A stretch of DNA of 64,000 bases from Hyalangium minutum. Its GTDB lineage: Bacteria > Myxococcota > Myxococcia > Myxococcales > Myxococcaceae. The position numbers were made by a program, and so were the translations under genes. Every line of letters begins with the position of its first letter. The stretch's first letter is position 1. The stretch lies in the NCBI RefSeq assembly GCF_000737315.1, contig NZ_JMCB01000005.1, positions 62,001-126,000 of the forward strand, given 5' to 3'. Positions 1 through 64,000 of this stretch are shown one piece after another. The notes below the pieces were generated by a model. It worked only from the letters and a program-made list of their open reading frames with translations. It ran no database searches and was not told where the DNA came from.

Positions 1-1203
1 GGCCTCAACTCCTGGGAGAACGACGCACCTTGGGGTGAGGGCGCTCACATGACGCTCTGCCCGGTGCCGGGCAACCGCATGCTCACCCTGGCGGGCCGCC
101 TGCGCCGGCCGTTCCTTGCCATTGACTTGCGGCTGCAGAGCTACCACTGGATGCACGAGCTCACCAAGCGCGGCGGCAAGATCGAGATCGAGTCCGTCTC
201 CATCGAGCGCCTGGAGCAGATCGCCGCCCAGAATGATCTGACCATCGTGGCCACGGGCCGCGGTGACATGACCAACCTCTTCGAGCGCAACGCCGAGCGC
301 AGCGTCTACGACAAGCCGCAGCGCCACCTGGCCATGGTGTGCGTGAAGGGCCCGCAGATGGGCTTCGACGGCATCCCCATGCTGGGGCTGAAGTACAACG
401 TCCTTGGCCCTCTGGGTGAGGCCTTCTGGATCCCCTACTACCACAAGGATGTGGGGCAGAGCTGGAACCTCGTCTTCGAGGCCCGCCCGGGCAGCGCGAT
501 GGACCGCTTCGAGGGCTGCAAGACGGGTGAGCAGGTGCTCGAGATCGGCAAGCAGGTCGTCAAGGAGTTCGTCCCCTGGGACTACGAGTGGCTCAAGGAC
601 GCCGAGCTGTCGGACTCCTACGGCTGGCAGGTGGGGAAGTTCGCTCCCACGGTTCGCAACCCAGTGGGCCGGCTGCCCTCGGGCCGGCTGGTGGCGGCGG
701 TGGGTGACACGGCCATGTCGCTGGACCCCATCGGGGGCCAGGGCGCCAACAACGGCAACAAGATGGTGCGCAACATGCTCGAGTGCATCGTCGCCCATGA
801 GGATCGGCCCTTCGACGCCCAGTGGATGACGGACACCTTCGAGCGCTTCTGGGCCCGTCACGGGTACTGGACCAGCGTCCACAACAACGGGATGCTGCAG
901 CCGGGCTCGGCCGCCCTGCGCGACCTGCTCTTCGCTCAGTACGGCAGCGATGGCCGCTTCGACAACAACACCGGCGCGCAGCGGCTGGCCAACGCCTACG
1001 TCGAGAACGGCAACGACCCGGCGATGCTCACGCCCACCCTCCAGGATCGGCGCAAGACGCACGAGTTCATCGAGAAGACGACGGGCATCTCGTGGATCCG
1101 CGCCATCGCCAGCGGAGCCATGGGTGTGGCGCGCGAGGAGTTCCGCCAGTGGCGCGGGCTGGAGCCGCGTCACCCGCTCGTGGCCGCGTACAAGGTGGCC
1201 TGA
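1..1203 (+). CDS. StyA-like (styrene/indole monooxygenase family) flavin-dependent monooxygenase, 5' partial
   Basis: Frame is open from base 1 (GLNSWENDAPW...), so the gene starts before the window. Has DLTIVATGRG, the GD motif AVGDTAMSLDPIGGQGANNG and the PTVRNPVGRLPSG segment typical of StyA/IndA oxygenases. Confidence 0.8.
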   Translation, partial: GLNSWENDAPWGEGAHMTLCPVPGNRMLTLAGRLRRPFLAIDLRLQSYHWMHELTKRGGKIEIESVSIERLEQIAAQNDLTIVATGRGDMTNLFERNAERSVYDKPQRHLAMVCVKGPQMGFDGIPMLGLKYNVLGPLGEAFWIPYYHKDVGQSWNLVFEARPGSAMDRFEGCKTGEQVLEIGKQVVKEFVPWDYEWLKDAELSDSYGWQVGKFAPTVRNPVGRLPSGRLVAAVGDTAMSLDPIGGQGANNGNKMVRNMLECIVAHEDRPFDAQWMTDTFERFWARHGYWTSVHNNGMLQPGSAALRDLLFAQYGSDGRFDNNTGAQRLANAYVENGNDPAMLTPTLQDRRKTHEFIEKTTGISWIRAIASGAMGVAREEFRQWRGLEPRHPLVAAYKVA

Positions 1204-1221
1204 GTACGCGGCCAGAGGAGG

Positions 1222-1249
1222 GGGGAGCCCACCCTCAGCGGGGCTCCCC
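1222..1249. terminator. GC-rich hairpin between convergent genes (possible bidirectional terminator)
   Basis: GGGGAGCCC-10 nt loop-GGGCTCCCC between the stops at 1203 and 1286; no U-tract. Confidence 0.45.
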
Positions 1250-1285
1250 AGCTCGCCGCGCGGAGCCGAAGTCGCGCGGGTGATT

Positions 1286-2740
1286 TTAGCGGAACATCCC
1301 CGGACCCGGCGTCAGCACGGTGTCTGGGTCGTAGCGCCGCTTGGCGGCCGCCAGGTTCTCCCAGGCCGGGCCGAAGCGCGCTCGCCACTCCTCGGGAGAC
1401 AGCGTGAGGGCGGCGTGCGCGTAGTGCGTCCCCTCCCACTTCCGGTTGCGCTCGTAGAGCTCGCGGTTGTGCTGCACCATCTGCGGCACGCTGCGCTTGG
1501 CTCCTGGCGCCGCGGTCCGGAGCACACCGAACAGGAAGGAGATGTCCTCCCCCGGCGGCAGGCTGAACAGCGGGCGGGTGATGCGGCTGCGCTTGAGCAG
1601 ATAGAAGAGGACCGGGAAGTAGAAGTCCACCTCGGTGGGGGACACCTCTCGGAGCACCTCCGCGGCGAACGCGTCGAGCTTCGAGTCCGGGACGAAGAGA
1701 TCGCTCCAGGGGTGGGGCAGCGAGTACATGCCGTTCTGCCGCAGCTCCGCCAGCTGCGGAGCGAGCCGGCTCACCCACGTGGGGTACGGCAGGTCGGAGA
1801 TCGACTCGGAGCCCTGCTGGTACGACAGGCCCTTCAGCACCTGCGCATCGTCGGGACGCGACGGCTCCTTGTAGTACTGGAGGACCTGCATCCGGTGCAT
1901 CCAGCCCGTGCCGCTCCGCTCCGGCAGCGCGAAGCCCAGCACGTAGTCGATGCGCTCGTTCTCCACGGCCAGGCGCTGGTCCCGCAGCTGGGCCTCGAGG
2001 TTCGGGTAGCCCAGGTCATACAGGCGCACGTGCGTCGGCGCCTCCACCAGCTTGAGGGTGGCGCGGGTGATGACACCACACTGCCCGAGCCCCGCGAGCA
2101 CCGCCTCGAACAAGTCTTTGTTCTGCGTGGGAGAGCAGTGCACCAGCTCGCCCTCGCCCGTTACCACCTGAAGCTCCAGCACATGGTCGATCTGCAGACC
2201 TTGGCGGAAGGTGTTGCCGCTCAAGCCACCCACCGACAGGGTGCCGCCCACCGTCAGCTCCAGCAGGTCCGTGAGCACGGGCGGGGTCCGGTTGATGGCG
2301 AGCGCCCGCTCCACCACCACGCTCCAGAGGATGCCGGCATCCACGTCGATCCGATCCTCGGAGACGGAGTGCACGGCGTTCAGCGAGCGCATGTCGATGA
2401 CGATGCCCGCCTCCACCTGCGACTGGCCGTTGATCACATGCCCATTGCCGCGAGGGCCGATCTTGAGCCGGTGCTGCCGGGCGAAGCGGATCATCTGCGC
2501 AATGTCGTCGGCTGACTGGGGGCGGAGCACGGCCAGGGGCAGGCGGCTCACCATGTGCCCGAAGTCATCCGCCACTTCCGCTCGCGCTTGCGGCGAGGCG
2601 AGCAGCACTCCCTTCAGCTTCGGGAGGGGTTCAACGCCTGGGGCCGTGCCCCCCTGAGAGACCCAGCTGCGGCCGGCCGGATGAAAGCCGATGACCGCAT
2701 CCTGGGGAGAGGGATTGGAACTCGGGGGGGCGAGGCTCAC
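1286..2740 (-). CDS. VAO/PCMH-family FAD-linked oxidoreductase, cytokinin dehydrogenase-like
   Basis: PLAVLRPQSADDIA, RGNGHVINGQ (covalent-FAD His), LTVGGTLSVGG, AVLAGLGQCGVIT, and C-terminal KRRYDPDTVLTPG. Confidence 0.8.
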   Translation of the reverse strand: MSLAPPSSNPSPQDAVIGFHPAGRSWVSQGGTAPGVEPLPKLKGVLLASPQARAEVADDFGHMVSRLPLAVLRPQSADDIAQMIRFARQHRLKIGPRGNGHVINGQSQVEAGIVIDMRSLNAVHSVSEDRIDVDAGILWSVVVERALAINRTPPVLTDLLELTVGGTLSVGGLSGNTFRQGLQIDHVLELQVVTGEGELVHCSPTQNKDLFEAVLAGLGQCGVITRATLKLVEAPTHVRLYDLGYPNLEAQLRDQRLAVENERIDYVLGFALPERSGTGWMHRMQVLQYYKEPSRPDDAQVLKGLSYQQGSESISDLPYPTWVSRLAPQLAELRQNGMYSLPHPWSDLFVPDSKLDAFAAEVLREVSPTEVDFYFPVLFYLLKRSRITRPLFSLPPGEDISFLFGVLRTAAPGAKRSVPQMVQHNRELYERNRKWEGTHYAHAALTLSPEEWRARFGPAWENLAAAKRRYDPDTVLTPGPGMFR

Positions 2741-2761
2741 GAGGAACTCCTTCAGGAGCTG

Positions 2762-3367
2762 CTACTTCCAGGTGATGCTGTAGGTGCAGGCCGGGGCGCC
2801 CTTCTTGCGGCACGTCTTCGGATCATGCATGACCTTCGCGCCGGCGTTGAACTGCTGGCCCAGGCCCGTGACCAGGCCCTCCTCGAAGGCGCAGGGGTAC
2901 GGGGTGTCGGCGTCGACGAACACCTGCGTCTTGCCCGGCACGGTGCGGACCTTGTAGTGGCCGATGCCCTCGAGCATCTGGCCCGTCTGCGGATCGAACA
3001 TCCGCTTCCCGCTCTTGGCGTGGTTGTAGTGGTAGCCCATGTCCAGCGTCTCGAACGCGCGGGCGATACCCGTCAGGAAGTCACCCGGCTGCGAGGCCTT
3101 CTTCACGATGTAGAGGCCCGACTGCTTCAGGGTGTAGTCCCCGAACTCCGCCTGCACGCGATCGAACGCGCGCAAGAAGGCGTCCAGCGGGTACCACTTC
3201 TCCGGATCCAGCTTGGCCATGCCGACGCCATCGGTGTCCATCTCTCCCAGGCCGCACTCGAGCAGGATCTTGCTGGCCAGCAGAGTGAAGGAGCCGAACC
3301 CGTCCAGCGTCACCTGCACCGTCGAGCCGAGAGTCTGGTATTCCTTGTAGTTCTCACTATTGGGCAT
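2762..3367 (-). CDS. Stand-alone V4R-like (4-vinyl reductase fold) small-molecule-binding protein
   Basis: YPCAFEEG...HDPKTCRKKGAPACTYSITW resembles the V4R Cys pattern. RBS AGGGGG precedes the ATG. Confidence 0.55.
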   Translation of the reverse strand: MPNSENYKEYQTLGSTVQVTLDGFGSFTLLASKILLECGLGEMDTDGVGMAKLDPEKWYPLDAFLRAFDRVQAEFGDYTLKQSGLYIVKKASQPGDFLTGIARAFETLDMGYHYNHAKSGKRMFDPQTGQMLEGIGHYKVRTVPGKTQVFVDADTPYPCAFEEGLVTGLGQQFNAGAKVMHDPKTCRKKGAPACTYSITWK

Positions 3368-3605
3368 GATGATCCCCCTGTTGATTCAGCGTACGAAATG
3401 AAGTGATGACGTGAAGAGCCGGAAATCGGCGTGTACTCCAGCACGGGTCTTGCGGTGATTCAAGTACTGCTCCTGCCCGTGTCCGATACCTGTAGTGAGT
3501 GGCGATGAGACACCGCGCGGGTGTGATCGGCTCTGTCGGGCAGGTGAACTTGCGGCACATGTACTAGAGGGAAGCCACGGCTGTTGGCGTGACCAGGAGA
3601 AGCAC

Positions 3606-5012
3606 ATGAGTTCGTCTGAAGATCTTCCGTTGGAGTTGCAAACGCTGGCCGAGCCCTACCGCGTGAAGATGGTGGAGAAGGTCCGCATTCCGTCTCGCTC
3701 CGAGCGCGAGAGCATCTTGAAGAAGGCCCACTACTCCGTGGTGCACGTGGACTCGGCGGACATCTTCATCGATGTGATCACCGACAGTGGCACGGGCGCG
3801 ATGAGCGACCAGCAGTGGGCGGGGCTGATGAAGGGCGACGAGGCGTACATGCGCTCGCGCAGCTTCATCGAGTTCGAGCGGGCCGTGCAGGACATCCTTG
3901 GCTTCGAGCACGTCATCCCCACACACCAGGGGCGTGCGGCCGAGCACATCCTCATGGAGCTGCTCATCAAGCCGGAGGACGGTAAGGACATCGTCCTGTG
4001 CAACACGCACTTCGACACGACGCGCGCGCACGTGATGAACCGCAAGGCCACCCCGCTGGATCTGGTGGGGGACTGGCTCTGGCGCTTCGAGGAGGAGCGG
4101 CCCTTCAAGGGGAACTTTGATCTGGGCAAGCTCGAGGCCGCCCTGGAGCGCTATCACCAGCGCGTCCCGTTCGTCCTCATCACCGTGCTCAACAACTTCG
4201 CGTGTTCCTCGCCGGTGTCCATGGAGAACATCCGCGAGACGAAGCGGCTCGCGGACCGCTACAACATCCCCATCTACTTCGACATCTGCCGCTTCGCGGA
4301 GAACGCCTACTTCATCAAGACGCGCGAGAAGGGCTACCAGGACAAGTCCATCGCGGAGATCGCCCGGGAGATGCTCTCCTACGGGCGAGGCTGCTGGATG
4401 AGCGCGAAGAAGGACGGCCTGGTGAACATCGGCGGCTTCATCGCGGTGCACGACGAGAAGCTCGCGATGCGGTGCAAGGAGAAGCTGGTGCTCTACGAGG
4501 GCTTCCCGACCTATGGCGGTCTGGCGGGCCGAGACCTGGAGGCGGTGGCCGTGGGCCTGCGCGAGGGCATCGAGGAGCCCTACCTGGCCCACCGCACGCA
4601 GCAGATCGCCTACCTGGCGGACCTGTTCGAGAAGACCGGCATCCGCGTGAGCAAGCCCTCGGGAGGCTCGGGCGTCTTCATCGACGTGGCGGGGCTCTAC
4701 TCGCACCTGCCGGAGGACAAGTTCCCGGCGATCGCCTTCACGTGCGATCTCTACCTGGAGGGCGCCATCCGTGGCAGCGCCTATCCGTTCCCGCTCATCA
4801 CCATTGATCCGAAGACGGCCGACATCACCCCGCGCGTCTTCCAGTTCGCCCGCTTCGCCATTCCCCGGCGCACCTATACCAAGGGGCACCTGGACTACAT
4901 CGCCACGGTGATGGCGCGGCTGAAGGAGAAGGCGCCGCAGAACAAGGGCTACAAGATCACCTACTCACCCGAGGTGCTGGGGCACTTCTTCTCGAAGTTC
5001 GAGCCCCTGTAG
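3606..5012 (+). CDS. tnaA: Tryptophanase / tyrosine phenol-lyase family PLP beta-eliminating lyase, closer to tryptophanase
   Basis: EPYRVKMVE, TDSGT, GDEAY, THQGR, MSAKKDGLVNIGG (PLP Lys), YEGFPTYGGLAGRD, RFAIPRRTY. The HFDTT Asp and C-terminal HF are tryptophanase-type residues. Start moved to ATG 3606 after RBS AGGAGA. Confidence 0.8.
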   Translation: MSSSEDLPLELQTLAEPYRVKMVEKVRIPSRSERESILKKAHYSVVHVDSADIFIDVITDSGTGAMSDQQWAGLMKGDEAYMRSRSFIEFERAVQDILGFEHVIPTHQGRAAEHILMELLIKPEDGKDIVLCNTHFDTTRAHVMNRKATPLDLVGDWLWRFEEERPFKGNFDLGKLEAALERYHQRVPFVLITVLNNFACSSPVSMENIRETKRLADRYNIPIYFDICRFAENAYFIKTREKGYQDKSIAEIAREMLSYGRGCWMSAKKDGLVNIGGFIAVHDEKLAMRCKEKLVLYEGFPTYGGLAGRDLEAVAVGLREGIEEPYLAHRTQQIAYLADLFEKTGIRVSKPSGGSGVFIDVAGLYSHLPEDKFPAIAFTCDLYLEGAIRGSAYPFPLITIDPKTADITPRVFQFARFAIPRRTYTKGHLDYIATVMARLKEKAPQNKGYKITYSPEVLGHFFSKFEPL

Positions 5013-5031
5013 CACCCAGGGCTGGCGCCGC

Positions 5032-6846
5032 TCAGACGATGGCGCGGTTGAACTCCCGCCTGGCCGTGCCGACCAAGAGCGGCTGCGGCTGGGGGGACAC
5101 TTCCTGGTGCGCGCTGAGGCCGTAGGCCTCGGTGGCCAGGTAGATGGTGGTCCGCAGCTGGCTTCCCTGCCGGCGCATGGAGGCCCACTGCATCAATCCC
5201 ACGCCCGTGTCGAGCCGGCGGTGCGCCAGTGCCCGCACCGCCCGCTCCAGCAGCATGTGGGCTTGCGGATCCAGCAGGAAGCGGATGCGCTCCAGGGCCT
5301 CCTGGTCATTGCGCACGTGGCAGCGCACGGGGACGTGCAGCGTGACGCTGGTGGGTCGATCCTCATCCGAGGTGAACGACAGGCACGTCAGCAGCGAGCG
5401 CGAGGACTCGACGCGGCCGGTGTGGCCCTTGAGCGCCTGGCAGAAGATCCACGCCTCGCCGGGCACGTACTCCGGTGCCAGCGCCATCACCGACTCGAGC
5501 TCCTCCGCGGTGATGTCCTTGTGCGCCAGGTAGATCTTCACGCGGGCCGTGCGGTGAGCGGACAGGTCCAGCGAGAAGTAGATGATCTGATCCAGCCCGT
5601 CCGGACGCAGGGTGTGCTCGCTGAGGCAGCGCCAGACGCGGTGCAGGCCCAGCCGCTCCAGGGCCTCCTGCACCACCGCGTGGGCCCGCTCGGGGCCCTG
5701 GGCCGCGGGGTTGAAGTAGACCTTGATGTCGGCCCGGCCGTTCTTGAGGAAGAAGGCGTGCCAGAGCGCGAAGCGGGCGCGGGGATCCACCGGCTCGAAC
5801 AGATCCTTCACGAGGTTGAAGCGCTCCAGCCGGACGCCGAACTCCTGGCTCAGCCGCTCGGTGAGGGCAATGCCGTCTTCCCAGGTGGAGCGCAGCGTGG
5901 TGGGGCCGTGGGCGCTCTGGGACTCCATCAAGAAGCGCACCTCGGGCCGTCCGTCCTCGAGCGCCAGGGACAGCTCGTACGGCGTGTGGTCGTCGGTGAT
6001 GTCCGACTTCCAGGGCGGGGTGGAGCCGATCTGCTGGGAGCCCCAGGGACTGCTCATGAAGCTGAAGAAGCGCTTCACCGTCTCTGTGTCCGAGGCGTCG
6101 TAGCCCACCGCCTCGCAGAGCGCCTGCAGGCGGGCAATGCCGAACTCCTCGAAGGTCAGGGAGGAGGGTGGCTCCCACGCGATCAGCGCCCGCTTCACCT
6201 CCAACTGGTGCAGCGCGTACGCCAGCAGGTGGTTGCTCAGGCCCATGAGGTGGCTGAAGACCTCATCCACGGTCTCCAGGGCCTCCTTCTCTGAACCCGG
6301 CGGAAGCTGCTGGCCCGCGGTGGCCCAGCACGAGGCTCCCTCCAGCTGCGCGCGCAGGAACCGGAAACCCACCAGTTCCTTGCCCGTGCGCGCCTCGAAC
6401 GTGCGGGCCACGTGCTCGAGCGCTCCCAGGCCCATGCTCCCCGCCGTGTGGAGCGCCCGCATCAGGATCTGCGCCTGGACCGGGCTCGCGTTCGCCGCCA
6501 CATCAATGAGCTCGAAGAGCGTCTTGCGAGTGAAGCTGCCCTCCGCTCCCCACAGCAGCCGCAGCATGCCGTTGAGGTCCGAGGTGGAGCTCAGCCCCAG
6601 CATCTGCAGATCGCTCAGATAAGCGGCCCAGTGCGCACTCTCCTGGGGGTTCTCCGGGACGAGCTCGGGCTCCTCCCCCATCATCGTGCGGTTCAGGTCC
6701 GCCAAGCCCAGCACGAGCGGCGCCAGACAGGGCAGGAAGCTCAGACGTTCCTGGGGCGAGAGGCGTGTATCCCGGAGGAAGCCCACGAAAGAAGACCTGG
6801 CGAAGATCTGCTGCCGCTCTCTCAAATGCTCCAGGACCTGCTGCAT
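5032..6846 (-). CDS. Tryptophan dimethylallyltransferase (DMATS/ABBA indole prenyltransferase) with an N-terminal degenerate heme-oxygenase-like (AetD-like) domain
   Basis: C-terminal ~380 aa: SDITDDHTPYELS, VRFLME, IKVYFNP, YFSLDL..RVKIY, TIYLA (DMATS diphosphate-binding K/R/Y residues). N-terminal ~210 aa helical: FLRDTRLSPQERLSFLPCLAP..DLNR, ESAHW..LSDLQMLG. Confidence 0.8.
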   Translation of the reverse strand: MQQVLEHLRERQQIFARSSFVGFLRDTRLSPQERLSFLPCLAPLVLGLADLNRTMMGEEPELVPENPQESAHWAAYLSDLQMLGLSSTSDLNGMLRLLWGAEGSFTRKTLFELIDVAANASPVQAQILMRALHTAGSMGLGALEHVARTFEARTGKELVGFRFLRAQLEGASCWATAGQQLPPGSEKEALETVDEVFSHLMGLSNHLLAYALHQLEVKRALIAWEPPSSLTFEEFGIARLQALCEAVGYDASDTETVKRFFSFMSSPWGSQQIGSTPPWKSDITDDHTPYELSLALEDGRPEVRFLMESQSAHGPTTLRSTWEDGIALTERLSQEFGVRLERFNLVKDLFEPVDPRARFALWHAFFLKNGRADIKVYFNPAAQGPERAHAVVQEALERLGLHRVWRCLSEHTLRPDGLDQIIYFSLDLSAHRTARVKIYLAHKDITAEELESVMALAPEYVPGEAWIFCQALKGHTGRVESSRSLLTCLSFTSDEDRPTSVTLHVPVRCHVRNDQEALERIRFLLDPQAHMLLERAVRALAHRRLDTGVGLMQWASMRRQGSQLRTTIYLATEAYGLSAHQEVSPQPQPLLVGTARREFNRAIV

Positions 6847-7307
6847 CGGTTTTGCTCCTCGACTGGACTGGTCAAGACCCAGCGCCCGGGCTTCTGGGCT
6901 CGCTGCTGTGATTCGGTAACCCCCCAGAATTTGGCAATCAATGAGGGGTGATTCAGACCCGCCCCATCGACTTCCGACAGGTGTGGTTGTAACGCATTTT
7001 TTTTATTCGGGTCAAATAGAATGGGTAAAAAATCTCTACCCTGCGAGATTCTTTGGCAAGTGGGAGTGTGTTGATCTCTTAGGTTTTCAGTCCTGGCAAA
7101 AAACACGCAACATTTTCCCCGGGTGGGTGAGGAATGACTCACATGCGGAAAATGACCCAGGTGGGATGAACAGCCATCTCGGCCTGGAGACTGAGAGAAA
7201 AAGGACTACCCAGAAGGTTCTATCTGGGATTGATCGGATAGCGGGGCTCTGGATCGAGGCGTGATCCAGGCCTCAACAGGGCAGGAGCAACCGGGGCTGT
7301 GGGTGGG

Positions 7308-7652
7308 TCAGTTCAGCCAGCGCGGCACGCCGGACTCGGGGGACTGCTCCTCCGAGAGCCAGGCGATGGAGAGCTCATCGCCCAGGGCCGTGTCGAAGTT
7401 CGCGGCGATGACATATCCCGCAGGCGTGGCCTGGCAGCGGAGGATGTTCAGCCGCGTCCGAGGGATGAGCAGCTCGGGGATGCTGGCCTCGATGGATTGC
7501 CCGGGCTCTACGGGCACGCGAGACAGCAACAGGCAGCCGCTGGCCGAGGCATTGATGATGTCCGCGTCCAGCACTTCACGGGGGCAGTGGAGCTTGATGG
7601 CCAGCCGCAAGGGGTACCGTTGGTGCCGACGCCGCTCGTTGTCGTAGGACAC
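7308..7652 (-). CDS. Stand-alone PilZ-domain protein
   Basis: GTG start after AGGAGG; RRHQR (RxxxR) and NASASG (NxSxxG) c-di-GMP motifs. The upstream part of the 496-aa ORF is an antisense shadow of the DUF1684 gene. Confidence 0.8.
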   Translation of the reverse strand: MSYDNERRRHQRYPLRLAIKLHCPREVLDADIINASASGCLLLSRVPVEPGQSIEASIPELLIPRTRLNILRCQATPAGYVIAANFDTALGDELSIAWLSEEQSPESGVPRWLN

Positions 7653-7865
7653 GGGATGCCTCCTGACGCGCTGCCCGTCATCCACGGCGGGACATGAGGT
7701 GAAACAATATGCGGGTTTCATACCGAGAGGCAGCCCTTGCGGCTTGTCTACATCGGCATGCAATGTGTTGCATGGGGTTGACAGGTGAGCAAAAGAAGGG
7801 TTTTTGTTTTCAATGTGTGTCTTTGAAGTCCCGCAGATACATTTAGGGGAAGGCGGGGCCCTGAC

Positions 7866-8801
7866 ATGGTGGTCCTCATGAAATGGAGCTCCCTGTTGTT
7901 GGTGTCCCTGGGCCTTGCTGCTCCAGTGAGCGCTGCGCCCCCATCCACCCCCAAACCTTCCACCCCGCCCATGAATGCCTCTCCTGGAATCGAAGCCGAG
8001 ACCCGTGCCTGGCACACCGAACGCGTCTCCCGGCTGACGTCGGACGATGGGTGGCTCACGCTGGTGGGGCTGCATTGGCTCAAGGAGGGCGCCAACCGCT
8101 TTGGCTCTGCGCCGGACAATGACGTGGTGTTCCCGGCGGCCTTTCCCGCTCATGCGGGCACCTTCACCCGGAAGGGAGCCACGGTGAGCCTCGCGCTCGA
8201 GAAGGGCACGTCCCTGGCGCTGGAGGGCAAGCCCTTCACCGGAGGCGCGCTGCGCAGTGATGCCGACGGCAAGCCGGACACGCTGGCGCTGGGCTCCGTG
8301 CGCTTCTTCGTGATTCGCCGCGGCGATCGGCTGGGCGTGCGGGTGAAGGACTCGGAGGCGCCCACGCGCAAGGCGTTCCACGGCATCCCCACCTACGCCC
8401 CAAGCGCCGCCTGGCGGGTGGAGGGGCGCTTCGAGCCCGCCACCACCGAGAAGAAGATCTCCGTTCCCAATGTGCTGGGCGAGGTGGAGGAGATGGTGTC
8501 CCCGGGCACCGTCGTCTTCACCGTGGGAGGTCAGGAGTACCGGCTCTCGCCGGTGCAGGAGCCGGGCGAGGATCAGCTCTTCTTCATCTTCGGAGACCTG
8601 ACCAACCGCGATGAGACGTACGGCGCGGGCCGCTTCCTGTACGCAGCCATGCCGAAGGAGGGGAAGGTGGTGCTGGACTTCAACCGGGCCTACAACCCGC
8701 CGTGCGCGTTCACCTCGTTCGCCACCTGCCCGCTGCCGCCGTCGCAGAACCGGCTCAAGGTGCGGGTCGAGGCCGGAGAGAAGCGCTACGGCGACCACTG
8801 A
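7866..8801 (+). CDS. DUF1684-family exported protein
   Basis: Signal peptide (start may be ATG 7878); GWLTLVGLHWL, TYGAGRFL, LDFNRAYNPPCAFTSFATCPLPP..N.L...VEAGEK. Confidence 0.85.
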   Translation: MVVLMKWSSLLLVSLGLAAPVSAAPPSTPKPSTPPMNASPGIEAETRAWHTERVSRLTSDDGWLTLVGLHWLKEGANRFGSAPDNDVVFPAAFPAHAGTFTRKGATVSLALEKGTSLALEGKPFTGGALRSDADGKPDTLALGSVRFFVIRRGDRLGVRVKDSEAPTRKAFHGIPTYAPSAAWRVEGRFEPATTEKKISVPNVLGEVEEMVSPGTVVFTVGGQEYRLSPVQEPGEDQLFFIFGDLTNRDETYGAGRFLYAAMPKEGKVVLDFNRAYNPPCAFTSFATCPLPPSQNRLKVRVEAGEKRYGDH

Positions 8802-8813
8802 GCCAGCGCACGC

Positions 8814-9947
8814 TCATGCCGCCGAGAGCTTCAGGTCCTTGTTCAGTCCAGCGTCCCGGCTCACGCGCCAGATCTTCTGATCCAGGTAGTAGTGGTGCAG
8901 GGCGAAGCCCCAGATGAAGCCCGAGGCCAGGTCTCTCAGCGAGAGGCCTGCGCCGAGCATCAGCTTCGCGTCGAACGTGCCGCAGCCGGGGTGCAAGCCG
9001 AAGCCGCAGCCCAGCGCGCGGTAGGCCAGGGTGAAGGCCACGCCACACGCCGCATAGATGAGGAAGCGCCCGCTGATGCGCGGCGCGAGCCCGAAGTCGG
9101 CGTGCTCCACGCCGGGCCCGTGGTAGCGGTTGCGGTGATAGAACCAGACGATGCCGTGGTACTGGACGTTGTGGAACGCCGTCACCACCACGGCGACCAT
9201 GAGAAACTCCACGCGGCGCGCCACCCCGGGCAGGAAGAGCAGCACACTCAGCCCGATCGCCGCAGCCAGCAGCAGCACCTTGGGCCCGTTGATGCCGAGG
9301 CCCTGGCGCCACCGCTGGAACTGCCGCGCGGCGAAGAGCGCCACCACCGCGAAGGTCACCGCCCAGCACGCCCAGGCCAGGTTCTCCTCCACCCCCGGCT
9401 GCGGCCCCAGCCCGAGCAGCCTGCGCGCCACCGGGTGCGTGACGGCGAAGGCCCCGAACGGCGCCAGCAGCCCTCCATACAGCGTGAGGCTGTCCACCCG
9501 GCGATCCACTGGGAGCGTGTCCCGGTTCTTCCGCTGGTAGAGCGTCATCAGCCCGTAGTGCTGGCGCACCACGTGCCAGTAGGCCCACAGGCTGGCGAAG
9601 GTCAGGAACAGGTCGAACGGCAGCCGCTGGCCCAGCAGCACCGAGACCCCAAAAATCAGGGGACCCGCGGCGAACCAGCCCAGGCTGCCGAGCAGCAGCC
9701 GGCGCCTCGCCGTGCGCTCCCGACGGTCCAGGTAGGTCCTCGAAAGCGTGGCGAAGATGTGCGGCCCGTCCAGCGTGAGCACCCACATCCACCACAGCAC
9801 CAGGCCGCTCACGCCCACGCCCAGATGGAGGCCGAGCAGCACGAGGCTCGCAGCCAGCCCTCCCACGGTGGAGAGCAGATCATGCCGGCGATCGACGAGC
9901 CAGCCCGCGTGCAGGGGGACGGCGGGGGCGGCGGAGACTGCGCTCAT
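8814..9947 (-). CDS. Polytopic membrane protein with four conserved His motifs (function unknown)
   Basis: Multiple hydrophobic helices; DGPHIFAT, YWHVVRQHYG, FHNVQYH, LHHYYLDQKIWR. Confidence 0.7.
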   Translation of the reverse strand: MSAVSAAPAVPLHAGWLVDRRHDLLSTVGGLAASLVLLGLHLGVGVSGLVLWWMWVLTLDGPHIFATLSRTYLDRRERTARRRLLLGSLGWFAAGPLIFGVSVLLGQRLPFDLFLTFASLWAYWHVVRQHYGLMTLYQRKNRDTLPVDRRVDSLTLYGGLLAPFGAFAVTHPVARRLLGLGPQPGVEENLAWACWAVTFAVVALFAARQFQRWRQGLGINGPKVLLLAAAIGLSVLLFLPGVARRVEFLMVAVVVTAFHNVQYHGIVWFYHRNRYHGPGVEHADFGLAPRISGRFLIYAACGVAFTLAYRALGCGFGLHPGCGTFDAKLMLGAGLSLRDLASGFIWGFALHHYYLDQKIWRVSRDAGLNKDLKLSAA

Positions 9948-10114
9948 TCAGGGCTCCTGCGACGCGTGGGGTCCGAGCCCGTCAAGGATGCCATGGGGTG
10001 GGTGGATCCGCTGGGTGAGGCATGTGCCTACACAGTGAAGGTGCGGCCAAACAAGCGTGCTTTGGGGAAATTAAGAGCTTGAGCGAGGGGTATCGGAGCG
10101 CGACAGTTCTGATC

Positions 10115-13100
10115 ATGGAACAGGGGCGGCGCGCGACAGACCGGAAAGCCGTAGGTCTGCTGGTGAAGCTCAAGCACTCGGATGTGGGGAGCTTCGCAGA
10201 GGAGTTCGCCACCAACTTGAGCCCTGGCGGCATGTTCATTCGCACGCGTACACCGCAGGCGGTGGGCACGCTTGTGAAGTTCGAGGTGCAGATTGCCGGC
10301 GGCGTCCGCGTGCTGCGCGGCACGGCCGTGGTGCGCTGGGTGCGCGAGACGACCAACGAGGAAGGCCCTCCGGGCATGGGGCTCCAGTTCCAGGAACTGG
10401 ACCCGGTCACCCAGTCGCTCATCGATCGGATGCTGCAGCTCAGCAAGGCGGCCGCTTCAGCGGGTGGGGCCGCGGCGGCGGGGGACAAACCCTCCGTGGA
10501 CGTGGAGGCGCTGGAGCGGGAGATGCTGGCCAAGGGCATGCTGGACCGGGTCGGCAAGCGCATCACCGCCTCGCGCCTGCCTGCCATCGCGCCCTCCGTT
10601 GCCCCGGTCTCCCGAACGGCGCCCAAGCAGGGCCCCGGTGCGAAGCGCCAGGCCGAGGAGCTCCCCTCGGGCCCGATGCTGACCGATGAGCGGCTGGAGG
10701 AGAGCGCCGATCTGGGCGACCTCATGGACGATCTCGAGTCGATGGGCTCGCAGATCGGCAAGCCCGGCAAGCCGCCCGTGTACTCGGTGCACACGGCTCC
10801 CACGCCCGTGCCCCTGGCCGTGCCCCCTCCCGGCGAAGATGACGTGAACATCGCCGTCGATGACCTGCTTTTGGTCACCCCGGAGTCTGCTTCCGCGTCC
10901 TCCGAGGTGAAGTTCGAGGTCGTCGACGAGCCCATGCCCGACATCGACTTCGAGATGGAGTCGTTGGGCGGGGATCTGCCCGTGGCCGTGGGCATGGCGC
11001 TGGAGGACGCCGAGGTGGCCCCCGTCCTTCAGGGCCAGCCCGTGCCTCCTCCTCCTCCGGCTGCACCCGCTCGTCCTGCGGCTCCGCTGCCGCCCGTGGC
11101 GAAGGCCTACCCTGCCGTAGCGCCGCAGCCTGCTCCCTCTGTGCAGGCTGCTCCGCCCCCGCCCCCGGTCTCCGCCGCGCCCCAGGTCCCGCCGCCCGCT
11201 CCGCCGCCTCCGGCCGCTCCGCCGCCTCCTCCGGCCGCCGCGGCTCCTCCAGCTCCGCTCAAGCCTGCGTTCGACGTGGATGTCGAGCTGGGCCTCATTG
11301 GCCCCAAGCTGGTGAACCAGTCGGACTCGCCGGACTTCAAGCCTGGCAAGGGCGTGGAGTTCGAGCTGAACCTCGGAAGCGGCGAGGACATCGACGTCGA
11401 CAAGCCGGGTCAGAAGCCTCGGCGCAAGCCTCCCAACCGCGCGCCGCCGCTCCCTGCCGCTACGCCTCCGTCTTCAGGGCCCGCGCCCTCGGCTCCTCGT
11501 TCGTTCCCCGCGGGGGCGCCCGAGGCTCGTGCGGAGGCGCCGCGTCCCGCTGCGCCCGTTCCCGGGAGCGCTGCCGCGCCTGCGCCCGCGCCTCCCCGGC
11601 CGCCGGTTCCCGAGGCTCCCCCCAAGATGGTCTTCCCGCCGACCGTCTTCCTGCATCCGCCCGAGCCAGTGGTGGGCACGGGGCCGGTGATAGGCATCGA
11701 TCTGGGCACCACCAACTCGTGCGTGGCCATCATGACGGGGGGCCGTCCCCAGGTGTTGCGCTCGAAGGAGGGCTACAACACCATCCCCTCGGTCATCTCG
11801 ATCAGCTCGCAGGGCAAGCTGCTCGTGAGCCACCGGGCCAAGAGCCAGCTCGTCATGCGCCCCACGCAGACGGTCTACGGCGCGAAGCGCATTGTCGGCC
11901 GTCCCTATGAGAGCGCCGTGGTGAAGCAGGTCCGCGAGCGCTTCCACTACGAGATCGTCCCCGACGCGCTGGGCCGTGCCGCCGTGCGCGTGGCCGACAA
12001 GGTGCTCTCGCTGGAGGAGGTGCAGGGCCTCATCCTCAAGGAGTGCAAGGAGATGGCTGAGCAGCACCTCGGCCAGAAGGTGGAGCGGGCGGTGGTGACG
12101 GTGCCCGCCTACTACTCCGAGCCGCAGCGCGAGGCCGTGCGCAAGTCCGGCGCCCTGGCGGGCCTGAAGGTCGAGCGCATCCTCAACGAGCCCACCTCCG
12201 CGGCGCTGGCCTACGGCCTCAACCGCGAGATGGACAAGCGGGTGCTGGTCTACGACCTGGGCGGCGGTACCTTCGACGCGACCATCCTGCGCATCGAGAA
12301 GAACGTCTTCGAGGTGCTGGCCACCGGCGGTGACATCTTCCTGGGCGGTCTCGACCTCGACAACGCCATCGTCGACTTCCTGCTGGAGCGCTTCCAGCAG
12401 CTGGAGAACGTGCCCTTCCAGGGAGACGGCGTGGCCCTGTCGCGCGTGAGTGACGCGGCCGAGAAGGCGAAGATCGCCCTCTCCGAGCGCCAGCACTACG
12501 AGGTCCATATCCCGATGCTGATGATGGACGAGATCGGCCGACCGAGGGACCTCAACTTCACGATGACGCGCGCGGACCTGGAGCGCATCTGCGAGAGCCT
12601 GGTGTCGCGCACGCTGGATGTGGTGCGGGACGTGCTGCTGGACGCGCGGCTGAAGCCCAGCGACATCGACGACATCATCCTCGTGGGCGGTCAGGCGCGC
12701 ATGCCGCTGGTGCGCGAGAAGATCAAATCGCTGTTCGGCAAGTCGGCGCACTCGAGCGTGAACGCGGACGAGGCGGTGGCGCTGGGCGCGGCGCTGTACT
12801 CGACGGCGATCGACAAGGTGAGCAGCGTGGTGCTCATCGACGTGCTGCCGATGACGATCGGTCTGGCGATGCCGGGCGGCTCGTTCCAGCGCGTCATCGA
12901 GCGCAACACCCCGCTGCCGGCGCAGCGCTCGTTCGCGGTGGCGACCTCCCGGGACGACGAGGAGGTGCTGGAGCTGTCCATCTTCCAAGGAGAGGACAAC
13001 CACATCTCCGCCAACGAATACCTGGGCACCGTGCGGCTGGAGGGACTGCCGAAGGGCCCGAAGGGCTCGGTGCGCGTGGCGGTGACGATCAAGCTGGACG

Positions 13101-13315
13101 CGGAGTGTGTGCTCTACGTCGAGGCCCGGGAGTACCAGACGCGCAAGACGGTGCGGGCGACGCTGGCCACGCGGTACACGCCGGAGGAGTTGGCCCAACA
13201 GCTCAAGGTGGACGCGAACGCGGCGCGCGCAGCCGAGGAGCGCCGGGGCGCGGATCTGCGCGAGCGCGCGGGCCGCTTCTGGGGCTTCCTCAAGAAGGTG
13301 GTGGGCCGGTCCTGA
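10115..13315 (+). CDS. PilZ (TIGR02266-type)-Pro/Ala linker-Hsp70/DnaK fusion protein
   Basis: N-terminal RATDR...NLSPGGMFI PilZ; Hsp70 motifs GIDLGTTNS, TVPAYY, NEPTSAALAYG, VYDLGGGTFD, VGGQARMP, linker VVLIDVLP; short lid. Start placed at ATG 10115. Confidence 0.85.
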   Translation: MEQGRRATDRKAVGLLVKLKHSDVGSFAEEFATNLSPGGMFIRTRTPQAVGTLVKFEVQIAGGVRVLRGTAVVRWVRETTNEEGPPGMGLQFQELDPVTQSLIDRMLQLSKAAASAGGAAAAGDKPSVDVEALEREMLAKGMLDRVGKRITASRLPAIAPSVAPVSRTAPKQGPGAKRQAEELPSGPMLTDERLEESADLGDLMDDLESMGSQIGKPGKPPVYSVHTAPTPVPLAVPPPGEDDVNIAVDDLLLVTPESASASSEVKFEVVDEPMPDIDFEMESLGGDLPVAVGMALEDAEVAPVLQGQPVPPPPPAAPARPAAPLPPVAKAYPAVAPQPAPSVQAAPPPPPVSAAPQVPPPAPPPPAAPPPPPAAAAPPAPLKPAFDVDVELGLIGPKLVNQSDSPDFKPGKGVEFELNLGSGEDIDVDKPGQKPRRKPPNRAPPLPAATPPSSGPAPSAPRSFPAGAPEARAEAPRPAAPVPGSAAAPAPAPPRPPVPEAPPKMVFPPTVFLHPPEPVVGTGPVIGIDLGTTNSCVAIMTGGRPQVLRSKEGYNTIPSVISISSQGKLLVSHRAKSQLVMRPTQTVYGAKRIVGRPYESAVVKQVRERFHYEIVPDALGRAAVRVADKVLSLEEVQGLILKECKEMAEQHLGQKVERAVVTVPAYYSEPQREAVRKSGALAGLKVERILNEPTSAALAYGLNREMDKRVLVYDLGGGTFDATILRIEKNVFEVLATGGDIFLGGLDLDNAIVDFLLERFQQLENVPFQGDGVALSRVSDAAEKAKIALSERQHYEVHIPMLMMDEIGRPRDLNFTMTRADLERICESLVSRTLDVVRDVLLDARLKPSDIDDIILVGGQARMPLVREKIKSLFGKSAHSSVNADEAVALGAALYSTAIDKVSSVVLIDVLPMTIGLAMPGGSFQRVIERNTPLPAQRSFAVATSRDDEEVLELSIFQGEDNHISANEYLGTVRLEGLPKGPKGSVRVAVTIKLDAECVLYVEAREYQTRKTVRATLATRYTPEELAQQLKVDANAARAAEERRGADLRERAGRFWGFLKKVVGRS
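11030..11650 (+). repeat. Low-complexity Pro/Ala-rich coding linker
   Basis: Runs such as PPPPPAAPARPAAP and PPPAPPPPAAPPPPPAAAAPPAP; imperfect CCG/CCT/GCT repeats. Confidence 0.8.
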
Positions 13316-13361
13316 GGCCCCCCTCTGGCTCCCACGGGAGCGGTGCTGGTAGACGTGGCGT

Positions 13362-15044
13362 ATGTCGCGTCTCCCTGCCTCGCTGATCCTCCTCGCCATG
13401 ACCGGGGCCTGTGGCTCGGGCTCTGGTGGCGGTCCTGGTCCTTCGAATCCCGGGACGACTCCGAACACTCCTGCGGTCGAGATTACTCCGGCGGCGGGGG
13501 ACGAGTGGTATCGCAAGGCCGTCTTCTACGAGGTCTTCGTCCGGAGCTTCCAGGACTCGAATGGAGACGGGAAGGGGGACCTGAAGGGCCTCCTGTCGCG
13601 CCTGGACTATCTCAACGACGGCGATCCGAACACGACGCAGGACCTGGGCGTGGATGCGCTGTGGCTCATGCCCATCTTCGAGTCGCCGAGCTACCACGGC
13701 TATGACGTGGTGGACTACGAGCGCATCGAGCCGGACTACGGCACCCTGGAGGACTTCGAGCTGCTGTGCGTCGAGGCCCACAAACGGGGGATGCGCGTCA
13801 TCCTCGACTTCGTGATCAACCACTCGGGGGTAGGGCACCCGTGGTTCGTGGAGTCCGCCTCGTCGCCCACGTCGGCAAAGCGCGGCTGGTACGTGTGGAA
13901 GGATCAGGATCCGGGCTGGAAGCAGCCATGGAGCCAGTTCTCGAACACCCCCACGTGGCACAAGCGCAACGGCGCCTACTACTACGGCGTGTTCTGGGAC
14001 GGGATGCCGGACCTGAACATGCAGAACGCGGAGCTGCGCGCGGAGGTGAAGCGCCTGGCCTCGCTGTGGCTCGAGCGCGGCGCGGATGGCTTTCGGCTGG
14101 ATGCCGCGCGCTACCTCATCGAGACGGGGGCGGGCGCGGGCCAGGCGGACACTCCGGAGACGCACGCCTTCTGGAAGGAGTTCGCCGCGCACGTGCGGCA
14201 GGCCAAGCCGGACGCGGTGCTGGTGGGGGAGAACTGGAGCACCACGCCCATTGTCGCCACCTATTACGGCTCGACGGCGAAGGTGCCGGGTGGCGACGAG
14301 CTGCCGCTCAACTTCAACTTCGGTATCTCCGAGCAGATCCTCGCGGGGCTCAATGGCAACAATGCGGCGCCCATCGCGGCGAAGCTGGCGGAGATGGCGC
14401 GCGTATACCCGGCAGGGGTGAGCGATGCGCCCTTCCTCACGAACCACGACATGGTGCGGCTGTCCACGCAGCTCAGTGGGAACGCGGGCAAGCTGGCCAA
14501 TGCGGCGGCGCTGCTGCTCACCCTGCCTGGGGCTCCCTTCCTCTATTATGGAGAGGAGCTGGGAATGTCGAACGGTGGCGAGAACAACGACGAGTCCAAG
14601 CGCACGCCGATGCCCTGGAACGGCACGGCGGGAGGTGGCTTCACCACGGGGACGCCCTGGTACAGCTTCTCGGGGGGGTACACGTCGGGGCGCAACGTGG
14701 CTGCCCAGGAGAACGCTGCGGGCTCGTTGTTGTCGCGCTACCGGGCGCTGATCCGGGCGCGCCATGCCTCGGAGGCGCTGAGCCGCGGGGGACTCAAGCT
14801 CCTCTCGTCGACGCAGGGGACTCAGGTCATGCTCTCCTTCGTGCGCACGCTGGGCGAGGAGCGGGTGCTGGTGGTGCACAACGTCACGGACTACAACGTG
14901 TCCGCGGGCCCGTTCGACCTGCCGGGTACCACGCCCGAGATTCTCTTCGCCGACAGCAACGTCTCCGCGCTCACGAAGACCGCCACCGGTTGGCAGGCGA
15001 GCCTGCCGCCTCGCACCACGGGCATCTGGCGCCTGAAGCCGTGA
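13362..15044 (+). CDS. GH13 alpha-amylase lipoprotein (GH13_36-like)
   Basis: Lipobox ..MTGAC; DSNGDGKGDL, YHGYDV, catalytic triad in GFRLDAARY / GENW / TNHD. Confidence 0.9.
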   Translation: MSRLPASLILLAMTGACGSGSGGGPGPSNPGTTPNTPAVEITPAAGDEWYRKAVFYEVFVRSFQDSNGDGKGDLKGLLSRLDYLNDGDPNTTQDLGVDALWLMPIFESPSYHGYDVVDYERIEPDYGTLEDFELLCVEAHKRGMRVILDFVINHSGVGHPWFVESASSPTSAKRGWYVWKDQDPGWKQPWSQFSNTPTWHKRNGAYYYGVFWDGMPDLNMQNAELRAEVKRLASLWLERGADGFRLDAARYLIETGAGAGQADTPETHAFWKEFAAHVRQAKPDAVLVGENWSTTPIVATYYGSTAKVPGGDELPLNFNFGISEQILAGLNGNNAAPIAAKLAEMARVYPAGVSDAPFLTNHDMVRLSTQLSGNAGKLANAAALLLTLPGAPFLYYGEELGMSNGGENNDESKRTPMPWNGTAGGGFTTGTPWYSFSGGYTSGRNVAAQENAAGSLLSRYRALIRARHASEALSRGGLKLLSSTQGTQVMLSFVRTLGEERVLVVHNVTDYNVSAGPFDLPGTTPEILFADSNVSALTKTATGWQASLPPRTTGIWRLKP

Positions 15045-15076
15045 AGTTGCCAGTTGCGGGGTGCTACATTTTGGGC

Positions 15077-15880
15077 ATGTCCCGCATCTGGCTCGTGCTC
15101 GTCTTGGTGTGTGCCCTGGCTCCACTGCAGGGAAGCGCCCAGAGTTCGCCGCCGCCGCTGGTCCCGTCGGCTCCCGAGGAGGACCCATATGATCCCAAGG
15201 GAGGCCCTACCAGCAGCGATCCCTATGGTGGCTACGATGACGAGCCAGCGCCCAGACGGAGCTCCGCTGACGGCGAGGAAAAGCCCAAGGAAGAGATCAT
15301 CCCCCATAAAGGGACGTCCTCGAGAGGCTCGAGGGCAAACAATGGGCGCGTCATCGGCGAGGCCGTGGTGGGGGGGCTGTTTGGGGTAGCGGGGGCCGTG
15401 CCGGGCTTGCTGATGATGTCAGAGCTCTGCCTGACAAGTGACTGTGACGACAGCGTCAACTCCCAGTTTTTCACGGGCATGGCGTTGGCCTTCACAGGAT
15501 GGACGCTGGGCTCGGGGCTCGGCATCGTGGTGGGAGGCAGCCTTGCCGGAGGCGAGGGTGACTTTCTGGCAACGCTGGGGGGATCTGCCTTGGGAGCGTT
15601 GGTGGGAGTGGGCGGGAGCCTGGCCACCCTCGGGCTCTCCCTGGCGCTGCATTCGGTCAGTGAGGGGCTCGGGATCCTGGCGCTCGTCATCACAGTGCCA
15701 CTCGTGAGCCTTCCCCTCCTCGTCTTGGGCCCCCTTGTGGGTGGAATCCGTTTCTACGAGAGCTCCCACGAGAGCGCCGTTGCACAACAGCAAGGGGCCA
15801 GCGCCAGTGTGCGGATGGTTCCGGTCATCAGCGTGAGCCCCTCGGGCGGGCTCGTCGCGGGGCTCATGGGGCGGTTCTGA
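15077..15880 (+). CDS. Exported/membrane hypothetical protein with Gly-rich hydrophobic helices
   Basis: ATG 15077 MSRIWLVLVLVCALAP signal, acidic Pro-rich linker, GxxxG-rich helices, ends GLVAGLMGRF. It is the 3' part of the listed 704-aa ORF. Confidence 0.65.
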   Translation: MSRIWLVLVLVCALAPLQGSAQSSPPPLVPSAPEEDPYDPKGGPTSSDPYGGYDDEPAPRRSSADGEEKPKEEIIPHKGTSSRGSRANNGRVIGEAVVGGLFGVAGAVPGLLMMSELCLTSDCDDSVNSQFFTGMALAFTGWTLGSGLGIVVGGSLAGGEGDFLATLGGSALGALVGVGGSLATLGLSLALHSVSEGLGILALVITVPLVSLPLLVLGPLVGGIRFYESSHESAVAQQQGASASVRMVPVISVSPSGGLVAGLMGRF

Positions 15881-15881
15881 A

Positions 15882-16832
15882 TCAGTGCACGGGCACCACT
15901 GCGGGCCATGGAGGCGGGTTCGGCCCGAGCACCTGCTCCTGCGTCACTCCCTCCGGCACCACCAGGTCCACCACCGGTGACTGGTTCGCCGCTCCCAACC
16001 TCCCTCCACCAAAAAACTCCTTCGAATCTCCCGGCACGATGGGCAGCACCATGGACGCTCTGGGGCCCTCCTTCCCGAACAGCGAGGACAGGTTCACCTT
16101 GTTCTCGAACAGAGCCCCTGTCACCGCGAGCGCGTAGCCCCACTCCGGCCGAGGCGCGCCGCCAAAGAAGTCGTTCGGCACGAAGAACTCCACCGTCGCC
16201 CCTGTCACGCGCACGCGCGTGGGGAAGAACACCTGCCCCGTCAGCTTGCGCTCCACCTCCGACTCCACCTCGCGCTGCGCGGCCTCGCCCAGGGAGCCTT
16301 GCTGGCGGATCCGCTCCTCGCGCTCCTCCCGTTGCCACTCTCCGCGCAGCTGGTCCCGCGCGTCATACGGCCGAGGCGTGAGCACGATGGCTTTCTCCCA
16401 CGCGCTCCCCGGAGCCAGCGAGAGGTTCCGCCCCGGCAGCGTCTCCGTGCGGCCCGAGCCCTCCACCCGATCCGTATCCACGTACAGGTCCAGGTTGAAC
16501 GTGTAGAACCCGAGCCGCGCCTTCTGCGCCTGCGTCTCTCCGGCGATGTCCACCGTCCGCGCCGCCTGGGGCTTCGCGATGGGCCGCGCGAAGGTCGCCT
16601 CGAACCGCGTGCCGTCATCCTCCGGGTACGCCACCAACAACAGCAGATCCATTGAGCCCGGCCCCAGGTCCTCGCGCAGCGGATAGCGCAAGTCCCCATC
16701 TCCGTGGTCATCCCCGCGCGGATCCGCCAGGGTGAAGAGCGGGGCAGTCCCTCCGGTGCTCCGGGAGAGGCACGCGCTGGCCAGCACGGCCCCCAGCGCG
16801 AGCGGCAGCAGGGCGCGGCGAAGCGGAAGCAT
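15882..16832 (-). CDS. Glucodextranase C-terminal DOMON-like domain lipoprotein
   Basis: Lipobox VLASAC; DPRGDDHGDGDLRYP, MDLL, NLDLYVDTD, WEKAIV, WGYALAVTG. ATG 16832 follows GGAG. Confidence 0.7.
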   Translation of the reverse strand: MLPLRRALLPLALGAVLASACLSRSTGGTAPLFTLADPRGDDHGDGDLRYPLREDLGPGSMDLLLLVAYPEDDGTRFEATFARPIAKPQAARTVDIAGETQAQKARLGFYTFNLDLYVDTDRVEGSGRTETLPGRNLSLAPGSAWEKAIVLTPRPYDARDQLRGEWQREEREERIRQQGSLGEAAQREVESEVERKLTGQVFFPTRVRVTGATVEFFVPNDFFGGAPRPEWGYALAVTGALFENKVNLSSLFGKEGPRASMVLPIVPGDSKEFFGGGRLGAANQSPVVDLVVPEGVTQEQVLGPNPPPWPAVVPVH

Positions 16833-16849
16833 CAACGAGACTCCGTGGG

Positions 16850-16887
16850 AAAAAAGAGAGCCCGGCGAGCGTCGCCGCGCGCCGGGC
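16850..16887 (-). terminator. Rho-independent terminator after the outer-membrane protein gene
   Basis: On the minus strand, GCCCGGCG-loop-CGCCGGGC followed by TCTCTTTTTT. Confidence 0.7.
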
Positions 16888-16915
16888 CCTTCTCAAGCAA
16901 GAAGCGTGAGGCTGA

Positions 16916-19108
16916 CTAGAACTGAGCCTTCATGAACGCCTTCGCGCGGATGTGGTCGAACTCGCGCGTCTCCAGGCTGTTCCACCCGGAGAAGCGGTTG
17001 CGGAAACCCCGCGAGCCCACCTTCACGTTGTGGTCCTTGGCCGTCTGCTCGTCCGCGATCTGCTCCACGAAGCCCGAGCCGAAGTCCGGATCGAACGTGC
17101 CGAACGCGTACTGGCCCTCCAGGCCGAACTCCACGCCCGCGAGGATGTACTTGGCCCGCACCACCACCGAGTTCTTGTTGTGGTAGCCCGAGGCCATCTC
17201 GTGCAGGTTGTACGCCTGGAACGCCGTGTTGCCGTCGAACAGGTCCGCCAGGTACTTCGTGTAGCTCACCGAAGCATACAGGTCATCCGACAGCTGGTAG
17301 CCCGCGCCCGCCGTGAAGGCGTAGTAGCGCAGCAGCCGGTCGTCGTCCGACAGGCTGTCGAAGGGCTTCCACTGGTAGCCCGTCTGGTCCCCCACGGTGA
17401 TGACGTTCGGGTTGCCGAACGTGTCCGCCGTGGACAGGCCCGGCGAGTACTCGTTCTTCAGATCCGCGCAGGCCTCGGTGCCACCGGGGCACGCACCCGC
17501 CTTGTACGGCAGGAAGCGCGAGTCGTTGATGCGCTTGTCCGTCTCGTGGATGAACTTCGCCTTGCCGAAGATGTCGATGCCCCGGCCGAAGTCCAGCACG
17601 TAGCGCGCCTTGAGCACCGCGATGTGCGTCTTCTTGTCCTGGAAGGGCTGGAAGGCCGTGCGGAAGTTGTGGCCCACGCCCGAGTCCAGCTCCGTCGTCG
17701 GGTACGGTGTCTTCGTGTAAGAGGTGTCCGGGCTGTCGTACGCCTGCCAGTTGGTGTTGTAGGTGATGTACGAGTACTCACCCGACAAATCCAGGCCGCC
17801 GTTGCCGTAGACCGGGTTCACCGTGAAGCCCTTCCAGCCGATGGCCGTCTCCGCGAAGGGCTCGTCGAAGTCCGTGAACTCGTTGTCCACGTTGATCGTC
17901 GCCACCTGCTGGGACTCACCCGTCCACCCGCCGTAGCCAATGCGCGTGGGGTTGCCGTTGAACACGCCGTACGAGGCGTTCGAGGGGCCCGGGAAGGCGA
18001 AGCTCGCGTCATGGCCTTCCGTGAGCAGCACGTCCGACTCGCGGCGCGCCGCCATGATGGCCACGTAGTCCGAGCCGATGCTGAAGCCCTGCAGGTTCAC
18101 CGACAGCCCGATGTCCAGCGGATCGCTCAGCGTCACGTCCACCTTGAAGCTGTTGTCCTCGTGGCGGCCGGCGATCACCGGCGAGTAGCCGTTGAGGCCG
18201 AAGTCCGCGGGCGTCAGCACCGGGTCCGCGTTGCTGTACGAGTGGTACAGCGAGCCGCGGATGTCCACCTTGTCGCTCAGGCGCAGGCCGGCCTTCACGC
18301 CGCCCACGCCGTTGCGGAAGCGCGGCACCAGGTCGCGCCCATCGTCCATGTTGTTGTCCACCGTGGTGGGGGCGATCTCCGCGTCGCGCACGTAGCTGAA
18401 GATGCCGCCCACATCGAGCGCGTCGCTCAGCGCCCACTTGGTCTGGAAGCCGTACGCCGCGTCCGCCGCGTGGAACAGGCCCGTGCTGAAGGACGGACCG
18501 GCCCACAGGCGCGGCAGGCTGATGCGGGTCGCATCCCAGGTGATCTTCCGGTCGAACGCCGAGCCCTGGAGGAGGATGCCGTGCGCGTTGTCACGGTCGA
18601 TGTAGCGGATGCGGCCGATGACGTACGGATCGAACTGGCCGAAGTCATTGGCGCCGATGGTGGCTGAGTCGATCAGGTAGCCCGGGGTGATGATCACCGC
18701 CACGCCGCGCAGCTTGATGTACTGGTTGGAGCGCGGATCGAACTCGCCGCAGTCGCCGCTCACGCAGGGCTTGGACGGGTCACCGCCGAAGCCGCCGAAG
18801 TTCGTCCAGAAGTTCTGGCTGAACCGGCTGTGGATGCGGCCCTTCACCTCCACCTGGCTGGAGAGCCGGGCGTTGAGCAACAGCTCGAGCTCCGTGCCCT
18901 GGCCGTTGTCGCCATAGCCCTCGCCGGGGATGGTGGTGAAGTTGTACATGGCGCCCTGCTCTCGCAGGTTGCCGTAGAGCCACTTGGTGTACGTGGTGCC
19001 GCCAATCTGCAGCTTCGGCGCGTCCTGGGCGATGGCGGGCGCCACGGGCAGCAGCACAGCGGAGGCGGCGAGCGCCAGCGCGCTCCTCCGCAGAGACTTC
19101 TTCGACAT
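16916..19108 (-). CDS. Putative outer-membrane beta-barrel protein of the maltodextrin locus (family not recognised)
   Basis: ATG 19108 after GGAGGGG; signal peptide MSKKSLRRSALALAASAVLLPVAPAIA; alternating amphipathic beta-strands rich in Y/F/G; terminal Phe (KAFMKAQF). Confidence 0.65.
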   Translation of the reverse strand: MSKKSLRRSALALAASAVLLPVAPAIAQDAPKLQIGGTTYTKWLYGNLREQGAMYNFTTIPGEGYGDNGQGTELELLLNARLSSQVEVKGRIHSRFSQNFWTNFGGFGGDPSKPCVSGDCGEFDPRSNQYIKLRGVAVIITPGYLIDSATIGANDFGQFDPYVIGRIRYIDRDNAHGILLQGSAFDRKITWDATRISLPRLWAGPSFSTGLFHAADAAYGFQTKWALSDALDVGGIFSYVRDAEIAPTTVDNNMDDGRDLVPRFRNGVGGVKAGLRLSDKVDIRGSLYHSYSNADPVLTPADFGLNGYSPVIAGRHEDNSFKVDVTLSDPLDIGLSVNLQGFSIGSDYVAIMAARRESDVLLTEGHDASFAFPGPSNASYGVFNGNPTRIGYGGWTGESQQVATINVDNEFTDFDEPFAETAIGWKGFTVNPVYGNGGLDLSGEYSYITYNTNWQAYDSPDTSYTKTPYPTTELDSGVGHNFRTAFQPFQDKKTHIAVLKARYVLDFGRGIDIFGKAKFIHETDKRINDSRFLPYKAGACPGGTEACADLKNEYSPGLSTADTFGNPNVITVGDQTGYQWKPFDSLSDDDRLLRYYAFTAGAGYQLSDDLYASVSYTKYLADLFDGNTAFQAYNLHEMASGYHNKNSVVVRAKYILAGVEFGLEGQYAFGTFDPDFGSGFVEQIADEQTAKDHNVKVGSRGFRNRFSGWNSLETREFDHIRAKAFMKAQF

Positions 19109-19140
19109 GATGTGAACCCCTCCTCCAGGGCCAGACGGCA

Positions 19141-19164
19141 CCGCGGGGAAGACAGCCCCCGCGG
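19141..19164. other. Intergenic 8-bp GC stem-loop inside the operon
   Basis: CCGCGGGG-AAGACAGC-CCCCGCGG between the DOMON gene stop (19200) and the OM gene start (19108). Confidence 0.5.
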
Positions 19165-19199
19165 CGGTCCAGCCAAGTCCTTAGTGAATCGGTACCGCG

Positions 19200-20012
19200 T
19201 TACTTGCTCTGGCGCACCATCTTCAGCGTGGCCTTCGTCTTGGAGGCTCCCTCCGCGCCACACTCGTACTTGAGCATGTCGTACTGGGCCTGCTTCTCGG
19301 ACGCGTCGCCCTTGCCGCTGCCGGCCAGGATGTCGATGACCTGCGGATCGCAGTCGCCGTCGTTGCCGCCGCCGAAGCGGTGCTGGCCCTCGTACTCGTT
19401 GACCTTGCGGGTGAGCAGGTCATTGCCGGAGGGGAAGCCCTCGTTGGATTGCATCACCACCTGGAAGCCCCACTGGCTGGGGTCACCCTTGAGGGACTCG
19501 GCGTCCACGCTGCCGGTGATCTTCTTGCCGGAGCCCTTGGTGCGCTCGGGGACGATGATGTCGTCCTTCAGGCCTGCGGCCTTGGTCTCCACCTCTTTGC
19601 GCACGCGCGCGGGCGCCTGCGGCGAGAGGATGACGAGCTTGTCCCAGGCCGAGTCCGGGGCGAACTGGACGTTGAGGCCCGGAGGAGCGTCCGTGTGGCC
19701 GCTGCCCTCCTTACCGTCCGTGTCGATGAAGACGAAGACCATCTGCGTGGCGAACCCGTTGCCCATCTTCCACGGGTCCTCCAGGTTGGTGCCCAGCGTC
19801 ACCTGGAAGTCCACCTTGTTGCCCTTCTTCTCGGCGGTGAACTCGGTGATGTCGAACGAGGCCTTCTTGTAGACGGTGTCCGTCGGGTACTTGTAGGTGC
19901 CCGGGCCGTTGTCGTCTCCAGACGGATCCTTGAAGGTGACCTTGCCGTCGGCGAAGGCGGGGAGGCTGAGCAGCGAGGCAGCGAGGGTGAGGGTTGCGAC
20001 ACGGGTCTTCAT
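19200..20012 (-). CDS. Periplasmic glucodextranase C-terminal DOMON-like domain protein
   Basis: Signal peptide; FKDPSGDDNGPGTYKYPT, FDIT, NGFATQMVFVFIDTD, GLNVQF..AWD, WGFQVVMQSNEG. Confidence 0.8.
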   Translation of the reverse strand: MKTRVATLTLAASLLSLPAFADGKVTFKDPSGDDNGPGTYKYPTDTVYKKASFDITEFTAEKKGNKVDFQVTLGTNLEDPWKMGNGFATQMVFVFIDTDGKEGSGHTDAPPGLNVQFAPDSAWDKLVILSPQAPARVRKEVETKAAGLKDDIIVPERTKGSGKKITGSVDAESLKGDPSQWGFQVVMQSNEGFPSGNDLLTRKVNEYEGQHRFGGGNDGDCDPQVIDILAGSGKGDASEKQAQYDMLKYECGAEGASKTKATLKMVRQSK

Positions 20013-20037
20013 TGACGGCTCTCCTTGGGAAACAACA

Positions 20038-20916
20038 TCAACCTTTCACGCTTCCAGCCGTGAGGCCGGACACGAGGTACTTCTGGAGGAACAGGAACAG
20101 AAACACCACGGGGATGGAGACGATGATGGAGCCTGCGGCGAAGTAGCCCCACTGCTGGGAGAACCCACCGACGAAGAAGCGGAGCCCGACCGGCGCCGTG
20201 TACATGGCCTCTTGGTCCATGAAGGTAGCCGCCAAGATGAACTCATTCCAAGAGGTCATGAAAGAAAACAGCGCTGTCACGGCCACGGCGGGCTTAGCCA
20301 GGGGAAGGATGATGCTCCAGAAAATCTTGCCTACCGAGGCGCCCTCCATGAGCGCCGCCTCCTCCAGGTCCTTCGGAATGGTGTCGAAGTAGCCCTTGAG
20401 CATCCACACGCTGAAAGGGATGGAGGTGGTGGCGTAGACGATGATGAGGCCCAGCCGCGAGCTGCCCAGACCCAGCCACTGCACCAGGATGATGAACAGG
20501 GGGATGAGCATCAGGGTGCCCGGGAACATCTGAGACACCAGGAAGGCCATCATGCCCGCGCGCTGGCCGGGGAACTTGAAGCGGCTGAAGGCGTAGGCGG
20601 CGGTGCAGGCCAGGAAGACGCCCACCACGGTGGTGCCCACGGCGATGATGGCGCTGTTGAGCATCCACTGGGCGAACGGCTGCTCCGTCATCACCGAGCT
20701 GAAGTTGGAGAAGGACCACTGCTCCGGCCACGGGGTGATGGCGCGCAGCCGGTCAGTGAACGTGGGCTCCGGCGGCAGCGTGGCGATGGCCAGGTTCTGC
20801 CGCCCGGAGAAGGCGATCGTGACGACCCAGAGGATGGGGTAGATGGTGAAGAGGGTGAAGAGCACCAGCAGCACATGCAACGGCAGGTGCGGGACCCCTT
20901 CGCGACGCGTGGCCAT
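20038..20916 (-). CDS. malG: Maltose/maltodextrin ABC transporter permease MalG
   Basis: EAA loop IPKDLEEAALMEGAS..IFWSIILPLAKP; six TM helices; 1-nt overlap with the malF stop. Confidence 0.85.
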   Translation of the reverse strand: MATRREGVPHLPLHVLLVLFTLFTIYPILWVVTIAFSGRQNLAIATLPPEPTFTDRLRAITPWPEQWSFSNFSSVMTEQPFAQWMLNSAIIAVGTTVVGVFLACTAAYAFSRFKFPGQRAGMMAFLVSQMFPGTLMLIPLFIILVQWLGLGSSRLGLIIVYATTSIPFSVWMLKGYFDTIPKDLEEAALMEGASVGKIFWSIILPLAKPAVAVTALFSFMTSWNEFILAATFMDQEAMYTAPVGLRFFVGGFSQQWGYFAAGSIIVSIPVVFLFLFLQKYLVSGLTAGSVKG

Positions 20917-22991
20917 TACGCTGCCTCCGTGGCGCGTGAGAGACGGTTCTGCACCACGCTGTAGAGCAGCAGGATGCCGAAGATGACGGTGGAGTACGCC
21001 GCCGCGTAGCCGTAGCGGTAGCGCTGGAAGGCGTACTTGTACGCCTGCGTGACGAGGATCTCCGTGGAGTTGCCCGGCTCACCCTCCGTCACCAGGAAGA
21101 TGATGTTGAACATGTTGAAGGTCCACACCACCGACAGGATGACTGCGGGCACCAGCGCGGGCTTGAGCGAGGGCAGGGTGATGGCGACGAACTGCTGCCA
21201 GCGGCTGGCTCCGTCCACGCGCGCAGCCTCGTAAAGCTCCATGGGGATGGACTGCAGGGCGCCCAGCGACACCACCATCATGAAGGGGAACGAGAGCCAG
21301 CCGTTGGTGGCCAGCGCCGTCAGGTAGGAGGTGAAGGGGGACTCGAACCAGGACAGGCCCTGGCCGCCGAACATGCGGATGACGTGGTTCACCACGCCGA
21401 ACTGCTGGTGGAACATGCCCTTCCAGATGAGCGCGGTGATGTAGTTGGGCATGGCCCACGGCAGGATGAGCAGCACGCGGTAGATGGGGCGCAGCGCCAG
21501 GTTGGGGGTGTTGAGGATGAGCGCCAGCACCAGCCCCACCGAGACGCCGATCGCCACATTGGTGATGGTCCACACCACCGTGAAGAAGAGCGTCCAGTAG
21601 AAGTTCAGGTAGTTGAAGACCCAGGTGCCGTTGTCCCCCTGCCGGGCGATGTTGAAGTCCCCGAGGATCTCCACGTAGTTGCGCAGGCCGATCCAGATCT
21701 CCGTCAGCGGCTGGTTGGTGTTGTAGAGGTTGGCGTCCGTGAAGGAGAGGGTGATGCCGTAGATGAAGGGGAAGAAGACGAGCACCACCATGCCCACCAT
21801 GGCCGGCGCGATGTACGCGTAGGCCTCGCGGTGCTCCACCATCGTGGACACCGTGCGGTGCAGCCCGCCCAGGCCGATGAAGGCCAGCAGCGCCAGCCCC
21901 AGCAGCCCCAGCAGCGCCGAGGCCCGTGAGGCTTGGCTCTGCAGCGTCTCCACGCGCTGGGTGACCACGGCCTCGTTCACCGTGCCCTGCGCGTCCAGCA
22001 GGCCCAGCGGCTTGCGGTAGACGTCCGTGTCCCAGGTGCCCGGCGCGAGCGCCGGCTCGGTGGTGAGGTTCTGCGCGGTGATGGCCGCCTTGCCGCGCTC
22101 GGCGATGGCGCGCAGGTGCTCCGCCACCGCGCCCTGTGAGCCACGCACCCCGTCCTCCAGGGCGCGCATGGAGTACTGGGTGTAGCCGCCCAGGCCCGCC
22201 ATGAAGAGCACCGCCGCTGCAGCCACCAACTGCCACTGCCGCTGCAGCTTCACGAAGGAGACGCCCAGCAGCACCAGCAGCGGCAGGAAGAAGGCCAGCA
22301 GCACCGGCGCCAGCCCGGGACGCTCCGCCTTGGGGAGCGGCTGGGTGGCCAGATCCACCATGCCCACCACCCCTCCATCCGCCTCGACCGGCGCGGAGAA
22401 GAGCCGGCCGCCCGTGGGCAACAGCTCGATCTCGATCTCCGGCTTGCGGGCGCTGCCCTCTTCGCGGTTGGTCTCCACCGCGGCGCGCAGGCGCTGCCCA
22501 CGGTCGTAGATGACCTTCTCCTCGCGCGCGAGCCGCCGAGGCGCCGCCTTGTCGCCTTGGTCCTCCGGGAAGGTGGAGGACTCCAGCTTGACGCCGGAGA
22601 AGGCGATCACGCGCACGTGGCTGCCCGCGGGCAGCTGCTCCTTGGCCGCGTCCACCACGGCGCGCACCCCATCTCCGCTGCCGCCCGCGCGGCGCACGAG
22701 GTCCGCCAGGGCGTTCAGGGAGATGAGGGTGCGGCGCTGCTCGCGCTCGATGGCGGCGTCTTCACGCGCCTGGGCGAGCAGGGCGTAAGCCAGCGCCAGC
22801 CCCACGCCGAGCGCAAGGGCCAGCCCCACCAGCACGCGGGGCCGCCGCACGCTGGGGGGATTCGTCTGAGGAGGAATCACGGAGGAGCCTGCTGCAGGGG
22901 GAGAGACCTGGACACCGGAGGGACCGGGCCCAGGAGCGGCGGCGCCAGGGGAGGCGCCGCCCGAGGAAGGCGGGGGTACGGCGCTGCTCAC
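20916..22991 (-). CDS. malF: Maltose/maltodextrin ABC permease MalF with a large N-terminal extension
   Basis: C-terminal ~300 aa permease with ELYEAARVDGASRWQQF and ILPWAMP; ~380 extra N-terminal aa with TM and soluble domains. Confidence 0.8.
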   Translation of the reverse strand: MSSAVPPPSSGGASPGAAAPGPGPSGVQVSPPAAGSSVIPPQTNPPSVRRPRVLVGLALALGVGLALAYALLAQAREDAAIEREQRRTLISLNALADLVRRAGGSGDGVRAVVDAAKEQLPAGSHVRVIAFSGVKLESSTFPEDQGDKAAPRRLAREEKVIYDRGQRLRAAVETNREEGSARKPEIEIELLPTGGRLFSAPVEADGGVVGMVDLATQPLPKAERPGLAPVLLAFFLPLLVLLGVSFVKLQRQWQLVAAAAVLFMAGLGGYTQYSMRALEDGVRGSQGAVAEHLRAIAERGKAAITAQNLTTEPALAPGTWDTDVYRKPLGLLDAQGTVNEAVVTQRVETLQSQASRASALLGLLGLALLAFIGLGGLHRTVSTMVEHREAYAYIAPAMVGMVVLVFFPFIYGITLSFTDANLYNTNQPLTEIWIGLRNYVEILGDFNIARQGDNGTWVFNYLNFYWTLFFTVVWTITNVAIGVSVGLVLALILNTPNLALRPIYRVLLILPWAMPNYITALIWKGMFHQQFGVVNHVIRMFGGQGLSWFESPFTSYLTALATNGWLSFPFMMVVSLGALQSIPMELYEAARVDGASRWQQFVAITLPSLKPALVPAVILSVVWTFNMFNIIFLVTEGEPGNSTEILVTQAYKYAFQRYRYGYAAAYSTVIFGILLLYSVVQNRLSRATEAA

Positions 22992-24214
22992 TTCTTCCGC
23001 AGCCCCGCGACGTCCTTGGCCACCTGCTGCTGCGCCTTGTCGAGCGCGGCCTTCGGCGAAGAGGTCTTCTTCAGGATGGCGTTCATCGCCGTGGTGGCCG
23101 GCGACCAGACCATGGTCATCTCCGGCACGTTCGGCATGGGCACCGCCACGTTCACCTGATCACGGAACGCCTTGAGCTGCGGATCCTTGGACACGTCGGC
23201 GTCGTTGTAGACCTCGGTGTTCGCGGGACTCTGGCGGCCCTCGAGCGCCAGCACCTTGGCGGAGGTCGTCAGGGTGAGGAACTTGGCGAACTCGAAAGCG
23301 GCCTCCTTGTTCTTCGAGGGAGCCGTCACGTACACGCCCTCCACCGTCATCCACGGGCGCATCGGCTTGCCGCCCGCCTCGTCAATCGTGGGCAGGGTGG
23401 TGATGCCGTAGTCGATGCCCTTGGCGATCTCGCCCAGGAACCACGGACCGGAGAACACGATGCCCGCCTTGCCGTCGTTGAAGAGCGAGGTGATGAGCGC
23501 CGTAGAGGGCTCCGCGGGGAGGATGCCGTCCTTGTCGATCCACTTGAGCAGGTAGTCGATGGACTGCACGTTCTCCTTGGAGTTCATCGTGGGGTTGAAC
23601 TTGGCGTCGAACACGCCGCCGCCGAAGCCGTTCATCAGCGCCGCGTGGTAGTAGAAGTCGCCGTACGAGTACGCCAGCCCGAAGCGCCCGGCCTTCTTGT
23701 CCGTGAGCTTCTTGGCCAGGGCGACCAGCTCGCCGGTGGTCTTCGGCGGGGTGGGGACGAGCTTCTTGTTATAGATGAGCGCGATGTTCTTGTAGTTCAG
23801 CGGCAGCCCGTACACAGTGCCCCGGTACGTCATCGCCTGCATCGTGGTGGGGATGAAGCGCTGCTTGAGCGCGTCATCCAGGAAGAAGTCGATGGGCTCG
23901 ATGGTGTTGCCGGCCTCGATCCAGCCGCCCAGACGGTCCTGCGCGAAGATGAAGAGGTCCGGACCTTTGCCGCGCGGCACGGTGGCGGTGATCTTGTCCG
24001 CGAAGGCGTCATACGGCACGGCCAGCGTGGTGACCTTGAACTTGCCGGCGTTGGCCTTGTTGTACTCGGCCACCACCTTCTCCAGCGCGGACTTCTCCTC
24101 GGCACGGTAGGAGTGCCACAGGACGATCTCCGTCTCGGCGGCGGCGGCGGTCAGGGGCAGCAGACCGAGCACACTGAGGCACACGGCCGCGATCAGCAGT
24201 CGCAGGTTCTTCAT
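22988..24214 (-). CDS. malE: Maltose/maltodextrin-binding periplasmic protein
   Basis: Signal peptide; GKGPDLFIFAQDRLGGW, YGLPL, ALIYNK, FSGPW, PMPNVPEM..VW. Confidence 0.85.
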   Translation of the reverse strand: MKNLRLLIAAVCLSVLGLLPLTAAAAETEIVLWHSYRAEEKSALEKVVAEYNKANAGKFKVTTLAVPYDAFADKITATVPRGKGPDLFIFAQDRLGGWIEAGNTIEPIDFFLDDALKQRFIPTTMQAMTYRGTVYGLPLNYKNIALIYNKKLVPTPPKTTGELVALAKKLTDKKAGRFGLAYSYGDFYYHAALMNGFGGGVFDAKFNPTMNSKENVQSIDYLLKWIDKDGILPAEPSTALITSLFNDGKAGIVFSGPWFLGEIAKGIDYGITTLPTIDEAGGKPMRPWMTVEGVYVTAPSKNKEAAFEFAKFLTLTTSAKVLALEGRQSPANTEVYNDADVSKDPQLKAFRDQVNVAVPMPNVPEMTMVWSPATTAMNAILKKTSSPKAALDKAQQQVAKDVAGLRKK

Positions 24215-24243
24215 GAGTGGGGCGCTCCGGGGAAGCAGGCGAA

Positions 24244-25338
<1,095 letters not shown>

Positions 25339-25365
25339 CAGATCCCTCGCCCCTGAACTTCAGGG

Positions 25366-26955
25366 TTATTGGGTTTGGATTCTTCCCAGGATGCGTGCCC
25401 CGAGCGGCTCCACCGTGAGCTCCAGGGAGGGGCCTTCCAGCCGGCCCCCGTTCAACACGTCTTCCGCCGCCGTCCTGCCCCACGCCTCGGGCCAGGGCAG
25501 CGACACCTTCGCTGGCTGCGCGCCGCGGTTGATCGCCACGATCACCGCGTCGCCCGAGCCCGCCTCGTGCCGCAGGAAGACATAGAGGTCTCCGTCGGTG
25601 GAGAGCCCCTGGTGCGTCCCCCGCGAGAGCGCCACGTGCGCGCGGCGGATGGAGGTGAGCTTCTGGTAGAGCTTGCGCAGGTCCTCGTCGCGCGGCTTGC
25701 CGGCGCCGGGCCTCACGTCGCGCGAGCCCCACGGCATGTCGCTGCGGTTCGCGGGCCAGTCGCCGCCGGGGCGGGCGACCTCCTCGCCGTAATAGAGGGT
25801 GGGGATGCCGGAGGTGGTGAGCTGCAGCACCACCGCGAGGCGGAAGCGCTTCACGTCGCCCTCGAGCTGGTGCAGTGCGCCCGTCACGTCATGCGAGGAC
25901 AGGAAGTGGGCCAGCAGGTAGCCGGGGCGCACCTTGGCGCGTGACTTGAGGTACTTGTCGAAGGCGATGGTGCGGCCGCGGCCCTGCACGAAGGCGAGCG
26001 TGCTGCCCTGGAAGCCGAAGTCGAAGCCGGCGTCCATCTCGTCCCCGGCGAACCACGGGTCCAGCGACTCCGCGTCGCCACCCCATACCTCGCCCAGCAG
26101 GAAGAAGTCCTTGCTCACCTCTTCGCGCAGGCGGCGGCGGTGCTCCTTCCAGAAGGGGTGATCCACGTGCTTCACCGTGTCCAGCCGGAAGCCGTCCACC
26201 CCGGAGCGCTTGGCCCAGTCCAGCTGCGCGTCCAGCAGGTACTTGGCCACCTCGGGCAGCTCTGTCTTGAAGTCCGGCAGGCCGGAGACGCAGCTCGTCA
26301 CGTCGTCCTGGCCGCAGGTGCCCCGCTCCTCCGAGCGCAGCCAGTTCTTCGTCTCGGGCTTCGTGACGTAGTGCGAGTTGTAGCCCGGGTGGTTGTAGAC
26401 CACGTCCAGCAGCACGCGGATGCCCCGGCGGTGCGCGTCGTCCACCAGCGCGCGCAGGTCTTCCTCGGTGCCGATGCGCGGATCCAGCTGGTGGAAGTCA
26501 TCCGCCCAGTAGCCGTGGTAGCCCCAGTCCGGGAAGCCCGCGCCGGTGACGAAGCTGTCGATGTTCTTCACCACCGGAGTGATCCACAGCGCTGTCACGC
26601 CCAGCGAGCTCAGCTCGTCCAGCTGCTGGCGCAGGCCCTTCAGGTCTCCACCGTGGAAGGCGCCTTGCGCGGCCACGTCCACCGCCGTGTTGTTGGCGGC
26701 ATCTCCGTCGGCGAAGCGATCGACGACGACGAAGTAGAGGATCTCGTCCGCCCAGGGGCGCGGTGCCACTTTGGGCGCGGCGGGCGGAGCGGGGGGCTGC
26801 GGGGCGGCTGCGGTGGGGGGGCTCGCGGGGGTGGGCCCAGCCTCGGGCTGTGGAGCAGTGTGTGCGCAACTCAGCAGGTGAAGCGCGAAAAGCAGCGGCA
26901 CCGTTGCATGACGCAAGCGCACAAGAGCTTGGCTGCGGGGCTGGGGGTCCTGCAT
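25366..26955 (-). CDS. GH13 alpha-amylase/cyclomaltodextrinase-like lipoprotein
   Basis: Lipobox LHLLSC; VDRFADGD, GGDLKG, YHGYW, DVVYNH, GFRLDTVKH / GEVW / SSHD triad. Confidence 0.88.
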   Translation of the reverse strand: MQDPQPRSQALVRLRHATVPLLFALHLLSCAHTAPQPEAGPTPASPPTAAAPQPPAPPAAPKVAPRPWADEILYFVVVDRFADGDAANNTAVDVAAQGAFHGGDLKGLRQQLDELSSLGVTALWITPVVKNIDSFVTGAGFPDWGYHGYWADDFHQLDPRIGTEEDLRALVDDAHRRGIRVLLDVVYNHPGYNSHYVTKPETKNWLRSEERGTCGQDDVTSCVSGLPDFKTELPEVAKYLLDAQLDWAKRSGVDGFRLDTVKHVDHPFWKEHRRRLREEVSKDFFLLGEVWGGDAESLDPWFAGDEMDAGFDFGFQGSTLAFVQGRGRTIAFDKYLKSRAKVRPGYLLAHFLSSHDVTGALHQLEGDVKRFRLAVVLQLTTSGIPTLYYGEEVARPGGDWPANRSDMPWGSRDVRPGAGKPRDEDLRKLYQKLTSIRRAHVALSRGTHQGLSTDGDLYVFLRHEAGSGDAVIVAINRGAQPAKVSLPWPEAWGRTAAEDVLNGGRLEGPSLELTVEPLGARILGRIQTQ

Positions 26956-27158
26956 CGCGGCGCGACTGTTTCACAGAATGCTGGAGAGGTGAACTGTCTG
27001 TCGCCCCCCCCAGCAGACCTCTTTGGTCACGTTCCCCAGCGCGTTCGGAATGATGCGCCGCGTCGATATTTCCGAGTGAAACGGCGCTACCACCCAGAGT
27101 CTGACGCGGTGCGTATCGGGCAGAGGTGACTTCGTCCGTGGGCCAGAAAGTGCCTACC

Positions 27159-27596
27159 TCATGGGTTTTGGCGGTAGGGCGAGGGCTCCTCGGGCCAGGC
27201 GTTCGGCTGGCACTGGGTCTGGTCGTTGTCGATGACGACCTCGCGCGCGATGCGCTCCTGGTTGTTGTAGTCGAACGAGGTGCGCACCTGGGCGCCCGGC
27301 GCCAGGTACTCGCGGGCCACGAGGTCTCCGTTGCGATCCTTGTACATCGTCTGCTCGTCGACGCGCATGGAGCGCTCGAAGCCCTTGTCATCGCGGACGA
27401 TCAGCGTGTCGCGGTAGTCGGCCACTACAGTGCCTCGGATGAGCGGGCCGGTGTCACCCCGGGCGATGTCCGGGTTTTGGGCCACGCGCGTGGGCGGAGA
27501 GGCCTCCGAGGAGTAGCCCCCCACGGTTGTGCCCGTCGCGCACCCCCACAAGCACGCCGCTCCCAACGCCGCCGCTCCCATGATCCAGGTCTTCAT
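27159..27596 (-). CDS. Small lipoprotein with a beta-rich (OB-like) domain, hypothetical
   Basis: Lipobox CLWGC; GTVV..DTLIV.....MRVDEQT....L.PGAQV beta pattern. Confidence 0.65.
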   Translation of the reverse strand: MKTWIMGAAALGAACLWGCATGTTVGGYSSEASPPTRVAQNPDIARGDTGPLIRGTVVADYRDTLIVRDDKGFERSMRVDEQTMYKDRNGDLVAREYLAPGAQVRTSFDYNNQERIAREVVIDNDQTQCQPNAWPEEPSPYRQNP

Positions 27597-27885
27597 GCGT
27601 GGTCACCCCCGTTCGGCGGAACGCTCCGCCCATCCACGGGCAGGGTGGCGACGCCACTCGGCACCTCGCAAGCCCGGCTCCGCTCCCTGAGGGGCAGGCG
27701 AGCGCAATCCCAGGGTTTCCCAGGTTCTGCTGGCAATCCGCACTGTCTGCTCCCTTACGAGGAGGGCACAGCGGGAGCCAGTCTGGACGCTTGCTCACCC
27801 AGCCCTGCTAGTCTGCGCACGCTTCGCGCCGGGCCAGGCCTCTTGCTTCTTCGTCGCGAGTCACACGTGCCAGCGCTCATCGCTG

Positions 27886-30800
27886 GTGCCGTTCTTCAAC
27901 CCTTGGAGGTGTGTCCTGAGAGTTCCATTTCGTTTCCCGTTACGGGTGCGCCCGCTGGCGCTGAGCGCGCTGCTGGCCACCGCCGCTGCTCCGCTGACCG
28001 CCGTGGCAGCTCCCAACTCCGTGACCGTCATCGGTGACTTCCAGAGCCAAGCCGGATGTACGGCCAACAATGATCCCACGTGTGCCGCGACCCAGCTCAC
28101 GCTCGAGCAGGCCGACGGCGTATGGCAGGGCAGCTTCGCGGTCCCGGCTGGTACCTGGCACTACAAGGTCGCCCTCGACGGCGCGCTGACGGAGACGTAC
28201 CCCTCGGCGGAGCTGACGCTCACGAAGGCCGCCGCCGGGACGGTGAAGTTCTACTATGACCCCAACACCCACTACGTCCGCGACAACGTGGCGACGATCG
28301 CAGTGGCTCCTGGCAACTTCCAAGGAGAGCTGGGCTGTCCCCTGCTGCCTCCCGACAACAATGGCGACTGGCAGCCGGACTGCCTCAAGTCCTGGCTCCA
28401 GGACCCAGATGGGGACGGCACCTTCACGCTGACGACCACGGCCATTCCGCCCGGCTCGTATGAGGGCAAGGTGGCCATCAACGAGAGCTGGGACGAGAAC
28501 TATGGCCAGAATGGCGTCCGAAACGGTCCCAACATCGGATTCACCGTGACCCAGGCCGGCGAGGAGGTGGTGTTCTCCTGGAACTCCACGAGCAAGAAGG
28601 CAACGATTCGCCCGGCGAACGCGGCATCAGGTGACATCCTCCTGGCGCGGGCGCACTGGGTGGCTCCGGACACGCTGGCGTGGAGCCCGCAGGCCGAGAC
28701 GATCCCCACGGACGCGGTCTTCCGGCTGCACTCCGAGCCGGAGGGTGCCATGCGCCTGACGGACACGGGCATCCAGGGTGGTACCGCCATCATGCTCACG
28801 CAGGACACGGCGGGCCTGAGCGACGCGCTCAAGGCGCGCTTCCCGCACCTGGCCACGGCCCTGGCGCTGAAGATCCCCTCAGGGGAGCAGTCCAAGGTGG
28901 CGGCGCTCCTCAAGGGGCAGCTTGTCGTGTCGGTCAGCTCGAGCGCGGGCAAGGTGCTGGATGCCACCTCTGTGCAGCTCGCGGGCGCGCTCGACGCGCT
29001 TTACACGTACACGGGGACGCTGGGGCCGACGTTTGACGCGGGGGTGCCTACGCTGCGCGTCTGGGCTCCCACGGCGCGCAAGGTGTCGCTGCTGATCTTC
29101 GACTCGTCCACCGCAGCGGATCCGTCCGAGACGATCGCGATGGAGGCGGGAGACAAAGGCGTGTGGTCCGCCACCGGCACCGCCGCGTGGACGGGCAAGT
29201 ACTACCTCTATGAGGTGGAGGTCTACGTCCGCAAGGAGCAGGCGGTGAAGGTCAACCGCGTCACGGATCCGTACTCGGTGAGCCTCTCCACCAACAGCGC
29301 GCGCAGCCAGATCATCGACCTGAATGCCGCGGCCCTGGCCCCCACGGACTGGAGCGCGCTGGAGAAGCCCACGCTGGCGGCCCCCGAGGACATCGTCCTG
29401 TACGAGCTGCACGTGCGCGACTTCAGCATCAACGACGGCACCGTTCCGGAGGCGGACCGGGGCACCTTCAAGGCGTTCACCCACGACTCCAACGGCACCA
29501 AGCACCTGAAGAAGCTGGCCGACGCGGGCGTGACGCACGTGCACCTGCTGCCGGTGTTCGACATCGCCACCATCAACGAGAACCGCGCCGAGCAGGCCCT
29601 GCCGGCCGGAGACCTGGCGTCGATGCCGCCGGACTCGGAGCAGCAGCAGGCCGCGGTGGCCGCGGTGAAGGACGCGGACGGCTTCAACTGGGGCTATGAC
29701 CCGTATCACTACACCGTTCCCGAGGGCAGCTACTCGACCCACCCGGACGGCACCACCCGCATCCTCGAGTTCCGCGAGATGGTGCAGGCCGTCAACCAGC
29801 GCGGCCTGCGCGTGGTGATGGACGTGGTCTACAACCACACCAACTCGGCCGGGCAGGACTCGAAGTCGGTGCTGGATCGGATCGTCCCCGGCTACTACCA
29901 CCGGCTCAACGGCGACGGGAACGTGGAGACCTCCACGTGCTGCCAGAACACCGCCACCGAGAACGCCATGATGGAGAAGCTCATGGTGGACTCGCTGGTG
30001 ACCTGGGCCAAGCAGTACAAGGTGGACGGCTTCCGCTTCGACCTGATGGGCCACCACATGAAGTCCAACATGCTCAAGGTGCGCGCGGCGCTGGATTCGC
30101 TCACCGTGGCCAGGGACGGCGTGGACGGCAAGGCCATCTACGTCTACGGCGAGGGCTGGAACTTCGGCGAGGTGGCCAACAACGCCCGCGGCGTGAACGC
30201 CACGCAGCTCAACATGCCCGGCACGGGCATTGGCACCTTCAGCGATCGGCTCCGCGATGCGGCGCGCGGCGGTGGCCCGTTCAGCGGGCTGCAGGAGCAG
30301 GGCTTCATCAGCGGCCTCTTCTATGAACCGAACAGCACCCACCAGGGCACGGCGGACCAGCAGAAGACGCTGCTGCTGCAGCACATGGACCGCATCCGCG
30401 TGGGGCTGGCGGGCAACCTCCGGGACTACACGTTCACCGACGTGCAGGGCGCCAAGGTGAAGGGCTCGGATGTGAAGTACGGCGGTGACCCCGCGGGCTA
30501 CACGCTGGATCCGCAGGAGGTCATCACCTACGTGTCCGCCCACGACAACGAGACGTTGTTCGACGCGGTGCAGATGAAGGCCCCGCGCAACGCGAGCATG
30601 GAAGTGCGGGTGCGCATGCACAACATGGGCATCAGCCTGGTGGCGCTGGGCCAGGGCATCCCGTTCTTCCACGCGGGCGACGAGATCCTCCGCTCCAAGT
30701 CGCTGGACCGCAACAGCTTCAACTCGGGCGACTGGTTCAACAAGATCGACTGGACCTACCAGTCCAACAACTGGGGCGTGGGCCTGCCTCCGGCCGGTGA

Positions 30801-31398
30801 CAACCAGAGCAACTGGCCGGTGATGAAGGAGCTGCTCGGCGATCCGGCGCTCAAGGCGTCGCCGGCGCACATCTCCAGCGCCCTGGCTCACTTCCTGGAG
30901 GTCATCCGCATCCGCAAGAGCTCCCCGCTGTTCCGGCTCCGGACGGGCGCGGAGATCCAGCAGCAGGTGACGTTCGAGAACACCGGGCCGAACCAGATCC
31001 CCGGCCTCATCGTGATGCACATTGAGGACGACCGGTACGCGCTGGCAGGAGCAACCACCGACGCGGTGGTGCTCTTCAACGCGAGCGATGAGCAGCAGCG
31101 CTTCGCGTCGGACACCTTCAAGGATGTGGCGTTCGAGCTGCACCCGGTGCTCAAGGAGTCCGCTGACGCCGCAGCCCGTACGTCCTCGTTCGAGGCCAGC
31201 TCCGGCACGTTCACCGTGCCGGCGCGCACCACGGCGGTGTTCATGGCCAAGCGGGCCGCGCCCATTCCCAAGGGCCCTGGGGACACTGGCACCGATGACA
31301 GCTGTGGCTGCTCGGGTGGCGGGAGCGCGGCGTTCAGCGCCTTCGGCCTGCTGCTCGGCCTGAGCGCGCTGCGGCGGTCGCGCCGCCGCGAGTCGTAA
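27886..31398 (+). CDS. pulA: Pullulanase-type alpha-1,6-glucosidase (GH13_13) with N-terminal X25-like modules and MYXO-CTERM anchor
   Basis: [25 protein letters not shown] / YGEGWNFG / SAHDNET triad; two G(D/N)FQ..GC..D X25-like repeats; tail SCGCSGG-hydrophobic-RRSRRR. Exact start uncertain. Confidence 0.9.
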
Positions 31399-31411
31399 GC
31401 TTCACCCTCGG

Positions 31412-31446
31412 CTGGCGCCCTGCTCGCACGCAGGGCAGGGCGCCAG
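31412..31446 (+). terminator. 12-bp hairpin after the pullulanase gene
   Basis: CTGGCGCCCTGC-11 nt loop-GCAGGGCGCCAG followed by TGTTGT. Confidence 0.55.
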
Positions 31447-31535
31447 TGTTGTGAGCGGCCAGGGTGGCTGGGTGGGCGGGTGAGACGCGGACGCGCTATC
31501 GTCCGGTGACTCCCCGGCCTCGAGACCTCTACCGC

Positions 31536-32828
31536 ATGGACGCGTCCCCCCGCTTCGCGAAGAGAGTGTTGGACTTTCGCTGCCTCGCTGATCGCTGCGA
31601 GGACACGTGCTGCGTGGGGCTCCGTGTCCCCGTGACGGAGGAGCGCCTGTGGCAGCTGCGCACCGGTGTGAAGGGGAGCCCGGACGAGGCGCACGTAGAG
31701 TCGCTCCTGGAGGAGAACCCCGAGGGCCCTCCCTCCGAGCGAGCGTTCATCAAGATGCAGCCAGATGGGCGCTGCCCGTTCCTCGACACCGAGAAGCTCT
31801 GCTCCCTCCAGCGCCGGCATGGAGAGAAGGTCCTCCCGGATCCTTGCGTCACCTTCCCGCGCATCGTCTGGCGGTGGAATGAGCAGGTGGAGGTGGCGGG
31901 CTCACTGGCGTGTCCGGAGATGGCGCGGCTCCTGCTCCTGGAGGAAGGCGCGCTGGAGCAGGTTCCCGGACCGCTGGAGCAGGTGCCGCGCTTGGAGGCG
32001 GCCCGATCGCTTCCGGGTGAGTCCGGGGATGCTTATGTCGTTCACGCCCAGGCCATTCGCGCCGCCGCGCTGAAGCTCCTGCACCGGCGGGAGTTTCCGC
32101 TCGCCACGCGGCTCATGTTCCTGGGCCAGCTGGCGTTCCGCTTGGACTCCGTCTTCCGGGGCGCGGAGCCTGTCTCGGGCACCGAGGCGGAGCGGGACGA
32201 GGTGGTGCAGGTCCTGCTCCAGTCCGTCGACTCTCCCGAAGCGCTGGAGGCGATGCATCAGGAGTTCCTGTCGCTGCAGGTGCCGGGAGCACCGTGTGCC
32301 GGGCTGCTGGCCTCATTGCTGAAGTCTCGGGCCTCCGTGGCCCGCGGCGACCGCTTCGGACCCTTCGTCCACAGTGTACTGAAGTCCCTCTGGGGCTCCG
32401 AGCAGGCCGAGGGCGATTCGGAGGGCGCCTGGCGCGAGTACTCCGCGCGCTGGCAGCAGCTGCAGGCGGCGCATGGGGCCCGGGTCGAGCAGTACTTCCT
32501 CAACTACGGCCTTGCGCAGTGGCTCCGCTCTCCCTTCCTGGAACTGCCGAGCCTGCTCGCATATGTGTTCCGTCTGGTGATGCGTGTGGCGACGCTGCGG
32601 CTGGCGTTGGTGGGGCACCCAGACGTGGCTGCCCTCTGCGCGATGGAGCAGGGCGCTGCTCCCGAAGACGCTCAGGCCGTGCTGGATCGGGCGGCCATCG
32701 ATTGCTTCTACCTCGTCGCCCGCCACGTAGAGCAGGCGCCGGATGTGCTCGCGCTCGTGCGGCAGCTCGCGGGCGCGGGTGGGGCGGAGACGCTGGGCAA
32801 GACGCTCATCTTTGCCCAGTTCTGCTGA
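31536..32828 (+). CDS. FliB-family (flagellin lysine-N-methylase-like) Fe-S protein
   Basis: FRCLADRCEDTCC, GRCPFL....LCSLQ..HG...L...C.TFPR, SLACPEMARL. Start may be GTG 31506 or ATG 31536. Confidence 0.8.
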   Translation: MDASPRFAKRVLDFRCLADRCEDTCCVGLRVPVTEERLWQLRTGVKGSPDEAHVESLLEENPEGPPSERAFIKMQPDGRCPFLDTEKLCSLQRRHGEKVLPDPCVTFPRIVWRWNEQVEVAGSLACPEMARLLLLEEGALEQVPGPLEQVPRLEAARSLPGESGDAYVVHAQAIRAAALKLLHRREFPLATRLMFLGQLAFRLDSVFRGAEPVSGTEAERDEVVQVLLQSVDSPEALEAMHQEFLSLQVPGAPCAGLLASLLKSRASVARGDRFGPFVHSVLKSLWGSEQAEGDSEGAWREYSARWQQLQAAHGARVEQYFLNYGLAQWLRSPFLELPSLLAYVFRLVMRVATLRLALVGHPDVAALCAMEQGAAPEDAQAVLDRAAIDCFYLVARHVEQAPDVLALVRQLAGAGGAETLGKTLIFAQFC

Positions 32829-32831
32829 GCG

Positions 32832-34583
32832 CTACTTCCCGCCGTCCTTCGGTGTCCCCGCGTCGGGCGTGTCCGCCTGGGGTTCGGGGACGTTCGCGCC
32901 GGACAGCTCCTTCGGGTCGCGCATGAACTTCCACGCGGTGTTCTCGACACCCGGCTCGCTCATGCCCGTGAGCAGCGCGGCCGCTTTCACGGTCCGCTCC
33001 TTGAGCGCCGTCTCGCCCAGCTCATGGTGAATCTTCGTGAGCGCGATGTGGACCTCGGGGTCGAACGGGTTCGTGGACAGCGCCTCCATGTACGCGACCT
33101 TCGCCTTCAGCCAGTCCTTGCGGAACAAGAGGATGCGGCCCAGGTGCACGTTGGTGCCCGGCAGGCCCGGGTACACCCGCAGCGAGCCGCGCAGCACCGC
33201 CTCGGCCTCGTCCAGCCGCCGCAGCTCCAGCAGCGTCAGCGCATACTTGTTCGAGATGGACTCGTACTTGTCGCCCACCATGGTGTAGGCCTTCGAGTAC
33301 TCCGCCGCCGCGGCCTTCACCCGGTTGCGCTCGCGCAGCAGCTCGCCCAGGTGCGCCAGCTTGCGCGCCGGAATCTCCTGTACCTCCGCGAAGTCTCCGA
33401 AGGAGATCTCCCGGCCCTTCTTCGCGTCGTCCTTGTCCTGGCCCTTGGCGTCCTCCTTGAGGACCACCTCTTGTTGCGGCAGCAGCTCCTTGGGGAACGG
33501 CTGCTTCTTGATGTGGGCCAGCCAGGCCTTCTCGAAGAGGCCGAAGGGCATGCCTACCGCCGCCTCCACCGCCTTCTTGTCCGTCTGCCCGTTGCGCAGC
33601 TCCTGGATGATGGTGCGCAGGCCCGCCGTGCCCTTCGTGGCCAGCACGTAGTCCACCACGTAGAAGACCTCGGCGAACGCCAGGCCCGCGTCCTCCGCCG
33701 TGGGCAGCATGGCGATGGACGGGTGCATCTTCTCGAAAGGCACCAGCGTGTTGGCCTTCATCCGGCGCCCCAGCAGCGCCAGCGCGGAGGGGTTCAGCCC
33801 CAGCCCGCCTTGGCCACGCCAGCGGGACTCGAGGAACTTGGCCATGCCCTCGTGCAGCCAGATGGGCACGTTGTTGCGGCTGCTCTGGCTGATGACGAGG
33901 TGCACGTACTCGTGCGCCAGCGTGTCCTGCCAGTCGTAGCCGCGCGCCACCGCCTTGGGGCTCGTCACCATGAGCTTGTTGAACTTGCACATGGCGATGG
34001 TGCCCGTCGTCTGGATCTGCTCGTACGAGAGCGTGCTGATCTTCGACAGCTCGCGCGCGTTGTTCACCACCTCCACGCGCACCTTGCCGCCCGGTGGCGT
34101 CCACCCCAGGTCCTCCTGCATGGCCCGGTAGATGGCCTCCAGCGTCTCCATCGCGTAGGGCACCAGAACCTCTTCCTTGCCCGCCGGGTACAGGAAGATG
34201 AAGTGCTCGCTCTCCACCCTCTGGTGGCGCTTGGTGATGTTGGCGGTGTCCTTGGCCAGCCGGAGGTAGCTGCTCGGCTTGTCCTCCACGCCGGCTTTTG
34301 TCAGCAGGTCCACCGCCTCGGAGTAGCGGCCCTCCTCGAAGGCGAGCCGGCCCTGGTAGTAGATCAGCGCCTCGCTGCCCTCCGGCACGATCTTCTCCAG
34401 CTCCACCAGCGCACGCCGGGCGGACACCAGATCCCACCCGTCGATGCCGGCCTCCAGCTCCGCCAGGCGGGCCTTGGCCTCGCTGCGGACATCCTCGTCC
34501 TGGGCGCGGGCCGGCGCGGCCGTCACCAGCAGCGACAGCAGCCCGAGCGTCAGCAGTGCGTTCCGCGGATGACGGCGGCTCAC
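32832..34583 (-). CDS. Peptidase MA-like (gluzincin) metallohydrolase with TPR repeats, exported
   Basis: Signal peptide; LAHEYVHL plus downstream WLHEGMA; TPR-like helices at both ends. Confidence 0.75.
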   Translation of the reverse strand: MSRRHPRNALLTLGLLSLLVTAAPARAQDEDVRSEAKARLAELEAGIDGWDLVSARRALVELEKIVPEGSEALIYYQGRLAFEEGRYSEAVDLLTKAGVEDKPSSYLRLAKDTANITKRHQRVESEHFIFLYPAGKEEVLVPYAMETLEAIYRAMQEDLGWTPPGGKVRVEVVNNARELSKISTLSYEQIQTTGTIAMCKFNKLMVTSPKAVARGYDWQDTLAHEYVHLVISQSSRNNVPIWLHEGMAKFLESRWRGQGGLGLNPSALALLGRRMKANTLVPFEKMHPSIAMLPTAEDAGLAFAEVFYVVDYVLATKGTAGLRTIIQELRNGQTDKKAVEAAVGMPFGLFEKAWLAHIKKQPFPKELLPQQEVVLKEDAKGQDKDDAKKGREISFGDFAEVQEIPARKLAHLGELLRERNRVKAAAAEYSKAYTMVGDKYESISNKYALTLLELRRLDEAEAVLRGSLRVYPGLPGTNVHLGRILLFRKDWLKAKVAYMEALSTNPFDPEVHIALTKIHHELGETALKERTVKAAALLTGMSEPGVENTAWKFMRDPKELSGANVPEPQADTPDAGTPKDGGK

Positions 34584-37500
34584 TTCACCAGCTCCTCGTA
34601 GTAGCGCTTCACCTGCTCCTTGTAACGCTCCGGAGCGCCCTGCTTCATCGCGTCCAGCAGGTCCTTGCGGAACTCCTTGGGCGCCTGGAAGGCGTCCTCA
34701 TCCGGCAGCTCGACCTTCTCGCGTGGATCCATGCCATTGCCATCGCGCCGGCCGCCCATGCCCATCGGCAGCGGCAGGCCGCCCTGGCCCTGGCCCTTCT
34801 GGCTCTCCTTCATCTGCTGCTGGAAGCGCTTGAGGCCCTCGAGCGCCATCTGCTGCTGCCCGTAGCCACGGCCCGGATCCTGGCCGCCCATGCGCTGCGC
34901 GGCCTCGCCCATGCGCTGGCCCACCTCGTCCATCTGGTTGCCGGACTCCTGGCCGAACACCGGCGCCAGCTGCTGCATCTCCTCCATCTGCTGGCGCAGG
35001 CCCTGGGCGCGCTGCTCCAGCTGCTGCTGCTGCTCGGAGAGCTTCTGCAGTTGCTGGCGCTCCTGCGGGCTGAGCTGCGAGCCCGGCTCCGGGAAGAGCG
35101 ACTGGAGCTTCTGGCTGACCTCCTGCATCGTCTTCGCGTCCTTCTGGAGCTTCTGGGCCAGCTGCGCCGACTGCTCGCGCACCTCCTCCGGGTTGCCGAA
35201 CATCTCGTCCAGCTTGCGCTGGTGCTCGCCCATGGCGGAGAGCTGATCGGCCATGTCCTGGGTGCGCTGGGCCGCATCGGACGCGAGGTCATACGCGTCC
35301 GCCTTGAGGGCGTTCTCCAGGTTCTCCAGCTCGGACTGGGCCTCGGCCAGAGGGGCCGCCGCGCGGCTGTTGAGCTGCTCCGGCTTGAGCTCCTGGTAGT
35401 CCTTCTGCACCTGCTGCACCTGGCGCATCAGCTCGTCCTTGAGGGCCTTGCCCTTCTCGCTCAAGCGCTCCCGGTTCTGCGAGCGCGCCTGGTCGCGCAG
35501 GGCCTTGGTGGCGTCCGCCACCTGCTGCTGCTCCTGGAGCGTCTTGTCCAGGTCCTTCATGAAGTCGCCGAACTTCTGCGCCAGCTCTGGGTACTGCTCG
35601 CCGCCCAGCTCGCCCTGCGCCTTGTTCAGGTTCTCCATCATCTTGTCCATCTGCATGGAGAGCTCCTGGAGCTTGGCAAGCGCCTCGTCCGCCTTGCCCT
35701 CGCGCATCAGCTTCTCCACCTCGTCCAAGCCGCTGGAGACGTCCTGGTCCTTCATCATCTCGGCCATGGCCTCGGCGTTGAAGTGCTCGTCGCGGATGCC
35801 CTTGCGCAGCTCGGCCATGCGCTGCATCAGCTCGTTGATGCGTTGGCGCAGCTGCGTAATCTGCTCGAGGATCTGCTGCCGGGCCGCGTCGCTGGGCGTG
35901 GCCTTGTACTGCTCGATGAGCGAGGCCAGATCCCTGCGCTGCTCCGCCAGCTCCTTGGCCATCTCCTGCAGCGCCTCGAGCTTCTGCCGGTCCAGCAGGG
36001 ACTCCAGATAGAGGACGTCCTTCTCCGTCTCGGCAATCTCGTCGTTCACCGCAGCCGTGAGCCGGGTGCCCGTGCCCCAGTCCTCGCCGCGCAGCCGCTG
36101 GGTGCGCAGGTACAGGCGCCGGAAGTCCGCGGTGGCCGACAGCTTGCGGCCCAGCCCATCCGCGATGTTCAGCAGCGCGCCCACAAGGTCTCTGGGCACA
36201 TCCCGCTCGCGCGCCAGCTCCTGGGCCAGAGCGCGCATGTCCGCGACGAGCTGCTGGCCACTGGTGTCCACGGCCTGCCCGGAGGTGACGCTCTCCGCCG
36301 TCTTCTCCTTGGCGGTGTCCGAGCCCTCCAGCCGGTCCGCGAGGTGATCCACCAGCCGGCCCCAGAGTGCCTCGGCCTTCTGGAGCGCGGCGCGGCGGTG
36401 CTCGGCGGCGCTGTAGATGCGCAGCACCTGGGTGCGGCTCAGGCCCTTCTTGGGGCCCTCCACCGCGTCATTGTCCCGGGCCTCGATGTTGTAGGTGATG
36501 CGGTCGCCGGGCTTCAGGGGGAAGCGGCTCAGGTCCCACGTGTACGTGCCCTTGTTGCGGCGGCCGTCCTCGCGCGGCAGCGGCACGCGCGTCTCCTGCT
36601 GCGAGCCCGGCGTGCGGAACACCAGTGCCAGCTCGCTCAGGCCGTAGTCATCCGTGGCCTCGTACTTGAGGACCACCTGCTGGCCCGGATCCACCTCCAG
36701 CTCCGTGGCGGGCGACAGCAGCGTGGCCTGGGGCGGCGCATCCGCCTCCACATTGAGGGTGATCTCCGGCCCGATGACGTCCGCCTTCTCTCCCTTCTCC
36801 GTGGAGAAGGCGAAGCGGTAGGTGCCGCTCTTCTTCGTCACGAAGGAGCCGCTCAGCTCTCGGCGGCCCTCCACCTTGAGGGGCAGGGGCTCGCCGTTGA
36901 CGATGATCTCGGCCTGCTCGACTTCCCGGTCCGAGCGCGTCTTGAGGAGCACCTCGGTGCCCGCGGGCGCGCTGATCTCTCCGTTGGTGCCCGCCACCGT
37001 GCGCGGGGCGAGCCCCGTGTAGGCCGGGTAACGGTACGTCAGCTCGATGTCTCCGGTGATGGGCTCGGCCTTGGCGGTGGACTGGGCCACGGCGCTGGTC
37101 TCCCACGCCTTGGCCACGCCCGCGCGCCAGCGGCCGCCGGACAGCACCAGTGTCACCGCCACCGCGAGCACCAGCGCGCCCAGCACCTGCGCCAGCCGCC
37201 GCACGCGCTGGCCATCCACGATGGTGGCCGGATCCACGTACTGGGCCCGCCAGTCCATCTGTCCGAGGAACGCGGCGACGAGGCTGTGCGAGTGCTGCGC
37301 CGCACCGGCCTCGCGCGACAGCTCCACCGCGGCGAGCACATCCAGGGACAGCTCGGGCTTGCGCTCGCCGATGAGCCGCGCGGTGCGGACGTCATCGCCC
37401 ACCATCTTCCGGGACAGGAGGATGCCCAGCGCACAAGCCACGCCGATGCCCACCAGCGGGGCGAGGATCAGCACCCACCGGCCGAGCGCGGGAGCCACGA

Positions 37501-37723
37501 GCCCGAGGAAGCCGCCGCCCAGGCCGAGCAGCAGCAAGGCCATGGCGCCGAGCATGCCGCCCTCGAGCCAGAGCTGGCGCCGCTGGCGGGCGCGCACGGC
37601 AGCGAGCAGGGCCTCCACCTGGCGGGCGCGTGGACGCGGCCGGGCCTCGGCGGCGGGCGCCGGAGGAGGCGGAGGGGGAGGGGGAAGCTCCGAGTCTGGG
37701 GGCTGCGGGGTTTCGAGGTTCAC
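34580..37723 (-). CDS. DUF4175-family membrane-anchored Ig-like plus long coiled-coil protein
   Basis: N-terminal TM helices, DIELTYRYPAYTG, ATDDYGL, EARDND, Q/E/M-rich coiled coil, C-terminal EQVKRYYEEL; 4-nt overlap with the peptidase gene. Confidence 0.75.
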   Translation of the reverse strand: MNLETPQPPDSELPPPPPPPPAPAAEARPRPRARQVEALLAAVRARQRRQLWLEGGMLGAMALLLLGLGGGFLGLVAPALGRWVLILAPLVGIGVACALGILLSRKMVGDDVRTARLIGERKPELSLDVLAAVELSREAGAAQHSHSLVAAFLGQMDWRAQYVDPATIVDGQRVRRLAQVLGALVLAVAVTLVLSGGRWRAGVAKAWETSAVAQSTAKAEPITGDIELTYRYPAYTGLAPRTVAGTNGEISAPAGTEVLLKTRSDREVEQAEIIVNGEPLPLKVEGRRELSGSFVTKKSGTYRFAFSTEKGEKADVIGPEITLNVEADAPPQATLLSPATELEVDPGQQVVLKYEATDDYGLSELALVFRTPGSQQETRVPLPREDGRRNKGTYTWDLSRFPLKPGDRITYNIEARDNDAVEGPKKGLSRTQVLRIYSAAEHRRAALQKAEALWGRLVDHLADRLEGSDTAKEKTAESVTSGQAVDTSGQQLVADMRALAQELARERDVPRDLVGALLNIADGLGRKLSATADFRRLYLRTQRLRGEDWGTGTRLTAAVNDEIAETEKDVLYLESLLDRQKLEALQEMAKELAEQRRDLASLIEQYKATPSDAARQQILEQITQLRQRINELMQRMAELRKGIRDEHFNAEAMAEMMKDQDVSSGLDEVEKLMREGKADEALAKLQELSMQMDKMMENLNKAQGELGGEQYPELAQKFGDFMKDLDKTLQEQQQVADATKALRDQARSQNRERLSEKGKALKDELMRQVQQVQKDYQELKPEQLNSRAAAPLAEAQSELENLENALKADAYDLASDAAQRTQDMADQLSAMGEHQRKLDEMFGNPEEVREQSAQLAQKLQKDAKTMQEVSQKLQSLFPEPGSQLSPQERQQLQKLSEQQQQLEQRAQGLRQQMEEMQQLAPVFGQESGNQMDEVGQRMGEAAQRMGGQDPGRGYGQQQMALEGLKRFQQQMKESQKGQGQGGLPLPMGMGGRRDGNGMDPREKVELPDEDAFQAPKEFRKDLLDAMKQGAPERYKEQVKRYYEELVK

Positions 37724-37877
37724 AATCTCGTCCGCTCAGTGGCGAGGCAACCCGCGGGTGGGCCGCCTATTTCCCAATTCTGTAGCAACCTCCTCCCGCG
37801 CGCGCGTCCCTTTGGGGCGGCGGGGCCAGGGAGGAGGAGGGCTCTGTCCGGCGGCGGATGGCCGGGAGAGCGAGCGT

Positions 37878-38459
37878 TCAGCGGGCGTCAGTCGAGCGCC
37901 GGGCCGCTTCATCCGTCGGCGGGTCGGCCGCGGTGGGGATTCCCCCCAGCTCTTCGGCCAGCGCGGTGAGGACGTCCTGGGTATGGGTGATGCGCGTGCG
38001 GGTCATCTTGGAGAGCGCCCGCTGCACGGCGGCCTCCACCGTCCCTGTCGAGGGCACGTCCAGGGTCCGTCCCGCATCGGTGAGGGCGAACAGCGCCTTG
38101 CGCCCATCGAGCGGATCCGACTTGCGCTCCAGCAGGCCGCGCTTCTCCAGGCGCTTGAGCACGCCGGTGAGGGTGCTGGGGTGCACATGGAGGATCTGCG
38201 CGAGGTTGCCGGCAGTGATGCCCGGGAAGCGGCCCACGAGGCGCAGCACCAGGCGCTGCGGGCCGGTGATACCGAGCGCGGACTCCATGCGCTTGGACGT
38301 GGACTGGAGGCCATGATCCACAGCCCACAGCAGGCGCATGAACTCGAGAACCTCACCCAGCTGGGGTCCCCGTGCCTTCTCCGGCTGTGTCGCCAATGGG
38401 GGTGTTTCTTGCTCTAGCTCGTCCACGGTCTCTTTCAACTTCGCCTCCAAGTCGCCCAC
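37878..38459 (-). CDS. MarR-family transcriptional regulator
   Basis: LGITGPQRLVL, TAGNLAQILHVHPSTLTGVLKRLEKRGLLER..DPLDGR...LTDAG winged helix. True start probably downstream of 38459. Confidence 0.88.
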   Translation of the reverse strand: MGDLEAKLKETVDELEQETPPLATQPEKARGPQLGEVLEFMRLLWAVDHGLQSTSKRMESALGITGPQRLVLRLVGRFPGITAGNLAQILHVHPSTLTGVLKRLEKRGLLERKSDPLDGRKALFALTDAGRTLDVPSTGTVEAAVQRALSKMTRTRITHTQDVLTALAEELGGIPTAADPPTDEAARRSTDAR

Positions 38460-38688
38460 CCCACAGTTCTAGCGCTCTTCCACAGTTTCCACAGCGGAGG
38501 AGTACTTGGGCCCCCAAGAAGGGCCAGCCAGGAGGCAGCCAGCCGTGCCACCTGGGGGGGCGGCTGGCCGTGGGCCCGCATGCTACCCCTGATGTCTCCC
38601 TGTGAGGCAGTGTGCCGCATTGTGTCACAGGTGAGAGAACCTTGCCTGGCGGGAGGGGGAGCGGGCAACCCCTGGAGTTTCCAGGGGT

Positions 38689-39828
38689 TCAGGCGCTGGC
38701 CGATTGAGCGGGGGAGGGCGTGGCTGCGGCGCGGAGGTGGACCCAGAAGCGGGTGCCCTGGCCGGGTTGGCTCTCCACGCCGATGCGGCCGCCCATCTCG
38801 GTCACGAGGCGGCGGCAGATGAAGAGTCCCAGCCCGGTGCCCTCGCCCAGGGGCTTGGTGGTGAAGAACGGCTCGAAGATGCGCTCGTGCAGCTCCGCAG
38901 GGATTCCAGGCCCGGTGTCGCGGATCTCCACGCGCACGGTGTCGGGCAGGGAGCGCCGGGTGACGACGTGGATGGCGTGCTCGTGGCTGCTGCCTTCAGG
39001 GAGGGCCTGCGCGGCATTGATGACGAGGTTGAGGAAGATCTGCGCCAGTCGGGCCTCGCTGCCGTGGACGGTGGAGGCCTCGCCGTAGTCCTTGATGAGC
39101 TGGGCGCGGGGGAAGACCTGGTTCCACGCCATGCGGAGGGCGGAGTCCAGCACGCGGTGCAGATCCGTGGGACCGAGCGGCTGGGCCTCGGGCCGGGCGA
39201 AGACCTTGATGTCGCGGATGATCTCCTGGATGTGCTGGGCGCACTCGGAGGCGTTGCGCAGGGCCTGGACGTCATCCTCCTGCAGGGACCGCTCGCGGGC
39301 GGAGTTCAGGGTGAAGTCCAGGTTCATCATCAGCGAGGAGAGCGGGTTGTTGATCTCGTGGGCCACGCCCGCGGCGAGCAGGCCCAGCGCTGCGAGCCGG
39401 TCCGAGAGCAGGAGCCGCTCCTGCATCCGGCGGCGCTCGGCGCGGACCTCGGCCTCGCGCAGCTCGCGGGCCAGGGCGGGGCCCAGGCGCGCCAGCCGAT
39501 CCTTGAAGAGGAAGTCATGGACGCCGCTCTTCATGGCTTCCACGGCGGTGTCCTCGCCCACAGCGCCGGACACGATGAGGAAGGGCAGGTCGAGCCCGCG
39601 CTCCTTCACGAGCGGAAGCGCCGCCAGCCCGTTGAAGCCCGGGAGGACATAGTCGGAGATGATCGCGTCCCACGGTCCTTCATTCAGGGCGCGCTCAATC
39701 TCCTCGAGCGATTCGACGCGGGTAAGGGATGGCTCATAGCCACAGCTCCGAAGTTCCGAGAGCAGCAGGAGCTCATCATCCTCGGAGTCTTCGATGAGGA
39801 GCAGGCGCAACGGCTGGCCACCACCCAT
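38689..39828 (-). CDS. Hybrid REC-HisKA-HATPase sensor kinase
   Basis: LLIEDSEDD, ISDYVLP (phospho-Asp), FLFKD; GVAHEINNPL H-box; NLVINA, DTGPGI, FEPFFTTK, GTGLGL. Confidence 0.9.
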   Translation of the reverse strand: MGGGQPLRLLLIEDSEDDELLLLSELRSCGYEPSLTRVESLEEIERALNEGPWDAIISDYVLPGFNGLAALPLVKERGLDLPFLIVSGAVGEDTAVEAMKSGVHDFLFKDRLARLGPALARELREAEVRAERRRMQERLLLSDRLAALGLLAAGVAHEINNPLSSLMMNLDFTLNSARERSLQEDDVQALRNASECAQHIQEIIRDIKVFARPEAQPLGPTDLHRVLDSALRMAWNQVFPRAQLIKDYGEASTVHGSEARLAQIFLNLVINAAQALPEGSSHEHAIHVVTRRSLPDTVRVEIRDTGPGIPAELHERIFEPFFTTKPLGEGTGLGLFICRRLVTEMGGRIGVESQPGQGTRFWVHLRAAATPSPAQSASA

Positions 39829-39982
39829 TCACGAACCTCGCACATCCTCCGTGTATCAGCGCGGAGGTCGAGGACAATATACCGCCGCGTTTCTGGCGGA
39901 TCAGCGGTCGTGAGGGTGAGCCGCTGTCGAAAAAGAGCCGCTCCGGCCAGGACAGCACCGGAGCGGCCTACGGCTCGGGGTC

Positions 39983-40348
39983 TCAGTGCTTCGGCTTGGC
40001 CGGAGCATCCGAGGCGCTGCGCTTCTCCTCCTGGAGCGTCGTCGCGCCCGTGAGCGTCAGGTACGGCTTGAGCTTCTGGAACTTCTTCTTCCCGAAGCCC
40101 TTCACGCGCACCAATTCCTCAACGCGCTTGAAGGGGTGCTTCTCCCGGTGATCGAGGATGCGGTCCACCGCCTTCCTCCCCACGCCCGGCAGCCGGTCCA
40201 GCTCCTCCGGTGTGGCCTCGTTGAGGTTCACCACGCCGGAGTACTGCATCTGCGTGCGGCGCCGCCCTGCCTCCGCCACCCCAGGCCCCAGCAGCACGAG
40301 CCCGAGCACCATCATCACCCCCATCCCCAGCACCGCACGCCCGCTCAC
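39983..40348 (-). CDS. comEA: ComEA-family helix-hairpin-helix DNA-binding protein
   Basis: N-terminal hydrophobic segment; VNLNEATPEELDRLPGVG..AVDRI, FKRVEELVRVKGFGKK. Confidence 0.85.
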   Translation of the reverse strand: MSGRAVLGMGVMMVLGLVLLGPGVAEAGRRRTQMQYSGVVNLNEATPEELDRLPGVGRKAVDRILDHREKHPFKRVEELVRVKGFGKKKFQKLKPYLTLTGATTLQEEKRSASDAPAKPKH

Positions 40349-40593
40349 GAGTGGCCCTCCATCAGCGCCGGCTCGAGCCCCGCCTCCGACCCGAAGCGCC
40401 CGCTGGCCTGAGCGCCGTCCCGCTTGTCCGCGGCCTCGCGCACGTGCAGCTTCCCGTCCAGGGGCAGCACATCCAGCAGCACGTTCAGCGAGCCGTCCTT
40501 GTTCACGAAGGCGCTCCCCGCACGCACCCAGATGCTCCCGCCCTTGCCCTCCCGAATGGAGAACACCGCCAACCTCTTTCCTGCCGTCAGCAT
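40345..40593 (-). CDS. Small conserved beta-sheet protein, putative ssDNA-binding (DUF736/PC4-like pattern)
   Basis: ATG 40593 after AGGAG/AGGTAGG; IWVRAGSAFVNKDGSLNVLLDVLPLDGKLHVRE with a flexible acidic tail; stop overlaps the comEA GTG (GTGA). Confidence 0.7.
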   Translation of the reverse strand: MLTAGKRLAVFSIREGKGGSIWVRAGSAFVNKDGSLNVLLDVLPLDGKLHVREAADKRDGAQASGRFGSEAGLEPALMEGHS

Positions 40594-40747
40594 CGTCCTA
40601 CCTCGCTCCTTCACACTCCCGCGCCACCCATGGCGTGGGCGCCTCATCGGCTTCGACCGCCTGAGGTCGCAGGAGCCCAAAGCAGGCGCCGTGCCAACGG
40701 CACTTCCCCTCGGAGAGGCTGTGAAAGAGAGCGTTTCGGAGCCCCGT

Positions 40748-40789
40748 ACCGTCCACCGCCGTGGACTGCCGTGGACGGTCGTGGATGGG
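40748..40789. repeat. Three 10-bp-phased CGTGGA direct repeats overlapping an inverted repeat
   Basis: CGTGGACTGC|CGTGGACGGT|CGTGGATGGG at 40760/40770/40780; ACCGTCCAC...GTGGACGGT inverted repeat at 40748-40779. Confidence 0.6.
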
Positions 40790-40801
40790 GAGCCCGGAGG
40801 A

Positions 40802-41458
40802 CTACTTCCTGGAGGACTTCTTCGTGGCCGTCTTCTTCCGCGCCGCGCCCGCCTTCTTCGCGGCGGACTTCTTCGTGGCGGCCTTCCTCGGAGCCGGGGC
40901 GCTGGCCTCCTCCTCCTGCTCGCGCGCGGCCTCGGCGACTTCCTCGACGGCCTTCGTGTTCTGCTTCCGGAAGCGCTCGAACCCCTCCCTCGAGAAGACC
41001 GAGGTGCCTTCCTCCCGAGCCCGCCGGAACACCTCCTTGAGGGCGGTGCGGCTGAGCTGCGGGTTCTTGTAGTACTCCATCGCCACCCGGCCCATGGCCC
41101 AGTTGGCGGCGTACGCGGGAGCCACCGTCAGGAGCGCGCCGAGCACCGGGATGAGCGCCTTGATGCCCTGCCGTGCCAGCAGGCCCACGCCTGCGGTGGT
41201 GCCCAGCTCGATGAGGAGCTCCTGCGCCGAGGCCTTGGTCACCTTGCGCCCGTAGATGTGCCCCACCGTCATCACCATGCCGGTCTGGATGGGCAGCGTC
41301 AGCACCACGTCCGTCAGCGGCAGCGGCGAGATGGCCACCAGCGCCACCGCGTACGAGCTCATGTTGATGACATCCCGAGCCATCGCGTCCCGCTCCTTCG
41401 CGGGCACCTTGCTGAAGTCCCGTGTGCGGATGTCATCCAATGTGTCGAGCCACGACAT
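40802..41458 (-). CDS. DUF697/YcjF-family membrane protein with Lys/Ala-rich tail
   Basis: ATG 41458 after AGGAGA; SPLPLTD...LPIQTGMV..VG.IYG, GALL..A.A...A.GR pattern; tail RKAATKKSAAKKAGAARKKTATKK. Confidence 0.75.
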   Translation of the reverse strand: MSWLDTLDDIRTRDFSKVPAKERDAMARDVINMSSYAVALVAISPLPLTDVVLTLPIQTGMVMTVGHIYGRKVTKASAQELLIELGTTAGVGLLARQGIKALIPVLGALLTVAPAYAANWAMGRVAMEYYKNPQLSRTALKEVFRRAREEGTSVFSREGFERFRKQNTKAVEEVAEAAREQEEEASAPAPRKAATKKSAAKKAGAARKKTATKKSSRK

Positions 41459-41643
41459 GGTCGTCTTCTCCTGGACTGGTCGCACGGAGCATACCCGGAC
41501 GTTGCTCGCTGAACAGGACGCGCGCGGAGGGAGCGGCTCCCGCCGAAAATGCCACTGGGAGTGGACGGTGGGCGAGGCACTGGTCAGCCCCGGAGGGCAT
41601 GCACAGGTTCTGTCCTCGATTCTGGCAGGGGGAGGTGGTTGGC

Positions 41644-42177
41644 GTGGCGCTTCGGTTCTCCTTACTGGCGTCTCAGTTGCTGCAGGATCGCGAGTCCGTG
41701 CTGAAGGCGGTCTCCTGGCCGGTGCTGGTGTGGGAATCTCCACCGCCCCGCAAGGAGGCCCCGCTGGGCTTCGCGCGCTCCACGCTGTCCAATATCCGCT
41801 TCTCACGGCCCACCGCCTCCGAGCCGCTCGTGCTTGAGCTGCACAAGCGCATCGCCGATGTGGACGAGGTGACGCTGGGCCGCTCGCCCGACTGTGACAT
41901 TGTCATCGACGACCCCACTGTGTCGCGGCTGCACGCCGTGTTCCGCAAGGAGCCGCACACGGGCATGTGGCAGGTGGTGGATGCCGAGAGCCACAACGGC
42001 ACCTTCCAGGCGGGCGTGCTCATCGTCCCGGGCCGCCCGACGCCGCTGTTCGATCGGGCCTCGCTGCGCTTCGGGGCCGTGGAGATGTCCTTCCTGCAGG
42101 CGCCCGCTTTCGAGCAGTACGTGCACGCCCGAGCGCGCTCCCAGGTGCGCTTGACGAGCGTGGGCGTAAACCCATAG
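41644..42177 (+). CDS. FHA-domain protein
   Basis: GTG 41644 after GGAGG; LGRSPDCDIVIDDPTVSRLHA and DAESHNGT FHA motifs. Confidence 0.85.
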   Translation: MALRFSLLASQLLQDRESVLKAVSWPVLVWESPPPRKEAPLGFARSTLSNIRFSRPTASEPLVLELHKRIADVDEVTLGRSPDCDIVIDDPTVSRLHAVFRKEPHTGMWQVVDAESHNGTFQAGVLIVPGRPTPLFDRASLRFGAVEMSFLQAPAFEQYVHARARSQVRLTSVGVNP

Positions 42178-42400
42178 AAGGGCCGCGCCTTTGGGTGCCC
42201 ATGCAGGGCACGCAAGAGGGAAGCCGGTGGAAATCCGGCGCGGTCCCGCCACTGTATGTGGGCAGCCCTGTCGGTCAGGGCCGGGGTCCTCGGCAGTCCC
42301 CACTCGAGAGGGTTGTCTCGGGGAAGGGGGAGGACTTCTTCCGGAGAGGCGCAGCGTGCGCCCTCACCCGGAGCCCATGAGCCAGGAGACCTGCCCAGAG
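42178..42400 (+). ncRNA. Cobalamin (AdoCbl) riboswitch
   Basis: GGTGCCC...AAGAGGGAAGCCGGTGGAAATCCGGCGCGGTCCCGCCACTGT (B12 box)...CCCACT...GGGAAGG...GAGCCAGGAGACCTGCC, directly upstream of a TonB-dependent receptor. Confidence 0.93.
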
Positions 42401-42467
42401 GTCCGGCCGCTCGCAAGGCGGCTCCGGATGGCCTTCTCTCTTCGATGGAGAGAGCGGAAGGCGGAGC

Positions 42468-44513
42468 ATGGGGCGGTCATCTCTTGCCGGGCTCGGTTTG
42501 TGTCTGGCGCTCACCCTGAATGGAATCGCGCGAGCCCAAGGGGCTCCTGACGCGAGCACTCCTGCGCCCACCGCCCCGGGCGAGCAGGCTCCCATCATTA
42601 TTGATGCGGTAGAGCCCGAGGACGCGCTCATCTCCGCTCCAGAGGTGGAGGTCCAGGCGACGCGCCCGCCCGAGCCCATGACTTCGGCCCGGCAGAGGGA
42701 CCCCAGTGGGGCGCTCACCATCATTGATACGGCGGTCTTTGGCGGAGCCGCGAAGGATGCCGCCGAGGTGCTCTCCACCTCCGCGGGCGTGCAGGTGCAG
42801 GACAGCGGCGGCTACGGGCAGAGCAAGAACCTGGTGGTGCGCGGCGCCTCGCCGAATGGCTCGCTGCTGTTGCTGGATGGCATTCCCCTGAATGGAGCGG
42901 GTGGGGTGGTGGACCTGTCTCGGGTGCCGCTGGCGATGGTGGAGCGCTTCGAGGTGCTCCGCGGGGGCGCGGGGGCGCGCTACGGCTCAGGAGGGCTGGG
43001 CGGCGTGGTGAACGTCGTCACCCGGCGGCCGGGAGAGCAGGCGCGCGTGGCGGGAGAGGCCACGTATGGAAGCTGGGGCACGCAGCTCGGCTGGCTGTCC
43101 GCGACGGGCCCGCTCGCGGGGGTGGATGCGCTGCTGCTGGTGCATGGTGGGCGCTCCGAGGGCGACTTTTCGTTCCTCTTCGACCCGAGCCCCGCGTTCC
43201 CGGGAGATGCGCTGGAGGAGCGCCGCCGGACCAACAATGACGCGCGTGGAGCGGGAGGACTGCTTCGGCTGCGGCGCACTTCGGAGCGCGGCCTCGAGGT
43301 GGACCTGCTGACCGAGCTGTTCGCGGATGACCGGGGGCTCGCAGGCACCGCGGTCAATCCGAGCCCGGACACGCGGCAGAGCACGCAGCGCGCATCGGCC
43401 AGCCTCCGCGTCTCGGGCGAGCGGGAGGGCGTGCGCGGCTCCGCGCGGGCATGGTTCCGAGGAGAGCGTCTGAGTCTGGAGGGTGGGCCTCAGGCAGTGC
43501 AGGGCTCCCAGACGCAGCGGGTGGGTGGCGTGGAGGTGGAGGCGCGGAAGCTGCTGGGCGGCTGGCATGGCCTGTCGGCGGCGGTGACCGTCACGGGCGA
43601 GGACGTGACGGACGCGGAGCTCGTCTCCGGTGAGGACTCTCGACCGAGCTGGCTGCGCGCCAGCGTCATGGTGATGGACGAGCTGGTGCTGGTGGGCGGC
43701 CAGCTGCTCGTTGCGCCGTCGATACGAGTGGAGCGCGCCGGGCCGCACACGCTGCTGTCGCCGAAGGTGGGCGCCACGCTGTCGCTGCCGTGGAGCCTGG
43801 AGCTGCGCGCCAACGCTGGGCAGGCGCACCGGGCTCCGTCCTTCCAGGAGCTGTACGTGCGCCAGGGGCTGCTGCTGCCGAACGCCGCGCTCCGCCCCGA
43901 GCGGGCGCTCTACGCGGATCTCGCGGTGGTGCATCGCACCGAGCGCTCGCTGGCCTCGGTGGGCGGCTTCTACAGTCTCTACGAGGACCTGATCGCCTAC
44001 GAGCTCTACCCGCCGTTCTCCGCCAAGCCCTTCAACTTCGCCGCCGCGAGCGTGGCCGGGCTGGAGGCCGAGGGCGAGTGGCGTCCCGCTCCGTGGGTGT
44101 CGGGCACGCTGGGCTACACGCTGCTCGTCTCGCGCAACCTCCGGGACGACGTGCGCTACTACCGCAAGGAGCTGCCGTACCGTCCGCGCCACAAGCTGAG
44201 CGCGCGCGTGTCCGGCGGTCCGCGCTGGCTCACCGGGCGCGTGGAGGTGGCCTCGCAGTCCGCGCAGTTCACCAACCGCACCGAAGAGGCCGTGTTGCCG
44301 GGGCGGACGTTCGTCCACGCGGGGGCCTCCAGCACCTTCGGGCACTCTCCCGAGCTGACCCTCTCCGTGGAGCTGAAGAACGTCTTCGACGCGCACGCCG
44401 AGGACCTCAACGGCTACCCCCTTCCAGGCCGCTCCGCTTACGTGACGCTCACGGCGGCGTTCGGTGGCACTTCCCCCAGCAGTTCCCCCTCACAAAGGAC
44501 GGAAGTTCGATGA
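42468..44513 (+). CDS. btuB: TonB-dependent cobalamin receptor
   Basis: Plug motifs VRGA...LLLDGIPL, VERFEVLRG..GARYG..GLGGVVNVVT; barrel end KNVFD......GYPLPGRS.YV; B12 riboswitch upstream. Confidence 0.85.
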   Translation: MGRSSLAGLGLCLALTLNGIARAQGAPDASTPAPTAPGEQAPIIIDAVEPEDALISAPEVEVQATRPPEPMTSARQRDPSGALTIIDTAVFGGAAKDAAEVLSTSAGVQVQDSGGYGQSKNLVVRGASPNGSLLLLDGIPLNGAGGVVDLSRVPLAMVERFEVLRGGAGARYGSGGLGGVVNVVTRRPGEQARVAGEATYGSWGTQLGWLSATGPLAGVDALLLVHGGRSEGDFSFLFDPSPAFPGDALEERRRTNNDARGAGGLLRLRRTSERGLEVDLLTELFADDRGLAGTAVNPSPDTRQSTQRASASLRVSGEREGVRGSARAWFRGERLSLEGGPQAVQGSQTQRVGGVEVEARKLLGGWHGLSAAVTVTGEDVTDAELVSGEDSRPSWLRASVMVMDELVLVGGQLLVAPSIRVERAGPHTLLSPKVGATLSLPWSLELRANAGQAHRAPSFQELYVRQGLLLPNAALRPERALYADLAVVHRTERSLASVGGFYSLYEDLIAYELYPPFSAKPFNFAAASVAGLEAEGEWRPAPWVSGTLGYTLLVSRNLRDDVRYYRKELPYRPRHKLSARVSGGPRWLTGRVEVASQSAQFTNRTEEAVLPGRTFVHAGASSTFGHSPELTLSVELKNVFDAHAEDLNGYPLPGRSAYVTLTAAFGGTSPSSSPSQRTEVR

Positions 44514-46087
44514 GAAGTACGTTGACGGTGACAATAGTGGCCCTGGGCCTGTGGCTGAGTGGCTGTCCGGATTCCGGCGCGGAGTGCAGCGAGGGCCTGA
44601 CCCTCTGCTCCGACCAGTGCGAGGACCTCACCAGCTCCACCTCGAACTGCGGTGCGTGCGGCAACACCTGTGGGAGCGGGCAGGTGTGTTCGGAAGGAGC
44701 CTGCCGGTGCCAAGAGGGCGCCACCCTCTGTGCCGGGCAGTGCACCGTCACCGCGACCGATGCGAACAACTGCGGCGCCTGTGGTGTCTCTTGCGGCCAG
44801 GGCCGGGTGTGCGAGAGCGGCCAGTGCAAGGTGAACTGCTCCCAGGGCCTCACGCGCTGCGGGGACTCGTGCGTGGACCTCGCGAAGGACGCGGGACACT
44901 GCGGCACCTGCGAGACGGCGTGCACGGATGCGAAGAGCTGCCACTCGGGCGTGTGCACGTATGACGTCGTCGCGGCCTGCTTCAACACGGGCCAGGTGGT
45001 GGGCCTCCAGGCGGGCTCGGACCTGAAGGGCCCCAACCGGGCCATCGGCGACCACCCGCAGTCGGTGGCGCCCATGCAGGATGTGCTGCTGGTGCTCGAC
45101 ACCGCGAAGAAGCTGCGCGAGGCCCGGCTCGTGGACTACGTCTCCCTGCCGAAGGCTGCGGACACCGACGACGCGCCCAACCAGGTGCTCGTCGAGGACC
45201 CCTACGTCTACGTCCTCAACTCCTCCAGCAACACGCTGCTGGTGCTCCAGCGCAAGACGGCGCCCGGCACGCTCACCGAGGGCACACGCTTCCCGCAGGG
45301 GCTCGGGCTGGAGCCGGTGGCCCGGGTGGACTTCGGTGCCAGCTCCAACCCGTTCGCCATGGCCCGGCTCGGCACGGACCTGTGGGTCACCCTGTATGGC
45401 AACTTCTTCGGAGACCTGTCCGCCGGCGGCAAGGTGGCTCGCGTCAGCCTGGCCAATCCCGCCCAGCCGGAGCTGACCTCGCCGCTGGTCCAGCTGCCCT
45501 CGGGCGATGCGCTCCAGCCGTTCCCGGATAGAAGCCCTGTTCCCACCCCCTCGGGCATCGTCGCCCACCGCGGCTTCCTCTATGTGGCGCTCAACAACCT
45601 GGACCCGAACACCTATGGGCCCGGCGGCCCCGGCCTCGTCGCGAAGATCGATCCGCAGACCCGCGAGGTGAAGTACCTCCCGCTCGGGGACGGGTGCCTC
45701 AACGCGGGCTGGCTTGCCCCCGTGGGGAACAAGCTGGTGGTGAGCTGCGCGGGCGAGGCCACCTATGACGCCAGCTACAACCTCACCGCCGTGAAGAAGT
45801 CGTCCCTGGTGCTGCTGGATGAGCAGGACGCCGCCGTCTCCACCTGGGCCCTCGCGTGCCCCGAGTCGAGCACCTCCTGCGCGCTGCCCTCCGCTGGCCG
45901 CTTCGCCGTGGTGGGTAACCGCATCTACCTGGGTGACAACAACGCGGGCCGCATCTTCGTCGTCGACGTCACCGGGAACACGCTCACCGAGGTGCGCGGC
46001 CTCAGTGGCCAGAAGCAGCCCCCTATCCCCGCCTGCCAGCGCGAGTCCGGCTTCTCCCTCGTGGGAGACGTCGTCGCCATTCCGTAG
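44510..46087 (+). CDS. MXAN_6577-like Cys-rich lipoprotein with C-terminal YncE-like beta-propeller
   Basis: ATG overlaps the btuB TGA; lipobox WLSGC; three C..G.T.C...C.DL..D..NCG.CG..C repeats; then ~400 aa of blade-like repeats (PNQVLV..YVYVLNS, PFAMA..LWVTLY, PSGIVA..FLYVAL). Confidence 0.8.
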   Translation: MRSTLTVTIVALGLWLSGCPDSGAECSEGLTLCSDQCEDLTSSTSNCGACGNTCGSGQVCSEGACRCQEGATLCAGQCTVTATDANNCGACGVSCGQGRVCESGQCKVNCSQGLTRCGDSCVDLAKDAGHCGTCETACTDAKSCHSGVCTYDVVAACFNTGQVVGLQAGSDLKGPNRAIGDHPQSVAPMQDVLLVLDTAKKLREARLVDYVSLPKAADTDDAPNQVLVEDPYVYVLNSSSNTLLVLQRKTAPGTLTEGTRFPQGLGLEPVARVDFGASSNPFAMARLGTDLWVTLYGNFFGDLSAGGKVARVSLANPAQPELTSPLVQLPSGDALQPFPDRSPVPTPSGIVAHRGFLYVALNNLDPNTYGPGGPGLVAKIDPQTREVKYLPLGDGCLNAGWLAPVGNKLVVSCAGEATYDASYNLTAVKKSSLVLLDEQDAAVSTWALACPESSTSCALPSAGRFAVVGNRIYLGDNNAGRIFVVDVTGNTLTEVRGLSGQKQPPIPACQRESGFSLVGDVVAIP

Positions 46088-46099
46088 GAGACTGCCCTC

Positions 46100-46963
46100 A
46101 TGAGAGTCCGCCTCACTCCGTTGCTCCTGCTCGCCGCGCTGGTCTTCTCCGGCGTGGCGGGCGCCGCCGATGCGCAGCCTGGGCCCCGGTGGCTGGGACC
46201 GAAGAAGCCCGCGAAGGTGCAGCGCGTGGTGACGCTGGCTCCGTCCCTCTCGGAGATGGTGATCGCCCTGGGGGCGGGCAGCTCTCTGGTGGGGGTGTCC
46301 CGCTTCGACACGGACAAGAGCGTGGAGAAGCTGCCCCGCGTGGGCGGCTTCGTGGATCCGTCCGTGGAGGCCGTCATCGCGCTCAAGCCGGACGTGGTGC
46401 TCGTCCAGCCGGGCCCTGGCAACCAGCGGCCCGTGGAGCGCATGGCCGAGCTCGGCGTCCCCGTGCTCCTGCTGCCCCTGCACACCGTGGCGGACACGCT
46501 CGCCGCCTTGCGTGCGGTGGGGCAGGCGCTCAGCCGCGTCCAGGAGGCCGACGCGCTCGTCTCCCGCATCGAGGCCATCCGGTCCCGCATCCGCGAGGCG
46601 GCGAAGAAGCTGCCCACGCCGCGTGTGCTGCTTGCCTATGGCTTCGAGCCACTGGTGGTCGCTGGGCCAGGCTCCTTCGCGGACGAGCTGCTGCGCGACG
46701 CCGGGGCCGTGAACGTCGCGGCGGATGCAGGCTCCGCCTACCCCGTCTATTCGGTGGAGCGCGCGGTGCGGGCCAAGCCTGACGTGGTGGTGGATGCGGC
46801 GGATGTGGACGTGGGCAAGGAGAAGATCCAGGCTCTGCCCGGGCTGTCCGCCGCGCGCTGGGTAGAGGTGCCATCCTTCGCGCTGCTGCAGCCTGGGCCC
46901 TCGCTGGGAAAGGGCCTCGAAGAGTTGTTCGGGCTGTTGCATCCGGGCGTCCAGGTCCGCTAG
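46100..46963 (+). CDS. btuF: Cobalamin ABC transporter periplasmic binding protein
   Basis: RVVTLAPSLSEMVIALG, VGG..DPSVEAVIALKPD helical-backbone pattern. Confidence 0.8.
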   Translation: MRVRLTPLLLLAALVFSGVAGAADAQPGPRWLGPKKPAKVQRVVTLAPSLSEMVIALGAGSSLVGVSRFDTDKSVEKLPRVGGFVDPSVEAVIALKPDVVLVQPGPGNQRPVERMAELGVPVLLLPLHTVADTLAALRAVGQALSRVQEADALVSRIEAIRSRIREAAKKLPTPRVLLAYGFEPLVVAGPGSFADELLRDAGAVNVAADAGSAYPVYSVERAVRAKPDVVVDAADVDVGKEKIQALPGLSAARWVEVPSFALLQPGPSLGKGLEELFGLLHPGVQVR

Positions 46964-46976
46964 CGGAGGAGAGGGA

Positions 46977-48044
46977 GTGACACGGCAGGGAAGGAGGCTG
47001 AGCGCCTCGCGGGTCCTCGGCCTGGGTGCCGCGGGCCTTGTGCTGTTGGCCGTCGCCTTCGCTATCGCCGTCCGCTTTGGCGAGCAGCCCATCTCCCTCT
47101 CCGCTGCGCTCGGCGATCCGCAGTCGAGCGACGCCGTCATCTTCTGGTCCCTGCGTCTGCCCCGCGCCCTGCTGGGCATCATCGTCGGCGCGGGGCTCGC
47201 GGCATCCGGAACCACGCTCCAGGGTCTGCTGCGCAACCCGCTGGCGGATCCGTTCGTGCTCGGCGTCTCCGGTGGTGCCGCCCTGGGCGCTACGCTCGCG
47301 CTGGCGTTGGGGCTGGCCACGGTGGGGCAGGTGGCCCCGGGGCTGTTCGGCGGGCTCTCGCGGCTCTCGGGGCCCGCGCTCCTGGCATTCGCCGGTGCGG
47401 GAGGCTCCGTGCTCTTCGTTCTCGCCGCCAGCCGGGGCCACTCCTCGCGGGCGCCTTATGCCGCGCTGCTCACGGGCGTGGTCTTCAACGCGTTCGCCTC
47501 CGCCGCCATCACGCTCATCAAGACGCTGTCCGCCCCGGATCGCCTGGGAGAGATTCTCTACTGGCTGGCGGGCTCGCTCGGTTACGAGCGCGGTGCCACG
47601 CTGGGGCTGGCCGCGCTGCTCCAGCTCGCCGCCATCGCGGTGATGGTGGCGCTCTCCGGACGGCTCAACTTGATGATGCTCGGGGACGAGGATGCCGCGG
47701 CCCTGGGAGTTCCCGTGGCCCGCACGCGGCGCCTGTTGCTGCTGGCCACCAGCGCGAGCGTCGCCGGAGCCGTGGCCCTCACGGGCTTGATTGGCTTCGT
47801 GGGCCTCATCGTGCCGCACGTGCTGCGACTGGCCTTCGGGCCGGATCAGCGGCTGCTCGTCCCGCTCTCCGCGCTGGGAGGCGCCGCGTTCCTGGTGCTG
47901 GCGGACGTGCTGGCGCGGGTGTCCTTCGCTTTCTTCGGCAACGAGCTGCCCGTTGGCGTCATCACGGCTCTGCTCGGCGGCCCCCTCTTCATTGCCCTGC
48001 TGTACCGGCGGGGCGGCGCCCCACGAGCAGAGGGCCGGGGGTGA
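46977..48044 (+). CDS. btuC: FecCD/BtuC-family ABC permease
   Basis: LRLPRALL, LQGLLRNPLADP..LGVSGGA, GLIGFVGLIVPH..R, ELPVGVITALLGGP.F. Confidence 0.88.
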   Translation: MTRQGRRLSASRVLGLGAAGLVLLAVAFAIAVRFGEQPISLSAALGDPQSSDAVIFWSLRLPRALLGIIVGAGLAASGTTLQGLLRNPLADPFVLGVSGGAALGATLALALGLATVGQVAPGLFGGLSRLSGPALLAFAGAGGSVLFVLAASRGHSSRAPYAALLTGVVFNAFASAAITLIKTLSAPDRLGEILYWLAGSLGYERGATLGLAALLQLAAIAVMVALSGRLNLMMLGDEDAAALGVPVARTRRLLLLATSASVAGAVALTGLIGFVGLIVPHVLRLAFGPDQRLLVPLSALGGAAFLVLADVLARVSFAFFGNELPVGVITALLGGPLFIALLYRRGGAPRAEGRG

Positions 48045-48047
48045 CAC

Positions 48048-49139
48048 TCACATGGCCGCTAATGAGGGCTGTCCCTCGCGCGTGAACTCTTCAATCTCCG
48101 CCATGCACCGGCGGGTCTCGTGCTCGGTGAGGAAGACGCGCAGCGCCTCGCGGATGGAGGGCATGGCCTGGATGAGTGTTCCCACGTTCAGGTGCTCGGG
48201 GTCCACGTTGGCCCGGCGGCAGGCGCGCGTGATGGTCGTGGCGGCGATCACCGGCGACAGGCCGCTGCACGCCACCACCCGATCAAAGAGCCGGCCCGGG
48301 GCAGCGCTGGCCATCGAGGAGCGGGGCATGGCATGCCGGGGGGGCTCGTCCTCCGCGGCGCGCCGCCGCAGCAGGTTGCGCACCTGCGCGCGCAGCAGCG
48401 TCATGTCGCTCGCCTTGGGGCAGAACGCATCCACCCCCGCCGCGAGCGCCTCCGCCATCTTCTGGCTCTCGAAGAGCGCGGTGAACATCAGCAGCGGCAC
48501 CGTGGCCATCTTCGGATCCGCGCGGATGATGCGCGCCGCCGCGATGCCATCCATCCGCGGCAGCACCAGGTCCATCAGGATGCAGTCCACCGGCTGCGCC
48601 TTCAGCAGCGAGAGCGCCTCCTCGGCCGAGACCGCGGCGATGAGGTCATGCCCGTCCTTGCGCAGCTCCTCCACCACGGCATGGAGGAAGGTGGGGCTGT
48701 CATCCACCACCAGCACCCGGCGGCGGCGCGCGGCGGCCACCAGCTTCGGCTCCAGGTCCATCGTGGTGGAGCGCGCCCGCGTCAGCTCCCGGGCCCGCTT
48801 CACCACCAGGGCCGGATCGTACGGCTTGCCCACGTAGTCGTTGGCCCCGCCGCTCAGGCCTCGGAGCCGGGCCTTCACGGCCGCCTCCGCGGAGAGCACG
48901 AGCACGGGCACATGGGCCGTGCGCTCCTCGGCGCGAAGCTGGATGAGCAGCTCCACGCCGTCTCCATCCTGGAGGATGACGTCGAGGATGATCAGATCGA
49001 CCCACTCCTCGGAGAGCGCCTTGCGCGCTGCCGCGATGCCTCCACACACCAGGGTATTGAAGCCCGCGGCGCTGAGTACCCCGCGGAGATCCGCTCGCAC
49101 AGTCGCGCTGTCATCGACGATGAGCACACTGGGTTTCAT
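48048..49139 (-). CDS. Tandem-REC response regulator with a small C-terminal domain of unknown function
   Basis: ATG 49139 overlaps the cheB stop; REC1 IVDDS/ILDV/GKPYD, REC2 VVDDS/LMDL/PK; C-terminal ~80 aa LFDRVVACSGLS...RACRRA.VDP. Confidence 0.85.
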   Translation of the reverse strand: MKPSVLIVDDSATVRADLRGVLSAAGFNTLVCGGIAAARKALSEEWVDLIILDVILQDGDGVELLIQLRAEERTAHVPVLVLSAEAAVKARLRGLSGGANDYVGKPYDPALVVKRARELTRARSTTMDLEPKLVAAARRRRVLVVDDSPTFLHAVVEELRKDGHDLIAAVSAEEALSLLKAQPVDCILMDLVLPRMDGIAAARIIRADPKMATVPLLMFTALFESQKMAEALAAGVDAFCPKASDMTLLRAQVRNLLRRRAAEDEPPRHAMPRSSMASAAPGRLFDRVVACSGLSPVIAATTITRACRRANVDPEHLNVGTLIQAMPSIREALRVFLTEHETRRCMAEIEEFTREGQPSLAAM

Positions 49140-49786
49140 GCTGGCCTTCCTTTCACTGCCGTGCGCGCGAGTGCCGCCAGGCACCCGGGCAGATCCTGCA
49201 ACCCGACGACGTGTTGGACCGCGCCCAGCCGGATGGCCTCGCACGGCATTCCAAAGACGGCGGAGCTGGCCTCGTCCTGAGCCAGCGTTGTTGCGCCCAC
49301 CTTCTGGAGCGCCTGAAGCCCCTGGGCTCCGTCCCGCCCCATCCCCGTCAGCAGGCAGCCAATGGCGTACGGCCCAAGCTGCTGCGCGGCCGACTCGAAG
49401 AGCACATCCACCGAGGGACGGCACGAGTGCCGCTCCGGCTCGTCCGTCAGCCACAGCCGGCCGCTGTGCATCCGCAGGTGCCGGTTGGCCCGTGCCATCA
49501 CCACCTGAGGAAGGCCCACCGGTGGCAGTGGCTCTCCGTCCACCGCCTGGCGCACGGGGAAGGGCGCGTCCTTGCCCAGCAACTCTATCAGCGTGTTCTC
49601 GAAGGACTCGGAGAGGTGGAGCACCAGGAAGATGGGCAGAGAGAAGTCTCGAGGCAGTCCCCGGATCAACTGCCGCACGGCCGTGGGGCCGCCGGTGGAG
49701 CCGCCCATCACGACCGCACGCGGAGCTCGCGCCGGAGCGGGCAGGAGCGGCGGCCTCGAAGGCCTGGGGAGAGTGAGCGATGTCAT
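49136..49786 (-). CDS. cheB: Chemotaxis methylesterase CheB, catalytic domain only (no REC)
   Basis: GGSTGG (Ser), VLHLS (His), RPSVDVLF, LTGMGRDGA (Asp), QDEASS.VFGMP. Confidence 0.88.
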   Translation of the reverse strand: MTSLTLPRPSRPPLLPAPARAPRAVVMGGSTGGPTAVRQLIRGLPRDFSLPIFLVLHLSESFENTLIELLGKDAPFPVRQAVDGEPLPPVGLPQVVMARANRHLRMHSGRLWLTDEPERHSCRPSVDVLFESAAQQLGPYAIGCLLTGMGRDGAQGLQALQKVGATTLAQDEASSAVFGMPCEAIRLGAVQHVVGLQDLPGCLAALARTAVKGRPA

Positions 49787-51861
49787 GGAGCAGTCCTCCG
49801 CTCTTCCGGCCCGCCGGAGAGGCGCGCCACGGTGTCGAGGAAGCCCTGTTGATCAAACTCGCCCTTGACGATGTACGCCGAGACCCCCACCTCTTTCCCG
49901 CGTCTCCGGGCTTCCTCGGTTCCCAGGGATGACACCATGATCACGGGCAGCGCCGCCAGTGAGGGGTGGGCCCGCAGTCTTCGGGTGAACTCCAGCCCGC
50001 TCATGCCCGGCATCTCCACATCCACGATGATGAGCGCTGGAGGGCTCTTGAGCACCTGCTCCATGCCCTCCTCGCCGGAGGCCGCCAGCGCCACGGCGTA
50101 GCCCGCGGACTCGAGGATGCTCTGCTCCAGCATCCGCGTCGTCACCGAGTCGTCGATGACGAGGATGCTGCGGCGGCGCATGGTGCGAGGCGCGGCCGGG
50201 AGTGCCGAGCCCTGGCGGACGCGCTGGGCCAGCCCCACCGCGTCCAGCACGAGCACGGGCTCGCCCTGGGCATCGAAGCTGGCGCCGGCCACCAGCGGCA
50301 GCGCGGGAACGGAGGGCGGCAGCGGCTTCACCACCACGCGGCGGATGCCGTACATCCGGTCCAGGCCCACCGCCACCTGCTCCGCGCCCTGGCCGAGCAC
50401 TGCCACCGACCACGGCCGGTTGCGCGCCTCCTCGGCTCGCCCCAGCACCGTCACCAGGGGGAGGAAGGGCACGGCCTGGCCCTCGTGGACGAAGGTGGCG
50501 TGGGCGCCCGTCCAGGTAAAGGACTCTGGGGGCAGGCGCACCGAGGCCGTCAGTGCATCCAGCGGCAGCAGCAGCCGCTGGCCGCCCGCCTCGGCCTCCA
50601 GCACCTCCTGCGAGATGAGGGAGACGGGCACCTCCAGCGTGAAGCGAGTGCCCAGGCCAGGCCGGCTGGTGGCGCTGGCTACGCCCTTCAGCTCGCGCGC
50701 CGTCTCCCGCAGCACATCCAGCCCCACTCCGCGGCCGGACACGTCCGTCACTTCGGAGGCCGTGCTGAAGCCCGCGCGGAAGAGCAGCTCCAGCAGGGCC
50801 TGCTCGTCGAGCGTCTCGGCCTCTCCCTCCGTGACGAGCCCGTGCTCCACTGCCGCTTGACGCACCCGCGCGAGGTCCACGCCGCGGCCATCGTCCTCGC
50901 AGGAGAAGCGCACCCGGGCGCCGCAGCGCTCCACGCGCACGCAGAGGCGGCCCTGCACCGGCTTGCCCAGCGAGAGCCGCTCCTCGGGCTCCTCCAGCCC
51001 ATGGTCCACCGCGTTGCGCACCACGTGGAGCAGCGCCTGGCGCACCGCCGCCAGCACGTGCCCATCCAGCCTCACGTCCTCGCCCTCGAGCTCGAAGGAG
51101 ACGCGCTTGCCCAGCGAGGCCGCGGCCTCGTGCGCCGCCAGCTCCAGCGGCTGGGCGAGGGAGGAGGCGGGAACCAGCCGCAGCGCATGGCTGGCATCGC
51201 GCAGCCGCGTCAGCTCGTTCTCCGCCTTGCCCAGCCCACCATCCAGCCAGCGCCCCGCCCGGGAGAGCGCGCTGTGGAGCGCATCGGCCACCGCCAGCGT
51301 GCGGGAGAGCCACCGGGCGTGCTCGGCGGGCGAGGCGCTCGAAGCCGCGGGGGCGGTGAGCAGCTCCAGCAACCCTTGCGAGGCCCGCCGCGCCTGCCCT
51401 ACCGCCTCCACCGACTGCCGCAGCCCACCAAGCTGCACCACCGCCTCCGCCACCCCATCCAGCAGCTCGTCCAGCGCCGCCAGCTCCACGCGCACCGTCT
51501 CCCTCGCGGGCGCGGAGGGAGCGGCCTCCGGGGTGCTCGGCGCGGGAGACCCCACCGCCTCCAGCACCCCACGCATCTGCCCCACCAGCTTGAGGAACTC
51601 CCCCACACTCTCGCGCGGCAGCGGCGCGCCCTGCGCGCGGTAGGGCGCGAGCGCGTCCTCCAGCGCGTGGGCCATCTCCGCCAGCTGGGCCTGCTTCACC
51701 ACCTGCGCGGCGCCCTTGAGCGTGTGCGCCCAGCGGAACAGCTGCGGCACCACCTGCGGATCCTCGCCACCTTCCTGCAGGGAAACGAAGCCCTGGCTGA
51801 GCTGCTCCAGCAGCTCGCGGGCCTCGACCTGGAAGTGGCTGAAGACGCCGGGAGGGTTCAT
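49783..51861 (-). CDS. cheA: Hybrid CheA (Hpt-HATPase-CheW-REC)
   Basis: AHTLKG Hpt; [36 protein letters not shown]; C-terminal REC DDS..VDVEMPG. Confidence 0.92.
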
Positions 51862-53336
51862 CTCGCGTTCGTGTGCCGGGCATCCACCAGCGTCGCGAGC
51901 TGGCGGGAGAGTTGGATGAGGTGCGTGGAGGTCTGCAACGTTTGAGAAGAACTCACCTCCGTCTGCTTGGCGGTGACGGCCACCTGCTGAATGGCGGCGC
52001 TCACCTGCTCCACCGCCGAGGTCTGCTGCTGGGTGCTCAGCTCAATCTGCCGCGCCACGTCCAGGTTGGCGCTCGTCAGCTCGGAGATGCGCCGGAAGGT
52101 GCCGGCCACTTCGGCGAACTGCCGGGCGCCGTTCTGCACCGCCTTGGAGCCATCCTCGGTGGCCATGATGGTGGTGTTGGCTGCCGCGCGGACCTCGTCG
52201 ATGAGGGTGCGCACATCCTTGGTGGAGACGCCCACCCGGTCCGCCAGCTTGCGAATCTCCTCGGCCACCACCGCGAAGCGCCGCCCGTGCTCGCCCGCGC
52301 CCGCGCTCTCGATGGTGGCGTTGATGGCGAGGATGTTCGTCTGCTCGGCCAGCTCGTTGATGATGTCCAGGATGCCGCCGATCTGCTGGGTGCGCTTGCC
52401 CAGGTCCAGCATGTGGCTGACGATGACGTCCACCTGGCGGCGCACCGACTCGATGGCCTCCTGGGCCCGGTCCACCGTCTGCACGCCCTGGCCGGTGGCG
52501 TTGGCCGTCTCGTCCGCGGCCAGGGATACCTGCTGCGCGCTGCCGGCGATCTGCCGGAACGTGGAGAGCAGCTCCTTGACGGTGGTGGAGACCTCCGTGG
52601 TGGCCGAGGCCTGCTCGCGCGCGCCCGCGGCCTGCTGCGTGGCGGCCGCCTGCAGCTCCGTGGAGGAGCTCTGCACGTGCTCCACCGCCAGGCCGATCTG
52701 CCGCCGCAGCCCGCGGGTGATGTAGACGCCCGCGCCGATGATGACGATGATCAGCGCGCCCACGCCCAGCTCCGACAGCAGGGTGAGGAAGTGGGCCTCC
52801 TCCTGGGCCACGCGGTCGCGCTCCTGGAGCAGGTTCTGCTCCACGGACACCATCTCGGCGACCCGGGAGCGCAGATCCCGGATGGTCTCCCGCGTCTTCG
52901 GGGTGAGGATGAGCGACTGGGTGGTCTCGAAGCCGTGCTCGCGGCGCGTGGCGATGACGGTGCGCATCTCCTCTATCCGGGCCTCGAGGCCGGGCCGCAG
53001 CGACGCCAGCCGGCGCATCTGCTCGGGGTCGTCCATGAGCAGCCGGCTCAGATCATCCATGGCCTTGCGCAGGTCCGCTTCGCCCTCCACGAAGGTATCC
53101 AGCGAGGACTCCTGCCCGGTGATGACGAAGCCACGCGTCCCCATCTCCGCCGCTCGCATGTTGGAAGGGATGGCTTCCAGCCGTCCGATCACCTGATAGG
53201 TGTGGGCCACGCGCTGGCTGGACTCCAGGAACCGGCGGTTGGCCATCAGCCCCACGATGGCGAGAGGGATCATGATGAGCATGACCGCGGCATACCCGGC
53301 GGCGATCTGCTGGCCGACCGTCAACTTCCGACGCAT
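51858..53336 (-). CDS. Methyl-accepting chemotaxis protein with CHASE3 sensor
   Basis: TM-V.HT..V..L...AE.G.RGFVITG..SLD CHASE3-TM; signalling hairpin [34 protein letters not shown]. Confidence 0.9.
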
Positions 53337-53339
53337 GAA

Positions 53340-53873
53340 CTACCTCTCAATTCGCGGAGCTTGGGCTCCGTCCAGCAAGTCCTTCACCAACGAAGCCATA
53401 TCGAGCACGGGCAGTGGCGGCTCCCCGGGCCGCAGCACGGCGGAGCTCAAGTAGGGCCGGGGCGCGGCGCCCGCGTGGGGCCGCAGTTGCCCGGGAGGGA
53501 CGCGGAGCTGGCCCTCGAAGCCTCCCGCGGCCAGCCCCACGCGCTGCGAGGCATCTCCCAGCAGCAGCCAGCGCGGAGGCTCGTCCAGGGGCAGCCCGAG
53601 GCACGTCGCCAGCGAGTGCACCGCCACGAGCTGCCCGCGCAGGCCCACCACCCCCAGCAACCCGGGAGGGCTGTCCGGCAGGGCCACGACGCGGGCCAGG
53701 GCGTGGAGGCCCTTGAGTTGGTTCAGGGGCACCGCCAGCACCGTTCCGCCCACGCTCAGGCGCAGCAGGACCTCCCGGTGGGCCTCCGCGAGGACGGCGG
53801 GACGCGCGAAGGAGGCGTCGAACTCCGATTTCAGCTCAGCCAGCCGCTGCGAGAGTTCCTCGTGGCTCTTCAT
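53340..53873 (-). CDS. cheW: CheW adaptor
   Basis: LAVPL..L......LP..P.GLLGVVGLRGQLVAV.SL; ATG overlaps the cheR stop. Confidence 0.85.
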   Translation of the reverse strand: MKSHEELSQRLAELKSEFDASFARPAVLAEAHREVLLRLSVGGTVLAVPLNQLKGLHALARVVALPDSPPGLLGVVGLRGQLVAVHSLATCLGLPLDEPPRWLLLGDASQRVGLAAGGFEGQLRVPPGQLRPHAGAAPRPYLSSAVLRPGEPPLPVLDMASLVKDLLDGAQAPRIER

Positions 53874-55315
53874 GGGCCCTCCGAGCACGCGAGCAGCTCT
53901 CGCTGGCAGACCTGCATCAACCCGTGGCGGCCGAACCCCCCGCCGAACAGCGCGAGGTGAACGGGCTGCTCGTGGGCGAGCAGGGTGAGCGCCAGCCGCA
54001 GCGCCACGCGGGCGGTGAGGGGCGTTCCGTCCCTCCGCGCGAGCATGCCCAGGCGCAGGTGGCCGAGGGCAAAGGTGGGCTCCAGGTGGACGGCGCGCTC
54101 ATAGCGGGCCCGCGCGCTGGGCCCGTCTCCGGCCTGCTCGCGGCACAGGCCCAGCAGGTAGTTCGCCCCGGCGCCCTGCACCCCACGCTCGACGAGCACC
54201 TCGCTCAGCCGCTCCGCCTCCTGGAAGCGGCCGGCCTGCAGGTGGAGCGCGGCGCGCAGCAACTGCATCACCGGCTGCTCCCGCTCGGACTCGGGCAGCC
54301 CCTCCAGCCAGGAGCGGGCGTCGGCATAGCGCTCCTCCTCGAAGAGGCGCCAGGCGCGGGCCGTGCCCTCTGGCGTGGCCGCGGTGTCCTTCGGCCGGGG
54401 GAGGGAGCCCCCCAGCGGCGTGGGCATGGAGAAGGGAGCGGGCGTGGCGCGAGGCGCGGGAGTGGCCACGGGCGTCAGGGTACCGGGGCGAGGGGTGGCT
54501 CGCGTAGCGCGGCCGCGCTGGAAGTAGAAGGCATCGCCCGCCTGCTGTATCTCGAAGGACTCCGAAAGTCCCCGCAGGTTCTCGGAGGGGCCCAGGAACA
54601 GGAACCCACCGGGCGTGAGCGCCTGCTCCAGCCGGGCGATGACCCGCCGGGCCGTCTCGGGCGAGAAGTAGATGAGGACGTTGCGGCAGAGGATGACGTC
54701 GAAGGAGCCCGGCATCCAGAAGGGAGAGTCCTCCAGCAGGTTGCGCTCCTCGAAGACGACGGAGTCGCGCAGGTCTGGCCGCAGGGCGAACCCGCCGTCC
54801 GGCAGCGAGAAGAACCACCGCTCGCGCAGGAACTCGGGGGTGGAGCGCAGGGCCCAGGGCGCGTAGTGGGCCCAGCGCGCGCGGGCGATGGCGCGCGGGT
54901 TGAGATCCATGCCGGTGATGAAGAGGCGCTCGGCGTCCACGCGGGGGCTCTCGCGCCCGAGGATGGCCAGCGAGTACGGCTCCTCTCCAGTGGAGCACCC
55001 GGCGGAGAGCACGCGGGCAGGGCGGCCCTCGCGCTGCACCCACGGGAGGACCCGCTCCACCAGGGCCTCGAGCTGGACTTGGTGACGGAAGAAGTACGTC
55101 TCGCCCACGGTGAGGCGCTCGGCCAGGGCGCGCAGCTCGGGATCGCTGGGCCCGGCCGTCTCCAGCTGGTCGAGGTAGTCGTCCCAGCGGCGGCGGGGGG
55201 CCAGGTCGGCCAGGAGTGTGGCCAGCTCCTGCCGCGTCTCGAGGGCGGGCACCAGTCCGAGGCGCCGCTCCACGAGCCCGGCGAGCCGGTCGATGAGCAC
55301 GTCCTGCTCGCTCAT
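53870..55315 (-). CDS. cheR: CheR methyltransferase with C-terminal TPRs
   Basis: TVGETYFFRH, SAGCSTGEEPYS, DVILCRNVLIYF; TPR helices; ATG 55315 overlaps the upstream cheW stop. Confidence 0.9.
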   Translation of the reverse strand: MSEQDVLIDRLAGLVERRLGLVPALETRQELATLLADLAPRRRWDDYLDQLETAGPSDPELRALAERLTVGETYFFRHQVQLEALVERVLPWVQREGRPARVLSAGCSTGEEPYSLAILGRESPRVDAERLFITGMDLNPRAIARARWAHYAPWALRSTPEFLRERWFFSLPDGGFALRPDLRDSVVFEERNLLEDSPFWMPGSFDVILCRNVLIYFSPETARRVIARLEQALTPGGFLFLGPSENLRGLSESFEIQQAGDAFYFQRGRATRATPRPGTLTPVATPAPRATPAPFSMPTPLGGSLPRPKDTAATPEGTARAWRLFEEERYADARSWLEGLPESEREQPVMQLLRAALHLQAGRFQEAERLSEVLVERGVQGAGANYLLGLCREQAGDGPSARARYERAVHLEPTFALGHLRLGMLARRDGTPLTARVALRLALTLLAHEQPVHLALFGGGFGRHGLMQVCQRELLACSEGP

Positions 55316-55776
55316 GCCGCACCTCCGGAGGAGGCCAGCCGGGACCACGCATCCGCCGGCAGCAGGCGGGCCGCGCTCAGCGCTCCGAGCAACTGGCCAT
55401 CCAGCGTGCCCAGCACCTCGAGGTGGCCGGACGCGGCGCCTTGCAGCAGCGGGGGAACGGCCCCCAGCTCCGAGGCGTTGAGCTCGCGCAGTCCGAGCAC
55501 CTCATCCACCTCCAGGGCCACCTGGCGCGCGGAGACGCGGAGCAGGACGAAGCGCCGGGGCTCGGTCGAGGCCGCGCCGCCCATCAGCGCCGCGAGGCTG
55601 AGCACCGGCGTGGGCTCGCCGCGCACCACGGACACGCCGCGCACGAAGGAGGGCACTCCGGCGACAGGGGACACGGGCAGCGGGCGCAAGGTCTCGATGA
55701 CCTCGCCCATCGGCAGCGCGCACCTCCAGCCGTGCGCACGGACCATGAGAAAACGTCCCGCGACTTCACCCGGCAT
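55312..55776 (-). CDS. cheW: CheW adaptor
   Basis: CALPMGEVIE.LRPLP......P.FV.GVS.VRG...PV.SL, VALEVDEVLG. Confidence 0.85.
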   Translation of the reverse strand: MPGEVAGRFLMVRAHGWRCALPMGEVIETLRPLPVSPVAGVPSFVRGVSVVRGEPTPVLSLAALMGGAASTEPRRFVLLRVSARQVALEVDEVLGLRELNASELGAVPPLLQGAASGHLEVLGTLDGQLLGALSAARLLPADAWSRLASSGGAA

Positions 55777-55842
55777 TCCGCCCCCTCTGGCGCAACAGGG
55801 GCGTTATGACGGACGGTGAATTTCTCCGCCGTGTCATTTTCA

Positions 55843-55862
55843 GGACGGTGCCATGACCGTCC
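55843..55862. promoter_or_regulatory. Palindrome upstream of the chemosensory operon (candidate operator)
   Basis: GGACGGT-GCCATG-ACCGTCC, with related ATGACGG/GGACGG motifs nearby in a lower-GC intergenic region. Confidence 0.3.
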
Positions 55863-55942
55863 GAAAGCAGACAGGTAGGGATGACGGAATTATCCAGAGA
55901 ACCCGAATTTCGAGGTCAAAACGGCCTCTCCATTCTCGGCGC

Positions 55943-56431
55943 TCAAGAAGATTGAAAGCGGAACGGGTGGCGGACGTGGGTGGGATAGGAGGAGTCGGAC
56001 GCGCGGAAGATCCAGCTCTTCACCTCTTGGAGCACGCAGCTCGCGAGTTCACTGTTACCGGTGGTGTTGGAGGTCACGGTGGCGCCGAAGACGTTGCCGC
56101 CTGGGGAGATGTCCCACTCCACGATGACTTCGCCTTGAACTGCGGGGGACCAGGCGCGAGCGCGGGCGTAGCAGCTCTCGATCTGCGGCGAGTGGCTGCG
56201 GATGACCGCGAGGTACGGCTCTTCTTGGAAGGGGGGAGGCTGGCTCGGCAACTGAGGCGGGGGTGCATCGTCGTGGGGCTGGGAGGGCGCGGGCGTGTCG
56301 GGGGTGGGCTGCTGCGGAGGCGGAGGCCGAGGCTTCTCGGTGCGGGGAGGAAACTTCGCCTTGGCCCTGCCCGTGTTCGGAACCTGGTTCAGGGAGAGGG
56401 CCAGCAGTGCCATCGCCGCGACGTGGATCAT
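55943..56431 (-). CDS. Exported AgmX/PglI C-terminal (TonB_C-like) domain protein
   Basis: Signal peptide, Pro-rich linker, I..H...I..CY......QG.V.V.W.I...G.V..........EL.SCV...V..W.F. Confidence 0.75.
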   Translation of the reverse strand: MIHVAAMALLALSLNQVPNTGRAKAKFPPRTEKPRPPPPQQPTPDTPAPSQPHDDAPPPQLPSQPPPFQEEPYLAVIRSHSPQIESCYARARAWSPAVQGEVIVEWDISPGGNVFGATVTSNTTGNSELASCVLQEVKSWIFRASDSSYPTHVRHPFRFQSS

Positions 56432-56508
56432 GCGGGCATGTCTAGCATAGGCAATCCGGCTTCATTCATGATGCGGCCGGGGCTGGAGCCTCTTCCAAGG
56501 ATCGAACA

Positions 56509-57312
56509 ATGCCGGACCGGATGCCCGTGGTGTTCCTGCCGCACGGCGGCGGCCCCTGGCCCTTCGTGGACCTGGGCTTTGATGACAAGCCGGGCTTCGA
56601 CGCGCTGTCGGGCTACCTGCGCTCGGTGCGCGCTGTGCCCAAGACAGGGCCCAAGGCCCTGCTGGTCATCTCGGCGCACTGGGAGGAGCCACTGCCCACG
56701 GTGATGACCGCCGAGCGCCCGCCCATGCTCTACGACTACTACGGCTTCCCGCCCGAGTCGTACGCGCTCACGTGGCCCGCGCCGGGCCATCCGAAGCTCG
56801 CCGAGCGCGTGCGGCAGCTTCTCGGGGCGGCGGGGTTCCAGACGGCGGCGGACCCTCAGCGTGGCTACGATCACGGCACCTTCGTGCCGCTCAAGCTGAC
56901 GTATCCCGAGGCGGACGTGCCCGTGGTGCAGCTGTCGCTCAAGCAGGGACTGGATCCCCAGGAGCACCTGGCGATGGGGCGTGCGCTGGCGCCGCTGCGC
57001 GACGAGGGCGTGTTCATCATCGGCAGCGGGATGACGTTCCACAACCTGCGGGCGTTCATGGATCCGCGCTCGCGCGGCATTGCCGAGCAGTTCGACGCGT
57101 GGCTGCGGGAGTCGGCCACGCTGGAGCCGAAGGAGCGCGATGGCCGGCTGATCCACTGGGAGGAAGCTCCGGTGGCGCGGCTGGCGCACCCGCGAGAGGA
57201 GCACCTGCTGCCGCTGATGGTCATCGCTGGAGCGGCGGGCTCGGACCGGGGAACCACGGCGTACAACGCCACGTTTATGGGCCTGCGCCTGTCCGCCTAT
57301 CACTTCGGGTAG
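56509..57312 (+). CDS. DODA/LigB-family extradiol ring-cleavage dioxygenase (YgiD-like)
   Basis: PHGGGP, ISAHW, RGYDHGTFVPL, GSGMTFHNL, AHPREEHLLPL. Confidence 0.88.
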   Translation: MPDRMPVVFLPHGGGPWPFVDLGFDDKPGFDALSGYLRSVRAVPKTGPKALLVISAHWEEPLPTVMTAERPPMLYDYYGFPPESYALTWPAPGHPKLAERVRQLLGAAGFQTAADPQRGYDHGTFVPLKLTYPEADVPVVQLSLKQGLDPQEHLAMGRALAPLRDEGVFIIGSGMTFHNLRAFMDPRSRGIAEQFDAWLRESATLEPKERDGRLIHWEEAPVARLAHPREEHLLPLMVIAGAAGSDRGTTAYNATFMGLRLSAYHFG

Positions 57313-57359
57313 GCGAGGGCGGACTGGGTCTCAGGGCTGCTCGATTCATCCCAGGCGCC

Positions 57360-58421
57360 TCACACCCCCAAGGACTCGCGCCGATAGGCAGCGGGCGTGG
57401 TGCCGGTCCAGCGACGGAAGGCACGGTAGAAATTGCTGACCTCCGAGAACCCCAGCAGGAAGGCGACCTCGAGCAGCTTGAGGTCCTTGTTGAGGACGTG
57501 CCGCAACGCCAGCTCTCGTCGCGCTTGGTCGAGCACCTCCTGGTAGGTGAGTCCGCGCTCGTGGAGCCGGCGTGACAGCGTGCGTGCGCTCATGCCCATC
57601 TGGCGCGCGAGCGTCGCCGCGTCAGGCACGGTGCCGCGCAGGGCCTTCCGGATGCGCTCGCCTAGCTCGTCTACCAGGTCCAGGGCTCGCGGCAGTCCCT
57701 CGATCCGGGTCTGCGCGAACCGGTCCAGGACCGCGGCAAGGTTGGGATCCGTCCCCTGGATGGGCAGCTCGAGCACGGCCCGATCGAGCTCGAGGCACGT
57801 GTAGGGCTGACTGAACCGCACGCTCGCGCCGAACACCCGTGTGTGCTCGAGGTCGTCCGACGGGCGAGGATAGGGGAGGGCGACGCCGCGCGGCGAGAAG
57901 GCCACCCCCGTCAACTGCTGGCCGATTCTCAAGAGCTTCGCCAGGATGAAATCGACCGCGTGGGGCGGGACCTCGAGCGGGGGCCGGTGGGAGATGCGAG
58001 CCATGTCGCCCTCGACCTCGAGGTGATAGCGGGCCCCGTCGTGCAGCAGGCGCTGCCAGCGGGTCAGCTTCTGGTAACACGTGGCGAGGTCGGGACTGTT
58101 GCGCATGCAGTACTCGACCAGATCGAAGGCCCCGAGCGGAACTGCTTGCGCCAGGCGGAGCCCCAGCGCGGCATCATTGAGCCGGCGCGGCACCTGCTCC
58201 CACAAGTCGACGAGGAGGGCGTGAGGCACCCGCGAATCGAGCGCCTCGAGGAGCGAGGGGTTGACGCCATGGTGCTCCAGCAGATCGTCAACGCGCACGC
58301 CCCGCGCCGCCGCCGCCTGGGTGAGCATCCTCACGAAGACCACGGATGCCGTGAAGCGAGCTCGGCGGGGCTCGCGTGGAGAGAGGGCGCTTCGAGACGA
58401 GTCCGAGGAAGACGCGGCCAT
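57360..58421 (-). CDS. AraC-family transcriptional regulator
   Basis: N-terminal arabinose-binding-2-like domain; C-terminal LARQMGMSARTLSRRL, VAFLLGFSEVSNFYRAFRRWTG.TP..YR. Start probably ATG 58421. Confidence 0.9.
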   Translation of the reverse strand: MAASSSDSSRSALSPREPRRARFTASVVFVRMLTQAAAARGVRVDDLLEHHGVNPSLLEALDSRVPHALLVDLWEQVPRRLNDAALGLRLAQAVPLGAFDLVEYCMRNSPDLATCYQKLTRWQRLLHDGARYHLEVEGDMARISHRPPLEVPPHAVDFILAKLLRIGQQLTGVAFSPRGVALPYPRPSDDLEHTRVFGASVRFSQPYTCLELDRAVLELPIQGTDPNLAAVLDRFAQTRIEGLPRALDLVDELGERIRKALRGTVPDAATLARQMGMSARTLSRRLHERGLTYQEVLDQARRELALRHVLNKDLKLLEVAFLLGFSEVSNFYRAFRRWTGTTPAAYRRESLGV

Positions 58422-58576
58422 GGAGAACGAGCTCAGAGCAGGCTCAGCGAGGTGGCGAAGCATGCCAGTCTTTTGGCGGCTTGGGCCAATGTGAGCGCGG
58501 CCTCGCCCTGGCAGATTGCCTCGCGCAACGCGGAGACATCACCACACCTGAGCAGCTCTCTCCAGGAGGACACACC

Positions 58577-59731
58577 ATGCGTCTTGGAATGCATTCGAAT
58601 CGGAGGCCCGGCAGGTTCACCCATGCGCTGGCGGGACTGTGCCTGCTGTTGGCTGCGGCTTGCGGCGCCGCGCTGCCTGGGGAGGAGGCGGTGGACTTGA
58701 GCACCTACGCCGCCCCCCTGGGCAGCTGCTCACCCGACGTGACGCCTCCCTCCGTGAGGTGCCAGCCCGAGGGAGGCATCCGGGAGTGCATCGCCTATGG
58801 CTACATCGTCCAAGATTTCGACCTCGTCACCGCGAGCGACAACTGCGGGATTACCTTCTCGAGCCACAGTCTTGGCAACCTCGGCGGAGTCGGCTCCACG
58901 AGCACCTCCGTCAGTTACTGGGACGCGGCGGGCAACGCCGCCGGCTGCTCGTCGCAGTGGTCCATCGTCGACAGCAGTCCGCCCACTGTGACCCTGAACG
59001 GCCAGGTGCAGATCGTCCTGGCCTATGGTGCTTCGTACGTGGAGGCGGGCGCCTACAGCAGTGACATCTGTGATGGGTCCTTGGACTGGCGCATGAATCG
59101 CTCGGGCGGGTTCAGCACCTCCGTACCGGGCATCTATCCCATCACCTACAGCGTGGCGGACTCGGTCGGACACGTCACCCAGCGCACCCGCCTGGTGACC
59201 GTGCTTCCCCAAACAGACTGTACGGCCCAGCTCGCCGCGCCGGTGCTCATGCTCCAGGGCCGTCATGAGGAGACGCTGGAGTGCGGCCGCAACACTTGGA
59301 GTGAGCCCGGGGCCCTGGCCGCGGATGCGTGCGGCGCGGTGACGGTGCACACCTACAACTCGGGCCAGGATCCGTACGGCCCTGGTCCCAACTCAAAGGC
59401 TGAGGGGCGCTACACAGTGCAGTACCTCGCGTGGAACGGGCAGGGGACGACGTCTGCCGAGCGCAAGGTCATGGTGCAGGACACCCTCCCGCCGATACTC
59501 CGTCTCAAGGGCCCCATGCGCATGACGCACACGTGCGGCAGCGCATGGGTGGACCCGGGTGTCCTGGCCACGGACTCCTGCTATGGGGATGTCTCCTCCT
59601 CCGTGCAGACCACCGGTTCGGTGAACGGATGGGCGGAGGGCACGTACACGGTGACCTACCAGGCGAGAGACCCCGGCGGCCACCTCTCCAACATCCAGAA
59701 TCGCGTGGTGGAGGTCGTCGACTGCCCTTAG
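58577..59731 (+). CDS. Lipoprotein of HYR/DUF5011-type Ig-like repeats
   Basis: ATG after AGGAGG; lipobox LLAAC; repeats D..PP...L.G......CG..(Y/W)..PG..A.D.C.G......GS......G.Y.VTY...D..G.....R.V.V. Confidence 0.78.
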   Translation: MRLGMHSNRRPGRFTHALAGLCLLLAAACGAALPGEEAVDLSTYAAPLGSCSPDVTPPSVRCQPEGGIRECIAYGYIVQDFDLVTASDNCGITFSSHSLGNLGGVGSTSTSVSYWDAAGNAAGCSSQWSIVDSSPPTVTLNGQVQIVLAYGASYVEAGAYSSDICDGSLDWRMNRSGGFSTSVPGIYPITYSVADSVGHVTQRTRLVTVLPQTDCTAQLAAPVLMLQGRHEETLECGRNTWSEPGALAADACGAVTVHTYNSGQDPYGPGPNSKAEGRYTVQYLAWNGQGTTSAERKVMVQDTLPPILRLKGPMRMTHTCGSAWVDPGVLATDSCYGDVSSSVQTTGSVNGWAEGTYTVTYQARDPGGHLSNIQNRVVEVVDCP

Positions 59732-60642
59732 AAGGCCCGATTCACCGCGTAGCCGCAGATCTTGTGTTCGGCTGTGTAGGTATTCGGGCCGGGATTCCCA
59801 TCGATGGGGCCCGTGTAGCCGAAGCTCCGGCCGACGGTCTGGACGCGAGTCCAGTAGATGTATCCGGGGATCCCATCTTCCTGCGCGGAGGTGCGAGGCC
59901 CCCCGCGGTTGTTCAGCTCGCGTGCGGTGATCCTCACGCGAACCTTCTCCGTGTTGGGCCCGGTGATTCCATCAATGGGCCCGGTGTAGCCAAAGTCGCG
60001 TTGGCCGACGGTCTGAATGCGCTTGTAATAGATGGGGCCAGGGATGCCGTCTTGCTCGGTCGTCGTTTGGGGCAGACTGCTTCCCCCTCCTCCCGGAGGG
60101 GCTCCGCCGCCGGCAATCCGGCCGCCCGCGTAGTCCATGGACCAGCCGAGGTACCGCGCCCCCGTCCTGCTCGAGTAGCCGGAGACGCTGTTGACGCCGA
60201 TGGCGTCTCCCCAGGACTCGGCAAGGTTCCGGGTGGCCATGAAGACAGTCGTGCCACCGCCATTGAGGTCGGCACCGACGTGACCGTAAGCACCGATGTC
60301 CCACCAGTGGAACGCCCCGGTGAGAGCGGTCGCGGGGTTCGTCGAGACGATCGTCGACGCGTGATAGGCCAGGATGGCGCTGTCACGGGCCGAGGAGGCG
60401 GGGAGCTGACCAAAGCGCCACATCAGCGAGCCGCACCACTGGTCCCACGAAGCGCCGTCTCGCTTGGGGTTGGCGGCAGCGTAGGCCCGTGCTCTGTCGT
60501 AGATGGGCGAGTTCAACTCGGCCGTGACGGTGCTCAGCTCGGCCGCGTCGGCAGCCACGTCCTCAGGGGGTTCGCCGCACGAGGCAAGCACGACGCTTGC
60601 TGACAAGAGTGCGGTGGTCCAAATCATTCGTTTCGAGTGCAT
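59728..60642 (-). CDS. Lipoprotein with CHAP/NlpC-like Cys-His domain and two C-terminal putative peptidoglycan-binding repeats
   Basis: ATG 60642 after GGAG; lipobox VLASC; WDQWCGSLMW and GAYGHVG; Gly linker; two DGIPG.IY..R.QTVG...GYTGPIDG..GPNT repeats. Confidence 0.7.
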   Translation of the reverse strand: MHSKRMIWTTALLSASVVLASCGEPPEDVAADAAELSTVTAELNSPIYDRARAYAAANPKRDGASWDQWCGSLMWRFGQLPASSARDSAILAYHASTIVSTNPATALTGAFHWWDIGAYGHVGADLNGGGTTVFMATRNLAESWGDAIGVNSVSGYSSRTGARYLGWSMDYAGGRIAGGGAPPGGGGSSLPQTTTEQDGIPGPIYYKRIQTVGQRDFGYTGPIDGITGPNTEKVRVRITARELNNRGGPRTSAQEDGIPGYIYWTRVQTVGRSFGYTGPIDGNPGPNTYTAEHKICGYAVNRAF

Positions 60643-60885
60643 CAGCGATCTCCAGGTGTGCCGGGCAAGGGGTGGACGTGTGCTCTTCAAGGCGCCGAAC
60701 CTCGGGGCCACCGTGGGTTGTCGGCGGGAGGAGGCCATAAGTTTCCAGTCGCGGGCGAGGGCCCGGCGGCGCAGGAGGCGCGAACGGCCAGATCCCAGCG
60801 TACAGGGGCGCACTCATGTCGATTGTCGAATCGAGTTTCCGGGCTCGTGGCCGGCGCTTAATCCTCGTGCCGGAGGAATCCAAGC

Positions 60886-61989
60886 ATGGGCACGACAGAG
60901 GCAGCACTGCAGGCAGGGCTTGAAGGGGTCGTCGTCGCGGAGACGCGGCTGAGCGAGGTGGATGGCGAGCGCGGACGGCTGGTGATCGCCGGGAGTGATG
61001 TGGAGGTGCTCGCGGGCGCCGTCTCCTTCGAGGAGGTGTGCGCGAGGCTCTGGGCGCCGTACGCCCAGGGACCGCTTCCCTCCTCGCTCCAGGCAGCCCT
61101 CGGGGAGGCGCGCGTGCGGGCCTTCGGGCTGCTGGAGGGGCTGGGCAATGCCCTCTCGGCCGAGGACGGGATGGACGCGCTCCGGGCCGCCATGGCCCAT
61201 GTCCCCCTCCCGCCGGGCAACGAGCAGGAGACGTTCCTCCTTCTGACAGGAGCCGCCGCGGTGTTCACGGGCGCGTGGGCCCGGCGCAGGCGCGGGCTGG
61301 CGTCCGTGCGTCCGGATCCCAAGCTGTCCCATGCCGCGGACCTGCTGCGCATGGTCACCGGAGAGCATCAACCCGAGCGCGCCGCCGGGCTCGATGCGTA
61401 CCTGGTCACCGTCTCCGACCATGGCTTGAATGCCTCCACCTTCACCGCGCGCGTGATCACCTCGACGGGCTCGGATGCGGTGTCCGCCACGGTGGGCGCC
61501 ATCGGCGCGCTCAAGGGCCCGCTCCATGGTGGGGCGCCGGGGCCCGTGCTGGACATGCTCGACGCCATCGCCCGGCCGGAGAACGCGGCGTCGTGGCTGG
61601 AAGGGGAGCTGAAGGCCGGCCGCCGCATCATGGGCATGGGCCACCGCATCTACCGCGTGAGAGATCCTCGCGCTGCCGTACTGGAGCGCGCCATCGAGCG
61701 GCTGGAGCGCGGCGGGCTGCGGACCGACCGGCTCGCGCTGGCTCGGGCGGTGGAGCGTGCAGCCGAGGAGCTGCTCCGTCAGCGCTACCCGGATCGCCCG
61801 CTGCGCGCCAACGTGGAGTTCTACACGGCCGTGCTGCTCGACGCGGTGGGACTCGATCGGACGCTGTTCTCCACGGCCTTCGCCTGTGGCCGCGTCGCGG
61901 GCTGGCTCGGGCACGTCGCCGAGCAGCGGGCCACCGGTAGGCTCATCCGGCCCGCCTCCCGCTACGTGGGCACCATGCCGAAGGAGTAG
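60886..61989 (+). CDS. Citrate synthase / 2-methylcitrate synthase family (short type)
   Basis: GLEGVVVAETRLS.VDGE.G.L, DHGLNASTF, GPLHGGA, MGMGHRIY...DPRA, NVEFY. Confidence 0.88.
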   Translation: MGTTEAALQAGLEGVVVAETRLSEVDGERGRLVIAGSDVEVLAGAVSFEEVCARLWAPYAQGPLPSSLQAALGEARVRAFGLLEGLGNALSAEDGMDALRAAMAHVPLPPGNEQETFLLLTGAAAVFTGAWARRRRGLASVRPDPKLSHAADLLRMVTGEHQPERAAGLDAYLVTVSDHGLNASTFTARVITSTGSDAVSATVGAIGALKGPLHGGAPGPVLDMLDAIARPENAASWLEGELKAGRRIMGMGHRIYRVRDPRAAVLERAIERLERGGLRTDRLALARAVERAAEELLRQRYPDRPLRANVEFYTAVLLDAVGLDRTLFSTAFACGRVAGWLGHVAEQRATGRLIRPASRYVGTMPKE

Positions 61990-62054
61990 GGCAGGGGCGG
62001 CAATGGCCCGCCGCCTCCGGCGTAGAGTCCTCCGCTAGCGTGTGAGGAGGAACG

Positions 62055-62729
62055 ATGGACCGTGTTCGCTCGAAGCCACCGTCGAAGCGGTGGGTGAAGT
62101 ACCTGGCCGACCTGGCCTTCTTGGCCATCATCCTGGTGGGCCGTGGCAGCTTCGCGGACCACTACCATGTGCCCTCGGGCTCCATGGAGCCCACGCTCCA
62201 GGTGGGCGATCGCCTCGCGGTGGACAAGAGCGCCTATGGGCTGCGCATTCCTCTCACCCACGTCTGGCTGACCGAGAAGTCCCCTCAGCGTGGGGATGTG
62301 GTCGTCTTCGACTCTCCGGCGGATGGCAACGTGCTGGTCAAACGCCTGGTGGGGCTCCCGGGCGACCGCATCGCCTTCGATGGTGTGAACCTCCTCCTCA
62401 ACGGCCAACGTGTGCCTCAGGGCTTCACGCAGGAGGACGCGCGCATCGAATATCTGCCGGGCGCGCCCCACCCGCTCCACCCCGAGCCCTACCAGGGGCC
62501 TCCCATGAGAGAGGTGGAGGTGCCCCCGCGGCACTACCTGATGCTCGGCGATCATCGGGGCAACTCGGCGGACAGCCGCATCTTCGGACTCGTTCCCCGA
62601 GAGAACCTGCTCGGCCGGGCAGCGGCTGTCTACTACAGCCCGCGCGAGGGGCTCTCTGGCAGCGAGCGCTGGTGGATTCCCCTGCGCGCGGCGGAGGGCT
62701 CGGAGAGCGACCCGCGTCTCACGCGGTAG
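62055..62729 (+). CDS. lepB: Signal peptidase I (S26)
   Basis: PSGSMEPTL (Ser), VKRLVGLPGD (Lys), MLGDHRGNSADSR.FG.V. Confidence 0.9.
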   Translation: MDRVRSKPPSKRWVKYLADLAFLAIILVGRGSFADHYHVPSGSMEPTLQVGDRLAVDKSAYGLRIPLTHVWLTEKSPQRGDVVVFDSPADGNVLVKRLVGLPGDRIAFDGVNLLLNGQRVPQGFTQEDARIEYLPGAPHPLHPEPYQGPPMREVEVPPRHYLMLGDHRGNSADSRIFGLVPRENLLGRAAAVYYSPREGLSGSERWWIPLRAAEGSESDPRLTR

Positions 62730-62813
62730 GAGCGCAGGGGGATGCTGTATCAGCCAGCCACCCGACTGGTGTATGCAGCCGCATCCCCCCGTCGTATGCC
62801 TGAGGAGTCTCCG

Positions 62814-63839
62814 ATGCGTCGTCTCGGTCCCTGCCTTCTTGTCGCGAGCCTGCTGGCCGGTTGCGGTCCTGCCCAATCCGAACCGTCTTTCACCCCGTCA
62901 CTCGATCGCGAGGCCGCGTCGCTCACCACCACGGACGTGGATGTGGCCCCAGAGTGCCAGGGCATCCTCACCTTCGTGAACACGGCATCCTTCGAGACAC
63001 TGGACGCGTACCTTCCCAGCGACGCTGCCAGCAACCTCGTCGCCCGCCGCTCGACGGCGCCCTTCGCGACGCTGGCGGAGGTCTCCGCCGTCAACCTGAT
63101 GGGCCCGGTTCGCCTGACCCAGATCGAGTCGGGTGCCCGTGCTCTCGGCTACATCGACAGCACCTGTGCCGGCATCCTGGACGAGCTCGCTCTCTCTTCC
63201 GATGACGCCGCGGCGGTGGTGTCCCTGGTGAACACCGTGAGCGCCAGTACCCTGTACGCTGTCCTGCCTCACGCGTGGAATGGCGCCACGAACCTCATCA
63301 ACCTGCGTCCGTTCACCTCGGCCCAGGCCATCTCCAACGTCAGCGGCATCGGCGCGGTGAGCCTGCGGAACCTCCGCAACGCCGCCACGATGGGGTACTC
63401 CCTGGAGGTGCTCGTCTCTGCGGTGAACGCCCTGCCCGAGGACGAGTGGACCGTGAAGCTGGATCAGTCCTTCGAGGTGGCAAATGTCATCGCGGGGGAG
63501 CATGGGAATGGGCGCAACAACGGGGGGACCTGCTTCGGCATCGACCCCAGCACCTTCCCGAGCACTTGGACGAACCGCCCGACGCTGGCCACGGCCACCG
63601 AAGTTCGCGACTACGTCGCGAGCGCCGCCTCTTTCGCCAACTACGTCCACAACTACCCGATCTCGAGTGAGGTCGTCACGGAGGGCCTGGCGAATCTCGA
63701 AACGCGCATCGCTGGCCGCACGTTCAAAGGCTGCCATCTCAGCTACAGCAAGGGCCCGTGGGGCGGCATCCAGGTTCACTTCTTCGTCGACACGGAGACG
63801 GGCTTCCGGATCCTGACGGAGCAGCACTGGGTCGAGTGA
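62814..63839 (+). CDS. Lipoprotein with two helix-hairpin-helix-like repeats and an unknown C-terminal domain
   Basis: ATG 62814 after GAGGAG; lipobox LLAGC; repeats (F/L)VNT.S..TL...LP......(L/I).....PF.(T/S).......V..(M/I)G...L. Confidence 0.7.
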   Translation: MRRLGPCLLVASLLAGCGPAQSEPSFTPSLDREAASLTTTDVDVAPECQGILTFVNTASFETLDAYLPSDAASNLVARRSTAPFATLAEVSAVNLMGPVRLTQIESGARALGYIDSTCAGILDELALSSDDAAAVVSLVNTVSASTLYAVLPHAWNGATNLINLRPFTSAQAISNVSGIGAVSLRNLRNAATMGYSLEVLVSAVNALPEDEWTVKLDQSFEVANVIAGEHGNGRNNGGTCFGIDPSTFPSTWTNRPTLATATEVRDYVASAASFANYVHNYPISSEVVTEGLANLETRIAGRTFKGCHLSYSKGPWGGIQVHFFVDTETGFRILTEQHWVE

Positions 63840-63849
63840 GGGGCTTGCT

Positions 63850-64000
63850 TCATTCCCACTCGTAGTCCAAGTCGAGGACCTTGCCCGCAGCGTCCAGACT
63901 GAACGTCCATTTCACCGAGATGTCCTGGCCATACACCACGCGGAGGATGCGCTTGCGCGGCTCGCTGTCCCTGCGGTCCTCGAGCAGGACCACTCGGCGG
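63850..64000 (-). CDS. 3' end of a hypothetical protein (runs off the window)
   Basis: Open frame RRVVLLEDRRDSEPRKRILRVVYGQDISVKWTFSLDAAGKVLDLDYEWE* with myxobacterial codon bias. Confidence 0.5.
   Translation of the reverse strand, partial: RRVVLLEDRRDSEPRKRILRVVYGQDISVKWTFSLDAAGKVLDLDYEWE

Follow-up and report, generated by a model that had tools for sequence, protein, structure and literature searches.

The window analysed here, a 64-kb stretch of myxobacterial DNA, contains a gene that joins an AetD-like domain of the heme-oxygenase-like diiron oxidase (HDO) family to a DMATS-type prenyltransferase within a single 604-aa open reading frame (Table 1). The frame starts with MQQVLEHLRERQQIFARSSF, identical to the residues quoted in a first-pass annotation of this DNA, and a GAGGAG ribosome-binding site lies 8 nt 5' of the ATG at 6846. 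Its GC3 of 0.92 is typical for real genes of the window. A promoter scan of positions 4900–7900 returned no sigma-70-like site, and terminator-like matches were at chance level. When the 604-aa protein was searched against the PDB, two-domain matches were obtained. The AetD-like part had previously been placed at 6207–6846, equivalent to aa 1–213; a family HMM extends the domain to aa 223. DMATS matches begin at aa 233–240, and the linker left in between is kept in relatives.

Table 1 Features of the fusion gene and its surroundings in the window
Feature	Position	Strand	Evidence
StyA-like (styrene/indole monooxygenase type) flavin monooxygenase, 5' end cut by window edge	1..1203	+	PF17885
FAD-linked oxidase (FAD_binding_4 + cytokinin-dehydrogenase-type C-terminal domain)	1286..2740	-	PF01565, PF09265
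Conserved 201-aa protein	2762..3367	-	Homologues beside fusions in both paralogous clades
Tryptophanase (beta-eliminating lyase)	3606..5012	+	NF009709 587 bits, PF01212
Fusion gene, AetD-like HDO domain then DMATS prenyltransferase	5032..6846	-	604-aa ORF
DMATS-type aromatic prenyltransferase domain, aa 236-604	5032..6141	-	PDB, PF11991
Inter-domain linker, aa 224-235, ...AWEPPSSLTFEEF	6142..6177	-	Between HDO and DMATS matches
N-terminal AetD-family HDO domain, degenerate diiron site, aa 1-223	6178..6846	-	Family HMM
RAQLEGAS codons R165-S172, core helix 3 HxxxExxH remnant	6331..6354	-	Alignments
Codon H133, column of AetD Fe2 ligand E140	6448..6450	-	Alignments
ESAH codons E69-S70-A71-H72, retained carboxylate-xx-His of core helix 1 (AetD D76, H79)	6631..6642	-	Alignments
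Small PilZ-domain gene, approximate start	7308..7652	-	RRRHQR...DADIINASASG matches PilZ motifs

A prenyltransferase fusion within a tryptophanase gene cluster

To judge from its sequence, the C-terminal portion of 370 residues is a functional-looking DMATS-type tryptophan/indole prenyltransferase. Its best PDB matches were 6zry (E=6e-51), PriB (4e-44) and the 6-DMATS 7w8u (1e-43), the nearest solved relatives being actinobacterial tryptophan DMATS enzymes. The match to PF11991 scored 63.8 bits (cutoff 25), that to NCBIfam TIGR03429 122.8 bits, under the curated cutoff of 163.85. In a 13-sequence alignment reaching 31% identity, from which the invariant columns of the family were taken, all of these residues are present in the window protein: E291 in the motif TPYELS, R304, K375 and Y377 in KVYFNP, R435, K437 and Y439 in RVKIY, R558 and Y569. 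Presumably they play the roles of their FgaPT2 counterparts, namely a catalytic Glu, together with basic and Tyr side chains for binding the diphosphate and shielding the carbocation. Public annotation names these fusion proteins solely as ‘tryptophan dimethylallyltransferase family protein’, so that at present nothing in it reveals the N-terminal domain.

The tryptophanase gene is convergent with the fusion gene and ends 20 bp away from it. Its start is probably M38 of the ORF 3495–5012, and the orthologue is called with 466–468 aa at loci L012 and L014. In all six loci of what we refer to as clade A (the window, L002, L007, L008, L012 and L014), the tryptophanase adjoins the fusion, and the same six loci combine both with the 201-aa protein and one or more StyA-like genes. 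The StyA-like gene of the window matches NF045732 from model position 84 on, and its orthologues in L012 and L014 measure 461–463 aa. The FAD oxidase recurs in L012 and L014 and is absent from L002, L007 and L008. Homologues of the 201-aa protein adjoin the fusion in L002, L003, L004, L007, L008, L012, L014 and L016. This protein has no Pfam or NCBIfam match; its profile weakly matched the C-terminal third of H-NOX proteins (E=0.025–0.06), besides one weak DUF2378 match. The PilZ gene has the same orientation as the fusion and lies about 460 nt upstream of it; L012, L014 and L016 have a called PilZ gene of 101–114 aa in the corresponding position. No tryptophanase is encoded at the clade-B loci L003, L004 and L016 (the last from Hyalangium rubrum), which carry a stand-alone, intact AetD homologue. 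A six-frame HMM search for such a stand-alone homologue in the 64-kb window returned none.

With respect to known systems, a counterpart of the tryptophanase, AetE, exists in the AetD system, in which the domain is part of a tryptophan-modifying cluster just as it is in the window. That the AETX cluster has a tryptophanase was reported in the SktA paper. A DMATS gene together with a tryptophanase defines the ‘Type A’ prenylindole clusters of actinomycetes (PMC3617294), represented by the IptA 6-DMATS with its tryptophanase in the 6-dimethylallylindole-3-carbaldehyde pathway, and in the window, likewise, the tryptophanase gene adjoins the DMATS gene. A flavin monooxygenase, the companion of the 5-DMATS SCO7467 in ‘Type B’ clusters (FMO SCO7468), is also found here. 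The window DMATS belongs to the same subfamily as the actinomycete enzymes (7w8u, 5inj and 6zry, E of 1e-43 or better). However, actinomycete DMATS proteins are single-domain and about 360–400 aa long, whereas that of the window is preceded by a 235-aa HDO-derived domain; in addition, the flavoenzymes of the window are of the StyA and the VAO/cytokinin-dehydrogenase types, and its cluster includes the conserved 201-aa protein.

The N-terminal domain is a paralogue of AetD and SktA

AetD is the nitrile synthase of aetokthonotoxin biosynthesis, and its homologue SktA a skatole synthase. The N-terminal domain is a paralogue of these diiron tryptophan-rearranging oxidases and has kept the seven-helix heme-oxygenase-like fold. 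As the first-pass annotation had proposed from motifs, it matches AetD in the PDB (phmmer, E=4e-17 over aa 1–170) and, over aa 1–223, positions 1–232 of a family HMM built from 99 stand-alone members (E=6e-47), ahead of a DMATS domain that is itself matched at E=6e-51. By comparison, aa 1–213 yielded nothing significant in Pfam or NCBIfam; a weak PF21476 match (E=0.024; 15 bits, cutoff 33) was dismissed as noise. An AlphaFold2 model of the domain from a 47-sequence alignment reached a pLDDT of 89.6 and a pTM of 0.86, while prediction of the full 604-aa protein from its single sequence (pLDDT 38.8) was unusable. Foldseek searches with the domain model, a check suggested at first pass, returned AetD structures at all ranks from 1 to 21 (TM 0.73–0.79, about 0.77), followed by TenA, UndA and heme oxygenase. 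The model leans towards the AetD fold, because its input alignment consists mostly of intact AetD homologues.

In comparison with AetD and SktA (PDB 8JI2-8JI7, 8TWN, 8TWT, 8TWW), the domain is ~25% identical to AetD and has in common with these enzymes the motifs F.RD...SP..RL, PC.A and (D/E)xxHW as well as D86, W106 and R114. It differs in a loop about 7 residues shorter ahead of core helix 1, in its covalent attachment to a DMATS domain and in its myxobacterial host, AetD and SktA standing on the cyanobacterial side of the comparison.

Recovering the family depended on the search strategy. A word-indexed search with the N-terminal domain alone returned one relative, and one with the family alignment, whose matches were mainly stand-alone proteins of cyanobacteria, failed to pick up the fusions. 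The family was exposed by an exhaustive scan of 1.84 billion representatives, which gave 177 clusters of the AetD-like family, together with a search seeded with a fusion of reverse order (P0006). At least 43 related sequences from bacteria proved to conserve the AetD-DMATS design. The architecture had been flagged at first pass as not known to be characterised; in agreement, our literature searches found no paper describing it, and those on AetD or HDO enzymes with a prenyltransferase or in a fusion, and on indiacen biosynthesis, returned nothing relevant. AetD and SktA joined the HDO enzymes only recently, and no function is known for any of their other homologues (SktA paper).

The diiron site was lost in the common ancestor of the fusion clade

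Mapping the six AetD ligands D76, H79, E140, H172, E176 and H179 onto the window protein gave E69, H72, H133, R165, E169 and S172, so that three of the six canonical positions (E69, H72 and E169) are retained in place of the set of three His and three carboxylates. The motifs on which the earlier reading was built are all present: ESAHW at aa 69–73, aligned to D76-x-x-H79; RALHTAG at aa 130–136, in which the alignments confirmed the replacement of the E..E pair (E137 by R130, E140 by H133); and FLRAQLEG at aa 163–170. For the last of these, absence of the HxxxExGH motif had been claimed. This holds for both His residues, H172 having become R165 and H179 S172, but not for the bridging Glu E176, which is kept as E169. 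Residues in contact with the substrate have changed as well, with Gly in place of Y167, Leu in place of both F44 and F48, and Gly in place of I146; in AetD, Tyr167 contacts the substrate carboxylate, and Phe44, Phe48 and Ile146 surround the indole.

Substituting Ala for any AetD residue that coordinates Fe abolishes activity (PMC10654658), and AetD-type diiron catalysis by the window domain is very unlikely for this reason. Neither AetD nor SktA chemistry is expected of it. A protein that combines a prenyltransferase with a fully active nitrile (or skatole) synthase on an AetD-type diiron site would draw on real homology and fold similarity to AetD, and on the probable existence of such proteins among relatives, where C-terminal fusions and P0243 keep 6/6 ligands. 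Given the sensitivity of AetD to a single Ala at any Fe ligand, however, we consider this reading scarcely credible for a domain with Arg for H172, Ser for H179, His for E140 and Gly for Y167.

The degenerate ligand set is not peculiar to the window. All 43 distinct N-terminal fusion domains of the clade, from Hyalangium and related Myxococcaceae, keep between 0 and 4 of the six canonical ligands, while all six are kept by 128/153 stand-alone homologues and by each of 11 fusions of reverse order (DMATS-AetD). Among 46 distinct N-terminal fusions tabulated, the H172 column is Arg in 31, the D76 column E or D in 36, and the H79 column His in 31 and Y, N, S, Q, V or C in 12. The E140 column, E in 96% of intact homologues, holds H (18), E (11), Q (7) or K (6) and also Y or R, and the E176 column D, E, Q, A, M or K. 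Even between close relatives every ligand column differs; near the window protein, P0232 has Y and F at ligand sites and P0223 has Q. In the Y167 column there is S, C or G, with loss of the substrate-carboxylate Tyr throughout; the F48 column is F, S, L or A, and the I146 column mostly Ser or Gly. In a neighbour-joining tree computed without support values, the degenerate clade is monophyletic, and the intact AetD homologue that is a neighbour of a clade-B fusion falls within its sister group. The common ancestor of the Hyalangium/Myxococcaceae clade lost the diiron site together with the substrate-carboxylate Tyr.

There are precedents for a heme-oxygenase-like fold without a diiron cofactor in the metal-free or single-metal proteins TenA thiaminase II, PqqC, HamA and FlcD. 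Their likeness to the N-terminal domain is one of fold only, without further sequence relationship, and their catalytic residues are absent from it as a conserved set. HamA and FlcD are single-iron enzymes that arose after loss of the helix-3 ligands (PMC13108848, PMC12522199), and a mononuclear site of their kind, drawing on the remaining E69, H72, H133 and E169, is conceivable in the window protein. The domain would then still be a metalloenzyme, with a mononuclear or otherwise unusual site that carries out another oxidation of Trp or prenyl-Trp in a bifunctional protein. In keeping with this, four potential ligands are found in the window protein, L007, P0002, P0219, P0230 and P0233 (pattern E/D, H, H, R, E/D), and a dN/dS below 1 (see below) shows that the domain matters. 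Yet none of these ligand positions is conserved clade-wide and the substrate-carboxylate Tyr167 is lost throughout, while Lys in the E140 column (6 sequences) and Arg in that of H172 (31/46) are what is expected if charge replaces the metal. A search of the clade for an alternative His, Cys or carboxylate constellation found none conserved; no replacement metal site is visible, since the sole conserved His is H72 (70%). Overall, we regard a surviving metalloenzyme as unlikely.

Homologues with intact ligands, which the first-pass annotation had proposed to look for, do exist. They comprise the 11 reverse-order fusions, among them P0006 (Archangium lipolyticum), P0070 and P0262, and one intact N-terminal AetD-DMATS fusion, P0243; Archangium gephyra carries an unfused operon of overlapping DMATS and AetD-homologue genes. 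These pairs have the two protein families and a Myxococcaceae DMATS subclade in common with the window (DMATS 50–57% identical), but keep 6/6 ligands, Tyr167 and Phe48 where the site of the window is degenerate, and most are in the opposite domain order from the window clade. Judged by their sequences, the intact fusions are probably real bifunctional enzymes, and the neighbour-joining tree, without support values, places them as independent fusion events. The intact pairs show DMATS and AetD-type HDO proteins to work together. AetD-type enzymes have been coupled to tryptophan prenyltransferases recurrently in myxobacteria, as an operon, in both fusion orders and in several events, and the expected products of such couplings are prenylated indole nitriles, skatoles or aldehydes.

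Selection, neighbouring genes and a possible role for the degenerate domain

The N-terminal domain is under purifying selection, more relaxed than that on the DMATS domain. Comparing the window with L012, dN/dS was 0.26 for the N-terminal and 0.11 for the DMATS domain, and comparing L005 with L006, 0.30 and 0.07; over close pairs, the N-terminal domain ranged from 0.26 to 0.48. Values were taken from close pairs only, distant ones being unreliable: in the latter, dS stays at about 0.4–0.7 even as amino-acid identity drops to about 40%, which we read as saturation because the genes are GC3-rich (GC3 about 0.9). A number of positions, S18, R34, L38, G47, W73, D79, W99, R107 and F197 among others, are 100% conserved in the N-terminal domains of the clade. 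A functionless, neutrally drifting remnant of a once bifunctional AetD-DMATS enzyme might be suspected from a non-synonymous rate 2–4 times that of the DMATS domain and from the variability of all catalytic residues. It is nonetheless a highly improbable account of 43 distinct sequences in two paralogous clades, all of full length without truncation, with many invariant positions and, in close pairs, a dN/dS clearly below 1; the sole disrupted copy seen was a frameshifted one (L001). The whole fusion clade, lacking the metal site and with its domain kept under selection, is a candidate pseudo-enzyme.

AetD is a homodimer held together via helices alpha4a/alpha4b (PMC11611611, PMC10654658), and the corresponding helix-4 segment is among the best conserved parts of the degenerate domains, with the clade-specific residues L85, D90, L97, L98 and G100. 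These observations could point to a purely architectural domain that, without any small-molecule ligand, serves oligomerisation or scaffolding via the AetD dimer interface. A scaffold of this kind would make the prenyltransferase dimeric, or would provide docking to a partner such as an intact AetD homologue. Such a homologue is encoded beside the fusion in clade-B clusters, tandem proteins joining an intact to a degenerate AetD-like domain exist (P0109, P0148), and pocket-lining residues are poorly conserved. On the other hand, a stand-alone AetD homologue is missing from clade-A clusters, that of the window with its 64 kb included, and the conserved Arg at the H172 position and the retained H72 and E69 in the pocket would be needless for a mere scaffold. 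We therefore view a ligand-free scaffold as somewhat doubtful.

The reading to which we give about an even chance pairs a working prenyltransferase with a domain derived from AetD that has no catalysis left and would serve for binding and/or docking. The N-terminal domain would no longer oxidise anything and would function without metal. A Trp-binding, allosteric or channelling pseudo-enzyme had been suggested in the first-pass annotation, and such a role has indirect support from the substrate binding of iron-free AetD and from the Arg that replaces H172. When iron is absent, AetD still binds its substrate via H79, H172 and Y167 (PMC11611611). The pocket in which H79 and H172 of AetD receive the amino-acid part of Trp, even in the iron-free state, now offers H72 and the conserved R165, and Arg165 could hold the alpha-carboxylate directly. 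In this way the domain would keep Trp or prenyl-Trp beside the prenyltransferase, and/or link prenyltransferase copies with one another or with the enzyme that follows, functions also suggested by the strong conservation of the helix-4 dimer segment. Trp may not be the ligand, however, because the residues that clamp the indole in the AetD pocket (F48, I146, Y167) are poorly kept.

In the window, the next enzyme would be the adjacent tryptophanase, releasing from prenyl-Trp a prenylindole, which may then be oxidised by the StyA-like monooxygenase(s) and the FAD oxidase. In the paralogous clade, the intact stand-alone AetD homologue would take the place of the tryptophanase.

More specifically, but only tentatively, we propose an HDO-derived module with a positive function, either as a receptor for Trp or prenyl-Trp in which Arg165 stands in for Fe1, with a gating or handing-over role, or as a pseudo-subunit that pairs with a partner. 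As a receptor, it would gate the fused prenyltransferase or pass its product to the next enzyme; as a pseudo-subunit, it would use the AetD dimer interface to pair with the intact AetD homologue or another partner. Our literature searches found no pseudo-enzyme described in the HDO superfamily. If true, a receptor or pseudo-subunit would be the first pseudo-enzyme described for this superfamily, as well as a natural case in which a diiron oxidase has been put to new use in substrate handling.

For the role of the degenerate domain, a natural comparison is provided by the two types of cluster, in which the tryptophan side chain is probably processed by a tryptophanase in one type and by an intact AetD homologue in the other. 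Three further fusions (L005, L006 and L015) are orphans that sit among housekeeping genes, implying that a neighbour-encoded partner enzyme is not obligatory.

An AetD-family domain fused to a DMATS prenyltransferase

The fusion is encoded by a 604-aa open reading frame whose GC3 of 0.92 is typical of genuine genes at the window's GC content of 68%, and whose ATG is preceded by a GAGGAG ribosome-binding site at a distance of 8 nt. Its residues 1-213 correspond to positions 6207-6846, and the peptide quoted for this segment in the first-pass annotation agrees with the translation of 5032..6846 (-). A phmmer search of all PDB chains divided the protein in two: residues 1-170 matched AetD (8JI2, 8TWN; E=4e-17) and residues 233-585 matched bacterial DMATS prenyltransferases (6ZRY, 6e-51; PriB, 4e-44; 6-DMATS 7W8U, 1e-43). 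The only Pfam match, PF11991 (63.8 bits), lies in the DMATS part; the N-terminal part matched no family in Pfam or NCBIfam.

In 1.84 billion representative proteins, scanned exhaustively, the AetD family comprised 177 clusters (E ≤ 1e-3). A family HMM derived from 99 stand-alone proteins of 225-270 aa matched residues 1-223 over model positions 1-232 (E=6e-47), implying that core helix 3 and the C-terminal helices have diverged but are still there. An AF2 model of the domain (pLDDT 89.6, pTM 0.86) was computed from a 47-sequence alignment consisting mostly of intact AetD homologues, and so leans to the AetD fold. In a Foldseek search of the PDB with this model, AetD chains took ranks 1-21 (TM 0.73-0.79, E ~1e-8), followed by TenA, UndA, heme oxygenase, CADD and BesC (TM ~0.5-0.65). 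The resemblance to AetD and related heme-oxygenase-like diiron oxidases (HDOs), first noted from the sequence alone, is thus borne out, and the N-terminal part is a full-length AetD-family domain.

With respect to the C-terminal half, alignment with 12 stand-alone DMATS proteins, down to 31% identity, revealed invariant columns that include E291 (TPYELS), R304, K375/Y377, R435/K437/Y439, R558 and Y569. By analogy with FgaPT2, they represent the catalytic Glu, the basic residues that bind the diphosphate and the tyrosines of the shield. Judged by this conservation, the DMATS domain looks active.

Loss of the diiron site in the window protein and its clade

In AetD, core helix 1 supplies the iron ligands D76 and H79, helix 2 supplies E140, and helix 3 supplies H172, E176 and H179; Y167 makes a hydrogen bond to the carboxylate of the substrate, whose indole packs against F44, F48 and I146 (PMC11611611, PMC10654658). 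In the HMM alignment, the ligand columns of the window protein hold E69, H72, H133, R165, E169 and S172, and the substrate-contact columns are altered as well (Y167 to Gly, F44 and F48 to Leu, I146 to Gly). The proposed loss of iron ligands therefore stands as a degenerate set, except that the bridging Glu is still present. Replacing any Fe-coordinating residue of AetD with Ala abolishes activity (PMC10654658); the diiron site of the fusion is dead, and retention of full AetD activity is very unlikely.

The same holds across related proteins. Eight fusion loci turned up in a scan of GTDB species genomes, all in Hyalangium and related Myxococcaceae and with two paralogues per genome, which share 65-76% (clade A) or 49-51% (clade B) identity with the window protein. 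A further search, with a fusion of reverse order as the seed, added ~40 proteins of 603-618 aa, named in public records only as 'tryptophan dimethylallyltransferase family protein'. The 43 distinct domains of full length in this clade kept 0 (1 sequence), 1 (5), 2 (15), 3 (16) or 4 (6) of the canonical ligands, and none kept 5 or 6, as compared to all six in 128 of 153 stand-alone domains. Counted over 46 distinct N-terminal fusion sequences, the H172 column is Arg in 31, the H79 column His in 31, the D76 column E (29) or D (7), and the E140 column H (18), E (11), Q (7) or K (6); the H179 column is mostly P or A, and Y167 is replaced by S, C or G. Even close relatives of the window protein vary in the ligand columns (for example, Y and F in P0232, Q in P0223).

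A residual mononuclear site formed by E69, H72, H133 and E169 is possible, given that HDOs with a single iron exist (PMC13108848, PMC12522199), but these positions are not conserved in the clade. Nor did we see a relocated metal site, since no other His is conserved across the clade.

The protein scan also returned P0109 and P0148, tandem AetD-like proteins of 535 and 533 aa. In both, the first domain carries all six ligands and the second is degenerate in part (L in place of D76, H in place of E176, E or L in place of H179). They resemble a covalently joined intact and degenerate pair and may be a natural heterodimer analogue.

Descent, selection and intact counterparts

In a neighbor-joining tree of 214 domains, calculated without support values, the degenerate N-terminal domains form one clade, and their sister group includes an intact AetD homologue encoded beside a clade-B fusion. 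Among close pairs, dN/dS of the N-terminal and DMATS domains was 0.26 and 0.11 (window and L012), 0.30 and 0.07 (L005 and L006), and 0.48 and 0.19 (L004 and L005). The N-terminal domain is under purifying selection, 2-4 times more relaxed than that on the DMATS domain. These values, together with the number of full-length copies (43), make neutral decay unlikely. Invariant positions are numerous in the clade and include S18, R34, L35, L38, P43, G47, W73, D79, L80, W99, R107 and F197. Several clade-specific conserved positions, including L85, D90, L97, L98 and G100, fall within the segment corresponding to the AetD dimer interface (helix 4a/4b; PMC11611611, PMC10654658). One orthologous fusion (L001, ENA ERZ25039574 contig_74254) is split over two frames, one coding for aa 1-410 and the other for aa 314-591. 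The split, which explains the truncated 326-aa P0001, reflects either pseudogenization or a fault in the assembly.

Intact counterparts, which the first-pass annotation had proposed to look for, do exist. The reverse order, DMATS-AetD, occurs in a 608-aa protein of Archangium lipolyticum (P0006), in P0195-P0197, P0070 and P0036, and in a second group (P0257, P0259, P0262, P0264, P0279, P0282). All 11 full-length members carry 6/6 ligands plus Y167 and F48, and the N-terminally incomplete P0036 has the full ligand set too. P0243, which has an N-terminal HDO domain whose ligands are intact, clusters with the second of the C-terminal groups, apart from the degenerate clade. These fusions differ sharply from the clade of the window protein. 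In Archangium gephyra (CP011509), the genes of a stand-alone 357-aa DMATS and of an AetD homologue (242 aa, 307 bits) in which every ligand is present overlap by 4 bp. The pairing of DMATS with AetD-type HDOs is thus recurrent, and both the A. gephyra pair and the A. lipolyticum fusion are probably bifunctional, making prenyl-indole nitriles or skatoles. The P0006 gene adjoins a DIOX_N-type dioxygenase gene.

DMATS domains also occur fused C-terminally to another HDO family, PF14518 (iron-containing redox enzyme), and in fungi (Microdochium, Metarhizium) with an N-terminal tryptophanase (~920-990 aa); these two types comprise P0255, P0261, P0265, P0277 and P0290, P0292, P0293, P0295.

Gene clusters and a proposed role

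Read from right to left, the window cluster comprises PilZ, fusion, tryptophanase, 201-aa protein, FAD oxidase and StyA-like genes.

Features of the window and of related loci
Feature	Position	Strand	Remarks
StyA-like flavin monooxygenase	1-1203	+	cut at window edge
FAD-linked oxidase	1286-2740	-	cytokinin-dehydrogenase-type domain
201-aa protein	2762-3367	-	without assigned family; no Pfam/NCBIfam match
Tryptophanase	3606-5012	+	convergent with fusion; NF009709, 587 bits
Fusion gene	5032..6846	-	604-aa ORF
Small PilZ gene	~7308-7652	-	RxxxR and DxSxxG-like motifs
PilZ-Hsp70 gene	10022-13315	+	1097 aa; N-terminal PilZ, full Hsp70/DnaK-type ATPase
Starch/maltodextrin utilisation locus	13362-31398		two GH13 amylases, glucodextranase-like SLH-type modules, MalEFGK-type ABC transporter, 1170-aa pullulanase
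PilZ counterpart, L012	586-930		
PilZ counterpart, L014	7235-7579		
PilZ counterpart, L016	7518-7823		
Clade-B cluster, L016	11167-11901 and 13803-15242		Hyalangium rubrum, clade B
Split fusion, L001	726-2553		
DMATS-AetD fusion, L010	8001-9827		A. lipolyticum
DMATS and AetD homologue genes, L011	8001-9799		A. gephyra

The nearest relatives, L012 (fusion domains 95-97% identical) and L014, have these genes in similar order, with a second StyA-like gene in L014. L002, L007 and L008 share the fusion, tryptophanase, 201-aa protein and StyA, flanked by DUF1684, membrane protein, PilZ-Hsp70 and amylase genes 79-94% identical to those of the window, a similarity that assigns the window to a Hyalangium-like myxobacterium. 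Clade-B loci L003, L004 and L016 lack the tryptophanase and have in its stead a stand-alone, intact AetD homologue together with StyA and the 201-aa protein, and some clade-B loci add P450s or a halogenase-like flavoprotein; L005, L006 and L015 are orphan copies amid housekeeping genes. A six-frame HMM search of the 64-kb window found no stand-alone AetD homologue. Clustering of the fusion with tryptophan side-chain-processing enzymes is conserved. In combining DMATS with tryptophanase, the window cluster is like the actinomycete 'Type A' prenylindole cluster, which yields 6-dimethylallylindole-3-carbaldehyde (PMC3617294).

We propose that the DMATS domain would prenylate L-Trp, that the tryptophanase would release the prenylindole and that the StyA-like and FAD enzymes would oxidise it, with the N-terminal domain serving as a metal-free binding and/or docking module. 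A binding role is suggested because iron-free AetD already binds substrate, the amino-acid moiety being hydrogen-bonded to H79 and H172 (PMC11611611), and the window protein keeps the former as H72 and has a clade-conserved Arg for the latter, which could pair with the alpha-carboxylate. A docking role is suggested because AetD is a dimer (PMC11611611, PMC10654658) whose interface segment is conserved here with clade-specific residues, and because intact homologues lie beside clade-B fusions and tandem intact-degenerate proteins exist (P0109, P0148). Among open-access papers and bioRxiv, we found none linking AetD or HDOs to a prenyltransferase or describing an HDO pseudo-enzyme. Both protein families and DMATS-tryptophanase clusters are already known; the novelty of the fused HDO domain without a metal site, and of the clade that conserves it, is that of a variant.

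In L016, the intact AetD homologue, the StyA-like monooxygenase and a flavoprotein that faintly matches Trp halogenases stand alongside the degenerate fusion, a combination that recalls the cyanobacterial skt and aet clusters. The FAD-linked oxidase is variably present (window, L012, L014); its place in L002 is occupied by a P450 gene. Since cytokinin dehydrogenases cleave N-isopentenyl groups, prenyl-directed oxidation is conceivable. Homologues of the 201-aa protein adjoin the fusion in both paralogous cluster types (L002, L003, L004, L007, L008, L012, L014, L016) and are rich in invariant His, Cys and Tyr residues (H116, H137, H181, C159, C186, C194). A 5-sequence profile matched only structures of H-NOX, an NO-binding heme sensor, weakly and in the C-terminal third (E=0.025-0.06), and one member weakly matched DUF2378.

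In clade A and clade B loci alike, a PilZ gene (101-114 aa) with the orientation of the fusion lies ~400-460 nt upstream of it, a hint that the cluster has a partner or regulator linked to c-di-GMP. The PilZ-Hsp70 protein is conserved in syntenic Hyalangium loci (L002, L007, L008, L014; 90-94% identity in the Hsp70 part). The starch/maltodextrin locus, which takes up what remains of the window's left half, is housekeeping and bears no relation to the fusion.

What the first reader, a model, noticed from the sequence alone, without database searches (positions are those of the whole stretch)
16916..19108. Unrecognised ~730-aa outer-membrane protein, candidate novel maltodextrin channel
Seen: signal peptide, many aromatic amphipathic strands, terminal Phe (BAM signal), a long Cys-containing loop (CPGGTEAC), and no TonB plug motifs or LamB signature. 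It is encoded inside the malEFGK operon and followed by a strong terminator, so it is probably highly expressed. Inference: a new sugar-porin or receptor family.
Basis: partly seen in the sequence, partly recalled or inferred. Interest (0 to 1): 0.75.

Follow-up and report, generated by a model that had tools for sequence, protein, structure and literature searches.

The report
Unnamed outer-membrane barrel in maltodextrin operon
A 730-residue protein from an unnamed family is predicted to form a large, plug-less outer-membrane barrel that always sits at the end of a starch/maltodextrin uptake gene cassette beside a putative sugar-binding partner, so it is probably a new kind of outer-membrane entry gate for starch fragments.

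Summary
Window 16916-19108 (minus strand) encodes a 730-aa secreted protein. It has an AxA signal-peptide cleavage site, an invariant C-terminal Phe, two Cys pairs and a strong terminator behind it.

It matches no Pfam or NCBIfam family and no PDB sequence. Two independent AlphaFold models, of the window protein and of a relative about 38% identical, both give 22 antiparallel strands in the same alignment columns. Neither has an N-terminal plug. Foldseek finds only generic barrels (best MtrB, TM 0.35).

About 270 species genomes carry the gene: Myxococcota, Acidobacteriota, Ca. Eisenbacteria and others. In the 82 loci examined the order is fixed: GH13 amylase, malK, malE, malF, malG, a Glucodextran_C (DOMON-like) protein, the barrel, usually a second Glucodextran_C protein. 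In Aminicenantes, CSSED10 and Bradymonadia the partner and the barrel are one polypeptide, and where the neighbours were seen it sits among mal and amylase genes.

Best reading: the TonB-independent outer-membrane component of a self-contained alpha-glucan/maltodextrin uptake cassette. It works with DOMON-like partners, and conserved loops rather than a plug narrow the pore.

The function is inferred from context, not shown. It is a new, unnamed family: a new variant of a known kind.

The parts
16916..19108 (-). Target gene: 730-aa outer-membrane beta-barrel of an unnamed family. The model gives 22 strands and no plug. The mature protein starts at Q28, four residues before strand 1.
   Evidence: ORF and translation. 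No Pfam, NCBIfam or PDB match. AF2 pTM 0.72 with 22 strands. The same 22 strands appear in an independent model of a distant member.
19028..19108 (-). Signal peptide, residues 1-27, with SPase I site AIA|QD.
   Evidence: Read from the translation. Modelled as a helix with low pLDDT.
16850..16890 (-). Intrinsic-terminator-like hairpin plus U-tract, between the barrel gene and the downstream Glucodextran_C gene.
   Evidence: -36.8 kcal/mol, z = -4.16, and 0 of 200 shuffles fold as well.
19200..20012 (-). gdxA: 270-aa secreted Glucodextran_C / DOMON-like protein with an SPase I signal. It lies directly upstream of the barrel and is the partner fused to the barrel in other phyla.
   Evidence: PF09985 at E 8.5e-58. 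Upstream of the barrel in 78/78 loci. Fusion proteins.
15882..16835 (-). gdxB: 317-aa Glucodextran_C paralogue. It has a lipobox (LASAC) here and in other Myxococcota, and an SPase I-type signal in Acidobacteriota.
   Evidence: PF09985 at E 2.9e-33. 26% identical to gdxA, E 1e-18. Downstream of the barrel in 68/74 loci, with N-termini listed.
20038..20916 (-). malG-like ABC permease.
   Evidence: ORF. malG-like by cassette position and 70-96% tblastn conservation; no family scan was run on it. Upstream of the barrel in 75/75 loci.
20916..22991 (-). malF-like ABC permease, 691 aa, with a long divergent N-terminal region.
   Evidence: NCBIfam MalF at E 8.7e-55, covering residues 431-687 only.
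22988..24214 (-). malE-like periplasmic binding protein.
   Evidence: ORF. The orthologous genes carry SBP_bac_1/8.
24244..25338 (-). malK-like ATPase.
   Evidence: ORF. The orthologues carry ABC_tran, OB_MalK and TOBE_2.
25366..26955 (-). GH13 alpha-amylase, first gene of the cassette. It has a lipobox (LLSC) followed by a Pro/Ala-rich linker. Its best NCBIfam matches are the PRK09505 alpha-amylase models, all below their cut-offs.
27886..31398 (+). Divergently placed secreted pullulanase (X25, Pullulanase_N2, CBM48, Pullul_strch_C). Part of the wider starch locus.
13362..15044 (+). Second GH13 amylase with a lipoprotein-type N-terminus, convergent with the cassette.
   Evidence: A second amylase on the opposite strand recurs in most related loci.

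Best explanation
The gene encodes the outer-membrane component of a self-contained, horizontally mobile alpha-glucan (maltodextrin, starch or glycogen fragment) uptake cassette.

Shown in silico:
- It is a BAM-type outer-membrane protein predicted to form a 22-stranded barrel.
- It has no N-terminal plug and no TonB box.
- Its long 'outer' loops are more conserved than its strands.
- It is always co-encoded with a MalEFGK-type importer, GH13 amylases and one or two Glucodextran_C (DOMON/CBM9-like) proteins.
- The upstream partner is covalently fused to the barrel's N-terminus in other phyla.

Inferred:
- Secreted pullulanase and amylases cut starch or glycogen outside the cell.
- The resulting dextrin chains cross the outer membrane by TonB-independent diffusion through this barrel.
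- The lumen is narrowed and made specific by the conserved in-folding loops: L2 (NFW...), L3 (RYIDRDN), L7 (RRExDxLLTEG, DNEFxDFDE, ETAIGW) and L10.
- The DOMON-like partners dock on the barrel, most simply at its periplasmic rim. The domain precedes strand 1, and the partners carry ordinary Sec or lipoprotein signals.
- There they bind the incoming alpha-glucan chain and pass it to the lipoprotein amylase and MalE, which feed MalFGK2.
For: Barrel and envelope signals:
- Signal peptide and an invariant terminal Phe.
- AF2 pTM 0.72 for the window protein and 0.70 for a distant fusion. All 22 strands fall in the same alignment columns.

No plug:
- The mature N-terminus lies 4 residues before strand 1.
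- No Plug or TonB_dep_Rec hit.

Loop conservation:
- Loops average 0.76 against 0.72 for strands; L3 reaches 0.92 and L7 0.84.
- The L3 and L7 motifs survive in the roughly 38%-identical fusion clade.

Synteny:
- gdxA lies upstream in 78/78 loci, malG in 75/75, the full amy-malKEFG-gdxA set in 61/61, and gdxB downstream in 68/74. The loci span Myxococcota, Acidobacteriota and Ca. Eisenbacteria.
- A 41%-identical relative has the same arrangement.

Fusions:
- About 31 full-length proteins have the order signal peptide, Glucodextran_C, Pro/Ala linker, barrel.
- One sits immediately after malG in Aminicenantes. Another sits beside an amylase, a Glucodextran_C gene and malEKFG in Bradymonadia.

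Substrate link:
- Glucodextran_C occurs in alpha-glucan-active GH15, GH57, GH65 and GH49 enzymes, and kinetics implicate it in alpha-glucan chain recognition (PMC10074034).
- A pullulanase and a second amylase flank the cassette.
Against: - No experiment exists. Function rests on gene context and predicted structure.
- Model confidence is moderate (mean pLDDT 72 and 67). The functionally key loops L2, L7 and L8 have pLDDT below 50, so pore geometry, any 'greasy slide' and loop in-folding could not be examined.
- Sugar binding by Glucodextran_C has never been shown directly (PMC10074034).
- The location of the partners (periplasm, lumen or surface) is unresolved.
- Strand amphipathicity measured with a simple hydrophobic-moment test was weak (mean z 0.6).
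Confidence: 0.6

Rival explanations
1. Surface-display or secretion device. The barrel's main job would be to carry the DOMON-like domain, and perhaps the lipoprotein amylase, across the outer membrane and anchor it on the cell surface as a starch receptor. This resembles an autotransporter or a Slam-type lipoprotein translocon. The dextrins themselves would enter through other porins.
For: - The fusions have the autotransporter-like order: signal peptide, passenger, 30-35-residue Pro/Ala linker, C-terminal barrel.
- The linker is disordered (pLDDT about 30) and long enough to thread a barrel.
- The cassette encodes two predicted lipoproteins, the amylase and gdxB, that would be more useful outside the cell.
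Against: - A 22-strand barrel with about 280 residues of highly conserved loops is far larger than known display barrels of 12-16 strands.
- There is no match to Autotransporter, POTRA or Slam families.
- In the unfused form gdxA has no tether.
- A cassette carrying its own inner-membrane importer and periplasmic binding protein would still lack an outer-membrane entry route.
Confidence: 0.15
2. Partner-gated channel. The Glucodextran_C protein would sit inside the 22-strand lumen as a removable plug, as LptE does in LptD, MtrA in MtrB, or the cis plug in TonB-dependent transporters. The complex would then be a gated translocon, possibly coupled to the unusually long periplasmic part of MalF, rather than a diffusion pore.
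For: - The strand number matches TonB-dependent transporters, but no plug is present.
- In the fusions the partner domain is N-terminal to strand 1, exactly where a transporter's plug is.
- MtrB, a partner-sheathing barrel, is the best Foldseek hit for both models.
- pTM stays at 0.70 for the two-domain fusion.
- MalF is 580-690 aa in every cassette whose gene calls were read.
Against: - A 230-residue beta-sandwich is large for a 22-strand lumen.
- The long flexible Pro/Ala linker is unlike the tight plug-barrel junction of TonB-dependent transporters.
- The Foldseek TM-scores are low (0.24-0.35) and non-specific.
- The conserved loops alone could occlude the pore.
- No energy-coupling genes are conserved in the cassette.
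Confidence: 0.15
3. Exporter or structural protein. The barrel would export an alpha-glucan polymer, as AlgE, BcsC or PgaA export theirs. Alternatively, it would tether the outer membrane to the cell wall through an 'SLH-like' partner domain, as OmpM and SlpA do.
For: - AlgE, OmpM1 and SlpA appear among the Foldseek hits.
- Pfam labels PF09985 'SLH-like'.
- One protein combines Glucodextran_C with a periplasmic OmpA-like domain (P0306).
Against: - The conserved neighbours are an importer (binding protein, two permeases, ATPase) and hydrolases. No glycosyltransferase, synthase or Wza-type genes are present.
- The structural hits are generic, with TM at or below 0.35.
- The cassette is sporadic, in about 270 of 185,579 species genomes, which is unlike an essential envelope tether.
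Confidence: 0.05

Closest known systems
LamB maltoporin (E. coli malK-lamB-malM operon) and related sugar porins ScrY, OprB, ChiP and CymA
   Same: - An outer-membrane barrel encoded with the maltose ABC importer.
- A TonB-independent route is likely.
- Conserved loops are expected to narrow the pore.
- As with lamB and malM, the barrel gene is followed by a gene for a secreted accessory protein.
- The cassette's amylase gives its best, sub-threshold NCBIfam matches to the PRK09505 alpha-amylase models, which from my own knowledge are the family of the periplasmic amylase MalS.
   Different: - No sequence similarity, with PF02264 and the other families absent.
- 703 mature residues and 22 predicted strands, against about 420 residues and 18 strands.
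- Foldseek TM to 1MAL is only 0.29.
- DOMON-like partners appear obligatory.
- Oligomeric state and any greasy slide are unknown.
SusC/SusD-type and Caulobacter MalA-type TonB-dependent glycan transporters
   Same: - A 22-strand barrel.
- Embedded in a starch utilisation locus with a lipoprotein amylase and accessory putative glycan-binding proteins, loosely like SusD/E/F/G.
- One database entry even calls a homologue a 'TonB-dependent receptor' (P0060).
   Different: - No plug domain and no TonB box: the mature N-terminus is 4 residues before strand 1.
- No PF00593, PF07715 or PF25183 match.
- The partners are DOMON-like beta-sandwiches, not SusD-like TPR proteins.
- The inner-membrane step is an ABC importer.
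Barrels that work with a dedicated partner protein: MtrB-MtrA and LptD-LptE
   Same: - A large plug-less barrel co-encoded with, and probably bound to, a partner protein.
- MtrB is the top Foldseek hit for both models.
   Different: - 26 strands against 22.
- TM-scores of only 0.24-0.35.
- Unrelated partners and functions.
- Insertion of the partner into the lumen is not shown here.
OmpM/SlpA-type and autotransporter-type 'N-terminal domain, linker, C-terminal barrel' proteins
   Same: The fused family members have this domain order, with a flexible linker.
   Different: - Different domains: no SLH, coiled coil or PF03797.
- Different barrel size.
- The context is sugar import.
Glucodextran_C (PF09985) modules of GH15 glucodextranase, GH57 amylopullulanase and GH65 dextran debranching enzyme
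   Same: gdxA and gdxB are clear members of this family (E 8.5e-58 and 2.9e-33; 1ULV domain match). The shared theme is alpha-glucans.
   Different: Here the module is a free-standing secreted protein or is fused to a membrane barrel, not attached to a glycoside hydrolase.

Membership tests
BAM-assembled outer-membrane beta-barrel protein (generic) | Cleavable Sec signal peptide, and no hydrophobic transmembrane helix in the mature chain | tested here: met
   AIA|QD site. No hydrophobic run of 12 or more residues.
BAM-assembled outer-membrane beta-barrel protein (generic) | C-terminal beta-signal ending in an aromatic residue | tested here: met
   ...AFMKAQF, with F730 invariant in 50/50 homologues. 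The fusions end in F or W.
BAM-assembled outer-membrane beta-barrel protein (generic) | Closed antiparallel barrel with an even strand number, short periplasmic turns and long outer loops | tested here: met
   22 strands in two independent AF2 models, pTM 0.72 and 0.70. More than 330 Foldseek hits with E<=0.001; all 50 listed are outer-membrane barrels. This is a prediction, not a solved structure.
Maltoporin / LamB (PF02264) | Sequence match to the LamB family | tested here: not met
   No Pfam or NCBIfam hit at E<=1, nor at E<=10 across 50 members. No PDB sequence or profile hit.
Maltoporin / LamB (PF02264) | 18-stranded barrel of about 420 residues | tested here: not met
   22 strands and 703 mature residues. 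TM to 1MAL is 0.29.
Maltoporin / LamB (PF02264) | Aromatic 'greasy slide' and polar tracks lining the constriction; a trimer | not testable with these tools
TonB-dependent transporter (SusC, MalA, FepA type) | N-terminal plug domain (PF07715) inside the barrel | tested here: not met
   The mature chain starts 4 residues before strand 1. No Plug hit.
TonB-dependent transporter (SusC, MalA, FepA type) | TonB box near the mature N-terminus | tested here: not met
   There is no N-terminal extension that could carry one.
TonB-dependent transporter (SusC, MalA, FepA type) | 22-stranded barrel matching PF00593 or PF25183 | tested here: inconclusive
   The strand number agrees. There is no sequence match, and Foldseek TM to TonB-dependent transporters is only 0.29-0.33.
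Type V autotransporter (for the fused relatives) | 12-16-strand translocator barrel (PF03797 or an Omp85-type barrel with POTRA) | tested here: not met
   22 strands, and no such Pfam hit in the fusions.
Glucodextran_C / DOMON-like module (partners gdxA and gdxB, not the barrel) | Match to PF09985 above the gathering score | tested here: met
   196 and 116 bits against a cut-off of 22. PDB 1UG9/1ULV domain match at E 1e-13.
Glucodextran_C / DOMON-like module (partners gdxA and gdxB, not the barrel) | Binds alpha-glucan | not testable with these tools
   Direct binding has not been shown for any member (PMC10074034).

The most novel reading that the evidence does not exclude
The barrel and its DOMON-like subunit(s) form a previously unrecognised class of TonB-independent outer-membrane glycan translocon. 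It would be a 22-strand barrel whose lumen is occupied or gated by an alpha-glucan-binding beta-sandwich. That subunit would be supplied in trans here and in cis, at the plug position, in Aminicenantes and Bradymonadia. The complex might form a trans-envelope conduit with the enlarged periplasmic region of MalF. This would be an independent evolutionary solution to the problem solved by SusCD and by LamB.
Probability: 0.2. Interest if true: 0.85.

Novelty: new variant of a known kind. Interest (0 to 1): 0.62.

Why it matters
How diderm bacteria outside the Proteobacteria and Bacteroidota take oligosaccharides across the outer membrane is largely unknown. Myxococcota and Acidobacteriota are abundant soil polymer degraders.

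- **A missing step filled.** This family would supply the outer-membrane step for starch and glycogen fragments in those phyla.
- **A new family to annotate.** It would add a structurally new family, a plug-less 22-strand barrel with a DOMON-like partner, to the short list of specific sugar channels. It would give a name to roughly 800 'hypothetical' proteins.
- **A role for Glucodextran_C.** It would give the Glucodextran_C module its first non-enzymatic role.
- **A portable test system.** The cassette is compact at 8 genes, conserved at about 60-90% identity across phyla and apparently mobile. It could therefore serve as a self-contained maltodextrin uptake system and a clean way to test partner-assisted outer-membrane transport.

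Tried and rejected
- **LamB, OprB, CymA, ChiP or TonB-dependent transporter membership.** Rejected: there are no Pfam or NCBIfam hits and no PDB hit by phmmer or by profile.
- **A specific structural relative.** Foldseek gives only generic barrels, with TMq at or below 0.35.
- **Links to known families through distant relatives.** An exhaustive phmmer search of 1.84 billion representatives finds only 236 clusters, all within the family, and none bridges to a named family. The only extra domain is Glucodextran_C.
- **Hydrophobic-moment test of strand amphipathicity.** The signal was weak (mean z 0.6), so I did not use it as evidence.
- **Hairpin between gdxA and the barrel gene.** Not better than shuffles (z = -1.08), so I dropped it as a regulatory element.
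- **Literature.** Five searches covered Glucodextran_C/PF09985, myxobacterial maltodextrin porins, DOMON with outer membrane, Corallococcus starch, and Thermoanaerobaculia maltose. They found nothing on this family. Only PMC10074034 was useful, for the partner domain.
- **Homologue search with gdxA.** I hoped to see whether free-standing Glucodextran_C proteins occur in mal operons of bacteria without an outer membrane. It listed only close orthologues, so that question stays open.
- **Placement of the partner domain relative to the barrel.** It could not be read from the fusion model, because only pLDDT, pTM and secondary structure are returned.
Full report
**1. The observation**

The window is high-GC (about 68%). 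Its closest relatives are in Hyalangium, a genus of Myxococcota, at 88% identity.

On the minus strand, 16916..19108 is a 730-codon ORF. Its ATG lies 7 nt after GGAGGAGGGG, and a longer GTG-initiated ORF reaches 19141. Third-position GC is 0.95, equal to malE and the highest class in the window, so it is clearly coding.

Read directly from the translation:
- A Sec signal peptide, MSKKSLRRSALALAASAVLLPVAPAIA|QD.
- A C-terminal ...AFMKAQF.

F730, C115 and C120 are invariant in 50 homologues, and C540 and C547 are at least 90% conserved.

After the stop codon there is a hairpin of -36.8 kcal/mol (z = -4.2; 0 of 200 shuffles fold as well) followed by CUUUUUU.

Pfam and NCBIfam give no hit at E<=1. 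There is no PDB hit by sequence or by profile.

Every factual element of the finding is confirmed, with two corrections:
- The gene is not inside malEFGK. It is distal to malG.

**2. Fold**

AlphaFold2 on a 50-sequence alignment gives mean pLDDT 71.7 and pTM 0.72. DSSP shows 22 long antiparallel strands. Ten short turns of 2-7 residues alternate with eleven loops of 14-81 residues. This is the pattern of an outer-membrane barrel with both termini in the periplasm.

The mature chain begins at Q28 and strand 1 at residue 32. No room is left for a plug domain or a TonB box.

A second, independent model was made for P0152, a relative about 38% identical that carries an extra N-terminal domain. It used a different 31-sequence alignment and gave pTM 0.70. 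It also has 22 strands. When the two sequences are aligned, every strand falls in the same columns.

Foldseek against the PDB returns only generic outer-membrane barrels for both models. MtrB is first (TMq 0.35 and 0.24). LamB scores 0.29, and TonB-dependent transporters score 0.29-0.33 for the window model. The protein is therefore a barrel, but it has no specific structural relative.

**3. Conservation pattern**

Unusually for a porin, the long loops are more conserved than the strands, at 0.76 against 0.72 mean column identity. L3 (DFGQFDPYVIGRIRYIDR) reaches 0.92, L10 0.86 and L7 0.84.

The motifs RYIDRDN, SLPxLWAGP, RRExDxLLTEG, DNExxxFDE and ESxIGW persist in the distant fusion clade. 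The two Cys loops (L2 and L9) and most of L11 are absent there.

- **Inference.** The conserved loops are not surface decoration. They either fold into the lumen or contact a partner. A 22-strand barrel with no plug must be occluded by something, and about 280 loop residues are available. This rests on general knowledge of barrel dimensions, and I could not test it because model coordinates are not returned.

**4. Family size and spread**

- The word-indexed search finds 800 proteins. The top 120 are all at least 60% identical and unnamed or 'hypothetical', and one UniRef entry is mislabelled 'TonB-dependent receptor'.
- The exhaustive search of 1.84 billion representatives finds only 236 clusters at E<=1e-3. 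None leads to a named family.
- A scan of one genome per species finds relatives in 271 of 185,579 genomes. The best 80 are Myxococcota (Hyalangium, Archangium, Corallococcus, Cystobacter, Vitiosangium, Citreicoccus), Acidobacteriota (Thermoanaerobaculia, Holophagales) and Ca. Eisenbacteria.
- No Myxococcus species appears among hits of comparable identity.

**5. Context**

On the minus strand the order is as follows:
- GH13 amylase (25366-26955), with lipobox LLSC and a Pro/Ala linker. Its best NCBIfam matches are the PRK09505 alpha-amylase models, below their cut-offs.
- malK, malE and malF, the last 691 aa.
- malG.
- gdxA, a 270-aa Glucodextran_C protein with an SPase I signal.
- The barrel.
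- The terminator.
- gdxB, a 317-aa Glucodextran_C protein with lipobox LASAC.

A secreted pullulanase with X25 and CBM48 modules (27886-31398, + strand) and a second GH13 amylase with a lipoprotein-type N-terminus (13362-15044, + strand) flank the cassette.

I ran tblastn with the eight window proteins against 82 related loci:
- gdxA lies directly upstream of the barrel in 78 of 78 loci with enough DNA.
- malG is upstream in 75 of 75.
- The complete amy-malK-malE-malF-malG-gdxA array is present in 61 of 61.
- gdxB is downstream in 68 of 74.

The arrangement holds in Thermoanaerobaculaceae, in a second metagenome-assembled genome (MAG) and for a 41%-identical relative.

The cassette proteins are about 50-80% identical between Myxococcota and Acidobacteriota. 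The cassette therefore behaves as one conserved, probably laterally moving, unit.

**6. Fusion evidence**

Two distant hits, P0152 (877 aa) and P0174 (959 aa), have the order signal peptide, Glucodextran_C, a 30-35-residue Pro/Ala linker, then the barrel. A search with P0152 recovers about 31 full-length fusions of 860-1012 aa from Aminicenantes, CSSED10 and Bradymonadia.

- In Aminicenantes the fusion sits immediately after malG, in a LacI-malK-malE-malF-malG-fusion array.
- In Bradymonadia it lies beside an amylase, another Glucodextran_C gene and malEKFG.
- P0152 is followed by a GH13 amylase.

The junction matches the ends of the separate proteins. gdxA ends where the linker begins, and the mature barrel begins where the linker ends. 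This is strong evidence that gdxA and the barrel act as one physical unit.

**7. The partners**

gdxA and gdxB are paralogues, 26% identical at E 1e-18. Both are clear PF09985 members, and gdxA matches the corresponding domain of Arthrobacter glucodextranase 1UG9/1ULV.

According to PMC10074034, the module is a DOMON/CBM9-like beta-sandwich. It is found in GH15, GH57, GH65 and GH49 alpha-glucan enzymes. Kinetics implicate it in alpha-glucan chain recognition, but direct sugar binding has never been shown.

Across loci, gdxA always has an SPase I signal. gdxB is a lipoprotein only in Myxococcota and has an SPase I-type signal in Acidobacteriota.

With ordinary Sec or Lol signals, and with the domain N-terminal to strand 1 in the fusions, the simplest location is the periplasmic face of the barrel. 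A lumenal or surface location, reached by threading the linker, is not excluded.

**8. Mechanism proposed (confidence about 0.6)**

- *Shown in silico:* a plug-less 22-strand outer-membrane barrel of a new family, always co-encoded with a DOMON-like protein and sometimes fused to it, within a MalEFGK plus amylase cassette.
- *Inferred, step 1:* extracellular pullulanase and amylase release dextrins.
- *Inferred, step 2:* the dextrins cross the outer membrane through this barrel without TonB energy.
- *Inferred, step 3:* the conserved loops set pore size and specificity.
- *Inferred, step 4:* the DOMON-like partners capture the chain at the barrel and hand it to the lipoprotein amylase and MalE.

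**9. Rivals**

- **(a) Surface-display or anchoring device** for the DOMON domain, autotransporter-like (0.15).
- **(b) Partner-plugged, gated translocon** comparable to LptDE, MtrAB or a trans-plugged TonB-dependent transporter, perhaps linked to the enlarged MalF (0.15). This is the most novel reading.
- **(c) Alpha-glucan exporter or envelope tether** (0.05). The importer and hydrolase context, and the sporadic distribution, contradict it.

**10. Comparison with known systems**

- In function it resembles LamB: it is encoded with a maltose ABC importer, is probably TonB-independent, and is followed by a gene for a secreted accessory protein, as lamB is by malM.
- In layout it resembles a Sus locus: a 22-strand barrel, lipoprotein amylases and accessory putative glycan binders.
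- It is a member of neither family, because the defining features tested were not met. There is no LamB sequence match and no 18-strand barrel. There is also no plug, no TonB box and no match to the TonB-receptor barrel families.

**11. Verdict**

I found no literature on this family. I rate it a new variant of a known kind: a specific outer-membrane sugar channel, but from an unrelated family with a new architecture and an obligatory partner. Interest is 0.62. The function is plausible rather than surprising, but the architecture and the conserved barrel-partner unit are new and easy to test.

Noticed in passing
window 20916-22991 (-): The malF-like permease is 691 aa. Only residues 431-687 match E. 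coli MalF, at its positions 262-517. The first roughly 430 residues, with several hydrophobic segments and long non-membrane stretches, have no family match. Cassette MalF homologues elsewhere are also long (581-658 aa). The region could be an enlarged periplasmic module.
   Followed up: partly
window 10022-13315 (+): A 1097-aa protein combines an N-terminal PilZ domain (a c-di-GMP-binding type) with a full Hsp70/DnaK-like ATPase. This is an unusual pairing next to the starch locus.
   Followed up: no
window 27886-31398 (+) and 13362-15044 (+): A secreted pullulanase (X25 x2, Pullulanase_N2, CBM48) and a second GH13 amylase with a weak SusG_C-like tail bracket the cassette. The whole 13.3-31.4 kb stretch looks like a starch/glycogen utilisation locus.
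   Followed up: partly
P0306 (1005 aa, metagenomic): This protein has a signal peptide, Glucodextran_C, a poly-Pro linker, an OmpA-like peptidoglycan-binding domain and then a long unknown region. It hints that the Glucodextran_C module can operate in the periplasm.
   Followed up: no
P0060 (Cystobacter ferrugineus homologue): UniRef names this 68%-identical homologue 'TonB-dependent receptor'. The family has no plug or TonB box, so this looks like an annotation error that could spread.
   Followed up: partly
L009, L011, L012, L014, L015, L019, L020, L022-L024 (Corallococcus), 110 nt after the barrel stop codon: Corallococcus loci have very stable structures after the barrel gene (-57 to -73 kcal/mol per 110 nt) but no U-tract. 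Hyalangium and Archangium have a hairpin plus a U-run about 55-75 nt after the stop. The element between the barrel and gdxB differs by genus.
   Followed up: partly
window 27159-27596 (-): A 145-aa predicted lipoprotein (…AACLWGCATG) with no Pfam match lies just upstream of the cassette's amylase gene on the same strand. I did not check whether it is conserved with the cassette.
   Followed up: no
L088 12850-15734 (+): In the Bradymonadia locus, two genes without any Pfam match (456 and 464 aa) sit between the fusion barrel and a 421-aa Glucodextran_C gene. They may be further components of that cassette.
   Followed up: no

Follow-up and report, generated by a model that had tools for sequence, protein, structure and literature searches.

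A lipoprotein of Hyalangium minutum with phage-lysin-related modules is a candidate exported peptidoglycan hydrolase

Modular cysteine-peptidase wall hydrolases carrying peptidoglycan-binding repeats are a very familiar type of enzyme. In the CHAP endolysins of phages (PlyPy, Lys2972, PlyGRCS and the LysK type; PF05257), a papain-like fold, with the cysteine at a helix N terminus and the histidine at the start of a strand, forms a catalytic domain that is followed by a linker and wall-binding repeats. In Escherichia coli, MepS/Spr and NlpC (PF00877) couple a lipobox to a papain-like Cys/His domain, and both are autolysins that act on the wall of their own cell. The lysin A proteins of the Microbacterium phages Triscuit, Huwbert, Armstrong and Clayda5 end in a unit of the form (D)G(I/V)PG..(Y/W)..(I/V)Q....(F/Y)GYTG.ID..PG..T. 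A phage-like lysozyme in a myxobacterium also has a precedent: C25GH19B of Corallococcus silvisoli is a phage-endolysin-like GH19 lysozyme with measured bacteriolytic activity, for which a role in predation was proposed (PMC9098779).

The protein described here is encoded in a window of 64,000 nucleotides of H. minutum DNA, the whole stretch that was analysed, and it resembles each of these systems in part. It shares with the CHAP endolysins both the papain-like features and the modular order, and relatives of the protein appear, from their sequence context, to act as lysins in phage contigs. It departs from them in that an invariant histidine (FHWW) replaces the usual Glu/Asn third residue, and in that it bears a lipoprotein signal peptide and is encoded by a chromosomal gene outside any prophage or lysis-cassette context. 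With MepS and NlpC it has in common the lipobox and the Cys/His domain, and its GHVG strand corresponds to HVGIY of MepS, while an invariant methionine occupies the position of MepS His131, a PG_binding_1-like tandem repeat is added, and the relatives are phage and mobile-element lysins. The C-terminal unit of the Microbacterium phage lysins is found in the window protein as well; unlike it, the phage proteins lack a signal peptide and carry another catalytic domain at their N terminus. Like our candidate, C25GH19B is a wall hydrolase from a myxobacterium with its nearest relatives among the phage lysins (PMC9098779); C25GH19B is a GH19 glycosidase of no sequence kinship to our candidate Cys peptidase or amidase, and activity has been measured for C25GH19B only.

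The coding sequence is complete and specifies 304 aa (Table 1). The mechanical open reading frame extends upstream to a GTG at 60813; because of the placement of the GGAG site we take the ATG as the start, rather than this GTG or the database start at Val29. All close homologues align at a common start with a leader of the type M-H/Q-S/T-K..., those at 72–85% identity beginning at the same position. Five parts follow one another, namely a lipoprotein leader, a short linker, a Cys/His domain, a Gly-rich linker and two repeats, so that reading the ORF confirms the overall architecture given in a preliminary description of this locus. The leader, MHSKRMIWTTALLSASVVLAS-C22, fits the lipoprotein pattern [LVI][ASTVI][GAS]C, with MHSKR as n-region, MIWTTALLSASVV as h-region, the lipobox L-A-S-C and a Gly at +2. 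Since the lipobox is kept in every aligned homologue from Myxococcaceae and Archangiaceae, the lipoprotein leader proposed earlier is borne out by pattern and conservation alike. Signal peptidase II would cleave the leader, Cys22 would then be acylated, and the Gly at +2 would probably sort the protein to the outer membrane. More distant Myxococcota relatives have tethers of 60–170 aa in place of the short one.

Table 1. Features of the hydrolase-candidate gene and its product (positions in the window)
Feature	Coordinates	Strand	Basis
Complete CDS, lipoprotein peptidoglycan hydrolase candidate	59728..60642	minus	304 codons plus stop at 59728-59730
GGAG ribosome-binding site	60650..60653	minus	7 nt upstream of ATG 60642, read from sequence
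Type II (lipoprotein) signal peptide, residues 1-22, lipobox L-A-S-C22	60577..60642	minus	Sequence pattern and homologues
Acidic, Ala-rich tether, residues 23-42, predicted disordered	60517..60576	minus	pLDDT <50 at residues 22-42
Predicted catalytic domain, residues 43-174 (~130 aa), divergent CHAP/NlpC-P60-superfamily Cys/His hydrolase	60121..60516	minus	AF2 model, Foldseek
Cys70 codon (WCG), predicted nucleophile, N terminus of helix 70-77	60433..60435	minus	Conservation, model
His112 codon (FHWW), candidate third catalytic residue (role inferred)	60307..60309	minus	Conservation, model
His121 codon (GHVG), predicted general base	60280..60282	minus	Conservation
Gly/Pro-rich interdomain linker, residues 175-190	60073..60120	minus	Sequence; pLDDT <50 at residues 185-188
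Repeat 1, residues 191-248, PG_binding_1-like	59899..60072	minus	Repeat statistics, weak PG_binding_1 match, helical in AF2 model
Repeat 2, residues 249-304, PG_binding_1-like	59731..59898	minus	Repeat statistics, phage lysin match

To judge from its predicted structure, the Cys/His domain is a divergent, uncurated branch of the CHAP/NlpC-P60 superfamily. The AF2 model of this domain alone reached a pLDDT of 92.6 and a pTM of 0.89, and it has the papain-like arrangement, with C70 opening the helix and H121 opening a strand. Foldseek searches were weak with the two-domain model (best E 0.24) and became informative once the catalytic domain was modelled by itself: the best PDB match is then the NlpC/P60 protein 8er5 (probability 0.99, TM 0.54–0.59), and the top matches (8er5, PlyPy, Lys2972, PlyGRCS, Ly7917 and the Gsp amidase) are all NlpC/P60 or CHAP hydrolases, at E-values that are marginal throughout (0.024 and above). 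Among viral models (BFVD) the best match is a phage CHAP protein (E 6.9e-7, TM 0.71), followed by proteins of Microbacterium phage Min1, the lysin A of Arthrobacter phage Noely and a Streptomyces phage hydrolase. The domain lies outside every Pfam, NCBIfam and PHROG model. The window protein has no match to Pfam CHAP (PF05257) even at E <= 10, and only 10 of 47 diverse relatives match it, weakly (best E 2.7e-4); it likewise has none to NLPC_P60 (PF00877), which one of the 47 matches (E 0.012). PHROG matches of relatives fall on GH25 and PG-binding parts, never on the Cys/His domain, and searches of the PDB with the whole protein sequence and with family profiles returned nothing significant for the catalytic domain and weak matches only for the PG-binding part. 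The papain-like CHAP-type domain of the preliminary description is thus supported by the fold and by transitive weak HMM matches, not by Pfam membership. Literature searches found no paper on the catalytic-domain family. We counted against our main explanation that the window protein passes no curated HMM threshold.

The WCG cysteine and the GHVG histidine pointed out earlier prove to be C70 and H121, in agreement with the Pfam description of CHAP as a conserved catalytic Cys and then a conserved His. Over 216 domain instances the Cys is conserved in 213 and H121 in 213; a second nearly invariant histidine, H112 (214 of 216), absent from the preliminary description, lies nine residues before H121, on the strand preceding the GHVG strand in the AF2 model. 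In a non-significant hhalign alignment of the family profile with E. coli MepS, used only to see which residues correspond, H121 falls on MepS His119, and Met135, a Met in 204 of the 216 instances, falls on His131, the third catalytic His of MepS. The NlpC/P60 triad, with a His, Asn or Gln some 12 residues after the first His, was not found, Met135 standing there instead. Because the canonical third-His position is held by an invariant Met, H112 is probably the third catalytic residue. Cys70 would act as nucleophile and His121 as general base, and the bond cut may be the MurNAc-L-Ala amide, a stem-peptide bond or a cross-bridge bond.

The two C-terminal repeats of 56–58 aa are identical at 30 of 54 positions in a local alignment, whose score of 154 lies far beyond chance (24 +/- 5 for 2000 shuffles; z = 25.8). 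PG_binding_1 (PF01471) matches the window protein partially and below its cut-off of 23 bits (residues 216-233, 14.8 bits, E 0.033), while 25 of 30 aligned relatives match it, with a best E of 7.5e-10; against the PDB, the family profile finds the peptidoglycan-binding domains of SleB, of a Zn D-Ala-D-Ala carboxypeptidase and of an endolysin (E 0.02–0.07). Both the Gly linker with two repeats of about 55 aa and their PG_binding_1-like nature, as described before, hold up, even if the window copy is sub-threshold. The Gly-rich stretch would serve as a hinge joining the catalytic domain to the repeats, which would attach the enzyme to peptidoglycan. That PG_binding_1 domains show no specificity for Gram-positive walls speaks against the main explanation. 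In a search of 50,697 phage genomes the repeats match Microbacterium phage endolysins only, the pair with Triscuit lysin A having 41% identity over 79 aa (pairwise E 5e-10), with database-wide E-values for such phage matches that are modest (1e-4 to 3e-3). Almost all named non-myxobacterial relatives of the repeats belong to Actinomycetota (Streptomyces, Leifsonia, Curtobacterium, Hamadaea).

The catalytic-domain family comprises 652 clusters at 50% identity (E <= 1e-3) and is present in phages, Actinomycetota and Myxococcota. In 100 of the 216 instances the domain begins within 12 residues of the N terminus, and many relatives are leaderless and fused to GH25 (13 of 42), PG_binding_1 or LysM. 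Eighteen IMG/VR contigs carry catalytic-domain relatives. One fusion of the domain to GH25 (P0145) is encoded on a 61-kb phage-like contig, a leaderless homologue of 198 aa in L042 follows tail-like genes and is flanked by small transmembrane proteins, and a Cryobacterium copy of the domain, in an actinobacterial conjugative element, shares an 18-kb locus with a TrwC relaxase gene. A tblastn search with the catalytic domain and three leaderless relatives found no match in the 50,697 GenBank phage genomes, so that the phage link of the catalytic domain rests on metagenomic viral contigs and on structure. The absence of such a match, together with the marginal Foldseek E-values against the PDB and a GC3 without foreign sign, was also counted against the main explanation. 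The link to actinobacterial and actinophage lysins, made in the preliminary description, gains support from the Microbacterium phage endolysins, from the Actinomycetota relatives and from the N-terminal-domain relatives in phage contigs and in the conjugative element.

In a neighbour-joining tree, rooted at midpoint and without bootstrap support, the exported forms from Myxococcota group into one clade that spans several orders and is nested among leaderless forms; with such a root and no bootstrap support, the tree does not prove in which direction a transfer went. The composition of the gene (GC 65.6%, GC3 0.80) is close to that of its neighbours, which rules out a recent horizontal transfer, and orthologues at 72–85% identity occur across genera of Myxococcaceae and Archangiaceae. 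Native composition, widespread orthologues and the single clade imply that any transfer was ancient and followed by vertical descent. The earlier claim of horizontal acquisition therefore stands as an ancient event only and fails within the lineage. Both modules fall into families in which the members without a leader are endolysins of phages or products of actinobacterial mobile elements, and the Myxococcota lineage appears to have acquired a lysin of this type long ago and then added the signal for export and lipidation.

The gene is monocistronic: one neighbour is transcribed towards it and the other away from it. Its neighbours encode a LigB dioxygenase, an AraC regulator, an Ig-like surface lipoprotein, a citrate synthase and a signal peptidase I. 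A prophage context in the window was rejected on these neighbour genes. No holin or spanin adjoins the gene in the window, as it does in the phage lysis cassettes of leaderless relatives. Across 37 loci we found no conserved neighbours, the genes alongside being unrelated enzymes that differ between genera, no small conserved gene next to it as a possible source of immunity, and no context of cell-division or wall-synthesis genes. The ideas of an operon partner and of an immunity gene were consequently rejected by the synteny test, no neighbourhood being conserved between genera.

We favour the reading that the protein is an exported, lipid-anchored peptidoglycan hydrolase of endolysin ancestry, most likely attacking foreign walls in predation, and give it a probability of roughly 0.5. 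Borne on the cell surface or on vesicles, the enzyme would act on foreign walls and not in growth of the cell's own sacculus. The wall-attack role seems the most likely one because the gene is patchily distributed and lacks both an immunity partner and a context of division or wall-synthesis genes, and because the binding module is most like those of lysins for Gram-positive (Microbacteriaceae) walls; that the nearest relatives are phage and actinobacterial lysins likewise points to a possible weapon against prey. Predation, with delivery in vesicles, is a plausible role. Only tentatively would we go further and propose that an ancestor of the Myxococcota captured an ancient phage or actinobacterial endolysin and gave it a lipoprotein signal, that the product is a surface or vesicle weapon specific for Gram-positive walls of the actinobacterial type, and that its catalytic domain belongs to an uncurated CHAP-like Cys-His-His family which is a lysin domain of environmental phages.

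The main rival, which we regard as rather unlikely, is a housekeeping or conditional autolysin, that is, a periplasm-facing outer-membrane lipoprotein with endopeptidase or amidase activity on the cell's own peptidoglycan, either in elongation, like MepS and NlpC, or in wall removal and remodelling during myxospore formation and germination. An outer-membrane lipoprotein with an NlpC/P60-type domain describes the autolysins MepS and NlpC just as well, a point that we counted against the main explanation; the Foldseek match and the non-significant placing of the GHVG His on MepS His119 agree with it, a PG_binding_1-like module would bind the own sacculus equally well, and the gene is vertically inherited with native composition across Myxococcaceae and Archangiaceae. 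On the other side, a pattern scan did not find the gene in many Myxococcota species representatives, with no M. xanthus locus among the 37, and truncated fragments in Hyalangium gracile and Cystobacter ferrugineus indicate that it is dispensable. Besides, synteny with division or wall-synthesis genes is absent, the neighbours vary by genus, and both modules are nearest to lysins of phages and actinobacterial elements, not to proteobacterial autolysins. The preliminary description had named vertical inheritance with a housekeeping role in cell division as what would speak against a predatory lysin; the first half is what we find, while the second is unsupported given the gene context, the patchy distribution and the decayed fragments.

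A second alternative is a kin-discrimination toxin, delivered by TraA/B outer-membrane exchange or as a Tae-like effector of a T6SS, which would damage the wall of a recipient unless that cell is immune. Outer-membrane exchange in myxobacteria has outer-membrane lipoproteins as its cargo, and the Tae effectors of the T6SS are papain-like amidases, in line with the lipobox and the patchy distribution observed here. We consider this very improbable, as the gene is monocistronic with no adjoining conserved small immunity-type gene, and as the orthologues, at their level of identity, are without the hypervariable C-terminal pattern of polymorphic toxins. Least credible of all is a non-catalytic wall-binding or adhesion lipoprotein whose Cys/His domain is a binding scaffold only, a role suggested for Pseudomonas MagC, which is NlpC/P60-like: the family profile matches MagC weakly, with H121 on the His of its HLMIW segment, and non-catalytic forms do exist, one clade (P0095, P0099, P0123) having lost the Cys and the GHV His together with lipobox and binding repeats retained, but the full Cys/His/His/Met signature persists in the window protein and in 202 of 216 relatives, which argues for purifying selection on catalysis.

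If the prey-directed role of the exported hydrolase is true, the H. minutum protein would plainly exemplify the conversion of an endolysin into an exported weapon of a predator, and it would be a candidate enzyme for lysing Gram-positive bacteria. As no Pfam, NCBIfam or PHROG model exists for the catalytic domain, lysins of this family are annotated as "hypothetical" or by their GH25 and PG-binding parts only, and a curated model of the catalytic-domain family would improve the annotation of endolysins.

The minus-strand gene studied here encodes a predicted exported, lipid-anchored peptidoglycan hydrolase (probability about 0.85). The preliminary description had located this gene correctly and had given an accurate account of a leader, a Cys/His domain, a Gly linker and two repeats; the latter have 30 of 54 positions in common, with an alignment score of 154 versus 24 ± 5 in shuffles (z = 25.8). 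The open reading frame extends uninterrupted as far upstream as a GTG at 60813, and the database gene call, P0001 (276 aa), begins at Val29, thereby losing the signal peptide and lipobox (60559-60642, minus strand). Since a GGAG is situated 7 nt 5' of the ATG and the leader starts at the identical position across all close homologues, we prefer the longer, leader-bearing form. The TAG stop (59729-59731) of a convergent gene overlaps the TAA stop of the target, so that neither intergenic space nor a terminator separates the two; this gene is not conserved as a neighbour of homologues in other genera. A further predicted lipoprotein gene lies downstream of signal peptidase I.

Coordinates of the target gene, the parts of its product, nearby lipoprotein genes and a putative phage lysis cassette
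Feature	Position	Strand	Description
Target CDS	59728-60642	-	304 codons; stop 59728-59730, ATG at 60642
Leader	MHSKRMIWTTALLSASVVLAS-C22	-	Lipobox L-A-S-C, textbook type; Gly at +2
Tether	residues 23-42	-	Acidic, disordered
Compact domain	residues 43-174	-	
Hinge	residues 175-190	-	Gly/Pro
Repeats	residues 191-248 and 249-304	-	Two copies
Convergent neighbour	58583-59731	+	Predicted lipoprotein (…LLLAAAC…); HYR, PKD, two Bact_surface_Ig-like domains
Further lipoprotein	62742-63839	+	Predicted (…LLAGC…); weak helix-hairpin-helix match (HHH_3 / T2SSK-like)
Contig L042, putative lysis cassette	7344-8984		209-aa protein (C-terminal transmembrane segment), 198-aa Cys/His protein, 129-aa protein (N-terminal transmembrane segment)

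The Pfam scan of the target returned solely a sub-threshold PG_binding_1 fragment and nothing on the catalytic domain, which also had no match in NCBIfam or PHROGs, and none in PDB sequence and profile searches. Modelled by itself, this domain gave a confident prediction (pLDDT 92.6, pTM 0.89) whose top PDB structural neighbours are without exception papain-like wall hydrolases: the NlpC/P60 domain 8er5 comes first (prob 0.99, TM 0.54-0.59, E 0.024), followed by the CHAP endolysins PlyPy, Lys2972, PlyGRCS and Ly7917 and by Gsp amidase, the CHAP archetype. The predicted viral structure that matches best is that of a phage 'CHAP domain-containing protein' (E 6.9e-7, TM 0.71, rmsd 3.2 Å, 140 columns); next in line are proteins from Microbacterium phage Min1, Arthrobacter phage Noely (lysin A) and Streptomyces phage Muntaha, with several further phage proteins annotated NlpC/P60 or CHAP. 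When 47 diverse domain relatives were scanned singly, ten gave weak Pfam CHAP matches (best E 2.7e-4) and one a weak NLPC_P60 match. The label 'CHAP-type' thus holds at the superfamily level, on structure and on these weak matches, but not as membership in PF05257 or PF00877, as the target is outside both by those families' own criteria. Among enzymes of this very well-known kind, the domain defines a family that is new and has no curated model.

Cys70, His112 (FHWW) and His121 (GHVG) are present in 213, 214 and 213 of the 216 domain instances, respectively. In the predicted model Cys70 is the first residue of a helix and His121 the first of a beta-strand, as is classical for papain-like enzymes. 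Loss of the Cys, seen in three sequences, goes with loss of the GHV His; these sequences form one metagenomic clade (P0095, P0099 and P0123), where Ser replaces Cys, Leu, Val or Ile replaces the GHV His, and His112 is retained; P0095 and P0099 keep the lipobox and binding repeats as well. This joint loss is consistent with a Cys/His dyad, and with a pseudo-enzyme as the derived state; the clade looks like an offshoot that may do no more than bind peptidoglycan. Alignments of the domain to MepS (approximate sequence) and to the NlpC/P60-like MagC, both non-significant, agree with each other in placing 'P.GAFHWW' over the 'GDLvFF' strand and 'GHVG.DL' over 'HVGIY', and that to MepS sets 'VFMAS' over 'fVHAS'. 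By the latter alignment, a nearly invariant Met would occupy the canonical third His position, and we infer that His112 is the likely substitute for this His.

A profile search with the domain retrieved 652 clusters (50% identity) at E <= 1e-3, 447 of them at E <= 1e-10. Leaderless forms, in which the domain begins no more than 12 residues from the N-terminus, account for 100 of 216 instances. Fusions to GH25 (13), PG_binding_1 (6) or LysM (3), seen among 42 sampled relatives, are endolysin-type architectures, and PHROG 'endolysin' matches of relatives are confined to domains other than the Cys/His domain. The 18 IMG/VR contigs with relatives have a GC of 41 to 65%, and identities range from roughly 29 to 43%, mostly near 40%. 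On the IMG/VR contig L042 (UViG_3300025600_000014) a 198-aa leaderless homologue, downstream of large tail-like genes, belongs to what looks like a lysis cassette. P0145, which joins the N-domain to GH25, comes from a 61-kb contig whose genes all run in one direction and include those for SSB, a Rad52-type recombinase and a beta-helix protein. In Cryobacterium sp. Sr3 (contig SOFA01000010.1; locus L057, 7235-10742), the relative P0118 adjoins a 775-aa Rv2525c-like glycoside hydrolase with PG_binding_1, and its 18-kb locus includes a TrwC-type relaxase gene; this setting looks like a conjugative element bearing two wall hydrolases. Such genomic contexts confirm the use of the domain as a lysin in relatives. 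A tblastn search with the catalytic domain against cultured-phage genomes in GenBank gave no match.

The binding module of Myxococcaceae/Archangiaceae is, as modelled, a derived tandem whose unit consists of one short and two long helices. The target scores 14.8 bits against PG_binding_1 (threshold 23), the model is matched by 25 of 30 aligned relatives (best E 7.5e-10), and the family profile has weak hits in the PG-binding domains of SleB, a Streptomyces Zn D-Ala-D-Ala carboxypeptidase and an endolysin. A link to actinobacterial and actinophage lysins had been noted in the preliminary description. It is confirmed because among 50,697 phage genomes the module matches five Microbacterium phage endolysins (lysin A) and no others, with 41% identity over 79 aa to that of Triscuit (common unit 'GVPG..W..IQ....YGYTG.ID.NPG'), and because the named non-myxobacterial relatives of the C-terminal part, searched alone, are Streptomyces, Leifsonia, Curtobacterium, Hamadaea and one Limnocylindrales MAG.

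Orthologues with the same leader (72-85% identity) are found in Stigmatella, Melittangium, Cystobacter, Pyxidicoccus, Corallococcus and several Myxococcus species. More distant relatives (45-55% identity), which have a lipobox and a long tether of low complexity, come from Sandaracinaceae, Bradymonadia and other Myxococcota MAGs. Between lipobox and catalytic domain, some Myxococcota relatives (P0076, P0111, P0117 and P0120) insert a DUF5018 (Ig-like) domain and Asp/Ala/Pro-rich tethers of 60-170 aa, which suggests long-reach display at the cell surface. A neighbour-joining tree (161 domain sequences, midpoint root, no bootstrap support) places the exported Myxococcota forms in one short-branched clade, surrounded by long-branched, paraphyletic leaderless forms. 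P0097 (233 aa, 'eukprot' source), from a eukaryotic protein set, is 51% identical over 60% of the query and groups with signal-peptide-bearing forms that make up a second clade; either contamination or gene transfer to a protist could explain it. Gene neighbourhoods are conserved inside genera and not across them, and that of the window is matched by none of the compared homologue loci. The GC content of the target is 65.6% and its GC3 0.80, both only slightly below those of its neighbours (GC3 0.84-0.91). The short annotated ORFs P0270 (Hyalangium gracile, 73 aa, 95% identity) and P0279 (Cystobacter ferrugineus, 79 aa, 59%) match no more than a section of the C-terminal repeats and are probably remnants of decayed copies, in which case the gene is dispensable. 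These fragments, together with the absence of an M. xanthus locus from the results of a pattern-based scan, point to gene losses. The proposed horizontal acquisition is hence plausible only as an ancient event, and the single exported clade and near-native GC3 argue for vertical descent since; the simplest reading is that a lysin was captured once, long ago, gained an export signal and was thereafter inherited vertically, with some losses.

A weapon directed at prey is the most probable reading of the hydrolase, at about even odds. Both modules are of lysin ancestry, the binding module being nearest to lysins from phages with Gram-positive Microbacteriaceae as hosts; the gene appears dispensable and is patchily distributed; and its locus shows no wall-synthesis or division context. 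There is also a precedent, as a phage-like GH19 lysozyme of Corallococcus has bacteriolytic activity (PMC9098779). However, the same design is found in MepS and NlpC, which are lipoprotein autolysins of E. coli, and delivery by vesicles is purely conjectural. Moreover, PG_binding_1 is not restricted to Gram-positive walls, and myxobacteria restructure or dismantle their own wall as they sporulate. An autolysin or sporulation enzyme is a possible, if doubtful, alternative. No immunity gene was found, again in favour of a prey-directed weapon, and a toxin against kin is improbable; a non-catalytic protein, despite the offshoot clade, is more improbable still. The value of the target lies mainly in an unannotated lysin domain family and in a candidate exapted endolysin.
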